Counted from the first letter of the stretch, positions 1 to 64,000 are shown. The stretch: DNA of 64,000 nucleotides from Octopus sinensis (GCF_006345805.1 NW_021833962.1:43400-107399), one strand, 5' to 3'. Notes: generated by a model from the sequence alone, not told the origin. Numbers and translations: made by a program.

Positions 1-347
1 CTACATGGTTCTGGGTTCAATCCCACTGCGTGGCACCTTGGGCAAGTGCCTTCTACTTTAGCCTTGGGCCGACCAAAGCCTTGTGAGTGGATTTGGTAGA
101 CGGAAACTGAAAGAAGCCTGTCGTATATATGTATATAGATATGCGTTTGTGTCTGTGTTTGTCCCCCTAGCATTGCTTGACAACCGATGCTGGTGTGTTT
201 ACGTCCCCGTAACTTAGCGGTTCGGCAAAAGAAACTGATGGAATAAGTACTGGGCTTACAAAGAATAAGTCCCGGGGTCGATTTGCTCGACTAAAGGCGG
301 TGCTCCAGCATGGCCGCAGTTACATTGACTGAAACAAGTAAAAGAGA

Positions 348-350
<3 letters not shown>
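1..350 (+). mobile_element. SINE family A copy (array unit 1)
   Basis: B-box-like GGTTCAATCC, core CCTTGGGCAAGTG, 3' end GGCGGTGCTCCAGCATGGCCGCAG..CTGAAACAAGTAAAAGAG; more than 20 related copies in the window. Confidence 0.9.
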
Positions 351-390
<40 letters not shown>

Positions 391-485
391 ATAACAAAGG
401 GTAAAATTAATTAATTAAGAAGTAATCAATAATTTCACCAAGTAGAATTCGGGATGAAAAAAGGACCAATTCACGGTAAACTTAA

Positions 486-740
486 GTAATACTTAATAAT
501 TAGGGTTCAGCAAAGATTTGCTTTACCAGATACCGAAGTTTAGAAATAGCAGCCAAAACCTTAGCTATTTAGTCTACTTTAAAAAGTTAGGGTTAGGGTT
601 AGGGTTATTTAGTCTACTTTAAAAAGTTAGGGTTAGGGTTCTAATTTTTAAAGTAGAAGAAATAGCTAAGGTTTTGGCTGCTATTTCTAAACTTCGTTAT
701 GTGGTAAAGCAAATCTTTGCTGAACCCTAATTATTAAGTA

Positions 741-741
<1 letters not shown>
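486..741. mobile_element. Fold-back/MITE-like element, ~105 bp inverted arms with (TTAGGG)n in the loop
   Basis: Left arm GTAATACTTAATAATTAGGGTTCAGC...TCTACTTTAAAAAGTTAG is the reverse complement of right arm CTAATTTTTAAAGTAGA...GCTGAACCCTAATTATTAAGTA. Confidence 0.85.
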
Positions 742-788
<47 letters not shown>

Positions 789-935
789 CTATATATATTG
801 TGTGTGTGTATATATATGTACATACATACATACATACATACATACATACACACCACAGGCACACAAATGGGAAGACACATGCACGCAGATATAATGCTTG
901 CATATAGGTATGTATGAAGGAATGAATGATAGATT

Positions 936-997
<62 letters not shown>

Positions 998-1379
998 TAG
1001 ATAGATAGATAGTGAAAAAGAGAGAGATAGTTAGATAGATAGATAGATAGATAGAGAGAGAGAGGGATAGATAGAGAGAGAGAGAGAGGGATAGATAGAG
1101 AGATAAATAAATAGTTATTTTGTGTGAGTGGGTCGAGAGAGCCTTATGAATCCTTATATTTACGTATATCCCCCTCCCCTCCTCATCCTTCGCTTACTCC
1201 TTCTTATAAGTTTCCCTCTCTTTACTATGTCTATCTATCATGTCAGACTCTCTTTTCTTGCTATATCACTTTCTGTCTCTCAGTTCCACGCAACTGTCTT
1301 CCTTTCACTCTCTCCCCCTCTATCTCTCCCTCCATAACTCTTTCCCATCATTCCTACCCCTCTACCACCCTGTTACGTG

Positions 1380-1600
1380 AGCAACAACCCAAGTTCGAGT
1401 CGGTAACATCCGGAAACACCCGGCTCTTTCCGGCCTCTTCTCAAGCAGACGACACCTTTCTAAAGAGACGTCCATTTGGCCTTTTGAGCCATCCTTCACG
1501 CAATCTTCCCTCTTTTCTACACTTTAAAGGTAAGATTACTTTATTATTTCCAAAAAAAAATATTTAATTCCCTTCGTTTGCTTCAAATTTTGATCTTTTT
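1380..1600 (+). other. Exon-like CpG module with ETS-like sites, TCT-like CTCTTTCC and splice donor AAG|GTAAGA (repeated near 6520-6740, 8480-8900, 10680-10895)
   Basis: CATCCGGAAAC 1407-1417, CTCTTTCC 1424-1431, donor GT 1530-1531, AAATTTTGA 1585-1593; conserved across array units. Function inferred only. Confidence 0.45.
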
Positions 1601-2006
1601 CTGGAAAAGCATTTTTTCCCTCCAATTTTACGGTTAATTTGTTGAAAGAATGGAAAATGAGAAAAGCAAAAAAAAGTGAAAAATATTCTTGAAAAATGAA
1701 TGAAAAATTGTTTCTCATCCATAAAATATCAGTAATTTATTGTATGTTTAATATATTATATGTCTTTTTATGTCGGTGAAATAATAAAAATAATTTGTTT
1801 ATGAACGGAAATATTGATATTTATGAACGAAGTTATATAAAGAATTGCTTAAAATGATTTTTGTGTGAGAAATTCCCTTCGATTCGTCGAGGTTTTCAAA
1901 CTTTTGGCCCTTTTTCTTTCATCTTCATGTTTTTGGGAAAAGAAATATATGAATGACTGTTATTATGTTTGTTGTCCACAAACGTTTACTCTGAGCATGT
2001 GTCCCA

Positions 2007-2335
2007 ACCACATGGTTCTGGGTTCAATCCCACTGCGTGGCAGCTTGGGCAAGTGTCTTCTACTATAGCCCCGGGCCGACCAAAGCCTTGTGAGTGGATT
2101 TGGTAGACGGAAACTGAAAGAAGCTTGTCGTATATATGTATATATATGTGTATGTGTGTGTGCGTGTTTGTCCCCTAGCATTGCTTGACAACCGATGCTG
2201 GTGTGTTTACGTTCTCGTAACTTAGCGGTTCGTCAAAAGAGACCGATAGAATAAGATAGAGTAAAGGCGGTGCTCCGGCATGGCCGCAGTCAAATGACTG
2301 AAACAAGTAAAAGAGAATATATATATATATAAAGA
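2007..2335 (+). mobile_element. SINE family A copy with internal deletion (array unit 2)
   Basis: Matches family A but lacks the TACTGGGCTTACAAAG...GCTCGACT segment. Confidence 0.9.
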
Positions 2336-2478
2336 GTGTATATATATATATATTATATATATATATATATATGTATATATATAACAACAAAGGGTAAAAT
2401 TAACTAATTGAGAAGTAATCAATAATTTCACCAAGTAGAATTCGGTATGAAAAAAGGACCAATTCACGGTAAACTTAA

Positions 2479-2728
2479 GTAATACTTAATAATTAGGGTT
2501 CAGCAAAGATTTGCTTTACCAGATACCGAAGTTTAGAAATAGCAGCCAAAACCTTAGCTATTTAGTCTACTTTAAAAAGTTAGGGTTAGGGTTAGGGTTA
2601 TTTAGTCTACTTTAAAATGTTAGGGTTAGGGCTCTCATTTTTAAAGTAGAAGAAATAGCTAAGGTTTTGGCTGCTATTTCTAAACTTCGTTATGTGGTAA
2701 AGCAAATCTTTGCTGAACCCTAATTATT
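2479..2728. mobile_element. Fold-back element, right arm cut by LINE insertion
   Basis: Same arms as 486-741; sequence switches to LINE after CCCTAATTATT. Confidence 0.85.
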
Positions 2729-5610
2729 TGCTGAACCTGCCATCCTCTACACACCATCATAAACTGCGAGCAGAGTACAAATTGTTGTCCTTAAATGCTC
2801 GCAGTTTAAGCAACAAAATACATTTGTTCAACGCCTACGTCAGAAGTATTGACCCTGACTTCATCACTGTCACGGAAACATGGGCGCATTCCTTACTCTG
2901 TGATGGCGTTTTCAACATCACGGGGTACAACCTCTTCCGTAAGGACCGCAATAACCGCCGTGGTGGTGGTGTGATGATCTACGTTCGTTCAAATTTTTTG
3001 GTAATTCCTTGTGCCGATTTGAACGAATCAGAAGAAGAAGTTTTTTTATGTGATGTACGTATGACCATGTCAACACTCCTGCTTGTCGTTGTTTATCGTC
3101 CCCCAAATTACCATCAGGACACACAGCTTTGCAACATCCTCCGAGCTGCTGCCAGGAAAACAGCCACTTATGTGTTTATTGCAGGCGATTTCAATCATCC
3201 TGAGATCGATTGGGAAACCTTCCATTGGCCACAGAGTGCAAACGATTTTGTTGAGCTTGTGCTGGACTCAAACTGGTCACAAGTAGTCACCTCTCCAACA
3301 AGAGACGACAACACCTTGGACCTGCTCTTCACCACAACTCCTGAAGCAGTTATCAATTGCACTACGGAGGAACCTCTAGGTGACTCTGATCATGCTATGA
3401 TCATCGCCAATCTGGCTCTTGCGGGCAACAAACACCTGAACCATCTCCAATCTGCTTCCTTCGATTGGAAGAGAGCAGATTGGCACCTGTACCACACTGA
3501 ACTACAGCACCCAAACTGGCGTGAATTCTACAACTCTGGAGATGTGAATACTATACTCCAGAGTATCCTGGACTCAATATGGGCAGCATGTGCAGCATCA
3601 GTGCCACATAAACAAAAAAAGAACTGCCCCAAAAGGGCAATTTGGGAAACTTCAGCGGTCCGACTTGCCAGGAAGGAACGTCGGACTGCTGAACAGGAAT
3701 ACAAGTTGCATAAATCAGACACCAACAGGAAGAAGCGGAATAAATCCTCCAACCATCTCAAGCAAGTGACAAAAAATGCAGTGCTTGAATTTGAACAGTG
3801 CATAGCAGCCAATCCTGACAGCAAGGTTTTCTGGAAATATGTGCATTCAAAGCAGAGACCTCACTGTCCAGTGGGCCCTCTTCGCAACCCTCACACAAAC
3901 CAGATCACTGACGACCCCAAGGAATGCGCAGAACTCATTGCCGAGTGCTATGCAAACATATTCACTGTTGAAAGTCAAAATGTACCATCTTCACCATCAC
4001 TAACAGCAAACTCCATAACAACTATGGAATTTACACCTGCAATGCTGCGACGTCACCTTCAAAATAAGCGCAACTATGCCTCCCTGGTCTCGATGGAGTT
4101 ACATACCTGCTTCTCAAACGAGGCAGGCACTTCCTTTTACACCAGCTTTCTATTTTCTTCCAGTACTGTCTCAACAATGGTGCTACTCCGGAGCAGTGGA
4201 AAACTGCCAGTGTCATTCCTCTGTTCAAAAAGGGTGACCGCACATCACCTGTCAACTATCGCCCAGTCAGTCTCACTAGCTGTATTGCAAAACTGATGGA
4301 ATCGTGTGTCAGAGAAACACTCTGGAACTTCTGGAGCTCTCACAGTCTCATCCGACCCTCACAATATGGATTTGTCCCTAACTCCAGCTGCAGTGACCAG
4401 CTTGTCGAGTTCCTTGAGGACATTACTCAGATCACTGACAGTGGCTCATGGGTGGATGTTGTCTACCTTGACTTTGCTAAGGCTTTCAACTCTGTGCCAC
4501 ACAAAAGGCTTATGGTGAACTCTCTGCAATGGGTGTGGGGGATGACCTTTTTAACTGGTTGAAATCCTTCATCCTCAGGCGAAAGGAGGTAGTCACAGTT
4601 CTAGGACAGCACTCTACACCATATGAGATGTCATCGGGTGTACCACAGGGATCTGTCCTTGGTCCCCTCCTGTTTGTGGCATACTTTAATGACATAGATG
4701 CCAATTTAAAGAATGCCACAGTATTGAAATATGCAGACGACATCAAGCTGTACCTTGAAATCAAGAGGACTGATCCTGATGTCTACAACTCTTTCCTGCA
4801 ATCAGACCTGGACACAATGCAGCAATGGATCACAGACTGGCAACTGAAACTGGCTGTGGACAAGTGTACCACCATGCATTTTGGGATAAAAAACCCTGCG
4901 TCCACATACTCCCTCCACAACACTGATATCAAGAAATCCTCTTGCGAGCGTGACCTAGGCATCACTGTCAGCAGTGAGTTGCATTGGACAAAGCACATCT
5001 CTAAAATTGTCAGGAGGGCCGAGGGTGTCTTGGCATCACTCAGCAAGACTTTTGTTAGCCGCTCTCCAGCCATCTATTTAAAACTGTATACAGCTATGGT
5101 ACGACCACACTTGGAATTCGCATCATCAGTTTGGAATCCCTATCTTGCTCAGAACATTGACCTCCTGGAATCTGTCCAGAGACGTGCAACCAAACGCATA
5201 CCCTCCATCAGACACCTACCATATTCTGAGCGCCTTGTTTCCCTGGGCATGGATTCACTGAAGCTCCGGCGTCTGGCGACGGACTTGGTGAACACCCGCA
5301 AGGTATCAACCACCTCACCAACAACAACACTGAACACCTTTTTGATCTCCATGTGTCTAACACATGTGGACATATTTACAAAGTCAGAAAACAGCACAGC
5401 TCCCATGACTTTCGGAAACATTTTTTCATGCTCAGAGTTGCTGAAGCATGGAACAAACTGCCTGCGTCAGTTGTTGACTGCCATGACACTGCATCCTTTA
5501 AGGCCCTCATGCTTTCCGAAATCCGCCGAAACTACACCTGATTATATATACACTTTAGATGAGTTGTAGTGCACCTGAGCACTGTACACAATTATTATTA
5601 TTATTATTAT
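2729..5610 (+). mobile_element. CR1-clade LINE: APE endonuclease + reverse transcriptase (ORF2), about 3 frameshifts, (ATT)n tail
   Basis: ORFs 2710-4296, 4296-4562, 4529-5569 and 5353-5541 give SLNARSL, VTETW, GDFNHP.IDW, PTR..NTLDL, YLDFAKAF.SVPH, GVPQGSVLGPLLF, YADDIKL, RPHLEF..SVWNPY, RV..AWN.LP; 3' AATTATTATT tail. Confidence 0.95.
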
Positions 5611-7147
5611 ATATATATATAATAGATATATATATATATATATATATATATATCTTACATACATAATACATACATACGTAACATACACACATACATACAT
5701 ACACACACAGGCACACACTCATGGGAGACACATGCACGCATACATACTAAATGCTTGCATATATATATGTATGTAAGTATGAAGGAATGAATGTCAGATT
5801 GATAGACAGACAGACAGACAGAAAACAGACAGACTGTCAGACAGACAGACAGGCAGATAGACAGACAGACAGATAGCTAGATAGACAGGTAGATAGATAG
5901 ACTGGTAGATAGATAGACAGACAGACAGATAGATAGACAGGTAGATAGACAGACAGACAGATAGATAGATAGATAGACGGGTAGATAGACAGACAGACAG
6001 ATAGATAGATAGATAGACAGGTAGATAGACAGACAGACTGATAGATAGATAGATAGACAGGTAGATAGACAGACAGACAGATAGATAGATAGACAGATAT
6101 ATAGATAAATAGTGAGTGTATGTGGGTGGGTAGAGAGAGCCTTATGAAACCTTATATGTACGTATATCCCCCACCCCTCCTCTTCCTCCGCTCACTCCTT
6201 CTCCTTATAATTTTCCCTCTCTTTACAATGTCTATCTATCATGTATGACTCTCTTTTCCTGCTATATCCCTTTCTTCCTCTCAGTTCCACGTAGCTGTCT
6301 TCCTTTCACTCTCTCCCTTCCTCACTTTCCCATCATTCCTCCCCCTCTACCACTCTGTCATATGTGCAACAACCAAAGTTCGAGTCGGTAACAACCGGCT
6401 CTTTCCGGCCTCTTCCCTTTCTTTCTCTCTGTTCCATGTAACTGTCTTCCTTTCACTCTCTCCCCCTCTCTCCCTCCCTCACTCTTTCCCATTATTCCTC
6501 CCCCTCTGCCACTCCGTCACGTGAGCAACAACCAAAGTTCGAGTCGGTAACATCCGGAAACACCCGGCTCTTTCCGGCCTCTTCTCAAGCAGACGACACC
6601 TTTCTAAAGAGACGTCCATTTGGCCTTTTGAGCCATTCTTCACGCAATCTTCCCTCTTTTCTACACTTTAAAGGTAAGATTACTTTATTATTTCCAAAAA
6701 AAAATATTTAATTCCCTTCGTTTGCTTCAAATTTTGATTTCTTTCTGGAAAAGCATTTTTCCCCTCCAATTTTACGGTTAATTTGTTGAAAGAATGGAAA
6801 ATGAGAAAAGCAAAAAAAGTGAAAAATATTCTTGAAAAATGAATGAAAAATTGTTTCTCATCCATAAAATATCAGTAATTTATTGCATGTTTAATATATT
6901 ATATGTCTTTTTATGTCGGTGAAATAATAAAAATAATTTGTTTATGAACGGAAATATTGATATTTATGAACGAAGTTATATAAAGAATTGTTTAAAATGA
7001 TTTTTGTGTGAGAAATTCCCTTCGATTCGTCGAAGTCTTCAAACTTTTGGCCCTTTTTCTTTCATCTTCATGTTTTGGGGAAACGAAATATGTGAATGAC
7101 TGTTATTATGTTTGTTGTCCACAAACGTTTACTCTGAGCATGTGTCC

Positions 7148-7510
7148 CAACCGCCTGGTTCTGGGTTCAGTCCCACTGCGTGGCACCTTGGACAAGTGTC
7201 TTCTACTATAGCCTTGGGCCGACCAAAGCCTTGTGAGTGGATTTGGTAGACGGAAACTGAAAGAAGCCTGTCGTGTATATGTATATAGATATGCGTGTGT
7301 GTCTTTGTGTCTGTGTTTGTCCCCCTAGCATTGCTTGACAACCGATGCTGGTGTGTTTACGTCCCCGTAACTTAGCGGTTCGGCATAAGAAACCGATGGA
7401 ATAAGTACAGGGCTTACAAAGAATAAGTCCCGGGGTCGATTTGCTCGACTAAAGGCGGTGCTCCAGCATGGCCGCAGTTACATTGACTGAAACAAGTAAA
7501 AGAGAGTGTA
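7148..7510 (+). mobile_element. SINE family A copy (array unit 3)
   Basis: Family A core and 3' tail. Confidence 0.9.
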
Positions 7511-7621
7511 TATATATATATATATAATAACCAAGGGTAAAATTAATTAATTAAGAAGTAATCAATAATTTCACCAAGTAGAATTCGGTATGAAAAAAGG
7601 ACCAATTCACGGTAAACTTAA

Positions 7622-7880
7622 GTAATACTTAATAATTAGGGTTCAGCAAAGATTTGCTTTACCAGATACCGAAGTTTAGAAATAGCAGCCAAAACATTAG
7701 CTATTTAGTCTACTTTAAAAAGTTAGGGTTAGGGTTAGGGTTATTTAGTCTACTTTAAAAAGTTAGGGTTAGGGTTCTAATTTTTAAAGTAGAAGAAATA
7801 GCTAAGGTTTTGGCTGCTATTTCTAAACTTCGTTATGTGGTAAAACAAATCTTTGCTGAAGCCTAATTATTAAGTATTAC
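7622..7880. mobile_element. Fold-back element (array unit 3)
   Basis: Termini GTAATAC...GTATTAC, TTAGGG loop with internal duplication. Confidence 0.85.
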
Positions 7881-7886
7881 TATATA

Positions 7887-7938
<52 letters not shown>

Positions 7939-8097
7939 CATACATACATACATACATACATAACATACATACATATGCATACATACATACATACATACAC
8001 ACACAGGCACACACTCATGGGAAGACACATGCACGCATACATACAAAATGCTTGCATATATATATGTATGTAAGTATGAAGGAATGAATGTCAGATT

Positions 8098-8135
<38 letters not shown>

Positions 8136-8621
8136 AAACAGACAGACTGTTAGACAGACAGACTGTCAGACAGAGAGACAGATAGATAGACAGACAGACA
8201 GATAGATAGATAGATAGACAGATAGATAAATAGTGAGTGTATGTGGGTGGGTGGAGAGAGCCTTATGAAACCTACACGTAAGTATATCCCCCCCCCTCCT
8301 TATCCTTGCTCACTCTTATAAACTTTCCCTCTCTTTACTCTGTATATCATCATGTCTGACTCTCTTTTCCTGCTATACCCTTTCTTCTCTCAGTTCCACG
8401 TAACTGTCTTCCTTTCACTCTCTCCCTCCCTCACTCCTTCCGATCATTCCTCCCCCTCTACTACTCTGTTACGTGAGCAACAACCAAAGTTCGAGTCGGT
8501 AACATCCGGAAACACCCGGCTCTTTCCGGCCTCTTCCCTTCTCAGCAGACGACACTTTTCCAAAGAGACGTCCATTTGGCCTTTTGAGCCATTCTTCACG
8601 CAATCTTCCCTCTTTTCGACA

Positions 8622-8863
8622 CTTTAAAGGTAAGATTACTTTATTATTTCCGGCCTCTTCTCAAGCAGACGACACTTTAAAGGTAAGATTACTTTATTAT
8701 TTCCGGCCTCTTCTCAAGCAGACGACACTTTAAAGGTAAGATTACTTTATTATTTCCGGCCTCTTCTCAAGCAGACGACACTTTAAAGGTAAGATTACTT
8801 TATTATTTCCGGCCTCTTCTCAAGCAGACGACACTTTAAAGGTAAGATTACTTTATTATTTCC
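8622..8863 (+). repeat. 53-bp tandem repeat, 4 full copies plus a partial
   Basis: CTTTAAAGGTAAGATTACTTTATTATTTCCGGCCTCTTCTCAAGCAGACGACA starts at 8622, 8675, 8728, 8781 and 8834. Confidence 0.95.
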
Positions 8864-9316
8864 AAAAAAAAATATTTAAATACCTTTGTTTGCTTCAAAT
8901 TTTGATTTTTTCTGGAAAAGCATTTTTTCCCTCCAATTTTACGGTTAATTTGTTGAAAGAATGGAAAATGAGAAAAGCAAAAAAAAGTGAAAAATATTCT
9001 TGAAAAATGAATGAAAAATTGTTTCTCATCCATAAAATATCAGTAATTTATTGCATGTTTAATATATTATATGTCTTTTTATGTCGGTGAAATAATAAAA
9101 ATAATTTGTTTATGAACGGAAATATTGATATTTGTGAACGAAGTTATATAAAGAATTGTTTAAAATGATTTTTGTGTGAGAAATTCCCTTCGATTCGTCG
9201 AAGTTTTCAAACTTTTGGCCCCTTTTCTTTCATCTTCATGTTTTGGGGAAACGAAATATGTGAATGACTGTTATTATGTTTGTTGTCCACAAACGTTTAC
9301 TCTGAGCATGTGTCCC

Positions 9317-9683
9317 AACCACATGGTGGGTTCAGTCCCACTGCGCGGCACCTTGGGCAAGTGTCTTCTACTATAGCCTTGGGCCGACCAAAGCCTTGTG
9401 AGTGGATTTGGTAGACGGAAACTGAAAGAAGCCTGTCGTATATATGTATATATATATATATATATATATGGTGTGTGTGTATGTGTTTGCGTGTCTGTAT
9501 TTGTCCCCCTAGCATTGCTTGACAACCGATGCTGGTGTGTTTACGTCCCCGTAACTTAGCGGTTCGGAAAAAGAGACGATAGAATAAGTACTGGGCTTAC
9601 AAAGAATAAGACCGGGGTCGATTTGCTCGACTAAAGGCGGTGCCCCAGCATGGCCGCAGTCAAATGACTGAAACAAGTAAAAG

Positions 9684-9686
<3 letters not shown>
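9317..9686 (+). mobile_element. SINE family A copy (array unit 4)
   Basis: Family A core and tail. Confidence 0.9.
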
Positions 9687-9755
<69 letters not shown>

Positions 9756-9862
9756 ATGTAATATATAATAACAAATGGTAAAATTAATTAATTGAGAAGT
9801 AATCAATAATTTCACCAAGTAGAATTCGGGATGAAAAAAGGACCAATTCACGGTAAACTTAA

Positions 9863-10080
9863 GTAATACTTAATAATTAGGGTTCAGCAAAGATTTGCTT
9901 ACCAGATACCGAAGTTTAGAGATAGCAGCCCAAACCTTAGCTATTTAGTCTACTTTAAAAAGTTAGGGTTAGGGTTCTAATTTTTGAAGTAGAAGAAATA
10001 GCTAAGGTTTTTGGCTGCTATTTCTAAACTTCATTATGTGGTAAAGCAATCTTTGCTGAACCCTAATTATTAAGTATTAC
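9863..10080. mobile_element. Fold-back element, short-loop variant (array unit 4)
   Basis: Same arms but only one TATTTAGTCTACTTTAAAAAGTTAGGGTTAGGGTT block. Confidence 0.85.
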
Positions 10081-10085
10081 TATAC

Positions 10086-10131
<46 letters not shown>

Positions 10132-11307
10132 ATATATATATATATATATATACATACTACATACATACATACATACATACATACACACACAGGCACACAC
10201 TCATGGGAAGACACATGTACGGATACATACAAAATGCTTGCATATATATATATAGTATGTCAGTATGAAGGAATGAATGTCAGATTGATAGACAGACAGA
10301 CAGATAGACAGATAGCTAGATAGATAGACAGACAGACCGATAGATAGAAAGACAGGTAGATAGACAGACAGACAGACAGACAGATAGATAGATAGACAGG
10401 TACATAGATAGATAGATAGTGAGTGTATGTGGGTGGGTGGAGAGAGCCTTACGAAACGTTACACGTAAGTATATCCCCCTTCCCTCCTCGTCCTCCGTTC
10501 ACTCCTTCTCATAACTTTCCCTCTCTTTACTCTGTATATCTATCATGTCAGACTCTCTTTTCTTGCTATATTACTTTCTGTCTCTCAGTTCCACGCAACT
10601 GTCTTCCTTTCACTCTCTCCCTCTCTATCTCTCCCTCCATAACTCTTTCCATCATTCCTCCCCCTCTACCACCCTGTTACGTGAGCAACAACCCAAGTTC
10701 GAGTCGGTAACATCCGGAAACACCCGGCTCTTCCGGCCTCTTCTCAAGCAGACGACACCTTTTAAAGAGTCCATTTGGCCTTTTGAGCCATTCTTCACGC
10801 AATCTTCCCTCTTTTCGACACTTTAAAGGTAAGATTACTTTATTATTTCCAATAAAAAATATTTAATTCCCTTCGTTTGCTTCAAAATTTGATCTTTCTG
10901 GAAAAGCATTTTTTCCCTCCAATTTTACGGTAATTTGTTGAAAGAATGGAAAATGAGAAAAGCAAAAAAATGTGAAAAATATTCTTGAAAAATGAATGAA
11001 AAATTGTTTCTCATCCATAAAATATCAGTAATTTATTGTATGTTTAATATTTATATGTCTTTTTATGTCGGTGAAATAATAAAAAGAATTTGTTTATGAA
11101 CGGAAATATTGATATTTATGAACGAAGTTATATAAAGAATTGTTTAAAATGGTTTTTGTGTGAGAAATTCCCTTCGATTCGTCGAAGTTTTCAAACTTTT
11201 GGCCCTTTTCTTTCATCTTCATGTTTTGGGGAAACGAAATATATGAATGACTGTTATTATGTTTGTTGTCCACAAACGTTTACTCTGAGCATGTGTCCCA
11301 ACCACAT

Positions 11308-11622
11308 GGTTCCGGGTTCAATCCCACTGCGTGGCACCTTGGGCAAGTGCCTTCTACTATAACCTTGGGCCGACTAATGCCTTGTGAGTGGATTTGGTAG
11401 ACGGAAACTGAAAGAAGCCTGTCGTGTATATGTATATAGATATGCGTGTGTGTCTTTGTGTCTGTGTTTGTCCCCCTAGCATTGCTTGACAACCGATGTT
11501 GGTGTGTTTACGTTCCCATAACCTAGCGGTTCGGCAAAAGAGACCGATGGGAGAAGTACTGGGCTTACAAAGAATAAGTCCCGGGGTTGATTTGCTCGAC
11601 TAAAAAAAGGCGGTGCTCCAGC
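11308..11622 (+). mobile_element. SINE family A copy, 3'-truncated (array unit 5)
   Basis: Ends at GGCGGTGCTCCAGCAC, then jumps to the array AT-rich block. Confidence 0.85.
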
Positions 11623-12019
11623 ACCAATAAAATATCAGTAATTTATTGTATGTTTAATATATTATATGTCTTTTTATGTCGGTGAAATAATAAAAATAAT
11701 TTGTTTATGAACAGAAATATTGATATTTACGACCGAAGTTATATAAACAATTGTTTAAAATGATTTTTGTGTGAGAAATTCCCTTCGATTCGTCGGGGTT
11801 TTCAAACTTTTGACCTTTTTCTTTCATCTTCATGTTTTTGGGAAACGAAAGATAGCTTCATGAAGAGAATTGATGCCTGTTTTATTGCGGAGGGAACTCA
11901 ATTTGAGCATTTGTTAGGATGAATATTAATAAAGTGTTTCTTCATGTTGGGTAACAGATGGATGTCAGATGGGATTTAAATCGGGAGAGTTCAGAGGATG
12001 CAAATATATATATATATAT

Positions 12020-12305
12020 GGTAAGTAGGTTGCTAACGAACCACATGGTTCCGGGTTCAGTCCCACTGCGTGGCACCTTGGGCAAGTGTCTTCTGCTATA
12101 GCCCCAGGCCGACCAAAGCCTTGTGGTGGACCTGGTAGACGGAAACTGAATGAAGCCTGTCGTATATATGTGTATATATACGTTTGTGTGTCTGTGTTTG
12201 TCCTCACCATCGCTTGTAACCGATGTTGGTGTGTTAATGTTCCTGGAACTTAAAGGTTCGGCCAAAGTGACTGATAGAATAAGTACTAGGCTTACAAAGA
12301 TCTTA
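12020..12305 (+). mobile_element. SINE family A, diverged and 3'-truncated
   Basis: GGTAAGTAGGTTGC...GGTTCAGTCCCACTGCGTGGCACCTTGGGCAAG. Confidence 0.85.
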
Positions 12306-12725
12306 ACCAATTGAGCATGTCCCTTGGTGGCTGACGATATGTGCATCTCTAATCACGAGCAGAGGTCGTGGGGGAGCATCATAGCCATGTGTTGAAAGGG
12401 ATTCTTTGGGGTTTGAATAAATCACCTTTGGAAACATGGGTGGTTTGTTCAATATCCTTAAACAACCCTTATTCAGAGACCTTTTGAGAGGGATGGGCTA
12501 CTCAACCTGAAGAAAATTCTAACTGGGCCCCACCTGCAAGGTCATGTGCTGTTTATCTTGATATGAGATCACCATGTTGCGCACATATGGTTGTGATGCA
12601 TGTGCCTGGTGTACCCTTATCAGACGGGTAGTCATGATGGGTATACTGGGCTTCCTATATTTGTACCCTAGTGTCACTTTGATGGCATGCACTGCTCTCT
12701 CACTCAATAATAATAATAATAATAA
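12305..12725 (+). mobile_element. Interspersed repeat with (AAT)n tail (probable retroposon 3' part)
   Basis: Ends CTCTCTCACTC followed by (AAT)n; recalled as a common octopus repeat, not verified. Confidence 0.5.
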
Positions 12726-13102
12726 TGATGATGATGATGAAAATAATCATAATAAATGCCCTGATGCAGTACTTGGCAGTGGCTCTCATGGCATAAGAGA
12801 GATAAAATATTTGGGTCTGATATGGGCGGTTTAAATGCTAAGGGTTAACAAGCACCTGGAGATAGTACTTGGGGTAAGCACATCTCTCCATGAATTTGTT
12901 AGCATCCGTCAGGGGAAAAATTAAATTGTAGTATATGGGAGATAACCCTGTAGTTTTAACGCCATAGTAACGAGTATCTCTTGCTCTATGTGTGTGTTTA
13001 TTCATGTGTTTCTGTGAGTGGTTGTGGTCGCGTGTATGTATGTGTGTGTGTGTGTGTGTGAAGCAGAGAATGGAGAGAGGATCGTAATTGTGAATGTGTA
13101 GG

Positions 13103-13255
13103 AGTAGCTGTGTGGTAAGTAACTTGCTAACGAACAACATGGTTCCGCGTTCGGTCCCACTGCGTGGCACCTTGGGGCCAGTGTCTTCTATTATAGCCTT
13201 GGGTCGACGAAAGCCTTGTGATTAGATTTGGTAGACGGAAACTGAAAGAAACCGA
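13103..13255 (+). mobile_element. SINE family A 5' half
   Basis: Head GCTGTGTGGTAAGT and core through GAAACTGAAAGAA. Confidence 0.85.
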
Positions 13256-13412
13256 TCCTATATATATATATATATATATTATATATAATATATATATATT
13301 ATATATATATATATATGTATATATGTATATATGTATATATGTACACATGTATACATGTATACGTGTATACGTGTATACGTATATATGTATATACGTATAT
13401 GTGTATATGTGT

Positions 13413-13518
<106 letters not shown>

Positions 13519-13535
13519 GTATATATGTATATATA

Positions 13536-13863
13536 TAACTTAGATAACTTAGAAAGGTTTTGGCCAGTATTGGCCCAGGCCATGTCTTACTTAATAGCAC
13601 CACCTGGCGAAGTCTTTCAATTCAGGATTTGGGCACCAAGGCCCATTTGAGCAGAGAGTTATTGTTTGCGGAGACATATCCGGGTGTGGGTGGTTTGTCC
13701 GGGACTGTTTGAAGGAATTTGTCCAAAGACTTCTTGAATTTTGTGTGGTTAGTTTCTGTTTTGACGTGTCCAGGTGTAATGTTGAAGAGAGCGGGTCAAA
13801 TTGAGGTGAAATAATTGTGCCGTATTGTCGTTATATGATGCGATTTAGATTTTTGTTGTGGAC

Positions 13864-13865
<2 letters not shown>
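13536..13865 (-). mobile_element. 3' end fragment of an APE-RT LINE (same group as 14719-18370)
   Basis: Minus strand reads FKKSLDKFLQTVPDKPPTP / GYVSANNNSLL (1-nt shift), like FKTKLDLFLSGVPDEPTS...AASNSL of the neighbour; 3' CATGGCC-hairpin-AAAAC and a CTAAGTTAT tandem tail. Confidence 0.8.
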
Positions 13866-13879
<14 letters not shown>

Positions 13880-13901
<22 letters not shown>

Positions 13902-14455
13902 TAAATGTGAGTGTGCATATATCTTCTTGTGTGGTAGTTTTTAGAACTATTAACTCAATATGTAGAATAACTGAGCTTATTAATATATATTGATATATAT
14001 TTTGTTTTATTTTGTTCTGTGTATCTTGTATTATTGTATTAATGAATATATATATATATGTGTAGTATTATGGTGTCTATGCACACATTTTTATATTTTA
14101 CACTTTTATATTGATATGTATATGGAAAAAAAAATTTTTCACAATTATAATTTATTAAATTCTCTGAAGAGGCCGTGGGGCATCCTTGTTAATGTCTCAT
14201 TTATACCTGCCTTATATGGCTTATAGGTTAAATGAGGCATGATTGCCCTTACTGCCGAAACAGCTGTCAGATATGATATAATTACATATTATATTTTATA
14301 TTTTATATTTCTATTTCCTTGTCTAATTATATTTACAACATATTTTGTATAATGCCTTTACTGTTATGTAATGGTGTAATAAAGTATTGATTGGGTATCA
14401 TCTGTTGGTTGATGTTTGATTGATTTAAATATGTTCTCCATTTTCTAATTTTGTA

Positions 14456-14456
<1 letters not shown>
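13880..14456 (+). mobile_element. (TA)n-flanked Penelope-like non-autonomous relic carrying a hammerhead motif
   Basis: Contains the hammerhead core; its 3' part (14340-14456) is homologous to 26880-27000. Confidence 0.55.
14161..14271 (+). ncRNA. Type I hammerhead ribozyme motif (minimal stem III, long stem II)
   Basis: TCT-CTGAAGA (14164-14170)-stem II GGCCGTGGGGCA/TGCCCTTACTGCC-GAAA (14257-14260)-C-AGCT-GTC (C17 = 14268)-AGA. Confidence 0.75.
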
Positions 14457-14502
<46 letters not shown>

Positions 14503-14581
14503 ATATATATATGTATGTATATATGTATATATATGTATGTATATATGTATATATATGTATATATATATATGTATATATATG

Positions 14582-14682
<101 letters not shown>

Positions 14683-14718
14683 TATATAATATATATATGC
14701 ATATATACATATATATAT

Positions 14719-17700
14719 AAATCCTTAAATCCTTTAAAATGTTTTAGCCCGAAGGCCGCGGCCATGCTGGGGCACCACTGCTGAATGAGCTACACTAATA
14801 TGTGAATCCACCTCTGATACGTGGCACTTGATCAACAAGGGAGTTCGATGCTGCTGCCTGCATCTGCGTCTCCTGTTGTGAGGTAGGTTCATCTGGGACT
14901 CCCGACAAGAAGAGATCCAGTTTAGTTTTAAAGAAACCTACATCCACACCATGTAAGTCTCTCAGGCATTTAGCGAGGATGTTAAAGAGCTGTGGTCCTC
15001 TGAAACCCAAGCCGTTGCAGTATCTGGACCTGTATTTTGATGGTGATGTTGGAATCTTTTGCACCATGCAGTGGCGTCCCGTTCTGTGGTTGGGGTAACT
15101 TTGAATGCTAAAGTTTGGGACAAGACCCTCCAGGATTTTCCAGATGTATATCACCGCATATCTCTTACACCTCCGCTCTTGGGAGAAGAGGTTTAATACT
15201 TTCAGTCTCTCCCAGTAGCTGATATTTTGCATTGAGACGATCTTCTTTGTGTAGCTTCTGTGAATTGCTTCGAGTTCTGCTGTTAGTTTTATATTGTGTG
15301 GTGACCACAGTTGGGAGCAGTAGTCCAAGCGGCTGAGGATGAATGTTTTCCATAGGACCATCAGTGTCTCCTTCTCTCTTGTTCTGAAAGTTCGGAGAAT
15401 CCATCCAGCTAGCTGTCTGCATTTTATCACCAGATTAGTAATATGCACTTGGAAAGATGCATCATTGCTCATGTCAATGTCCAGGTTATGCACTGATTTT
15501 GACTCGGGGATTGCAATTCTTCCTGGGCCAGTGTATCCAGCCTGCACGTCGTTTACCTTTGTGTGCCAGTAGCGCAGGGCCTGGAACTTACCTGCATTAA
15601 ACTGCATGTTGTTGTCCGCCCACCTGTATATTGTATACAACTCCTGTTGCAGATGCGCAATATTTTCAGGGTTTTGTATTGTGTGGGAGACGTTTGTGTC
15701 ATCTGCATAGCTAGCAAGGGTGGCCATCATAGCAACTAAAGGCATGTCTGAAAGGGCCACTATGAACAGCAGTGGCCCCAAGACAGTGCCCTGTGGAACA
15801 CCGCTTGTTATTTGTGTTTCCTTGGAGGTGGCTCCATTGCTCACAACTGCCTGTCTTCTATCTTTTAGGAAGTTGTGCAGCCACTCTCCAAGTTTTCCGC
15901 CTATGCCGAGACCACACAGTTTGTGACAGATCATACCATGGTCGACTTCATCAAAGGCTTTTGCAAAGTCGAGATATATTACATCCACATTTGAGCCATT
16001 TAGTAGCTGTTTTAACACCCAGTCATAGTGTTGCAGGAGCTGTGTTAGGCAGCTTCTACCTGGTTGAAATCCATGGTGGGTGTCAGACAGCAAGTCATTT
16101 TCTTCAAGGAACATGATTAGTTTCTTGCGGACTATTCGTTCCATGACTTTGCTGATGTGTGAGGTCAGAGAGATAGGCCTATAATTTTTACCATCTGCCC
16201 TGCTACTTCCCTTATGTATAGGGCATATTACCCCCTCTTTCAATTTGACTGGGAGCTTACCACTTGCAAGAAAGCTCTGAAAAAGAAGCTGTAGCGGTTT
16301 TGCAAGGGCTCGTTTGCACGATTTGAGAAGGATCGCTGGAAATCCATCAGGTCCAGCAGCTGAGTTTGTGTCAATCTCATCTATGGCTAGTGTGATATCA
16401 TCATCTTCAATGTTGATGTACTCAATTTTTGCCTCTTTGGCCGCAGGTAAAGTGGCAAAGAATTATTCTGGGTTGTTTACTTGCCTGTGTCCTAGAGGTG
16501 TAGTGAACACACTTTGGAATTGTTCGTTCAGTATTTTACTTATCCTCGTGGGATTTCCTGTGAGAGAGCCATCTTTTTGGAAGAGAGGTCCTATTCTCTG
16601 GTGCACTGTGGCTGTCTTTTTGGCAAACTTAAAGAAAGCTTTAGGGTTTGATTTTATATTTTCTATTACCCAATCTTCTTTATCTGCTCTCTCCTTTTCA
16701 TGGGACTGATGCAGACTTTTCTCAGTTTCCATTAGCATTCTCTCGAGCCGAGACTTCTCACCACTTTTGGTGTGCTTGCTCAGGCGGTTCGCAATCCTTG
16801 TCCATCGTCTCATAAGAATCTTCCTTTCTCTAGGGATCCTGTTTTTGTTCTTGTGTGTGCTGGCCCTGCACACTGGGACATATTTGTCACATATGGCTTG
16901 TATTATGGACATGAAGTGTTTGTGTTTCATGTTAATGTCCTCTGTGGAGAGACATTTAGGCCAATCCTGTTTGAGGATCTCCTTCTCAATCATCTTCCAA
17001 TTTGCTTTATGAAAGTTTAAGGTGGAGAGAAGGTGGATGCTTCATATAGGCTGTGTGTCTACGGGGGCTTTTGGTCCATACATAGACAGCTCTATTATGT
17101 TGTGATCCGAGATCATTGTTGGCATCACTTTAACATTATGGATAATATCCATATTGTTTGTGAAGCAGAGATCCAGTATATTATCTGCCCTTGTTGGTTG
17201 CAGAACTATTTGCTCCATGAAAGAGGCATTTGTGAGATGGAGCAGGGACTCAGCCTGTGCCTGCTGATGGTGTGTCATCCCTGAGAGCATCTGCCCTCCT
17301 GGCCATTTCACATTGGGGAAGTTAAAGTCACCCATGAAGAATACACTGCTGTGTTGTTTAAGGTTGGTGAGGACTTCTCCTATTTTTGTTAGGCAGTCTT
17401 CAAACATGCCTGAGTGATTTGGGGCATCTGGTGGGCGATATGTAGTACATATGATGATATTCAGTTGTCTTATGTGTACAATTTGAGTGTCACAGACTGA
17501 GTTTGAATATGACAACAGGACCTAGGGCGTGAGGTCATCTCGGATGTACATTGCAACTCCACCATGGCTCCTCCCTTTTCTATCTGAGCGTATGACTGCA
17601 TATTGCGGTATGTGTATTTCTGCATCCCCTATATCGGGTCCAAGATGCGTTTCTGTGAGTGCCATGCATATAGCTTGATTGCATGTCACAAGGTCTCTCA

Positions 17701-18370
17701 GGAATGAGATTTTCCTCTTACAGTTTCCACGCAGCAGCCCTCCTACGTTCAGCAGAAATATTTTTGTGGTGTGTGTGTTGGTGTTGGTGTCTGTGGTGGC
17801 CATCCTGCATCTGTTGGTGGTGGCCTTATGTGGTGGTAGTTCCAGCTTTGTGCTTGTAGCCAGGTCAGCTGCTGAACAATTTTTTGTGCCATGCACAAAA
17901 AAGATTGCTGTTCAGCTGCTGCCCTTCTCACATCTGGGTGAAGCTGGCCATTTGTTGGGTTACCGCGCACCACATCCGCTTATCGTCTTTCAGTGGTCAG
18001 TGCGCTATTTTTCCTTCTTTTATATTTTTCTTTTTCTTTATCTTTTTGTTCTCCCCTAGGGAGGGATTTTCGTCTTATGGCCGAGCGGTTTTGGTAGGGC
18101 TTCTGATGTGCAAAGCGACAGTTCGTACCTTCGATGCCGTACCACCAGTCCCTCTTCAGGTAGAATTTGCAGATGTTTCTGCCTTTTCCCTTATAGTTCT
18201 TGCTGGGGTTCTTTTGTTTTTTCTGAACAGGGTTTGTTTTAGCTTTAATTTTCTTGTCTTTTAACTCCTGTTTCCCATCAATTTTAGGGTGCTTTTCTTT
18301 TTTTGTGGCCATCGCACCTCTTTGGTCTTCAGTTGTGTGTTGCGAGCTGGACATGTGTCATTGTTTCCCT
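14719..18370 (-). mobile_element. Near-full-length CR1-group LINE A: N-terminal CCCH zinc-finger region, APE, RT; frameshifted
   Basis: ORF pieces 17980-18354 (CKFYLKRDW.YGIEGTNCRFAH), 17522-17896 (ALTETHL), 17042-17515 (MGDFNFP, PTRADNILDL), 16463-16993, 14795-16243 (YLDFAKAFD, GVPQGTVLGP, YADDT); tail (AAGGATTT)n. Confidence 0.95.
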
Positions 18371-18439
18371 TATATATGTATATATATATATACACATATA
18401 TATATATATATTTGTATATATATATATATATATATATAT

Positions 18440-18937
18440 GTTTGAATGCTTATTTTATTTTTATTTATTTTCACTTCACTTCACTTCTCGACCAATCATA
18501 CATGTTTTCCTATCTGTTGTTATTTATTATCGAAACTATTGTATCTAATTTCTCCTCTATTAACTCTGCCCGACCAAGTCTCGCTCTATCATCTTTTTCA
18601 ACCTTCGCGTATTTGTCTATCGATCTCCGCCATCTTTGAAGCCTGTTCCCTTAATACACTTCCGCCTTGTCCAAAAATTCCTTTCCGGTCAATTTCTTTA
18701 CTTAAGGCAACAACATCTGCTCTCTCATTCATTCACCTAGCGGCTATAATCTCGAGCACAGCTAAGTTTGAATGCTTATTTTATTTTTATTTATTTTCAC
18801 TTCACTTCACTTCTCGACCAATCATACATGTTTTCCTATCTGTTGTTATTTATCTATCTAACTATTGTATCTAATTTCTCCTCTATTAACTCTGCCCGAC
18901 CAAGTCTCGCTCTATCATCCTTTTTCAACCTTCGCGC
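18440..18937. repeat. ~170 bp direct duplication around a ~155 bp spacer
   Basis: TTTGAATGCTTATTTT...TTCAACCTTCGCG at 18440-18610 and 18766-18937. Confidence 0.9.
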
Positions 18938-19139
18938 GTATTCGCGGTGCACCCACCCTGCCCACCCCCACCACCAATACCGGATATCTCTATATTTTTG
19001 CTCCATCTATACCGGATGTTGTTTCTCCCACCACCATTATAGGTGTCTACTCTTCGAACCCCCCTCCTCAATACGCTATTTCACCATGCATTACCCTCTA
19101 GATATCCTACGTTCTACTTGCCTAAGAACCTGTCATCAT

Positions 19140-19442
19140 TCCTCTGAACCACCCCTCCCCACTGGTGCTCCCCTATATTTCTGCCCCCCCCCACATAAAA
19201 AAAAAGCACCATCCGAACGTGGCCGATGCCAGACCCCTCTGGCACCTGTGCAGGTGGCACGTAAAAAACACCCACTACACTCGCGGAGTGGTTTGCGGTA
19301 GGAAGGGCATCCAGCTGTAGAAACACTGCCAGACTAGACTGGAGCCTGGGGCAGTCCCTAGCTCCCCGACCCCGGTCGAAACCGTCCAACCCGTGCTAGC
19401 GTGGAAAACGGACGTTAAACGATGATGATGATGATGATGATG
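19140..19442 (+). mobile_element. Retroposon family D with (ATG)n tail (inverted copies at 28646-28750 and 29200-29530)
   Basis: GGAAGGGCATCCAGC...GTCCAACCCGTGCTAGCGTGGAAAACGGACGTTAAACGATGATGATG. Confidence 0.8.
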
Positions 19443-19444
19443 AT

Positions 19445-19519
19445 ATATATATATATATATATTATACATATATATACATATATAGATATATGTATAAATA
19501 TATACGTACGTATATAATG

Positions 19520-19566
<47 letters not shown>

Positions 19567-19656
19567 AATATATATATACATATATATATATGATAAATAT
19601 ATATATGTATATATATATATGTATATATATATATATACGTATATATATTATACATA

Positions 19657-19691
<35 letters not shown>

Positions 19692-19947
19692 GTATAAATA
19701 TATATTGTATATATATAATATATATATATATATATACATATAACATATATATATATATATGTATAAATATATATATGTTATATATATATATATATATATA
19801 TATGTAGAAATATATATATGTATATATTATATGTAAATATATATATATGTATATATATGTATATATATATATGTATATATATATATGTATTATATATTAT
19901 ATATTATTATATATATATAACATATATACAATATATATATATATTAT

Positions 19948-19994
<47 letters not shown>

Positions 19995-20065
19995 TATATA
20001 ATATATATTATATATAGATATATATATATACATTATATATATATAATATGTATAAATATATATGT
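19445..20065. repeat. (TA)n-rich microsatellite
   Basis: Visible directly. Confidence 0.95.
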
Positions 20066-20069
20066 ATAT

Positions 20070-23000
20070 ATAAACAGGGGAAGGATGCAGGTTCGCTCAT
20101 CCCAGGCCCTATGGAAATTGCATCACACCCACTTGACCAAAATGCCTTAACCAAAACCAGAACAAATACAAGCTGCCCCAGAAATATGCAGACATAGTGC
20201 GTAATGCCCCAACAGGAGAAGGCGCACATTTGCAGAGGAAATGCAGACAGCGGCAGCAGAACAAAGAAATTTTGTGGAAATGGCAGAGAAAATTGTGGGA
20301 CAACTGGCCTGGATAATCGTCTTCAGAGCCAGGGGCACTCACAATAGCACTCAAGACCACCACAATCAAGGGACCCAGGGTGGCCACCGCTGACGCCGGC
20401 CCAGGTGCCACACCGTCAGCCTTTATTGACACCCCGGGTGTCTCACCAGTGCTTCTGCTGAATGTCAGAGGTCGGTGAAACCCACTAATATGGGTAAAAT
20501 TCCTTACCTTAGGGACTTGAGCACAAGCAACCATGCAATATGCATAGCACTGACTGAAACGCACCTGTCAAGCAGTATAGCAGATGCAGAAATACACATA
20601 CCGAAGTATACTGTTTTTCGGTCGGACAGGAAGGAAAGAACTCATGGTGGGGTTGCCCTGTACGTCCGTGAAGATGTCACACCCATAGTACTGTTGACAC
20701 ACTCCAACTCAGTCTGTGACACACTGATAGTACACATGAAACAACCGAAAATAGTAATATGTGTCACATATCGGCCACCAGACACCCCTAGCCATGAAGG
20801 AGTGTTTGAAGATAGCCTCAGAAGAATAGAAGAAGTCCTGGACAAACTGGACCAGGGTAACACCATTCTACTGCTGGGAGATTTTAACCTTCCGAAAGTC
20901 AAATGGCCAGATGGCCATCTCCTCCCTGGAATGACATCACTTGAACAGAGACAGACAGAGTCCTTGTTGGCTCTCACACGCAAGTTTTTCATGGAGAGCA
21001 AGCAGTGCTTTGGCCAACAAGAGGTGAGAATGTCTTGGACCTCTGTTTCACAAGCAACCCGATGCTCATCCACAACATAATGGTAACACCAACAATTCTC
21101 TCAGATCACAACTTAGTAGAGGTAATGATATATGGTATGAGAGAGTTAGTTGAGACGCAGCCATTAGAAAATACACAGGCTATCCAGTCTAAACTTCCAT
21201 AAGGCAAACTGGAAGAAGATCAACGAAGAGATCCGAAAACATGACTGGAGTGACTTCATCACCACACAAGACACCAACACCACATTTCCAACATTTCATG
21301 ACAACAATACAGAACATATGCCATAAGTTTGTCCCGGAGAAAAAAGCCAGCGGGGATAGGAACGTTATTCCCAGAGACAGGAAAATACTTATGAGGCGAA
21401 GAGCTAAGCTCTCGAAGCAACTGAATGCACGGCAGAGAAAACAATGAGGGACTCCACCTGAAACTTTTGAAACGGAAACTGCACTCAAACTTTCCTATGA
21501 GAAGGGGAGGGCAGAGAGAGAAGCCAGGGCCATAGAGAATATTAAAACAAACCCTAAAGCCTTCTTTAAATTTGCGAAAGAAAACCACCTCGGTACACTG
21601 CAAGATTGGCCCACTCTTTGACAAAAAGGGCTCTCTAACTGAGGACCCCAAGGGATAAGTGAAATACTAAAGGAACCAGTATAAAGTGTGTTCACAATCC
21701 CCTCTGGGGCACATGCAAATCACAAACCCAGAAGTTTTCTTGATGCCACAACACTCCAAAACCAAACAACAACCATCGACCACATAGACAAAAGGAGGGA
21801 TGTAATATCTGCCATAGAAGAAATGAGAATAAAATCAGCTGCTGGACCAGATGGATTCCCAGCAGTCCTCCTAAAAATGCAGGCATGCCCTAGCGGGACC
21901 ACTGAAGAAGCTCTTCAGTGGTTCCTTGGCTAACGGTAAATGCCCAGGGCGCTAAAAGAAGGCACCATATGCCCTATCCACAAAGGAGGGAGTAGAGCAG
22001 AGGCCAAAAACTACAGGCAGTCTCCCTGACGTCACACAAAAGTAAGGTCATGGAACGAATCATCAGAAAAAAACTGATCACGTTCCTCGAAGAAGAAAAC
22101 TAACCGTCTCACTGACACACAGCATGGCTTTCGCCCAGGAAGAAGCTGCCTTACGCAGCTGTTACAACACTACGACTGGGTACTGAAACAACTAATGGAT
22201 CGCTCACAGGTGGATGTGGTATATCTCGACTTTGCGAAGGCCTTTGACAAAGTCGACCACGGAGTGATATGTCACAAATTACTCAGACTCGGCATAACAG
22301 GAAAAGTAGGTGAGTGGATACATGACTTCCTGAAGGACAGAAGCCAGATGGTTGGCAGCCAATGGAGCCCTCTCGGGAAAAGACACCAATAGCAAGCGGG
22401 GTGCCACAGGGCACAGTCTTGGGACCCTTGCTGTTTTTGGTGGCGCTCTCTGACATGCCCTGGGTAGCACAAACAACATCCCTCACTAGCTATGCTGATG
22501 ACACAAAGGTAGCACAGGCAATCAAAAACCAGCTGATGCTGACCTTTTACAACAAGATCTGGATGCCAATACAAATGGGCTGAAGACAACAACATGCAAT
22601 TTAATGCTGGTAAATTCAAGCCTTACAATATCAAGCTGTAAACACATATACATTACAACACAACTATACTGGTCCAGGAGGGATCGAAATCCCAGTATCG
22701 AAATCAATACGGGATCTGGGGATAGACATGAGTGACGATGCATCTTTTTCTTCACACATCGCGAAGGTGGCGACAATGTGCAGACGACTCACTGGCTGGA
22801 TCCTGAGGACATTCCGGACAAAGAGACTGCGAGACCATGTTGACACTATGGAGGACATTGTCCTAAGCCGCCTGGACTAATGCTCCAACTGTGGTCACCG
22901 CATAGTGTCAAACTAACCACAGAGCTCGAGACAATCCAAAGACATTTCACCAAGAGGATTTCCACCATGAAAGAGACGAAACTATTGGGAGAGGCTTAGG

Positions 23001-23475
23001 GAACTCAATTTGTACTCCTTGGAACGAACGAAGAGAGAGAGATATGCCAGTGATATACATATGGAAATCCTGGAGGGACTAGCACCAAATTTTGGAATTG
23101 AGAGCTGTTCCAATCCCCGTACAGGACGTCACTGTGTGGTGCCAAAGGTCCCGTCTTCCACATCCAGGGTAAGGAGCAGATACTGTAATAGCCTGGGGTT
23201 CAGGGGCCCTCAGCTTTCAACAAACTGCCAAGAAAACTAAGAGATCTACATGATGCGGATGTGGACATTTTCAAAAAACATCTAGACAAGCTGCTTTCCG
23301 GGATCCCAGATGAAAACCACTGCAAGGTACGAAGGAACCTAAGGGCAGCAGCTACAAACTCTCTCTTAGATCAGTGGCCAGCCACGGCAAACTGGACTTA
23401 GAGAGGGTAGCAACAAGGGCGGTGCCCCAGCATGGCCTCAGCCGGATGGCTGAAACAAGTAAAAGAGTAAAAGAG

Positions 23476-23477
<2 letters not shown>
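20070..23477 (+). mobile_element. Near-full-length CR1-group LINE B (CCCH relic, APE, RT), many frameshifts; 3' end nearly identical to the SINE A tail
   Basis: ORF 20475-21080 (ALTETHL, LGDFNLP), 22195-22392 (YLDFAKAFDKVDHG), GVPQGTVLGPLLF, YADDTK; ends GGCGGTGCCCCAGCATGGCC..CTGAAACAAGTAAAAGAGTAAAAGAG. Confidence 0.95.
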
Positions 23478-23507
<30 letters not shown>

Positions 23508-23524
23508 ATATATATATTATATAT

Positions 23525-23557
<33 letters not shown>

Positions 23558-23585
23558 TTATAAATATATATATGTATATATTATC

Positions 23586-23668
<83 letters not shown>

Positions 23669-24439
23669 ATTAGCAAAAGAGAGCTGGTAGAATAAGTACT
23701 AGGCTTACAAAGTATAAGTCCTGGGTCCTGGCGTGTTCAGCATGGCCGCATTCAAAAATACTGAAACAAGTAAAAGAGTAAAGAGTGAAGATGTCTTAAA
23801 ATCAGCCCTAATTAACTTTCAAATAACATGCCTAAGTACACAACTCAGAAATTAAGCTCTGTAAGTGTTTGAATAAACTTGCTTATAGGGAAAATTTAAT
23901 TTAATTAAATTTTTTTTTTAAGTATCACCATTATAGGTATTTATACTCCGGCGAAATTAAGAAATCAACTCGTAAATAAAGAAACCTGCGAGTCCATCTG
24001 TGTACACGAACATACACGATCGACAAGAACAAAACGGTCTGAGGAGAATTTAAGTGCTATGTTTTGCATAACTCTTGGATAGCGTGTAGTAAATTTCGGC
24101 ATCCAGGGGAGAGAACTCCTTCAAAAGTTGACACCGATTTACCTCCCTTGTCCTACATATTCTGCAGCGTGTCTGCAAGCTTCTCATTAAGATAACACGA
24201 GTGAACGTCGGAACCTTATGCCTGCGTGGACGCACGGCTTGCTAGAAACAACAGCCAGTTTTCTTTTAAATTTGGCATTTTCTGATTTAATAAGATATCA
24301 AAAGGACACTTCAGACGCAGTCCCATTTAGACGATACCCGGAAGAAGGAGAGGATGGTTACGATTGAAATACCTTTTGATTAAAGGTGTGTCTGCTATGG
24401 TTTTTGATTAAAGGTTGTCGCTATGGTTTTGATGTATAT

Positions 24440-24527
24440 ATATATATATATTATAATATATATATATATATATATTAGATATATATATATATATATACAT
24501 ACATCATATATATATATATATATATAT

Positions 24528-24561
<34 letters not shown>

Positions 24562-24632
24562 CCATATATATATATATATATACATACTATATATATATAT
24601 ATATATATATACATACATACATCTATATATAT

Positions 24633-24667
<35 letters not shown>

Positions 24668-24722
24668 CATACATATATATATCTATATATATACACATAC
24701 ATCATATATATATACATACATA

Positions 24723-24755
<33 letters not shown>

Positions 24756-24796
24756 CATACATATATATATATATATACACACAAAAACACATATAT

Positions 24797-24830
<34 letters not shown>

Positions 24831-25086
24831 ATATACACACATATATTATATTATATCCCACATATTATATATATATATCTACACACACACGTAATATATA
24901 TTTATTATATTTACCACAAATATATATATATATATGTATATATATATACACCATATATATAATATAGATAATAAACATACAATAAGAGATATATATATAT
25001 ATATATATATATAATAACATACATATATATTATATATATAATATATACAACAACACATATATATATATATATATAATACACCTATA

Positions 25087-25139
<53 letters not shown>

Positions 25140-25334
25140 ATTATATATATAATAATATACATATAATTTTATATATATAATATATAATATATTGATATAT
25201 ATATATATAATATATATTACATAGATATATACATATATATATACATATATATATACATATATATATTACCTATATATATACCATATATAGATATATACAT
25301 TTATATATACATATATATACATATATATATATAC

Positions 25335-25410
<76 letters not shown>

Positions 25411-25490
25411 CATAGATTATATATATACAATATATATACATATATATATATATATACATATATATTATATATATATATATATGATATATC

Positions 25491-25525
<35 letters not shown>

Positions 25526-25642
25526 GTAATATATATATACATATATATTATATATATATATATATAAGAATAATATACACACATATATATATATATATAT
25601 ATATCATATAATATTATATATATATATTATATAAATATACAG

Positions 25643-25685
<43 letters not shown>

Positions 25686-25707
25686 ACATATAGATATATA
25701 TATATAT

Positions 25708-25759
<52 letters not shown>

Positions 25760-25763
25760 CACC

Positions 25764-25844
<81 letters not shown>

Positions 25845-25890
25845 CAAACACATATATATATATATAATAATATATACACACCAACACATA

Positions 25891-25929
<39 letters not shown>

Positions 25930-25962
25930 TATATATATATTATATATATATATTATATATAT

Positions 25963-25996
<34 letters not shown>

Positions 25997-26071
25997 ACAC
26001 ACCACACACCACATATATATATATAATATATATAACACACACACTATATATAATATATTATATATATATAT

Positions 26072-26123
<52 letters not shown>

Positions 26124-26187
26124 TACATACACATATATTCTCTATATATATATATACAACACATATATATATATAACACACACACAT

Positions 26188-26221
<34 letters not shown>

Positions 26222-26234
26222 ATACACACATATA

Positions 26235-26265
<31 letters not shown>

Positions 26266-26300
26266 ATATATATTATATACTATATATATATATAATAGCA
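24440..26300. repeat. ~1.9 kb degenerate (TA)n/(CA) microsatellite
   Basis: Visible directly. Confidence 0.95.
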
Positions 26301-26427
26301 TAATTAAATCTCAGAATGAGATTGAAACAGTAATCGCTCGATAATGTAAAGTAATAGAAGGCATCTTATCATGGCTAAAACACCCCCCCTCCCCAATGTG
26401 GGTTAGCCATGATAAGATGGCTTCTAT

Positions 26428-26465
<38 letters not shown>

Positions 26466-26679
26466 TAGATATATATATACATATATATAATATAGTATTA
26501 TATGTATATGTTATATATATATATATTATAATATATAGATATATATATATATATAATATATAGATATTATATATATATATATAGGTGCCGGATGGTTCCG
26601 GGTCAGTCCCACTGCGGGCACCTGGGCATGCTTCTACTGTAGACGGAAACTGAAAGAAGACCATCATCATACATATATA

Positions 26680-26850
26680 TGTATATTAGGAAAATAAAAA
26701 TGAGAAAGAAGTGGAAATTTTACCGGTGGGTGTGTTACATAATAAGGCACAAAAAGAAAATGACTCTCCCCAGACACAACAAATTATGCTTCAACACACG
26801 AACTCACATAAAGAAACTTACAAACCAAATCCCAAAACTATATATATATA
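26680..26850 (+). repeat. Interspersed repeat also present twice, inverted, at 42415-42570 and 42884-43030
   Basis: TTAGGAAAATAAAAATGAGAAAG...GACTCTCCCCAGACACAAC...CAAATCCCAAAA matches the reverse complement of those segments. Confidence 0.85.
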
Positions 26851-27393
26851 TATATTGTATTTTCTATGTCTAGTTATATTTGTAATATATTATGTATAAT
26901 GTCTTTGCTGTTGTGTAATGGTTTAATAAAGTATTGCTTGGGTATTATCTGATGGTTGATGATTGATTTAGGTATGTTTCTCCATTTTCTCATTTTGTAT
27001 ATATATATATATACATATTTATATATATTGAGATAATTCATTCACCTACTTATATATATATATATCTATAAAATAATATGTTACATCACTCGATAGTCAA
27101 TATAAAACTCTGAGTTTCAGATGACGAAGTGGAAATCCAGAACACCATCTCTTCGGTTATCGGCTATTTATCTGGCTATAAATTTCCTCTATTTATATAA
27201 TATTGAGGTCTCTTTCTTTCTTTTGTTTCTTACCGTTTACCAATTAATATAGATATTATATATATATAATATATATTATATATCTATATATTATATATAT
27301 ATATATATATCTATATATATATATGTATCTATATATATGTTATGTAATATATTATATATTATATTATGTATGATGTATATATATATTATATAT

Positions 27394-27427
<34 letters not shown>

Positions 27428-27597
27428 ATATATAGTATGTATATTATATGGGTAGTTAAGTTAGAGATTATAACAACCGTCTAAGGGAGATGCTTGTATG
27501 ACCAATATTAGTTACGAGCATTGGTATTAAGGCGGTGCTCCAGCATGGCCGGCGTCAAATGACTGAAACAAGTAAAAAAGGAGTAAAAGAGATATAT

Positions 27598-28020
27598 ACA
27601 GGTTGTGATGGGTAAATTATCACTATTTTATGTATTTCATTTTGTATATGGACATTGTTTTTAATTTTGTCGACTACACAGTATAGTAGGGTCAGTTGGG
27701 CACCGTCTGTGAGAAAAACAGCCTCATGAAGCAATTCACTCTGCCAGAAATTTGGAAACGGCATGCTGTACTGCTTGGCATCTGTGCCGGAAGCTCCAAT
27801 ACGAGCATTTCTGAGCGATTGGGTGTCAGTCTGAGGACAGTGCTGAGGATTTGGAAAGAGTTGGATGAGTTTAAAGGTGATTAGGAAGGTTTGACAGTTT
27901 GGAAAACTCACTCTGACTGTTCTGGGAAGAAAAGAACACCTGAATTTGTTGGTGGGATCCAAAGAGACCCAGAACGGGTCGAAACATGAGTTGTACCTAA
28001 AAAAGTCTTTTACACATTCC
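27598..28020 (+). mobile_element. Tc1/mariner (maT/DD37D-like) 5' fragment
   Basis: Starts TA|CAGGTTGTGATGGG; encodes HTH-like KRHAVLLGICAGSSNTSISERLGVSLRTVLRIWKEL...SGKKRTPEFV, with an in-frame stop. Confidence 0.65.
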
Positions 28021-28049
28021 ATCTCCTACATCTCTTATTTTATTAATGT

Positions 28050-28436
28050 GGAGGCGCAATGGCCCAGTGGTTAGGGCAGCAGACTCGCGGTCGTAGGATC
28101 GCGGTTTCGATTCCCAGACCGGGCGTTGTGAGTGTTTATTGAGCGAAAACACCTAAAGCTCCACGAGGCTCCGGCAGGGAATGGTGGCGATCCCTGCTGT
28201 ACTCTTTCACCACAACTTTCTCTCACTCTTACTTCCTGTTTCTGTTGTACCTGTATTTCAAAGGGCCGGCCTTGTCACTCTCTGTGTCACGCTGAATATC
28301 CCCGAGAACTACGTTAAGGGTACATGTGTCTGTGGAGTGCTCAGCCACTTACACGTTAATTTCTCGAGCAGGCTGTTCCGTTGATTCGGATCAACTGGAA
28401 CCCTCGTTGTCGTAACCGACGGAGTGCTTCCATCCA
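28050..28436 (+). mobile_element. tRNA-derived SINE family B, full length, 12-bp TSD
   Basis: A box TGGCCCAGTGG, B box GGTTTCGATTCC, tail GTCGTAACCGACGGAGTG; ATTTTATTAATG on both sides. Confidence 0.9.
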
Positions 28437-29530
28437 TTTTATTAATGCTGTTACCCCAACCGCCACTAGGAAGTTCCTGCAATAAATCTACGGATAGCAA
28501 CAGGGAATCCCTCCAAGTCAATCACGTCCATCACAAAATACAAAATGGGACAAGAACGTAAAATCTGGTTGTTTTGTTGTCCCTTTTTTGTATTACCTAG
28601 CTGTCCAGATGTTTTACTTTCTTGTCCCATTTTGGAATTTATATATCATCATCATCATCATCATCGTTTAACGTCCGCTTTCCATGCTAGCATGGGTTGG
28701 ACGGTTCAACTGGGGTCTGGGAAGCCCGAAGGCTGCACCAGGCCAGTCAGTCATATATTATATATATATATATATATATAGCGGCGTACGTACACTTTGT
28801 TCTCTTATATATATATATATTTATTTATCAAAATAAAAGCATGATGCAAAGGATTTAGCGGTACATATGTTTCTGGCTTTTATTAGACGGTTTATATCAA
28901 TGCATAATTGATGTAATTTGTATGTCAATAGCCTTCTTCAGCCGCATACAATTACTACTCCAAAGACATGTATTGCATTATAAGTTTGGGAAAGCAAATC
29001 CTCATAGTCGTGTACAACAGAGCGAGGCACCAAAACAAAATTGAAGCGTCCATCCCCTTTTTCACTCGACCGCTAAATCCTTTGCATTATGTTTTTATTT
29101 TGATAAATATACTCTATCACCTACACCACTAAATGGCATATACAGGTGCTTACAATTATCAAGTATTCACCCTGAATTATACATATATATATATATATTC
29201 ATCATCATCATCATCATTTAGCATCCGTTCTCCATGCTAGCATGGGGTGGACGGTTCAACTGGGGTCTGTGAAGCTGGAAGGCTTCATCAGGCCCAGTCA
29301 GATCTGGCAGTGTTTCTACGGCTGGATGCCCTTTCTAACGCCAACCACTCCGTGAGTGTAGTGGGTGCTTTTTACGTGCCACCCGCACAGGTGCCAGACA
29401 GAGCTGGCAAACGGCCACTAACGGATGGTGCTTTTACGTGTCACCGGCATGGGGCCAGGTGAGGCTGGCAACGGACACGAACGGGTGGTGCTTTTTACGT
29501 GCCACCAACACGGGGGCCAGACAGAGCTGG

Positions 29531-29564
<34 letters not shown>

Positions 29565-29565
<1 letters not shown>

Positions 29566-29790
29566 CTTTATTGCCCACAAGGGGCTAAACATAGAGGGGA
29601 CAAACAAGGACTGATGAAGGGATTCAGTCAATTACATGGACCCCAGTGCAAAACTGGTATTTTATTTATCGACCCCGAAAGGATGAAAGGCAAAGTCGAC
29701 CTCGGCGGAATTTGAACTCAGAACGTAGCAACAGACGAAATACCGGTAAGCATTTCACCCGGCACGCTAACGTATCTGCCAGCTCGCCGC
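29565..29790 (-). mobile_element. tRNA-derived SINE family C (other copies 32178-32346 -, 39383-39535 +, 45372-45590 -, 48585-48740 +)
   Basis: Minus-strand head GGCGAGCTGGCAGA...GAGTTCAAATTCCGCCGAGGTCGAC. Confidence 0.85.
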
Positions 29791-29792
29791 CT

Positions 29793-29823
<31 letters not shown>

Positions 29824-30568
29824 TGATATATACATATATATTTATACATATACACGTGCATGCACACATGCTTATATAAAAGTGAAAAGAAATAAGACCA
29901 ATGCGCATATGACACATGTAGTTCACCAATCAAAGATAGCTAAACCCGGATCGGTCTCAAGGAAGAAGGGTTTCAAATTAAATGCACTCCGAGTCACCTG
30001 TTCTAGAATTGATACTGTATCACAATCTGTGATAGCTTTCTTCATTTTCAGATAGGATTACAGTCCTGGTCACCAACAATTCAACATCTTCCTAGAAAGG
30101 TAACCTGAGAGGGACTAGCATCGCCACCGGGTGTAATGTAATCTCGCCTCACTCTCATTGTCATTTTCATTTGTCGCCGGTATCAGGAAGAAGGTGGACA
30201 ATTTGATTGGTCAAAATAGCCGTAGCCGGATTTGTAGCATTGCGTGCTGCCAAGTACAAGGTGGACTTGTGCAGTTCGACCTCCAAGTCATATTTGTTGT
30301 TGTTGTAGTTAGGTCCCAGATCTCTGCTATGATAAAACGAGGGCTCCAGCTGTTGATTTCCCATGTACAGGGAACACACAACAGCATGATCTGATGTGTG
30401 GAGGGAGATTTGGGTGCTATTTCTAGCAGTTCTAGGTATTATATAAAGGTCTCCCCCATTGATTCATACACACACACACGCACACATACATACATACATG
30501 CATGCATACATACATGCATACATGTATACGTACATGCATACATACATCCATACATACATGCGTGCATA

Positions 30569-31839
30569 CGAAGGGCGTTCAATAAGTAATGCCCCTGACC
30601 CACTTGCAGTTGCATGTGCAATTATTTATATCTCTATAGATTAAGTGGCTAATTACAGCTCTGAACTAATTGTGGTTTCTGAATTACAGGTGTTTGAACT
30701 AAGTCAAGTGTGAAATGGAGCCAGTTGAGTGTCGAGCAGTGATCCGGTTTTTGTATTTGAAAGGACGCACACCACTTGAGACTTTTGATGAAATGAAAGT
30801 AACTTATGGTGATGATGCCCCATCATATGACCTTGTAAAACGCTGGCATCGTGAATTCAAACATGGTCAGAACTCTGTGGAAACAGCTCCCAGATCTGGT
30901 TGCCCCCTTTCTGCCATTGATGAGGCATCTGTACGTCAAGTTGAAGCTGCCATTTTGGAAGATCGACGCATAACTATTCGCCAAATAGCCCATGAGGTCA
31001 AGATTAGTACCGGGTCTGTGGAAACTATCATTCATGACCATTTGCATATGCAAAAGGTGTCTGCCAGATGGATTCCCAGGTTGCTCACACCTTTCCAGAA
31101 GCAAGAACGCGTCGAGTGCTCGAGGGTGAATTTGGAGATGTGCCAAAAAGATGAGTCAAAATTTTTCAAAAGACTGATTACACAGGATGAAACCTGGGTC
31201 CATCACTATGATCCAGAGACCAAAGCCCAGTCAATGCAGTGGAAGCACCGTGACTCACCTCCTCCAAAGAAGGCAAGGGTGCAGCCCTCCGCTGGTAAGG
31301 TCATGCTCACAGTCTTCTGGGACCAGGACGGAGTAGTGATAACAGATTTCCTGGCAAAGGGTACCACAATTACGGGAGCCTATTATGCTTCACTTTTGAG
31401 GAAATTAAGAGAAGCTATCAAAATCAAGAGGCGGGACAAGATCAGCAAAGGCATCCTCCTCCTGCAGGACAACGCTCCGGTCCACAACTTGCTTGTCGCC
31501 AGATCAGAAGCACAGGCGTGCGGCTATGAACTACTCCCCCATCCCCCTACTCTCCTGACCTTGCACCCTCTGATTTTCACCTCTTCCCAGCCATGAAGTT
31601 ATTTTTGAAAGGAAAGCGTTTCCCAGATGATGCAGCCTTGATTTCTGAAGTCACGTTGTGGTTGGAGGACCAAGCTGGGGTCTTCTACAAAAACGGTCTC
31701 CAGAGCTGCATCAAACGATGGGAGAAATGCTTAACTCTGGGTGGTTCTTATGTAGAAAAAGACGAATAACTGTGCCAAGTTTCGTTGCTCTACTGCAATG
31801 GGAAGTGGGTCAGGGGCATCACTTATTGAACGCCCCTCG
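30569..31839 (+). mobile_element. Full-length mariner (DD34D) transposon, 1271 bp, 37-bp TIRs, TA TSD
   Basis: TIR CGAAGGGCGTTCAATAAGTAATGCCCCTGACCCACTT and its reverse complement at the right end; TA flanks inside (TACA)n. Confidence 0.97.
30715..31768 (+). pseudogene. Mariner transposase with a 1-nt deletion in the YSPDL motif
   Basis: WIPRLLT, ITQDETW, QDNAPVH; HPP-YSPDLAPSDF is restored by one base; C-terminus MKLFLKGKRF...RWEKC..GGSYVEK lies in the other frame. Confidence 0.92.
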
Positions 31840-32142
31840 TACATACATACATACATACATACATACATACATACGTACATACAGACAAAATCATACATAC
31901 ATACATGCATACATACAAATATACATGCATACATACATACATACTTACATACATACATACATGCATACCTACATACATACATACATACATAAGACAGTAG
32001 TATGATTCGAGGAAGATTTGGCTACTGTTTCTACCAGATCTATTTACCATGTAGAGGTCTACCTCACTGGTTCATACATGTATACACACATAAGACAGAA
32101 GGGAGTGATTTGAGGGAGATTTGGCTGCTATTTCTACCATAG

Positions 32143-32179
<37 letters not shown>

Positions 32180-32345
32180 TAACTTTTCTGCTCTAGGCAC
32201 AAGGCCTGAAATTTTGGTGGAGGGGGCCCATTCGATTATATCGACCCCAGTATACAACTGGTACTTAATTTATCGATCCCGAAAGGATGAAAGGCAAAGT
32301 CGACCTCGGCGGAATTTGAACTCAGAACGTAAAGACAGACGAAAT

Positions 32346-32396
32346 ACCTACTACTACTACTACTACTACTACACTTGATGTTGCTGTTGATGTTGG

Positions 32397-32443
<47 letters not shown>

Positions 32444-35400
32444 ATAATAATAATAATACTGTTGCTGTAGTAGTAGTAGTACTAGTAGCACTACGGTTGC
32501 TACTTCTACTACTACTACTAATAATAATCTCGATGTTGCTGCTACTACTACTAATACCACCACTACTACTACTACGACTACTAATACTACTACTATTGTT
32601 GCTGTAGTTGTAGGGGTAGTAGTAGGACTACTGTTGCTCCTACTAATGTTGCTACTACTACTACTACTAATACCGCTAACTACTACTACTACTACAATTA
32701 CTGTTGCTGTAGTAGTAGTAGCACTAGTACTACTACTGTTGCTGTTGCTACTACTGCTACAAGTACTGTTGTTTTTACTACTACTATGACTACTGCTACT
32801 TTTGCTGTTGATGTTAATACTACTACTACTTTTTAGTACTGCTAACGTTGCTGTTGCTACTACTACTACTACTGTTGCTGTAGTAGTAGTAGTACTAGTA
32901 CTGCTAACGTTGCTGTTGCTACTACTACTACTACTACTACTACTAATACTACTGTTGCTGTTGATGCTACTTCTACTACTACTACTGTTGCTGTAGTAGT
33001 ACTAGTACCGCTAACGTTGTTGTTGCTACTACTACTACTACTACTGTTGCTTTTACTACTACTACTACTGTTGCTACTACTACTACTACTACTGTTGCTG
33101 TTACTACTAATACTAATAATGTTGCTACTACAACTACTACTAATACTACTATTGCTGTTGATGCTACTTCTCCTCCTACTACTACTGTTGCTGTAGTTGT
33201 ACTAGTACTAGTACTGCTAACGTTGCTGTTGCTACTACTACTACTAATACTACTGTTGCTGTTGATGCTACTTCTACTACTACTACTACTGTTGCTGTAG
33301 TAGTACTAGTACTAGTACTGCTAACGTTGATGTTGCTACTACTACTACTAATACTACTGTTGCTGTTGATGCTACTTCTACTACTACTACTACTACTACT
33401 GTTGCTGTAGTAGTACTAGTACTAGTACTGCAACGTTGCTGTTGCTACTACTACTACTAACTACTACTGTTGCTGTTGATGCTACTTCTACTACTACTAC
33501 TACTACTACTGTTGTGTTGTAGTAGTACTAGTAATAGTACTGCTAACGTTGCTGTTGCTACTACTACTACTAATACTACTGTTCTGTTGATGCTACTTCT
33601 ACTACTACTACTACTGTTGCTGTAGTAGTACTAGTACTAGTACTGCTAACGTTGCTGTTGCTACTACTACTACTACTACTACTAATACTACTGTTGCTGT
33701 TGATGCTACTTCTACTACTACTACTGTTGCTGTAGTAGTACTAGTACTGGTAACGTTGCTGTTGCTACTACTACTACTCCTACTACTAGTATTAGTACTA
33801 CTACTACTCTTGCTGTAGTAGTAGTTGTACTAGTACTACTACTGTTCCTGTTGCTACTAATAATACTATTGTTGCTACTACTACTACTGTTGCTGTTACT
33901 ACTAATACTAATAATGTTGCTACTACTACTAATACTACTGTTGCTGTTGTTGCTACTTCTACTACTACTACTACTACTACTGTTGCTGTAGTAGTACTAG
34001 TACTAGTACTGCTAACGTTGCTGTTGCTAATACTACTACTAATACTACTTTTGCTGTTGATACTACTTCTACTACTACTACTACTACTGTTGCTGTTGTA
34101 GTACAAGTACTAGTACTGCTAACGTTGCTGTTGCTACTACTACTACTAATACTACTTTTGCTGTTGATACTACTTCTACTACTACTACTACTACTGTTGC
34201 TGTTGTAGTACAAGTACTAGTACTGTTAACGTTGCTGTTGCTACTAATACTACTAATACTACTGTTGCTGTTGATGCTACTTCTACTACTACTACTACTA
34301 CTGTTGCTGTAGTAGTACTAGTACTAGTACTGCTAACGTTGCTGTTGCTACTACTACACTTAATTACTACTGTCTGTTGACGCTACGTCTGCTACTACTA
34401 CTACTACTGTTGCTGTACTAGTACTAGTACTGCTAACGTTGCTGTTGCTACTACTACTACTAATACTACTGTTGCTGTTGATGGTACTTCTACTACTACT
34501 ACTACTACTGTTGCTGTAGTAGTACTAGTACTGCTAACGTTGCTGTTGCTACTACTACTACTAATACTACTGTTGCTGTTGATGCTACTTCTACTACTAC
34601 TACTACTACTGTTGCTGGTATGTAGTAGTACTAGTACTAGTACTGCTAACGTTGCTGTTGCTACTACTACTACTAATACTACTGTTTCTGTTGATGCTAC
34701 TGACTATACTACTATACTACTGTTGCTTGTAGTAGTAACTAGTACTGCTAACGTTGCTGTTGCTACTACTAATATATACTACTGTTGCTGGTGATGTGGT
34801 ACTTCTACTACTACTACTACTACTGTGCTGTAGTAGTACTAGTACTGCTAACGTTGCTGTTGCTACTACTACTACTAATACTACTGTTGCTGTTGATGAT
34901 TACTTCTACTACTACTACTACTACTGTTGCTGTACTAGTACTAGTACTGCTAACGTTGCTGTTGCTACTACTACTACTAATACTACTGTTGCTGTTGATG
35001 GTACTTCTACTACTACTACTACTGTTGGCTGTAGTAGTACTAGTACTGCTAACGTTGCTGTTGCTACTACTACTACTAATACTACTGTTGCTGTTGATGC
35101 TACTTCTGCTACTACTACTACTACTGTTGCTGTACTAGTACTAGTACTGCTAACGTTGCTGTTGCTACTACTACTACTAATACTACTGTTGCTGTTGATG
35201 GTACTTCTACTACTACTACTACTGTTGCTGTAGTAGTACTAGTACTGCTAACGTTGCTGTTGCTACTACTACTACTAATACTACTGTTGCTGTTGATGCT
35301 ACTTCTGCTACTACTACTACTACTGTTGCTGTACTAGTACTAGTACTGCTAACGTTGCTGTTGCTACTACTACTACTAATACTACTGTTGCTGTTGATGC

Positions 35401-35841
35401 TACTTCTACTACTACTACTACTGTTGCTGTAGTAGTACTAGTACTAGTACTGCTAACGTTGCTGTTGCTACTACTACTACTAATACTACTGTTTCTGTTG
35501 ATGCTACTTCTACTACTACTACTACTGTTGCTGTAGTAGTACTAGTACTAGTACTGCTAACGTTGCTGTTGCTACTACTACTACTACTACTAATACTACT
35601 GTTTCTGTTGATGCTACTTCTACTACTACTACTACTACTGTTGCTGTAGTAGTACTAGTACTAGTACTGCTAACGTTGCTGTTGCTACTACTACTACTAA
35701 TACTACTGTTGCTGTTGATGCTACTTCTACTACTACTACTACTACTGTTGCTGTAGTAGTACTAGTACTGGTACTGCTAACGTTGCTGTACTACTACTAC
35801 TACTACTACTACTAATACTACTGTTGCTGTTGATGCTACTT

Positions 35842-35876
<35 letters not shown>

Positions 35877-35915
35877 GTTGCTGTAGTAGTACTAGTACTG
35901 CTAACGTTGCTGTTG

Positions 35916-35948
<33 letters not shown>

Positions 35949-36403
35949 AAACTGCTGACGTTTCTGTTGTTGTTGCTACTATTACTACTCCTACTACTTG
36001 TACTAGTACTACTACTACTGTTGCTGTAGTAGTAGTTGTACTAGTACTACTACTGTTCCTGTTGCTACTAATAATACTATTGTTGCTACTACTACTACTA
36101 CTACTGTTGCTTTTGCTACTACTACTACTGTTGCTACTACTACTACTGTTGCTGTTACTACTAATGCTACTACTACTATTGCTGCTTGTACTATTATTAC
36201 TACTATTACTACTACTACTATTACACCTGTTGCTACTACTACTTCTGTCGTTGTTGCTATTGCTACTTCTACTACTACTACTATTGTTGCTGTTGCTAAT
36301 ATTGCTAGTACTTTTACTACCACTTCTACTACTTCTACTACTACTACTGCCAACACTACTACTACTGTTGCTGTTGATGCTTCTAGTACTATTACTGCTA
36401 CTG

Positions 36404-36436
<33 letters not shown>

Positions 36437-36465
36437 CCACTACCACTACTAGTACTACAAAAGCA
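32346..36465. repeat. ~4.1 kb ACT/AGT/GTT-based complex minisatellite (~90-105 bp units)
   Basis: Recurring ACTAGTACTGCTAACGTTGCTGTTGCT(ACT)nAATACTACTGTTGCTGTTGATGCTACTTCT(ACT)nGTTGCTGTAGTAGT. Confidence 0.95.
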
Positions 36466-36954
36466 ACCATCACCACCACCGCTGCCTCCGCCGCTGTCAC
36501 AACTAAGAAGCTCAACTTAACAAAACTCGACACCTTGAAACCCGAGATCCAGTACTCTTGAGCAATAATTTCCTTGTTAAAATGAAAAAAGAAGATTCTC
36601 CAGCCGTGGCACCACCACCGACCAACTGCCAGCAATAATAAAATTCCCAAGAACGAAAAAGAAACCCACATGTGCCCTTCCGTGAACCCCTAAGGTGCAA
36701 CCAACTGCACTCCGCCTCTCGTTTCTCCCACACTGAGCGTAGCGCCTCACTTCCTTCTTTGACCAGGACGTAAAATGCAATCTCTCTCTATATATAGCTG
36801 AAATTGTCTGTGTGTGGCAGGTTTGGTGGCCTTCAACTAACACTATCTCCTCCGAGACCCTGCGGCGCAAGTTGACCAAAATTGAGAGCATGATAGAAGA
36901 AGGCTTGCTCTTCCTTCCGTAGAAGAAAAAATTCAAATCAGACCATGTTAACAC

Positions 36955-37586
36955 CAAAAATTATTTACACCAAAAAGGTGCTTTTTTTCTATGAAAATCC
37001 CTATTTTTTTTACGATTTTTTGACTGCTGTGTCGCCATTTTTCAGTGTATTTCAACCAGAAAAATGTTCACTTAAAGAGAATAACAAGAGAATAGGCGCA
37101 GGAGTGGCTGTGTGGTAAGTAGCTTGTTTACCAACCACATGGTTCCGGGTTCAGTCCCACTGCGTGGCATCTTGGGCAAGTGTCTTCTGCTATAGCCCCG
37201 GGCCGACCAATGCCTTGTGAGTGGATTTGGTAGACGGAAACTGAAAGAAGCCTGTCGTATATATGTATATATATATGTATGTGTTTGTGTGTCTGTGTTT
37301 GTCCCCTAGCATTGCCTGACAACCGATGCTGGTGTGTTTACGGTCCGTCCCCGTCACTTAGCGTTTCAGCAAAAGAGACCGATAGAATAAGTACTGGGCT
37401 TACAAAGAATAAGTTCCGGGGTCGATTTGCTCCACTAAAGGCGGTGCTCCAGCATGGCCGCAGTCAAATGACTGAAACAAGTAAAAGAGTAAAGAGTAAG
37501 CTACATAATGCCAAATTTTTACTTGTCAAAAATTCCTATTCTAAAGGGTCGAAACAAACCCGAGCAACGCCGGGCGATACTGCTAA
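36955..37586 (+). mobile_element. Helitron-type element 3' part (5' boundary uncertain), with SINE A nested
   Basis: Terminal hairpin CCCGAGCAACGCCGGG + CGATACTGCTAA|T, same end as 56005-56401. Confidence 0.7.
37095..37498 (+). mobile_element. SINE family A, full-length reference copy
   Basis: Head GGCGCAGGAGTGGCTGTGTGGTAAG, B box GGTTCAGTCC, internal (TA)/(TG), tail hairpin CAGTCAAATGACTG. Confidence 0.92.
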
Positions 37587-37614
37587 TAATCTGTAAATGT
37601 AACATGTATATACT

Positions 37615-37830
37615 CTTTCACTCTTTTACTTATTTCAGTCATTTGACTGCGGCCATGCTGGAGCACCGCTTTTACAGTCGAGCAAATCGGATCCAGAGCT
37701 TATTCTTTTGTAAACCTAGTACTTATTCTATCGGTCTCTTTTGCCGAACCGCGAAGTTACGGGGATGTAAACACACCAGCATCGGTTGTCAAGCGATGCT
37801 GGGGGGGGGGGACAAACAGACACACAAACA
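37615..37830 (-). mobile_element. SINE family A 3' half
   Basis: Reverse complement of the family A tail. Confidence 0.85.
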
Positions 37831-37842
37831 TATACACATATA

Positions 37843-38140
37843 GGGCATTCGGCTCACGATTGTAAGGTCGTGAGTTCAATTCCCGGCGACGCGTTGTGTC
37901 CTTGAGCAAGACACTTTAATTCACGTTGCTCTTGTCTGCTCAGCTGGCAAAAATGAGTTGTACATGTATTTCAAAGGGCCGGCCTTGTCACACTCTGTGT
38001 CACGCTGAATCTCCCTGAGAACTACGGTAAGGGTACACGTGTCTGTGGAGTACTCAGTCACTTGCACGTTAATTTCATAAGCAGGCCGTTCCGTTGATCG
38101 TGTCAGCTGGGACCCTCGTCGTCGTAACCGACGGAGTGCT
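37843..38140 (+). mobile_element. SINE family B variant
   Basis: GAGTTCAATTCC B box, GTGTCCTTGAGCAAGACACTT, tail GTCGTAACCGACGGAGTG. Confidence 0.8.
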
Positions 38141-38190
38141 CCTATATATATATAGATGGATTAGTACATAGGTAGATAGATACATAGATA

Positions 38191-38710
38191 GGCGCAGGAG
38201 TGGCTGTGTGGTAAGTAGCTTGTTTACCAACCACATGGTTCCGGGTTCAGTCCCACTGCGTGGCATCTTGGGCAAGTGTCTTCTATTATAGCCTCGGGTC
38301 GACCAAAGCCTTGTGAGTGGATTTGGTAGACGGAAACTGAAAGAAGCCCGTCGTATATATGTATATATATATGTGTTTGTCCCCCTAGCATTGCTTGACA
38401 ACCGATGCTGGTGTGTGTACGTCCCCGTTACTTGGAGTGGTAGGGTGAAAAGGCTCTTTGTTTTTCAGTTTTCAGATAGCTAATATCTGCTGAAATGCTT
38501 TGGTTGATAAGACAAAGGTTATATATCCCAATGCTTGACAACCGATGCTGGTGTGTTTACGTCCCCGTTACTTAGCGGTTCGGCAAAACAGACCGATAGA
38601 ATAAGTACTGGGCTTACAAAAAGAATAAGTCCCGGGGGTCGAGTTGCTCGATTAAAAGGCGGTGCTCCAGCATGGCCGCAGTCAAATGACTGAAACAAGT
38701 AAAAGAGATA
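38191..38710 (+). mobile_element. SINE family A with a ~97 bp insert flanked by a ~43 bp duplication
   Basis: TGCTTGACAACCGATGCTGGTGTG..ACGTCCCCGTTACTT at ~38391-38433 and ~38531-38573. Confidence 0.85.
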
Positions 38711-38893
38711 GAGGGAGGCACGCGCGTGCGCACACACACATGCACACACGCATTCACACGCACACGGGTGGGAGACAGAAAGAACCAAAGAAAGTAACGA
38801 GGACAGACACACCACCACCACCACCACCGCCAGGAGCAGCAGTCATCTCGTTAAAGCGGTGTCGTCGGGGGCAGAAGCAGTGCTAAGCCGCTA

Positions 38894-39240
38894 ACTTACG
38901 GTTAAACTCTCTCACTCTAAAAATAACCCGGCATTTTTTTTCCTTTTTATATGTCATTTATTTATTTATCTATTTATTTAATAATTTATTTACTCATTTT
39001 TCTCTCTTTTTCTTTTTGTGTGAGGGCGGACGACGTTTTTTCTGGAGAAACAAAAAAAATTGGGCACAAAAAAACACAGCATGGAGTCGAGTGACGGTAT
39101 GTCATAGTAACCTGTTGTCCTTATAAGGAGTGTGACGTCACACCATTCTCTCGCTTTCACACATACAAGAACAAGGGCGCATATTTCATTCTATATATGA
39201 ATTAAGGGTGTTTCTCTATTTTCCCATGAAACATATTTTC
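38894..39240 (-). promoter_or_regulatory. Candidate leftward Pol II promoter: CRE + CArG + TATA + donor-like site
   Basis: CCTTATAAGG 39119-39128, GTGTGACGTCACAC 39130-39143, minus-strand TATAAAAA 38952-38945 and GTAAGT 38899-38894. Confidence 0.5.
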
Positions 39241-39289
39241 TGTGTGGGTATGCATGTTTATATACGAATATTTCTGTAATTGTCGCATA

Positions 39290-39290
39290 C

Positions 39291-39383
<93 letters not shown>
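39290..39383. repeat. (CTAT)n microsatellite (another at 48740-48842)
   Basis: Visible directly. Confidence 0.95.
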
Positions 39384-39386
<3 letters not shown>

Positions 39387-39589
39387 TGCCTTTCATCCTT
39401 TCGAGGTCGATAAATTAAGTACCAGTTACGCACTGGAGTCGATGTAATCGACTTAACCCGTTTGTCTGTCCTTGTTTGTCCCCTATGTGTTTAACCCCTT
39501 GTGGGTAGTAAAGAAATCTATTTATCTATCTATCTATCTATTTTTAATATATATCTATACATACCTACCTACCTACATACATACATATT

Positions 39590-39810
39590 CTTTTATTCTT
39601 TTACTTGTTTTGAGCCATTTGACTGCGGCCATGCTAGAGCACCGCCTTTAGTCGAACAAATCGGCCCCAGGACTTACTCTTTGTATGCCTAGTACTTATT
39701 CTATCGGTCTCTTTTGTTGAACCGCTAATTTACGGGGACGTAAACACACCAGCATCGGTTGTCAAGCGATCCCGGGGGGACAAACACAGACACACAAATA
39801 CTCACACACA
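39590..39810 (-). mobile_element. SINE family A 3' half
   Basis: Reverse complement of the family A tail. Confidence 0.85.
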
Positions 39811-40018
39811 TATATAATTATTATTTCTTAATCTCTCAAAGAGTGATATTCAGTAACAGTTGCTTAGGCCTCAAGAAACCGGTCCACACATTTTGTTGGA
39901 ATGCTGAACTCCCTATTCGACAATATAAGGACTCAGACATTATGTCATAAAGCCAGCTAGATGTTCATTGTAACATTGTCCCTTCCAGGATAGCCACATT
40001 ATGTTGGCAAATACCTTA

Positions 40019-40055
<37 letters not shown>

Positions 40056-40058
<3 letters not shown>

Positions 40059-40262
40059 TAATCCCAACAAGAAAGCACAAAAAAACACAAACAAACGCGA
40101 GGACGTGGAACAAATATATGTATTATTGGACGCTGAGGAAAGAAGAGGGTTTAACGTTTCGAGCGGAGCTCTTCGTCGGAAACATAGGAGAAGGAAAGAT
40201 CCAGAGAAGGGAAGACAGAGGAAAAAAATATCCAACGGTACACACGAGGTCACATTTTGAAT
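40056..40262 (-). mobile_element. (TA)n-flanked ~200 bp element with hammerhead-like core, family H1 (copies 57186-57385 -, 61718-61905 +)
   Basis: Sense reading GTTT-CCGACGA-A-GAGC-TCC-GCTC-GAAAC-GTT-AAAC. Confidence 0.6.
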
Positions 40263-40288
40263 ATATATATATAATATATATATATATC

Positions 40289-40324
<36 letters not shown>

Positions 40325-40359
40325 TATTATATATATATATATATGTAGGGTGAATTCAC

Positions 40360-40550
40360 AAACAAAAAGAACAAACAAAAGACGAAGACAGATGGTGTAG
40401 ACAATAAACAGATGTATTAGTATAACCGCCCGGGAAGTGAAAAAGCCTTTAACGTTTCGAGCCTACGCTCTTCCACAGAAAGGAACACAGAAAGAAACAG
40501 GGAGAGAAAATAAAGAATGTGTAGTGGCTAGCGATCTATCATGGCGTATG
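40360..40550 (-). mobile_element. (TA)n-flanked element with hammerhead-like core, family H2 (copies ~43890-44160 -, ~48850-49190 +)
   Basis: Sense reading (T)GAAGAGCGTAGGCTCGAAACGT. Confidence 0.55.
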
Positions 40551-41180
40551 TATGAATGTCTGTACGTACGTGTATGTATGTAAGCGTCATTCCATTATAT
40601 ATAAACTCCCTACACTTTAATGTCTGTCAAACCCCATCATCCGAAATTGCTAACCTTTGAGAAAAAAATACAAAAAAAAAATAACTATGAGGAAGCAAAA
40701 AGGAAAGATAGAGAAAGAATGACTAAGAAAAGCACAACGGTAAAATGGAAAAAACCAAGACAAATTAAGCGCCGAGAATATAGACAGGAAGGCAAATGAT
40801 ATGAAATCTGTAAAGTGATAGGGTTACAGAAAGAAAAGCACGTAGTCCAAACCCGTTTCAAGTGAACCGTATCGTTTCAGGCATTGTTCTTAATACCGGT
40901 ATATACAAGGCGCAGGTGTCGTTGTGTCTAAGAAGCTTGCTTCTTAAGTGCAGCGACGCATGGGTCTAGCTTCGGTGTCACTGCATGGTATTTGGGACAA
41001 GTGTTTTCTTCTATAGCAACAGGTCGATCGCAGCCTTCTGTGTGAATTTGGTTGACGGAAACTGACTGAAAGAAGCCCGTCGCCAACGATAACGGCATGA
41101 AACTGTTGTGATCTCCTTGGCGTTGACTGACGAGGAATTAGCTACGAATTTTCCGTGTGTTATGGATTTTTAATTCTTTT

Positions 41181-41604
41181 TTTTCTTTTACTTGTTTCAG
41201 TCATTTGACTGCGGCCATGCTGGAGCACGCCTTTAGTCGAGCAAATCGAACCCCGGGACTTATTCTTTGTAAGCCCATACTTATTCTATCGGTCACTTTT
41301 GCCGAACCGCTAAGTGACGGGGACGTAAGCACACCAGCATCGGTTGTCAAGCAATGCTAGGGGACAACACAGACACACAAACACGCACATATATAATATA
41401 TATATATATAATATATATATATATAATATATATAATATATACATAAGACGCGGGCTTCTTTCATTTCCGTCTACCAAAAATCCACTCACAGGCATTGGTC
41501 GGCCCGAGGCTAAAGTAGAAGACACTTGCCCAAGGTGCCACGCAGTGGGACTGAACCCGGAACCATGTGGTTGGTAAACAAGCTACTTACCACACAGCCA
41601 CGCG
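41181..41604 (-). mobile_element. SINE family A, near full length
   Basis: Reverse complement of the family A head and tail. Confidence 0.9.
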
Positions 41605-41900
41605 TCTTCCAAGTTTGTGCCAAAACGGCTTTCAGCTGACCAAGAAGACACGCGGGTTTCAGTTGCTCAAGATCTCGTTGATTGTGTTGAGAACGATGGA
41701 AACTGTCTGAAGACTCTGCGTAGGTCCCTGAGCAAAATTTGATGCAGATTCTCTTAGCTTTACCTGTCATGGTCAATGCGACGATCACACGCTACACACC
41801 TTCCTCCCAAGCTCTGCTCTATGCAGTGGAAGTGAGCTAGAACGTTAAAACGTAGTCTGCATGCACGGCAGAGTTCAAGGTCAATCTGTGCTAAGCGGCC
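41605..41900. mobile_element. Rearranged relic of a second mariner family
   Basis: Plus strand KFVPKRLSADQEDTRVSVAQDLVDCVENDGNCLKT abuts minus-strand N-terminal KRICIKFC. Confidence 0.7.
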
Positions 41901-41924
41901 TCACGTTGAGTGCTTTAGCTTCAT

Positions 41925-42340
41925 TACTATGGCATCAATCCAAATACTTATGTCTTACGAAGAAAGGCTGAAGACGCTCGACCTTTATTCTCTAGAAAAA
42001 CGACGACGCCGTGGTGATCTCATTCTTGCTCACACAACCATAAGCGGAAAGTGCTGTTCTTCACTCCTGCTCCAGGCGTTGGCTGCGGGGTCCACTCCGA
42101 AAAGCTCTATCTGCGACGATTTCATCTCAATCGAAGGAGAGGGCTTTCTCCTCCGGGTTGCGGATCCGTGGAATAGCTGCCGGACGAGATGGTGAAGATG
42201 CCGCGACCCTCGGTTTCAAAGTCTCCCTTGACCACAAGTGGCCTGAACTCTTTACATGAACACCACCCTGTACATAACTCCATGTCCCCCTACATGGCCT
42301 TGCTTTTTGCTTTTTGAGTCAAAAATTAACTAATTAACTT
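41925..42340 (+). mobile_element. CR1 LINE 3' fragment
   Basis: MSYEERLKTLDLYSLEKRRRRGDLI, RVADPWN, then a short 3' UTR and an AATTAACT tandem tail. Confidence 0.85.
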
Positions 42341-42586
42341 ATTGATCAGACCTCGTATATATGCGAGGGAGTGCCGAAAAGAAACAAGAATTTTGCAACA
42401 GTTTAGATTTACATCGCTTTGGGATTTGGTTTGCAAGATTCTTTATGTGAGTTCGTGTGTTGAAGCATATTTTGTTGTGTCTGGGGAGAGTCATTTTCTT
42501 TTTGTGCCTTATAATTTAACACACTCACTGGTAAAACTTCCACTTATTTCTCATTTTTATTTTCCTAATACACACACACACACATA

Positions 42587-42618
<32 letters not shown>

Positions 42619-42725
42619 CATACATATATATATATACATATATATATATATATGCATATATAATATATACATATATATATATATATACATATATATATAT
42701 GCACATATATATATACATATATCTG

Positions 42726-42777
<52 letters not shown>

Positions 42778-43069
42778 TAATATGCATTATATATACATAA
42801 TATGTATATATATATACATATATATATATATACATATATATACACATATATATATACATATACATATATATATATATATATCGTTTGGATTTGGTTGCAA
42901 GATTCTTTATATGAGTTCGTGTGTTGAAGTATATGTTGTTGTGTTTGGGGAGAGTCATTCTCTTTTGGCGCCTTATAATTTAACACACTCGCCGGTAAAG
43001 TTTCCACTTAGTTATTATTTTTACTTTCCTAAAATGTTCGTTGCGTCTTGCAACCTTTTCAATAGTTTT

Positions 43070-43263
43070 GACCCTGTCCATCACTCACATGTTTCACATT
43101 TTTACACTTTTATTGTCTTCAAAGTATTCTCCATTTGAAATAAAGCATCAATCCAGACACAATTTCCACCAGTTCAAAGCAGTGCTGGAATTCTTGCAAA
43201 GTGATACCTTTTAACACCCCCGAAGCTTTTTTCGTCACCTCTTCCACATCTGCAAATTTTGAA
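43070..43263 (-). mobile_element. Mariner transposase C-terminal relic
   Basis: KFADVEEVTKKASGVLKGITLQEFQHCFE...SNGEYFED. Confidence 0.75.
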
Positions 43264-43760
43264 TGCGTGGCACCTTGGGCAAGTGTCTTCTACTATAGCC
43301 TCGGGCCGACCAAAGCCTTGTTAGTGGATTTGGTAGACGGAAACTGAAAGAAGCCCGTCGTATATATATGTATGTATGTATATATATATATATATATATA
43401 TATGTTGACCTGCTTGCTTAGCCAGCGAGGTGGCGTCATTCAAAGGCTATAACAATGCGAAGGCATTGTGACCAGCGATGTGTAACAACATCTGATGGTC
43501 TGGTCGGTCACATGATGATGTGATGATGAGGATATATATATGTATATGTATGTGTGTGTGTGTGTCTATGTTTGTCCCCACAACATCGCTTGACAACCGA
43601 TGCTGGTGTGTTTACGTTCCCGTAACTTAGCGTTTCGGCACGAGAGACCGATGGAACAAGTACTAGACTTACAAACAAGTCCTGGGGTCGATTTGCTCGA
43701 TTAAAAAAAGGCGGTGCTCCAGCATGGCCGCAGTCAAATGACTGAAACAAGTAAAAGAGT
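43264..43760 (+). mobile_element. SINE family A pieces interrupted by another repeat
   Basis: Core at 43264-43365, 3' half at 43540-43760. Confidence 0.8.
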
Positions 43761-44659
43761 ATATAGATAGATAGATAAATAAATAAGTATACACACACAC
43801 ACACACATATATATGTAGATAGATAAATAGATTCACTCTGACACATATATACACAGACACACCACCGCATAATATATATATATATATAACGGGAATCTTT
43901 ATGAAAATAAACAAAAGACGAAGGCAGGGGATGACAAACGAACAATTGTATTAGTATGCGCTCAGGAAATATAAATAAACAAGTCTTTAAACGTTTCGAG
44001 CCTACGCTCTTCAACAAAAGATACACAGAGAGAGAAAAACACAGAAAGAAGGAGAGAAAAAAAATGCGTGCAGTAGCTAACGAATCAACATGGCGATCTG
44101 ATTTCGGCCAGAGGTCAAGATCAAACATGAGACGCGAGAGCGAAATAAGGGAGATAATAGGGTTGATAAAGGTTGAGTGACCAGCTAAAGTGCGTGGGAG
44201 GGGTCTGGATGTGTGTATGTATAGGGTTGGTGTAATGTATTAATATGTATACGGTGTGTGTGTGGTGTGTGTGTGTTGTATGAGAGATTTAGTGCGTAAG
44301 ATTGTCTGGACGTGCGTATGTATGGGGTTGGTGTATGTATTAGTATGTATTAGTATGTATTAGTACGTATTGGTATGTATAGGTTTGTGTGTGTGTGTGT
44401 GAGAGAGTATAAGTGCGTATGCGGGGTCTGGACGTGTGTATGTATAGGTTGGTGTAAGTATTAGTATGTACTATATACACACACACACACTTATTATGTA
44501 GATAGATAAATAGATTCACTCTGACACATATTTATACACACATATACACACATATATATATATATCGTTATTTCGTGTGTGTGTGAAAGCCTACTTAGAA
44601 AATAGTTCAACTTGGCCAAAAACGAGGGTCATCATATAAATTATAATAATTAAGTGGAA

Positions 44660-44915
44660 CACACGCTGCTGATTGGTTGACGTCTCAGTGACGTGGCTAA
44701 CCTCTATTGTGACGTGACCTCAATTATAGTAATGATGTGCATTACTCACTGCTAACCATGTCAGGGAATTCCATTCCCATGAAATGACGTCACGCGCTAT
44801 AAATAGCAACAGTTTGTTACGCCTTCCCCTCTTTCGGCCTCCTCTCGTTGTATAATCTTTTTCGCGGGCGCGCGCTGGGGGTGTTTTCCCGCTTCTGTAG
44901 CGTGTCGTGTATGTG
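44660..44915 (+). promoter_or_regulatory. Candidate rightward Pol II promoter: CCAAT, four CRE/ATF-type sites, kB-like site, TATA, CpG-rich leader
   Basis: ATTGG 44672, TGACGTCT 44678, TGACGTGG 44689, TGACGTGA 44710, GGGAATTCC 44764, TGACGTCA 44785, TATAAATA 44798, GCGGGCGCGCG ~44864. Confidence 0.6.
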
Positions 44916-45603
44916 TGTGTTTATGTGTACTTTTCTGTGTGTGTGTACGTGTGTTTGTGTCTTATCTTGTTTACGTGTACTTTGTGGTCATTTTCTATGC
45001 TGAAAATAGCAGCCAAATCTCTCTTAAATCTAAAGAGTGCTCGATTAATTCATTTGTGTAGTACAAGATATACTATTCTTGACGCGTGGCCACAGATGGA
45101 ACGCTTTCCCTCATACTTCTGCTCACCATGCTAGAAATAGCAGTCAAGTCTCGCTCAAATCATGCTCTACTCTGTTATATATATGTACACACACACACAC
45201 ACACACGTATATATATACACATATACGACGGGCCTCTTTCAGTCTCCGTCTACCAAATCCACTCACAAGCTTTGGTCGGCCCGAGGCTATAGTAGAAGAC
45301 ACTTGCCCAAGGTGCCACACAGTGAGACTGAACCCGAAACCATGTGGTTCGTAAGCAAGCTACTTACCTATTTCCTTACTACCCACAAGGGGCTAAACAC
45401 AGAGAGGACAAACAAGGACAGACAAACGGATTAAGTCGATTATATCGACGCCAGTGCGTAACTGGTACTTATTTAATCGATCCCGAAAGGACGGAAGGCA
45501 AAGTCGACCTCGGCAGAATTTGAACTCAGAACGTGGCGGCAGACGAAATGCCGCTAAGCATTTCGCTCGGCGTGCTAACGACTCTAGCCCTCACAGAGCG
45601 CAA

Positions 45604-46360
45604 ACCTCCGCCAAGGCAACACCAATGTCCTCTCAACGATTAGCCGGAGATGATTTTTAAAATGAGAATATCTGAAATAAACTCGACTGCTCTCACAAAT
45701 GAGTGTACTAAAGATGAGGAGGCGCAATGGCCCAGTGGTTAGGGCAGCGGACTCGCGGTCGTAGGATCGCGGTTTCGATTCCCAGACCGGGCATTGTGAG
45801 TGTTTATTGAGCGAAAACACCTAGAAGCTCCATGAGGCTCCGGCAGGGGATGGTGGTGTTCCCTGCTGTACTCTTTCACCACAACTTTCTCTTACTTCCT
45901 GTTTCTGTTGTACCTGTATTTCAAGGGGTGGGGGGCGGCCTTGTCACTCTCTGTGTCACGCTGAATATCCCCGAGAACTACGTTAAGGGTGCACGTGTCT
46001 GTGGAGTGCTCAGTCACTTACACGTTAATTTCTCGAGCAGGCTGTTCCGTTGATTCGGATCAACCGGAACCCTCGTCGTCGTAACCGACGGAGTGCTTCC
46101 ATTCCTTCCACTAAAGATAAACCCGACTGCTTTCAAAAATTAAGTAAAAAAACTGTAAGAAAGTAATCCAAAATTCCTGTCCGGTACCTAATCGATCCCA
46201 AAATCTAATCAGTTCGTGCCAGTCACGAGGCCAAAAGTATCTGACAGTTTCATCCGCATCCACCCAGCGGTTCTTGAGATATCTTGTGCAGGGGAAGAAA
46301 GAAAGAAAGAAAAAACCCACGAAAAAACACGACTGAAAACAATACCTCCGCCTTCGCAAA
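45604..46360 (+). mobile_element. Helentron-associated (HINE/DINE-like) element with nested SINE B
   Basis: 5' ACCTCCGCCAAGG, internal CCAAAATCTAATCAGTTC and CAGCGGTTCTTGAGATATC, 3' GAAAACAATACCTCCGCCTTCG. Family assignment from recalled motifs. Confidence 0.55.
45718..46108 (+). mobile_element. SINE family B, full length, TSD ACTAAAGAT
   Basis: A/B boxes, tail and duplicated flank. Confidence 0.9.
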
Positions 46361-46390
46361 TTAAAAGTAGTAGTAGTAGTAGTAGTAGTA

Positions 46391-46426
<36 letters not shown>

Positions 46427-46595
46427 GATAATATTTTATGCTATAATAATTATAATGATAAGCTTATGTATATATACATAAGTACATACAAACACATATG
46501 TATTTATATTATATATATATATGTGTGTGTGTGTGAATATGTGTGTAATATATATATATATATATATAATATTATAGATATATACAATACACACC

Positions 46596-46626
<31 letters not shown>

Positions 46627-47019
46627 CACATACCCACCCACGCGCACATGTACATTAGACATCAAACACGCATATTGTATCTACACACGAATGCAGATGA
46701 CATACATTTCTCTTTCAGCTGTAATCATGTGTGCTGAGGCGAGTGCACACACATACACACACACACACAGATACAGACACACACACACGTGTAGTATTTG
46801 TGTCAATATTTATTGACACCCACCATAGGGATTAGAGGATTATTTACTGTAATTCAATGTAACCGAGCGCGCGCTCACACACATACACGCACACACACAC
46901 ACACACACGCATAAGATATGCTTCTACATACGTGCATACACACACATATGCTTTCACACACATACACACAGACATACTGTCACGCACTCACATATTTACA
47001 CACACACACTTTCAAACAT

Positions 47020-47990
47020 ACGCACACAGCCTCACACACACTATAGTTACACACACACACACTATAGTTACACACACACACACCATAGTTACACACAAAC
47101 ACACACTATAGTTACACACACACACACACACTATAGTTACACACACACACACTATAGTTACACACACACACACCATAGTTACACACAAACACACACTATA
47201 GTTACACACACACACACACACTATAGTTACACACACACACACTATAGTTACACACACACGCACTATAGTTACACACACACACACTCTATAGTTACGCACA
47301 TACACACTATAGTTACACACACACACCATAGTTACACACAAACACACACTATAGTTACACACACACACACACTATAGTTACACACACACGCACTATAGTT
47401 ACACACACACACACTATAGTTACACACACACGCACTATAGTTACACACTATAGTTACGCTCACACACACTATAGTTACACACATAGTTACACACTCACAC
47501 ACACTAGAGTTACACACATACACTATAGTCACGCACACACACTATATGTACACGCAAACACACAAAATAGTCACACACTCACACACACTATTTACACACA
47601 CACACACACACTATATTTATACACACGCATTCACACTATAGTTACACACACATAGTCACACTATTTATACACACACACACACTATAGTTACATACACACA
47701 CACTATATTTACACACACACGCATATGCACTATAGTTACACACACGCACTTACACTATATTTACACACACACTCACACTATAGTTACGCACACACACTAT
47801 ATTTACACACCCACACACTCACTATTTACACACACACACTCACACTATAGTTACGCACACACACTCACACTATAGTTACACACACACACATATGCACTAT
47901 ATTTACACACACACACTCACATTATATTTACACACACACATATGCACTATAGTTACACACACGCACTTACACTATATTTACACACACACA
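47020..47990. repeat. (CA)n-ACTATAGTT minisatellite, ~20-22 bp units
   Basis: Recurring CACACTATAGTTACACAC. Confidence 0.95.
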
Positions 47991-48102
47991 CACATATGGA
48001 GGACACGCCTTATTCTCAAACACAAAACTTCCAAGAAAAACAAATTTGTTAAATGCATTCGTGTATAAACAGATATCTTTTATTGGGTTCACACACACAC
48101 GC

Positions 48103-48139
<37 letters not shown>

Positions 48140-48739
48140 CACACATATATATTTACATACCTACACACCCACGCACTCACACGCATATGCAAACATTCTT
48201 ATAAATGTATGTTAAAGTACGGGTTATGAACACGCAACGCTGTGTATATACAAATATTTTCTTATGTCTTTATCCGAATGAACGCTAATGTGTGTGTGTG
48301 TGTGTGTATATAATTATAAAACACACACACACACAGACACACAAACGACACAGACACAGACACACACAAACATGAACACACACACACACACGCATATATA
48401 TATAGATATATATATAGCATACTATATATATATATACAGATACATATATACGATATACGATGGCTTCGTTCAGTTTGCGTATAACAAATCCACTCACAAG
48501 GCTTTGGTCGGTCCGAGGCTACAGTAGAAGATACATGCTCAAGATGCCACGCAGTGGGACTGAACCCAGAACCAATGTGGTTGCTTGTCTTTACATTCTG
48601 AGTTCAAATTCCGCCTAGGTAGACTTTGCATTTCATCCTCTCGGGGTCGATAAATTAAGTAACAGTTGCGTACTGGGGTCGATCTAATCGAGTGCCTCCC
48701 TCCCTTAAAATTGCAGCCCTAGTGCCTAGAGTAGAAAAG

Positions 48740-48840
<101 letters not shown>

Positions 48841-48960
48841 ATATGGAACTCAACTGATGAAAGAAAACCCCGTTTTTTGTTGTCTCTTTTTGTATCATCT
48901 AACTGTCTGGATGTCTTGTTGCCTGTTGCGTTCTTGTCCCATTTTTTGTGTTCTGATATA

Positions 48961-48995
<35 letters not shown>

Positions 48996-49499
48996 CGCAT
49001 TTTTTTCTCTCCTTGTTTCTCTCTCGTGTTTCTTTCTGTGTATCTTTCTGTTGAAGAGCGTAGGCTCGAAACGTAAAGAACTTGTTCTACTTTCCATTCC
49101 TTGCGCCATACTATACAATTGTTTGTTTTGTACTCTCCCCCGCCTTCGTCTTTTGTTTATTTTCATAAAGCTTCCCGTTATATATATATATATAAAGTTC
49201 ACAGTTAGCTGTGAACTTAATCTTGGTCTGTTTGGCATCCTACTTCATGTTCCTGAAATTCATATCTACAGCTTTATCGGTATATTTACCTTCTCTAGGA
49301 TGTTACTAATTGATTTGAGAACTTTACATTGTTGGAAAACCTATATGAAATTACCTGAAGATTACTTGACATATTATATCTGCTGTAATATTTGCAGCTT
49401 TAATAAATTGTTTAGGTATGAACAATGTACTAAATTACCGATCCATTCTTGTTGCTTAGCTTATTTTTATTTAATAATATATTTATATATATGTATATT

Positions 49500-49606
49500 G
49501 GACAAGTGTCTTCTACTATAGCCTCAGTCCGACCAACCTTTGAGTGGAATGGTAGATGGAAACTGAAAAGAAGCCAGTCGTATATATGTATATGTGTATA
49601 TATATA

Positions 49607-49644
<38 letters not shown>

Positions 49645-49895
49645 TATATATAGATATATCTGTGTGTGTGTGTGTGTGTTTGTGTGTCTGGTGTTTGTCC
49701 CCCCACACCCCCACATCACTTGACAACCGATGCTGGTGTGTTTACGTCCCCGTAAAATTAGCGGTTCGGTAAATGAAACCGATAGAATAAATAGTAGGGT
49801 TACAAAGAATAAGTCCTAGGGTCGATTTGCTCGACTAAAGGCAGTGCTCCAGCATGGCCGCAGTCAAATGACTGAAACAAGTAAAGGAGTAAAGA
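49500..49895 (+). mobile_element. SINE family A, 5'-truncated
   Basis: Core and tail. Confidence 0.85.
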
Positions 49896-50054
49896 GTATA
49901 TTTCTACTCGACGGGCTTCTTTCACTTTCCGTCAACCAAATCCATTCACAGGTTTTTTTCTTATTATCAATGATTAATTAGAAATTTAAATAACCGTAAG
50001 CAATTATAACTGCTTCTTTTGTAAATGCCTCAAAACAATTGTTGCGAAACCAAC

Positions 50055-50375
50055 TGGTACTCCGTCGGTTACGACGACGAGGGTTCCAGTTGGGCCGGTC
50101 AACGGAACAACCTGCTCGTGAAATTAACGTGCAAGTGGCTGAGTACTCCGCAGACACGCGTACCCTTGATGTAGTTCTCAGGGAGATTCAGTGTGACACA
50201 GTGTGTGACAAGGCTGTCTCCTTTGAAATACAGGTGCTACTGATCTTTGTCAGTTGAAAGGACTGGGGCAAAATAAAATAAATTGTCCCGTTTAGGGACG
50301 ATATGCGCTACTGGGAATCGAACTCTCGACCTAACGATCGTGCGCCAAATGCCTTAACCATTTAGCCACATGCCT
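50055..50375 (-). mobile_element. SINE family B, diverged
   Basis: ACTCCGTCGGTTACGACGACGAGGG tail and head relic GGGAATCGAACTC. Confidence 0.75.
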
Positions 50376-50419
50376 TCATGGAATGCATCCCGTACATACA
50401 TAAAATGTAAATCTGTATT

Positions 50420-50992
50420 ATAGGGTACCCAGAACTATTGAGGTACCTGGTGATATTATTGAGGTACTTGGTGATATTATTAGGGTACCTGATGATATTA
50501 ATAGGGTACCTGGTGATATTACTGAGGTATTTAGTGATATTAATGGAGTACTTGGGGATATTGGAGTACCTGGTGATGTTATTGGGGTACTTGGGGGGAT
50601 ATTATTGGGGTACCTAATGATATTAGGGTACCTGGTGATATTACTGAAGTATTTAGGGATATTAATGGAGTACTTGGTGATATTATTGGGGTACTTGGGG
50701 GGATATTAATGTGGTACCTGATGATATTATTAGGGTACCTGGTGATATTACTGAGGTATTTAGTGATATTAATGGAGTACTTGGGGATATTATTGGGGTA
50801 CTTGGGGGGATATTATTGGAGTACCTGGTGATGTTATTGGGGGGATATTATTGGGGTACCTGATGATATTATTAGGGTACCTGGTGATATTACTGAGGTA
50901 TTTAGTGATATTAATGGAGTACTTGGTGATATTATTGGAGTACCTGGTGGTGTTATTGGGGTACTTGGGGGGATATTATTGGGGTACCTTGT
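50420..50992. repeat. 21-bp minisatellite GGGTACCTGGTGATATTATT(G) with higher-order pattern
   Basis: About 27 variant units; block AGGGTACCTGGTGATATTACT-GAGGTATTTAGTGATATTAAT-GGAGTACTTGG recurs 4 times. Confidence 0.92.
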
Positions 50993-51159
50993 TAATTATG
51001 TAACTAGTTGCCTCAACACAAAAGTTGCGAAGGTTGTGTTCAGAAAACCATAAGTGCCACGGTTAATTAGGAAAGGGTAATTGGGGCTCATTAGCAAAAC
51101 TGTAAAAATATGTGAAACATTCCGGAGTTTAAGCATGTGATACATAACATCACACATTC

Positions 51160-52195
51160 ACTTGGAGACACATACACAAAGACACACACATACACAGATG
51201 CACACATACACACATACAAATACAAACACATACACACATTCAGACACATACAGATACACACTTGCGCATACAGGCACACAACCACACATCCACATACACA
51301 CATGCATACTTACATACATACATACAGATACACAGACACACATACACATACATACAGACATACACACATACATACACACAGTCACATAGACACACACACG
51401 CACGTACTGATACATAAACACATACAGACGCATACACACACACATACATACATGCATACAGACACACACATACACGTACGCACACATACATACATACACA
51501 CAGACACATAGACACACACTTACACACATACGTACAGGCACAGAGACACATACACTTACACACATACATACATACATGCACACACAGACATACATACACA
51601 CAGACACACATAAACACATACAGACGCATACAGACACACACACACATACATACATGCATACACACACACACATACAAGTACGCACATACATACACACAGG
51701 CACATAGACACACACACTTACACACATACACACACAGACATACATACACACACATACATACATACAGGCACATAGACTCACACACATACATACGTACACA
51801 CACAGACACACATACACATACATACAGGCACATAGACACACACACTTACACACATACACACACAGACATACATACACACACAGACATACATACACACACA
51901 GACATACATACACGTACATACAGGCACAGAGACACACACACTTTCATACATACGTACACACACAGACACACATACACATACATACAGGCACATAGACATA
52001 CACACATACACACACAGACATACATGCACACACAGACAAACATTAACACATACATACAGGCACATAGACACACACACTTACACACATACATACACACACA
52101 TACACACATGCACATACATACGGGTACATAGACACAGAGGGTGTTGTAGGAACGTGTGAACATATTTTAACACCCACGCAAGTTAAAACATGCTG

Positions 52196-52244
<49 letters not shown>

Positions 52245-52250
52245 CGTACA
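51160..52250. repeat. CA-rich complex microsatellite
   Basis: Visible directly. Confidence 0.95.
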
Positions 52251-52689
52251 CACACATTCACACTTAGATAAAGTACACCCATCATTAGTAGCTGTCATCA
52301 ATCATCGAACCAAACGCCAACGGTAAAGACATCATATCTGACGCTATACACTGGGCTGGCACTCCGTCGGTCGCGACGAGTGTTTCAGGCTATCCGATTA
52401 ACGGAACAGCCAGAAGTTTATCATTTAAATATATATGAGCATGTCTAGACATGCAGTATATGCATGAGAATACATACATAAAATAAAACTTACAAATCTG
52501 TACGCATATATAGATACATTCATATAAACGAAAATACCCTGTTATTGATGTTGAAATTCCAATGAGGAGCCTTGGATCTAGGTTAGAAACCGGTTCTTTC
52601 TCTATTGGCAAGAAATCTTGATATAAAACTGAATAATGACATACATACATACATATAAACATACAAGCGTATATATATATACTCATGCG

Positions 52690-53370
52690 TGCATTCATAA
52701 TACATGTATGCATACATGCATACACACATACATACATACATACATACATACATAAATACATACATACATCATACATCATATATACATACATACATACATA
52801 CATAATACATACATACATACATACATACATTCATTCATTCATTCATTCATTCATTCATGCATACATACATACATTCATTCATGCATGCATGCATGCATAC
52901 ATACATACATCATACATACATACATATATACATGCATACATACATACATACACACATACATACATACATCATACATACATACATACATTCATTCATTCAT
53001 GCATACATACATACATACATTCATTCATGCATACATACATACATCATACATACATACATCATACATACATACATACATCATACATACATACATCATACAT
53101 ACATACATACATACATACATACATACATTCATTCATTCATACATACATACATCATACATACATCATACATACATACATATATCATACATACATACATACA
53201 TACATCATACATACATACATCATACATACATACATACATACATCATACATACATACATACATACGTAATTATGTACATACATACATACGTAATTATGTAC
53301 ATACATTCATTCATTCATGCATACATACATACATTCATACATACATATATACATCATACATACATACATA
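52690..53370. repeat. (TACA)n/(TTCA)n microsatellite
   Basis: Visible directly. Confidence 0.95.
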
Positions 53371-54640
53371 CGAGGGGCGTTCAATAAGTAATGCCCTGAC
53401 CCACTTCTCATAGCAGTAGAGCAACGAAACTTGGCACAGTTATTAGTCTTTTTCTACATAGGAACCACCCAGAGTTACGCATTTCTCCCATCGTTTGATG
53501 CAGCTCTGGAGACCGTTTTTGTAGAAGACCCCAGCTTGGTCCTGCAACCACGACGTGACTTCAGAAATCAAGGCTGTATCATCTGGGAAACGCTTTCCTT
53601 TCAAAAACAACCTCATGGCTGGGAAGAGGTGAAAATTAGAGAGTGCAAGGTCAGGAGAGTAGGGGGATGGGGGAGGAGTTCATAGCCGCACGCCTGTGCT
53701 TCTGATCTGGCAACACGCGAGTTGTGGACCGGAGCGTTGTCCTGCAGGAGGAGGATGCCTTTGCTGATCTTGCCCCGCCTCTTGATTTTGATAGCTTCTC
53801 TTAATTTCCTCAAAAGTGAAGCATAATAGGCTCCTGTAATTGTGGTACCCTTTGCCAGGAAACCTGTCATCACTATTCCGTCCTGGTCCCAGAAGACTGT
53901 GAGCATGACCTTACCAGCGGAGGGCTGCACCCTTGCCTTCTTTGGAGGAGGTGAGTCACGGTGCTTCCACTGCATTGACTGGGCTTTGGTCTCTGGATCA
54001 TAGTGATGGACCCAGGTTTCATCCTGTGTAATCAGTCTTTTGAAAATTTTTGACTCATCTTCTTGGCACATCTCCAAATTCATCCTCGAGCATTCAACGC
54101 GTTCTTGCTTCTGGAAAGGTGTGAGCAACCTGGGAATCCATCTGGCAGACACCTTTTGCATATGCAAATGGTCATGAATGATAGTTTCCACAGACCCGGT
54201 ACTAATCTTGACCTCATGGGCTATTTGGCGAATAGTTATGCGTCGATCTTCCAAAATGGCAGCCTCAACTTGACGGACAGATGCCTCATCAATGGCAGAA
54301 AGGGGGCGACCAGATCTGGGAGCTGTTTCCACAGAGTTCCGACCATGTTTGAATTTACGATGCCAGCGTTTTACAAGGTCATATGATGGGGCATCATCAC
54401 CATAAGTTACTTTCATTTCATCTAAAGTCTTTCGTGGTGTGCGTCCTTTCAAATACAAAAACCGGATCACTGCTCGACACTCAACAGGCTCCATTTCACA
54501 CTTGACTCAGTTCAAACACCTGTAATTCAGAAACCACAATTAGTTCAAAGCTGTAATTTGCCACGTATTCCATAGAGATAGAAATGATTTCACATGCAAC
54601 TGCAAGTGGGTCAGGGGCATTACTTATTGATCGTCCCTCG
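53371..54640 (-). mobile_element. Full-length mariner, second copy of the 30569-31839 family, TA TSD
   Basis: TIR CGAGGGGCGTTCAATAAGTAATGCCCTGACCCACTT / AAGTGGGTCAGGGGCATTACTTATTGATCGTCCCTCG. Confidence 0.97.
53442..54494 (-). pseudogene. Mariner transposase with the same 1-nt deletion as copy 1
   Basis: ORF 53613-54494, about 95% aa identity to copy 1 by eye, also reads HPPTLLTLH. Confidence 0.92.
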
Positions 54641-54964
54641 TACATACATTCATTCATTCATGCATACATACATACAATACATACATACATACATACATAC
54701 ATACATACATCATACATACATACACACATTTACATTTATATATATATACAACACGTACACATAATACATACATAGACAAACTTGCACATACATATAGACA
54801 TACATACATACAGACTGTCAGGCACACAGGCAAACGAGAAACCGGGCCTAACGAAGCCATTACCCACACGGTTAATTAGGAAATTACAATTAAATGTCGC
54901 TAATGGAACCGTGAAAATATGTCAAACATTCCAAAGATGAGCAGGTGATGTGTTTGTATATATT

Positions 54965-55190
54965 CTTTTATTCTTTTGTTTCAGTCATTTGACTGCGGCC
55001 ATGCTAGAGCGCCGCCTTAAAGGTTTTTTTTTTAGTCAAACAAATCGACCGCAGGACTTATTCTTTGCAAGCCTAGTACTTATATCGTCTCTTTTGCCGA
55101 ACCGCCAAGTTACCATGACGTAAACACACCAACATTAGTTGTCAAGTGATGGTGGGGGTACTACACAGATACAAAGACACACACATACAT
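54965..55190 (-). mobile_element. SINE family A 3' half
   Basis: Reverse complement of the tail. Confidence 0.8.
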
Positions 55191-55299
55191 AAATATATAC
55201 ATACACCCAGCGATCCAGCGAAGCTACACAAGGAAGATCGATACAACTCGACATATTAGCTACTGGGAGTGACTGAGTGACTGTCTTCCTGAAGACATC

Positions 55300-55670
55300 C
55301 GTCGGTTACGACGACGAGGGTTCCGGTTGATCCGAATCAACGGAACAGCCTGCTCGTGAAATTAACGTGTAAGTGGCTGAGCACTCCACAGACACGTGTA
55401 CCCTTAACGTAGTTCTCGGGGATATTCAGCGTGACACAGAGTGACAAGGCCGGCCCTTTGAAATACAGGTAAGCACAAAACAGAAGTAAGAGTGAGAGAA
55501 AGTTGTGGTGAAAGAGTACAGCAGGGATTACCACCATCCCCTGCCGTGGCCCGTGGGGCTTTTAGGTTGTTTTTCGCTCAATAAACACTCACAACGCCCG
55601 GTCTGGGAATCGAAACCGCGATCCTACGACTGCCAGTCCGCTGCCCTAACCACTGGGCCATTGCGCCTCC
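55300..55670 (-). mobile_element. SINE family B, full length, 15-bp TSD ACTGGGAGTGACTGA
   Basis: TSD at 55262-55276 and 55671-55685. Confidence 0.9.
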
Positions 55671-56004
55671 ACTGGGAGTGACTGACAGATTTTAGACTCT
55701 ACTCCCTGGAGTAGAGTCTTAACTCTAACTGTATACAATATAGCAACATTGTTTAAAATATTTAACTATAGTACTGCATATTAAGATTTCCCCTGTTTCA
55801 TTATCAATGGTCTGCTATTGGGCGACTCCCTTAATTGTCAGCTAACATCTTGTTTAAGTTTTCCTTTACTAAACCTCATGATATTGCTTTTAATAAATCT
55901 TGATTTTTATGACGAAACCAACTCTGATGTCTGCCTGCTCCCTCAGCTCTACCCCTGACAGATACTGTTGAAGTGAATCGAACGGTTTTTGTGTGTTTCT
56001 TAAA

Positions 56005-56401
56005 TCTTTATTTATAAAAGTGAAGTTGTCTGTCTGTCTCCTACGGTTTAGATTCCTAACTACTCCCACATTTTGCGGTGCAGTGTAACCAAAACCGGGT
56101 ATCTTATAGTCGCGATTCATATCGAGCCCTTCTGGGTATTAGCGTGCGTCTACGATGAGTCTACGATTAAAAAAAAAATTACCATAATTTTTTTTCCATT
56201 TTAATGCACATTTTCGCTATTATATAAGGGAAGTAACTCTCTAAAAATGTCTACGATGAGTCAACGATTTAAAAAAATATTTACCATATTTTTTTTCCAT
56301 TTTTAATGCATTTTTTTGCTATTTTTTGGCTATAACTCTCTAAAAATGCTTATATAGTTATTTCCCTTACAAACCCGAGCAACGCCGGGCGATACTGCTA
56401 G
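56005..56401 (+). mobile_element. Complete non-autonomous Helitron (~397 bp)
   Basis: A|TC 5' end, 3' hairpin CCCGAGCAACGCCGGG, CTAG|T end, no TSD, internal ~110 bp duplication. Confidence 0.88.
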
Positions 56402-56514
56402 TGACTTATAAACACCTTCCACGCTGCAATTATATAATATATAATATATATATATATTATATATATATATATAATATTATATATATTGTGTGTGTGTGTG
56501 TGTGTGTATATGTA

Positions 56515-56950
56515 ACCCAGTACAACCTGTTGCATGGTTGGGTCATCGGCGACTAAACCGGCAACCCCACCAAGCTTGCTTGGTGAGGAGGGTGTTTATT
56601 GGACACCCTGCGGGATGAAAAACAAAACCCGTCAAAGGGCGGAGAAACTCTTGAGAGTCAACGGCCATCCAATAAATGTCTTAAGGCTGTATCAAGCGCG
56701 GGGACATAGAAATAATCGGACTAAATACCCGATCGCGCAGTTAAACCATTGGGAGTGAAGGACTCCTAGCCTTTGTTAGGGCATCCTTCTAGGAGAAGGT
56801 AACTGGGATAACTCCAACATAAAACCTGCGGCTCAGTGGTTACCGATGATGTCGACTTGCTCTTCTTTTCGGATTATAGCTGCTGTTGCTTAGTGAGTGG
56901 GGTTGATTCAGTGTACAGCCTTTCCTCACTTTAAAAAATATCTTCTTGCA
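56515..56950 (+). mobile_element. Probable 5' UTR fragment of an RTE-type LINE
   Basis: Motif CTAGGAGAAGGTAACT..AAAACC resembles RTE 5' UTRs as I recall them; several hairpins. Confidence 0.35.
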
Positions 56951-57097
56951 CAGGCATTGTACGATAACAACATTGATTAAGCTTCGTGCAATGGCCATAC
57001 TCGATAAAAAGGGGGCAGCCACCATGTATGTGTGTATATATGTATGTATGTATGTTGTATGTATGTATGTATGTATGTATGTATGTATGTATGTATG

Positions 57098-57140
<43 letters not shown>

Positions 57141-57142
57141 TA

Positions 57143-57189
<47 letters not shown>

Positions 57190-57389
57190 ATCCAAACAAG
57201 AAAGCACAAAAAAACACAACAACTCGAGGACGTGGAACAATATAGTATTATTGGACGCTCAGGAAAAAGGAGGATTTAACGTTTCGAGCGGAGCTCTTCG
57301 TCGGAAACATAGGAGAAGGAAAGATCCATAGAAGGGAAGACAGAGGAAAAAAATCGCCAACAGTACACACGAGGTCATATTTTGAAAGA

Positions 57390-57470
<81 letters not shown>

Positions 57471-57521
57471 ATGTCTTCGGGGTTTGAATATCTCGTCGCC
57501 AATAATGTTATGACGACGTTA

Positions 57522-57817
57522 GGAAGGAACATCATCATCATCATTGTCCGACCGTGGTCGAGACAATGGAATTTACCAAGCTACGCCAAACTTCACGGTC
57601 CATCATAGCATTACGGAGGCATTGTGAAAGGTGGGAGAGTCCAGTTTGCTGGACATTGTTGTAGAGCTGAAAAAGAGGTAATTTCTACTCTTCTCCTCTG
57701 GAAGCCATCTACTCGCAATACCAGAGGGCGCACACAATCCTACCCTGATGTAATCTCCAAGGATACAGGCATCCAGCAACAGGACCTCCGTAATGCCATG
57801 ATAGACCGTGGGAAGGA
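57522..57817 (-). mobile_element. RTE-clade LINE 3' end with 5' inversion and GGAAGGA TSD
   Basis: Minus 57619-57531 reads LRNAMMDREVWRSLVNSIVSTTVGQ* plus (TGA)n; plus 57620-57810 reads RVQFAGHCCRAEKEVISTLLLWKP..DTG..DLRNAMIDR. Confidence 0.85.
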
Positions 57818-58699
57818 CACAAGGGTGTAGGAATAGTATTATCCAAATAATCTTTTGGGTATGGTTATCTCGAATAATCTGTTGCAAAATTAACGTTTAC
57901 GCAGAACGTACTCTGTACTACGCCAAACGTAGGTACGACATTAAACTAACCCAGTAAGTAATCCAATATGAACGACCAACGCTGTCAACTCTCCGCTGTC
58001 ATCTGCCAACAGTTCCCACAATTTCTTTACTTTATTGAAATGCCTCAGTCCACTTTTGGTCACGTGGGAGTGGTCTGGATCCTTCTACAACACGCGCACG
58101 CACACACACACACACACACACGCATACACAAATGCGCATCAGGTGTCGATGTGATGTCAGAGCAACGTGAGATGAAGTGTTTTGTTCAAGAACACGACGC
58201 ACCACCCGGTCTAGGTATTGAAATCGCGATCGCAATATCGTGATTGCAACACCCTAACCACTAGGCCACGTGCCCCACCACATCCTTATAAAAAGCAAAA
58301 TCTGTTTCTTCGTAACTTGACCGCTGAAAACACTAGGCTTTTCGTATCATTTAAAGGTTTTTTTCGTTGTCATCTTGTAATTAAGACCGCCTCACGGACC
58401 GATCGGACAAAATAGAAAAGGCCATTGCCTCAGAGGATGGCCAGGGGGATGTGCGAAAACAGCCTCTCTGGCTCACAGGGTTCGCACTTGTAGATAGCCA
58501 TCTCTGCCCTGTTAGCTGTGAGCAGGGATATGGTCCGGGGACCGGGAATTCCCGGAAGTGCCCACAGCCACAGGCTCCACCTATCAGGGAGAGGCCAATA
58601 CTTTGACAGTTTGCCTTTCTCAGCCTGACGAGCATCGGAGCCGGGGCTGGTTACTGACCGCACCAAGTTGCCGTTGGAGAAGGTGTCACAGACCGTATT

Positions 58700-59220
58700 C
58701 TTTGTGAGCCTCTCTCTTTCTCTCTCTATTGCTCTCTCTTTCTCTCTCTCTCTCTCTCCATCCTTCACTTCAACGCTCCCTCTTTCTCTTTCTCGCTTTC
58801 CCCTTCCCTCGCTTCAATGCCCCCTCTCTTTCTCTCTCTCTCTCTTGCTCTCTCTCTCTCTCTTGCTCTCCTTTCTCCCTCTCCCCCTTCCTTCACTTCA
58901 ATACTCCTTCTCTCTTTCTCTTTCTCCCCTTCCCTCTCTTTCTCTCTCCCTCTCTTTCTCTCTCCCTCTCTTTCTCTCTCCCTCTCTTTCTCTCTCTCTT
59001 TCTCTCTCTCTCACTCTGTCTCTCCCCTTCTCTCTCTCTCCCCTTCCCTTGCTTTAATTTCCCTCCTCTCTCTCTCTCTTCTCTCTCTCTCTTCTCTCTC
59101 TCGCTCTCCTCTTCATTCGCTTCAATGCCCTCTCCCTCGCTCTCTCTGCCCGCACCCCTCTCTCCCTTACTCTCCCTTACTCTCCTTAAGCCTTCCCAAA
59201 CCGTTTCCACCCATCCCCTT
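58700..59220. repeat. (CT)n-rich polypyrimidine microsatellite
   Basis: Visible directly. Confidence 0.95.
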
Positions 59221-59353
59221 TCTCTCCGTCCTCCAATCTCCGACGGACGTCCGACGAAGAGAATCAACTTCACTTTCGTTTCCCACAGCAGAACTTCGCT
59301 CGGAATGCCGGAAGCTCTTCTCCTATCCTAACACCGCACACACTTAACACACT

Positions 59354-59397
<44 letters not shown>

Positions 59398-59688
59398 ACA
59401 TACACGTATTTTTTCCAGTCATTAGACTTCGGCCATGCTGGAACATCGCCTTGAAGAATGTTCCGTCGATAGAATTCATCCTAGCATTCATTTTATTTTC
59501 ATTTTTAACACACACACACACACACACAACACACACACACACACACACAATCATCATCATCAACACCATCATCATCATCATCACCATCATCATCATCACT
59601 TTTCCTCCTACTCATACAGCTACAAGAAAAGCTACTACTACTACTACTAACTACTACTACAACCACCACCACCACCACCACCACCACC

Positions 59689-59734
<46 letters not shown>

Positions 59735-60070
59735 TACTACTACTACTACTACACCACACCCACTACTACTACTACGTGATAGTAGGTGCGAGGAGGAAGC
59801 TTCGGCTGCTCTTTCCAGCGCGCCGAGCGTCCACGTGAAGGATTCCTCGTGGCTCTGAGTAGTAGCGGTGGCGATGTAAGTGTAGTGGTGTGTGTGTGTG
59901 TATGTGTGTGTGTCGGTTTTGCGGTGTGTTGTTACTATGTTGCATAATGGCGACGATTAGCAACGCGACAGAGGCCGTTGGCTGGTTGGTTGGTTGGTTC
60001 GGATGGCGGGCTGTTTTAAACGCTTTTTACATTCTGCATGAATCAGCCACGCAGTTATTTGCCATCCAAT

Positions 60071-60074
<4 letters not shown>

Positions 60075-60105
<31 letters not shown>

Positions 60106-60860
60106 GGATATATATATATCTATAGATACACACACATATATATATATATATACATATATATATATGTATGGTTGTATATTATATATGCATTTATATATAT
60201 GTATTATATATATACATGTAATATATATGTATATATATATATATATTATATATATTGTATATATGTATGTGGGTGTGTATATATATACATATATATGGTA
60301 TGCTTGTATATGTAATATATATATATATAATATATATACATATATATATGTATATTTATATATATAATATGTATGTGTGTATATATATAAATATATCCAT
60401 ATATATATTTACAGTCATATATGTATATATATATGTATATATTAATGTTTATATGTATGTATATGTATATATGTATTTTATATGTTTATATATATTTATA
60501 TTGTATATGTATATATATATATGTATATACATGTATACATAAGTACATATATGCATATGTATACAATAATTAAATATATATTATTTTATATAAGTAAGTA
60601 TATATATATATATATATATATACTATATATATAATATAGATATATGATATATATACATATATATATGTATATATGTACATTTATATATATAGATATACAG
60701 ATATAAATATATTAGTGTGTATGCATATTTATATATATATATATATTATAGATATATATATATATACATAATACACATACATACATACATACCTACACTG
60801 CCTACACACAAACGCACACACACATGCACACATACATATATATATATATATGTGTATATA
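60075..60860. repeat. (TA)/(TG) microsatellite
   Basis: Visible directly. Confidence 0.95.
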
Positions 60861-61108
60861 TGCTGACTGACATTAAAAACGATCGCCTCGTGTGCGCCAA
60901 CCCCCCCCAGTCCGCCCGTCGCCGCCACCCTTTTATAATCACACTGTTACATCCTGTCTCCAAGGCTTGGGTACGTAGGTAGGTGGGTATATATGGGTTG
61001 GCAGATTGGTGGGTTAGGTAGGGGTGGCCACATGCACATTCTGGGTAATTTATTGGGCTTACATCACAGGAGAACCGACCTGACATACTGCTCTGCATTC
61101 TGCCACCG

Positions 61109-61177
<69 letters not shown>

Positions 61178-61532
61178 GTTGTTGTTGTTGTTGTTGTTGT
61201 CATTGTTCTTTTTTACAAGCAGGAAATTACTCAGTGAAGGTCACATAGCTATGATGGTTACGAAATCTGGGACAGTGCCCCAAAATAGGTATTTTTTCTC
61301 TTTTTGCGCTCATGTGACTAGGTTTCGATGGTGGTTGTGGTGGGGTCGGGTAGGATGGTCATGGTGGGGTGGGGTGGGGTGCGCAGGAGGGGTGGTCACA
61401 TAGAGTGCGGTGGGAGAGTGTGTGTGTATGTTTGTGTGTGAGTGTATGAAGGGGATGAGGTGGTGCGATTGTAAGGATTGGAAGAGGAGAGATTTGGGGA
61501 CAGGAAGAGTTGTATGTATGTATGTATGTATG

Positions 61533-61563
<31 letters not shown>

Positions 61564-61657
61564 CGTGTACGTATATATGTATATGGTATGGGAGTATTGG
61601 TGCATATAAGTATATGTGTGTGCTTTTGTGTATGTATATATATATATATATATATTA

Positions 61658-61704
<47 letters not shown>

Positions 61705-62159
61705 TGTATTATATATGTGACTGCGTGTGTATCGTTGGCGATTTTTTTTCGTCCGTCTTCCCTTCTCTGGATCTTTCCTTCTCCTATGTTTCCGACGAAG
61801 AGCTCCGCTCGAAACGTTATATCCTCCTTTTTTCCTTTCCTGAGCGTCCAATAACACTATACTTGTTCCACGTCCTCGCGTTGTTGTGTTTGGATTAACT
61901 ATATATAATATATATATATATATATTTACACACACACACACACATACATATATACACACACACACACATATAAGTAAATAAATGGAGTTGAACGCAGGTG
62001 TTATTCAAATTCTTTTACATTCGACATATGTTTCGAAGACAACATTGGTTATATTCCAAAGGAATAAACGGTGTAAAATAATGCAATCTTCTCATCGGGA
62101 AAGAAAGAGAACCTATCTCAGCAACAAGACATTATAACAATTTTATTATGTCTTGTTGA

Positions 62160-62210
62160 GTTGGTGGGTGACAAACACAGGCACACAAATATATATATAC
62201 AAACAAGTGC

Positions 62211-62247
<37 letters not shown>

Positions 62248-62495
62248 CTCACAAATATATATATACACACAAGTACACACACACACACATACACACACAC
62301 ACACAACACACACAAACACACATATGTATACGATGGGCTTCTTTCATTTTCCTTCAACCAAATCCACTCACAAGTCTTTGGCTGGCCCGAGGCCATAGTA
62401 GAAGACACTTACCCAAGGTACCACGCAGTGGGACTGAACACAGAACCATGTGGTTGGTAAGCAAAGCTACTTACCACACAGCCACTCTTGCGCCT
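62160..62495 (-). mobile_element. SINE family A 5' part with expanded internal microsatellite
   Basis: GCTACTTACCACACAGCCACTCTTGCGCC head in reverse complement. Confidence 0.85.
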
Positions 62496-62642
62496 ATGTA
62501 TATATATATACGCATGTATGTATGTACGTATGTATGTATATATGTATATGGGTATGTATGGGTGCATGCATGGATATACATACATTGATATATATACATA
62601 TGTGTGTATATAGACAAAAAAAGCGTCAGGGAGAGGAACTTA

Positions 62643-62688
<46 letters not shown>

Positions 62689-62899
62689 AGAGAGAGAGAG
62701 AGGGAGGAAGAGAGAGGCAGACAGACAGACAGACAGACAGACAGACGGAAGACTAGTGAGAGAGATAGGTTATAGGGCAAACTATAAAGGAATACTAAAT
62801 GTCTGGTGGACATATTCAATGGCGGAAATGTGTGAAGAGATAAAGCGGGAAGAAGAAGAAGAAGGAGCGGAATGAAGGGGGAGAACAAAGGATTTGGTT

Positions 62900-63460
62900 G
62901 TGTGTGTGTGTGGATGTGTGTGTGAGTGAGTGTGTGTGTGTGGATGTTTGTGTGTGCGGATGTGTGTATGTATGGATGTGTGTGAGAGTTTGTGTGTGTG
63001 TGTGTGTGTGAGAGTGTATGTTGTATTTGTGTGAGTGTGTGTGTATGGATGTGTGTGAGTGTGTGTATGTGTGTGTGCGGATGTGTGTATGTATGGGTGA
63101 GTGTGAGTGTTTGTGTGTGTGTGTATGTTGTATTTGTGTGTGTGTTGATGTGAGGGTGTGTGAATGCCTGTTTGTGTGTGTGTGTGTATGTCGTATTTGT
63201 GTGAGTGTGTGTGTATGTGTGCGAATGCCTGTTTGTGTGTGTATGTGTGTGTGTTGTATTTGTGTGTGTGTGTGTGAGTGTATGTGAATGCCTGTTTGTG
63301 TGTGTGTGAGAGTGTGCATATGTGTATGTTGTATTTGTGTGTGTGTGCGTGTTTGTGTGTGTGTATGCTGTATAAGCGTGTGTGAGTGTATGTGTGCGTA
63401 TGTGTGTATGTCGTACTCGTACGTATGTGCATGTGTGTGTGTGTGTGTGTGTGTGGTGTG
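62900..63460. repeat. (GT)-rich complex microsatellite
   Basis: Visible directly. Confidence 0.95.
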
Positions 63461-63524
63461 CGAGATTGCGTCAGAGAACGAGGTCGGAAGCTGGAACACG
63501 TCCTATAGCGATATCGTCACAATT

Positions 63525-63790
63525 GTTATCATCTTCTTCATCATCATTCTCTTCCTCATCCTTATCATCATCATCATCATCATCGTCGTCGTCATCACCA
63601 TCATCATCGTCGTCATCATCGCCATCATCGTGGTCGTCATCATCATCATCATCACCATCGCTAGCACCACTAATACCACCATCGGTTCCATCATCATCAT
63701 CATCATCATCATCACCATCATCATGATCATCTTCATCATGATCATGATCATCATCATCATCATCATCATCATCACCATCATTAGTAAAAG
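63525..63790. repeat. (CAT)n microsatellite
   Basis: Visible directly. Confidence 0.95.
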
Positions 63791-64000
63791 CATCACTACC
63801 ACTGCGATGACGATCAATACCACTATAATCACACATGCGCTCACACACACGGAACCAACAATCCATTCATGACCGTTACCCCATCACATTTAAACAAGTC
63901 ATATATACATGCACACATACATACATGCAGATATACATAAACACACACGCATACACGCACACACGCACACATGCACACACGCACACGCGTACGCACACAC

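What the first reader, a model, noticed from the sequence alone, without database searches (positions are those of the whole stretch)
1380..10900. Tandemly arrayed exon+splice-donor module: spliced-leader-RNA-like or TCT/5'TOP promoter array
Seen: each complete ~2.1 kb unit carries a conserved CpG module ending CACTTTAAAG|GTAAGA (GT at 1530, 6674, 8630, 10829). The donor sits in a small hairpin (AAGGTA-AGAT-TACTTT). In units 1 and 2 AAATTTTGA lies ~55 nt downstream (1585-1593 in unit 1); unit 3 has a one-T-longer version and unit 4 a degenerate one. Upstream are ETS-like CATCCGGAAAC and CTCTTTCC. Known: SL RNA genes are often tandemly arrayed and combine a short exon, a base-paired GU donor and an AU4-6G Sm site; ribosomal-protein and snoRNA-host promoters combine ETS sites with a TCT initiator. 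Inference: this is either an SL-like RNA array, which I do not know to be established in cephalopods, or an amplified promoter plus first exon.
Basis: partly seen in the sequence, partly recalled or inferred. Interest (0 to 1): 0.78.

Follow-up and report, generated by a model that had tools for sequence, protein, structure and literature searches.

The report
Young 2-kb tandem duplication, not spliced-leader genes
The repeated "exon plus splice donor" is one short promoter-like stretch that was copied along with about 2 kb of surrounding junk DNA, so it is an ordinary tandem duplication with no sign of being a spliced-leader RNA gene array.

Summary
The repeated motif is real. CACTTTAAAG|GTAAGATTAC occurs 8 times on the + strand, against 0.01 expected by chance. 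It repeats because window 1-11854 is a head-to-tail array of a composite unit of about 2.0-2.2 kb.

Each unit holds a 5'-truncated SINE, (TA)n, a 97-nt-arm foldback with a TTAGGG loop, microsatellites, a CT-rich tract, the 158-bp module and a 450-bp AT-rich tail. There are four full units and one deleted unit, and the array runs off the left edge of the window.

The module is not better conserved than its flanks. It has 8.8% variable columns, against 4.1% in the AT-rich tail and 6.1% in the foldback. Copies differ by indels inside the putative exon and initiator.

One unit took a LINE insertion. The last unit lost the module.

Nothing supports a spliced-leader (SL) RNA. There is no Rfam match and no structure beyond shuffled controls. 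The Sm-like motif has a 4-5% background chance. The exon would be about 100-110 nt if transcription starts at the TCT motif.

No coding exon was recognised in the 52 kb downstream. The module may descend from a genuine promoter and non-coding first exon, but this cannot be tested here.

The parts
1..11854 (+). Tandem array (macrosatellite) of a composite unit of about 2.0-2.2 kb. It holds four full units and one deleted unit, and the window edge cuts it on the left.
   Evidence: Unit anchor ACGTTTACTCTGAGCATGTG at 1982, 7125, 9293 and 11276. Full-length alignment of the units. Self-BLAST.
1..1981 (+). Unit A. It starts mid-SINE at the window edge.
1982..7124 (+). Unit B, expanded by a LINE insertion and an internal partial duplication.
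2727..5597 (+). Non-LTR retrotransposon inserted at the right end of unit B's foldback. It has endonuclease and reverse-transcriptase domains, a broken frame and an (ATT)n tail. It is present in this unit only, so it post-dates the amplification.
   Evidence: Pfam Exo_endo_phos 1e-14 and RVT_1 3e-17. Junction sequences. No other copy in the window.
6363..6420 (+). Partial, degraded extra copy of the upstream half of the module (GCAACAACC..GGTAACAACCGGCTCTTTCCGGCCTCTTC). It lacks ATCCGGAAACAC and is fused back to the CT-rich tract.
7125..9292 (+). Unit C.
9293..11275 (+). Unit D.
11276..11854 (+). Unit E, a deletion derivative. SINE 11301-11623 is joined through the microhomology CCA to the last 228 bp of the AT-rich tail. 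The foldback, microsatellites and module are lost. The array ends at 11850-11854.
1372..1529 (+). Module copy 1 (GTTACGTGAGC ... CACTTTAAAG). It holds inverted CCGGAA cores at 1410 and 1428, CTCTTTCC at 1424 and GACGTC at 1467. It is ATG-free from 1424 to the donor at 1530.
6516..6673 (+). Module copy 2.
8468..8629 (+). Module copy 3. It has a 4-nt insertion and substitutions in the putative exon.
10676..10828 (+). Module copy 4. It has a 1-nt deletion in CTCTTTCC and a 4-nt deletion that removes the GACGTC site.
8617..8863 (+). Perfect 53-bp x4.7 mini-array. The chimeric unit GGCCTCTTCTCAAGCAGACGACAC|TTTAAAGGTAAGATTACTTTATTATTTCC occurs exactly four times (8652, 8705, 8758, 8811). Its junctions lie at the microhomologies CGACAC and TTTCC. 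It adds four donor copies.
   Evidence: TRF 100% matches, score 494
1585..1593 (+). Sm-like AAATTTTGA. Identical copies lie at 6729 and 8897, and the degenerate AAAATTTGA at 10884.
1530..1981 (+). AT-rich tail ('intron-like', GC 0.25). It is the best-conserved part of the unit. Copies lie at 6674-7124, 8864-9292 and 10829-11275, with a partial copy at 11627-11854.
489..741 (.). Foldback element with 97-nt arms (96% complementary) and a (TTAGGG)2-3 loop. Copies lie at about 2478-2728, 7621-7881 and 9862-10081.
7150..7500 (+). 5'-truncated SINE at the head of each unit. Copies lie at 6-342, 2007-2255, 9327-9681 and 11301-11623. The family has at least 20 copies or fragments in the window.

Best explanation
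Window 1-11854 is a young macrosatellite. A stretch of about 2 kb of ordinary, repeat-laden DNA was duplicated head to tail. The stretch already contained a SINE, a foldback element, microsatellites, a CT-rich tract, a short promoter- and first-exon-like piece, and an AT-rich tail. Since then the array has been reshuffled by unequal exchange or gene conversion and by replication slippage.

The conserved 'exon + GT donor' module recurs because it was copied by descent with everything around it. Nothing indicates that each copy is maintained as a gene. The ancestral single copy may have been, or may still be, a real housekeeping-type promoter with a non-coding first exon. I put that at about 0.4, as an inference from motifs only. 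In the array the copies behave as passengers.

Shown: the array, its composition, the equal or lower conservation of the module, the structural decay, and the lack of RNA-family or structure signal. Inferred: the mutational mechanism, and the passenger status of the module.
For: 1. Whole-unit homology. All five segments of the unit align across units A-D. The foldback, CT-rich tract, module and AT-rich tail occur nowhere else in the 64 kb.

2. No excess conservation of the module.
- Mean pairwise identity is 95.2% for the module, 97.7% for the AT-rich tail, 97.1% for the foldback and 93.3% for the SINE.
- Variable columns are 14 of 160 (8.8%) for the module against 17 of 410 (4.1%) for the AT-rich tail. 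Fisher p = 0.039, in the direction opposite to constraint.
- The module does not differ from the foldback (p = 0.34) or the SINE (p = 0.28).

3. Structural decay inside modules.
- Unit C has a 4-nt insertion, and unit D has 1-nt and 4-nt deletions.
- Unit B carries a degraded half-copy.
- Unit C carries a perfect 53-bp chimeric mini-array.
- The last unit has lost the module.

4. Relative timing. The SINE and foldback sit at the same position in every unit, so they pre-date the amplification. The LINE is in unit B only, so it post-dates it.

5. Mosaic genealogy. Informative sites group AC|BD 9:1:0 in the SINE, but AD|BC 6 and AB|CD 5 with AC|BD 0 in the CT-rich tract. That is the signature of exchange between units.

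6. Junction microhomologies (CGACAC, TTTCC, CCA) fit slippage or template switching.

7. No SL-type signal. There are no Rfam hits at gathering score in the window, and no SL or snRNA family even at E <= 10 or E <= 1. Fold z-scores are -1.44, -1.0, +0.68, +1.16 and +0.20.
Against: - The module does look like a real promoter and 5' exon. Two inverted CCGGAA cores lie 18 bp apart, whereas the 16 cores outside the array are never closer than 271 bp.
- It also has GACGTC and TACGTGA sites and a YYCTTTYY match.
- A 100-110 nt stretch without ATG ends in the only AAGGTAAGA sites in the window.
- The 22 nt after the donor are invariant in all 8 copies.
- With only four copies at 3-5% divergence, the power to detect weak constraint is low.
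- No expression data, no second assembly and no related species could be consulted. Function of individual copies is therefore not excluded.
Confidence: 0.72

Rival explanations
1. Functional array of alternative promoters and non-coding first exons. Each unit's module fires and its exon is cis-spliced to a common exon 2 of one downstream gene. That exon 2 lies beyond the window or was not recognised. The duplication would then have multiplied a housekeeping-type (ETS + TCT/5'TOP-like) promoter.
For: The promoter-like motif cluster, an ATG-free 100-110 nt stretch and a consensus donor AAG|GTAAGA followed by AT-rich, intron-like sequence. Local GC is 0.49 and CpG observed/expected 1.05, against 0.38 and 0.69 for the window. 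Eight of the 10 CpG positions are CG in all four copies.
Against: - No Pfam domain other than TE-type HTH in any + strand ORF of at least 40 aa in the 52 kb downstream.
- TE ORFs fill most of the rest.
- The module is no better conserved than neutral flanks.
- Unit D has lost a base of the initiator motif and its GACGTC site.
- The SINEs, microsatellites and foldback of the downstream units would all have to lie within intron 1.
- YYCTTTYY is common (66 in the window). The CTCTTTCC match here is also simply the reverse strand of the second CCGGAA core.
Confidence: 0.2
2. Spliced-leader RNA gene array. Each unit would encode a small Sm-class RNA whose 5' mini-exon, ending ...CACTTTAAAG, is trans-spliced onto many mRNAs.
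For: Tandem arrangement. GT donor after WWG (AAG). An AU4G motif 55 nt downstream in three of four units. A small hairpin across the donor.
Against: - No Rfam SL, snRNA or 5S match at any threshold tried.
- The hairpin is -2.5 kcal/mol with z = -1.0. The region that should hold stem-loops flanking the Sm site folds worse than shuffles (z = +0.68, +1.16).
- The Sm-like motif has a 4-5% chance expectation and is degraded in unit 4.
- The exon would be 100-110 nt from the only initiator-like motif. Known SL exons are 22-25 or 36-39 nt (PMC3795323).
- The module varies more than the AT-rich tail.
- The unit is a 2-kb TE and microsatellite patchwork.
- The mini-array copies have a donor but no Sm site.
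- SL trans-splicing has never been proven in Mollusca (PMC3795323). The host phylum was not verified here.
Confidence: 0.03
3. Assembly artefact. The array, or its perfect 53-bp mini-array, would be a mis-assembly or a collapse or expansion of reads.
For: The 53-bp repeat is 100% identical over 4.7 copies. Repeat-rich regions are prone to assembly errors.
Against: The 2-kb units differ by 2-7% in substitutions and by unit-specific indels, a LINE insertion and deletions. An artefactual duplication would not produce these. Only the copy number of the 53-bp mini-array is open to doubt.
Confidence: 0.03

Closest known systems
Macrosatellites / kilobase-unit tandem segmental duplications (for example human DXZ4, D4Z4 and the 1q23.3 tRNA VNTR discussed in PMC3491370 and PMC4041453)
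   Same: Head-to-tail units of kilobase size. Each unit carries a promoter-like or CpG-containing piece together with embedded transposon fragments. There is mosaic similarity between units from unequal exchange, and unit-specific insertions and deletions.
   Different: Only about five units are seen, and the left end is unknown. The units are AT-rich and full of microsatellites. No protein or RNA gene is recognised in the unit. Copy-number polymorphism and chromatin state are unknown.
Spliced-leader RNA gene arrays (nematode SL1/5S repeats, trypanosomatid, flatworm, tunicate and cnidarian SL genes)
   Same: Tandem repetition. A GT donor preceded by AAG. A downstream AU4G motif.
   Different: - No SL-like fold and no RNA-family match.
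- The putative exon is far longer than known SL exons.
- The unit is a TE patchwork with no 5S gene.
- The candidate gene is not the best-conserved part of the unit.
- Leader usage is untested.
TCT / 5'TOP housekeeping promoters with ETS sites and a short non-coding first exon (ribosomal-protein, translation-factor and snoRNA-host genes)
   Same: CCGGAA cores next to a YYCTTTYY match. An ATG-free leader that ends in a consensus donor.
   Different: - No downstream gene and no intronic snoRNA. The only hit is sno_ncR1 at 26 bits against a gathering score of 94.
- The leader of about 106 nt is long for TOP genes (my own knowledge).
- Unit D has lost a base of the motif.

Membership tests
Spliced-leader RNA gene | Short 5' mini-exon (about 16-50 nt; 22-25 or 36-39 nt in the survey PMC3795323) directly followed by a GU donor | tested here: inconclusive
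   The donor AAG|GTAAGA is present in all copies. No transcription start site can be determined. From the only initiator-like motif the exon is 100-110 nt, outside the known range.
Spliced-leader RNA gene | Sm-binding site (AU4-6G) in a single-stranded stretch between stem-loops of the intron part | tested here: not met
   The motif AAUUUUGA is present in units 1-3, and unit 4 has AAUUUGA. However, 4-5% of background positions have one at this distance. The 111-146 nt after the donor fold worse than shuffles (z = +0.68, +1.16, +0.20), with no flanking stem-loops in the centroid.
Spliced-leader RNA gene | Similarity to a curated SL, snRNA or linked 5S family | tested here: not met
   Rfam 15 gives 0 hits at gathering score in 64 kb. 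No SL, snRNA or 5S hit at E <= 10 in 1300-2000 or at E <= 1 in 6300-11900. Lineage-specific SL RNAs would not be in Rfam, so this is weak negative evidence.
Spliced-leader RNA gene | In an array, the RNA gene is the conserved part and the spacer is the variable part | tested here: not met
   The module has 8.8% variable columns, against 4.1% for the AT-rich tail and 6.1% for the foldback. There are indels inside the candidate exon.
Spliced-leader RNA gene | The leader is found on the 5' ends of many unrelated mRNAs, and the small RNA is TMG-capped | not testable with these tools
   No transcriptome of the source organism is reachable. Protein-database searches through the module ORF and the tail ORF gave nothing.
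TCT/5'TOP-type promoter with non-coding first exon | Polypyrimidine initiator YYC(+1)TTTYY with nearby ETS-type sites | tested here: inconclusive
   CTCTTTCC is at 1424, 6568 and 8520. Unit D has CTC-TTCC. CCGGAA cores lie at -14 and overlap the motif on the reverse strand. YYCTTTYY occurs 66 times in the window, so the motif alone carries little weight. A pair of CCGGAA cores 18 bp apart is unusual (minimum spacing elsewhere 271 bp).
TCT/5'TOP-type promoter with non-coding first exon | The first exon is spliced to downstream exons of a gene | tested here: not met
   No non-TE Pfam domain in + strand ORFs of at least 40 aa over 11855-64000. Sensitivity for short exons is limited, and exon 2 may lie beyond the window.
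TCT/5'TOP-type promoter with non-coding first exon | Transcription initiation and open, unmethylated chromatin at the site | not testable with these tools
   No CAGE, ATAC or methylation data. The CpG decay comparison among copies has too few sites.
Macrosatellite / tandem segmental duplication | Head-to-tail units of at least 1 kb that are homologous over their whole length | tested here: met
   Anchors at 1982, 7125, 9293 and 11276. Full-length alignment. Self-BLAST.
Macrosatellite / tandem segmental duplication | Divergence is similar across functional-looking and junk parts of the unit (copying by descent, not selection) | tested here: met
   Pairwise identity is 93-98% for the SINE, foldback, module and tail. 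The module lies in the middle of that range.
Macrosatellite / tandem segmental duplication | Transposon insertions shared by all units (older) and private to one unit (younger) | tested here: met
   The SINE and foldback are at the same place in every unit. The LINE at 2727-5597 is only in unit B.
Macrosatellite / tandem segmental duplication | Evidence of exchange between units (mosaic genealogies) | tested here: met
   Informative sites: SINE AC|BD 9, against 1 and 0 for the other groupings. CT-rich AD|BC 6, AB|CD 5, AC|BD 0. Both halves of the 53-mer of unit C match unit-D-type sequence, not unit C's own.

The most novel reading that the evidence does not exclude
The module is a lineage-specific spliced-leader-like (or other Sm-class) small RNA gene, amplified within a macrosatellite in a mollusc/cephalopod-type genome. 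Its transcription start would lie about 20-40 nt upstream of the donor, giving a leader like ...CAATCTTCCCTCTTTTCTACACTTTAAAG. This is not excluded, because no transcript data could be consulted and the last approximately 55 nt of the exon plus 22 nt of the intron are nearly invariant among copies.
Probability: 0.03. Interest if true: 0.85.

Novelty: new member of a known kind. Interest (0 to 1): 0.14.

Why it matters
As it stands it matters little. It is one more kilobase-unit tandem duplication in a very repeat-rich genome, and it shows that a motif conserved across tandem copies is not evidence of selection.

It would matter only in two cases. Transcript data might show that the duplicated promoters and first exons are all used, which would be a small case study of promoter multiplication by macrosatellite growth. 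Or, much less likely, the leader might be trans-spliced, which would extend SL trans-splicing to a phylum where it has not been demonstrated.

Tried and rejected
1. Rfam at gathering score on the whole window, and at E <= 10 or E <= 1 on the array. Only microsatellite-driven miRNA look-alikes and a 26-bit sno_ncR1 hit (gathering score 94) appeared. I rejected these as chance.

2. tRNA scan of 1-13000: none.

3. RNA folding of the candidate SL RNA and its parts: not different from shuffles.

4. External copies or transcripts sought through the protein databases. I used the ORF that reads through the CT-rich tract and module and the ORF in the AT-rich tail. Neither had a homologue.

5. Exact-protein look-ups of three TE ORFs, to fetch the source contig and see left of the window: not on record.

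6. Exact DNA scans of metagenome and prokaryote genome collections for the donor region and the ETS region: 0 hits, as expected.

7. Organism identification through the mariner transposase. The closest relatives are unnamed Logan contigs and a mantis-shrimp protein. This element spreads too widely to name the host. A literature string search for the SINE found nothing. The 'cephalopod' attribution therefore remains unverified here.

I replaced it with concatenated + strand ORFs.

9. CpG-decay comparison to infer germline methylation of the module: too few sites to say anything.

10. The idea that the module belongs to a dispersed transposon family is rejected for this window. There is no other copy in 12-64 kb. 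It is not testable genome-wide.

Full report
**1. What is in the sequence**

The 20-mer CACTTTAAAGGTAAGATTAC occurs 8 times on the + strand, at 1520, 6664, 8620, 8673, 8726, 8779, 8832 and 10819. It occurs nowhere else in the window. Shuffles give 0.01 expected matches.

Three details are wrong or were missed:
- Unit 3 has the identical AAATTTTGA at 8897, not a longer version.
- Unit 3 carries four additional donors inside a perfect 53-bp x4.7 mini-array at 8617-8863.
- Unit 4 has lost one base of CTCTTTCC and four bases of the putative exon.

**2. Why it repeats**

Window 1-11854 is a head-to-tail array of a composite unit. The anchor ACGTTTACTCTGAGCATGTG lies at 1982, 7125, 9293 and 11276. 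Each unit contains, in order:
- a 5'-truncated SINE of about 340 bp, from a family with at least 20 copies or fragments in the window
- (TA)n
- a foldback element with 97-nt arms, 96% complementary, and (TTAGGG)2-3 in the loop
- (TA)n, (TACA)n, (GACA)n and (GATA)n microsatellites
- a CT-rich tract of about 250 bp
- the 158-bp module
- an AT-rich tail of about 450 bp (GC 0.25)

Position 1 of the window is already inside a SINE, in phase with the other units. The array therefore continues to the left, and its true size is unknown. The foldback, CT-rich tract, module and tail have no other copy in 12-64 kb.

**3. History readable from the copies**

- The SINE and foldback sit at the same place in every unit, so they pre-date the amplification.
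- A non-LTR retrotransposon at 2727-5597 is present only in unit B and is unique in the window. It has Exo_endo_phos and RVT_1 domains, a broken frame and an (ATT)n tail. It post-dates the amplification. It also explains the 5144-bp donor spacing.
- Unit B has a degraded half-copy of the module at 6363-6420, fused back onto the CT-rich tract.
- Unit C's mini-array consists of four exact copies of a chimeric 53-mer. The first 24 nt of the region after the CCGG are joined to the last 7 nt of the exon, the donor and 22 nt of tail. The junctions lie at the microhomologies CGACAC and TTTCC. Both halves match unit-D-type sequence rather than unit C's own diverged version.
- The last unit, E, is a deletion derivative. 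Its SINE is joined through CCA to the last 228 bp of the tail, so the module is gone.
- Informative sites give different groupings in different segments. The SINE gives AC|BD 9, against 1 and 0 for the alternatives. The CT-rich tract gives AD|BC 6, AB|CD 5 and AC|BD 0. This points to exchange or conversion between units.

Together these are the normal dynamics of a macrosatellite built on slippage-prone DNA.

**4. Is the module under constraint?**

No signal of constraint was found.

| Segment | Mean pairwise identity, units A-D | Variable ungapped columns |
|---|---|---|
| Module | 95.2% | 14/160 (8.8%) |
| AT-rich tail | 97.7% | 17/410 (4.1%) |
| Foldback | 97.1% | 19/313 (6.1%) |
| SINE | 93.3% | 36/293 (12.3%) |
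| CT-rich tract | 86.7% | 46/204 (22.5%) |
| Microsatellites | 85.6% | not computed |

- Module against tail gives Fisher p = 0.039, in the direction opposite to purifying selection.
- Module against foldback (p = 0.34) and against SINE (p = 0.28) are not different.
The module decays more slowly than the microsatellites, but faster than or equal to the unique neutral-looking flanks.
- The invariant part is the donor plus 22 nt (0 of 22 variable columns), together with most of the last approximately 55 nt of the exon. With four copies at 3-5% divergence this is within expectation.
- CpG decay could not be used, because there are too few sites.

**5. Test of the SL-RNA reading**

- Rfam 15 finds nothing at gathering score in the 64 kb. 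It finds no SL, snRNA or 5S family at E <= 10 in 1300-2000 or at E <= 1 in 6300-11900. The only hits are microsatellite-driven miRNA look-alikes and a 26-bit sno_ncR1 hit against a gathering score of 94.
- The donor hairpin AAGGUA/UACUUU is -2.5 kcal/mol, with z = -1.0.
- The stretch 1424-1620 has z = -1.44.
- The stretch that should hold the Sm site between stem-loops folds worse than shuffles (z = +0.68, +1.16 and +0.20).
- An RAU3-6GR motif lies 20-100 nt downstream of 5.1% of random positions, 3.8% of AT-rich windows and 5 of 77 GTRAG sites outside the array. Because all copies are one motif by descent, this is a single coincidence at about p = 0.05.
- Known SL exons are 22-25 or 36-39 nt, and Mollusca is listed among phyla where SL trans-splicing has never been proven (PMC3795323). 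Here the only initiator-like motif would give a 100-110 nt exon.
- The mini-array copies have a donor without any Sm-like site.

I put the SL reading at about 3%.

**6. Test of the promoter and first-exon reading**

In favour:
- Two CCGGAA cores in inverted orientation lie 18 bp apart. The 16 cores outside the array are never closer than 271 bp.
- GACGTC and TACGTGA sites are present.
- CTCTTTCC matches YYCTTTYY, although this motif occurs 66 times in the window and is here the reverse strand of the second CCGGAA core.
- No ATG occurs in the 100-110 nt up to the donor in any unit.
- These are the only AGGTAAGA sites in the window.
- AT-rich, intron-like sequence follows the donor.

Against or missing:
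- The 'island' is 158 bp with 9 CpGs.
- There is no excess conservation.
- Unit D has damaged motifs.
- The + strand ORFs of at least 40 aa in the 52 kb downstream give no Pfam domain except a sub-threshold HTH. The remainder is LINEs, mariners, SINEs and simple repeats.

Exon 2 could lie beyond the window or be too short to detect. My estimate that the ancestral module is or was a genuine promoter and first exon is about 0.4. My estimate that the array copies function as an alternative-first-exon array is about 0.2.

**7. Attempts to bring in outside data**

All of these failed:
- Protein-database searches through the two ORFs that cross unit-specific sequence.
- Exact look-ups of TE ORFs to recover the source contig.
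- DNA pattern scans of the metagenome and prokaryote collections.

The mariner's relatives (90% to Logan contigs, 89% to a mantis-shrimp protein) do not identify the host. I could not verify the cephalopod origin with tools. The TTAGGG loops and the TE and microsatellite load are compatible with it, on my own knowledge only.

**8. Verdict**

A block of about 2 kb of repeat-laden DNA containing one promoter- and exon-like stretch was tandemly duplicated, and it has since been diverging, exchanging and decaying as a unit.

This is a new instance of a well-known kind of feature, the macrosatellite or tandem segmental duplication. The SL-RNA interpretation is not supported. The 'amplified promoter + first exon' interpretation holds only in the weak sense that such a piece may be among the passengers. 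Interest is low. Transcript mapping and cross-species comparison would settle the rest.

Noticed in passing
window 489-741, 2478-2728, 7621-7881, 9862-10081: Foldback element in every array unit. It has 97-nt arms, 96% complementary, with (TTAGGG)2-3 (a telomere-type hexamer) in the loop. Units A-C carry a 40-bp internal direct duplication that unit D lacks. It is flanked by TTAA-containing sequence, so it may be a MITE. There is no other copy in the window.
   Followed up: partly
window 2727-5597 (+): Non-LTR retrotransposon (APE endonuclease plus reverse transcriptase). Its frame is broken between about 4296 and 4529, and it has an (ATT)n tail. It inserted at the right end of unit B's foldback and is the only copy of this element in the window.
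   Followed up: partly
window 8617-8863: Perfectly identical 53-bp x4.7 mini-array built from a chimeric deletion product of the module. Both halves match unit-D-type sequence rather than the host unit C. This suggests template switching between units, or recent slippage. Its copy number should be checked against raw reads.
   Followed up: yes
window 30567-31841 (+) and 53369-54642 (-): Two mariner copies in opposite orientation, 96% identical over 1275 bp. Each has a 293-aa ORF truncated relative to 350-aa relatives. The closest database proteins are 90% identical (Logan contigs) and 89% identical (a mantis-shrimp 'GVQW3-like' protein), which hints at a horizontally widespread mariner lineage.
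   Followed up: partly
window 14795-17911 (-) and 20430-23400 (+): Two further LINE copies (APE plus RT) in inverted orientation, flanking a (TA)n block at 19443-20072.
   Followed up: no
window 32397-36458: A 4-kb block of degenerate (TAC)n organised into a 107-bp higher-order repeat of about 14.5 copies. It gives long spurious Leu/Val/Thr-rich ORFs on both strands.
   Followed up: no
window 24435-26294: A 1.9-kb (TA)n tract (GC 0.09 over 25-26 kb). Several other (TA)n blocks of 0.2-0.7 kb are scattered through the window.
   Followed up: no
window 47033-47994 and 50436-50989: Two minisatellites with 21-bp periods. One has the unit CACACACACTATAGTTACACACA with about 42 copies. The other has the unit TATTGGGGTACCTGGTGATAT with about 27 copies and a 142-163-bp higher-order structure.
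   Followed up: no
window 28600-28900, 45811-46050 (+), 55340-55561 (-): An unclassified dispersed repeat. Its translation (...GMVV.PAVLFHHNFL...LCVTLNIPENYVKG.RVCGVLSHLHVNF.SRLFR) recurs at least three times. It has no Pfam match.
   Followed up: no
window 11855-12020: Immediately right of the array lies a short ORF tail, FMKRIDACFIAEGTQFEHLLG*. It resembles the C-terminus of a DNA-transposase, and an older SINE copy (12040-12300, 83% to the array SINE) follows it. The array's right boundary therefore abuts other transposon debris.
   Followed up: no
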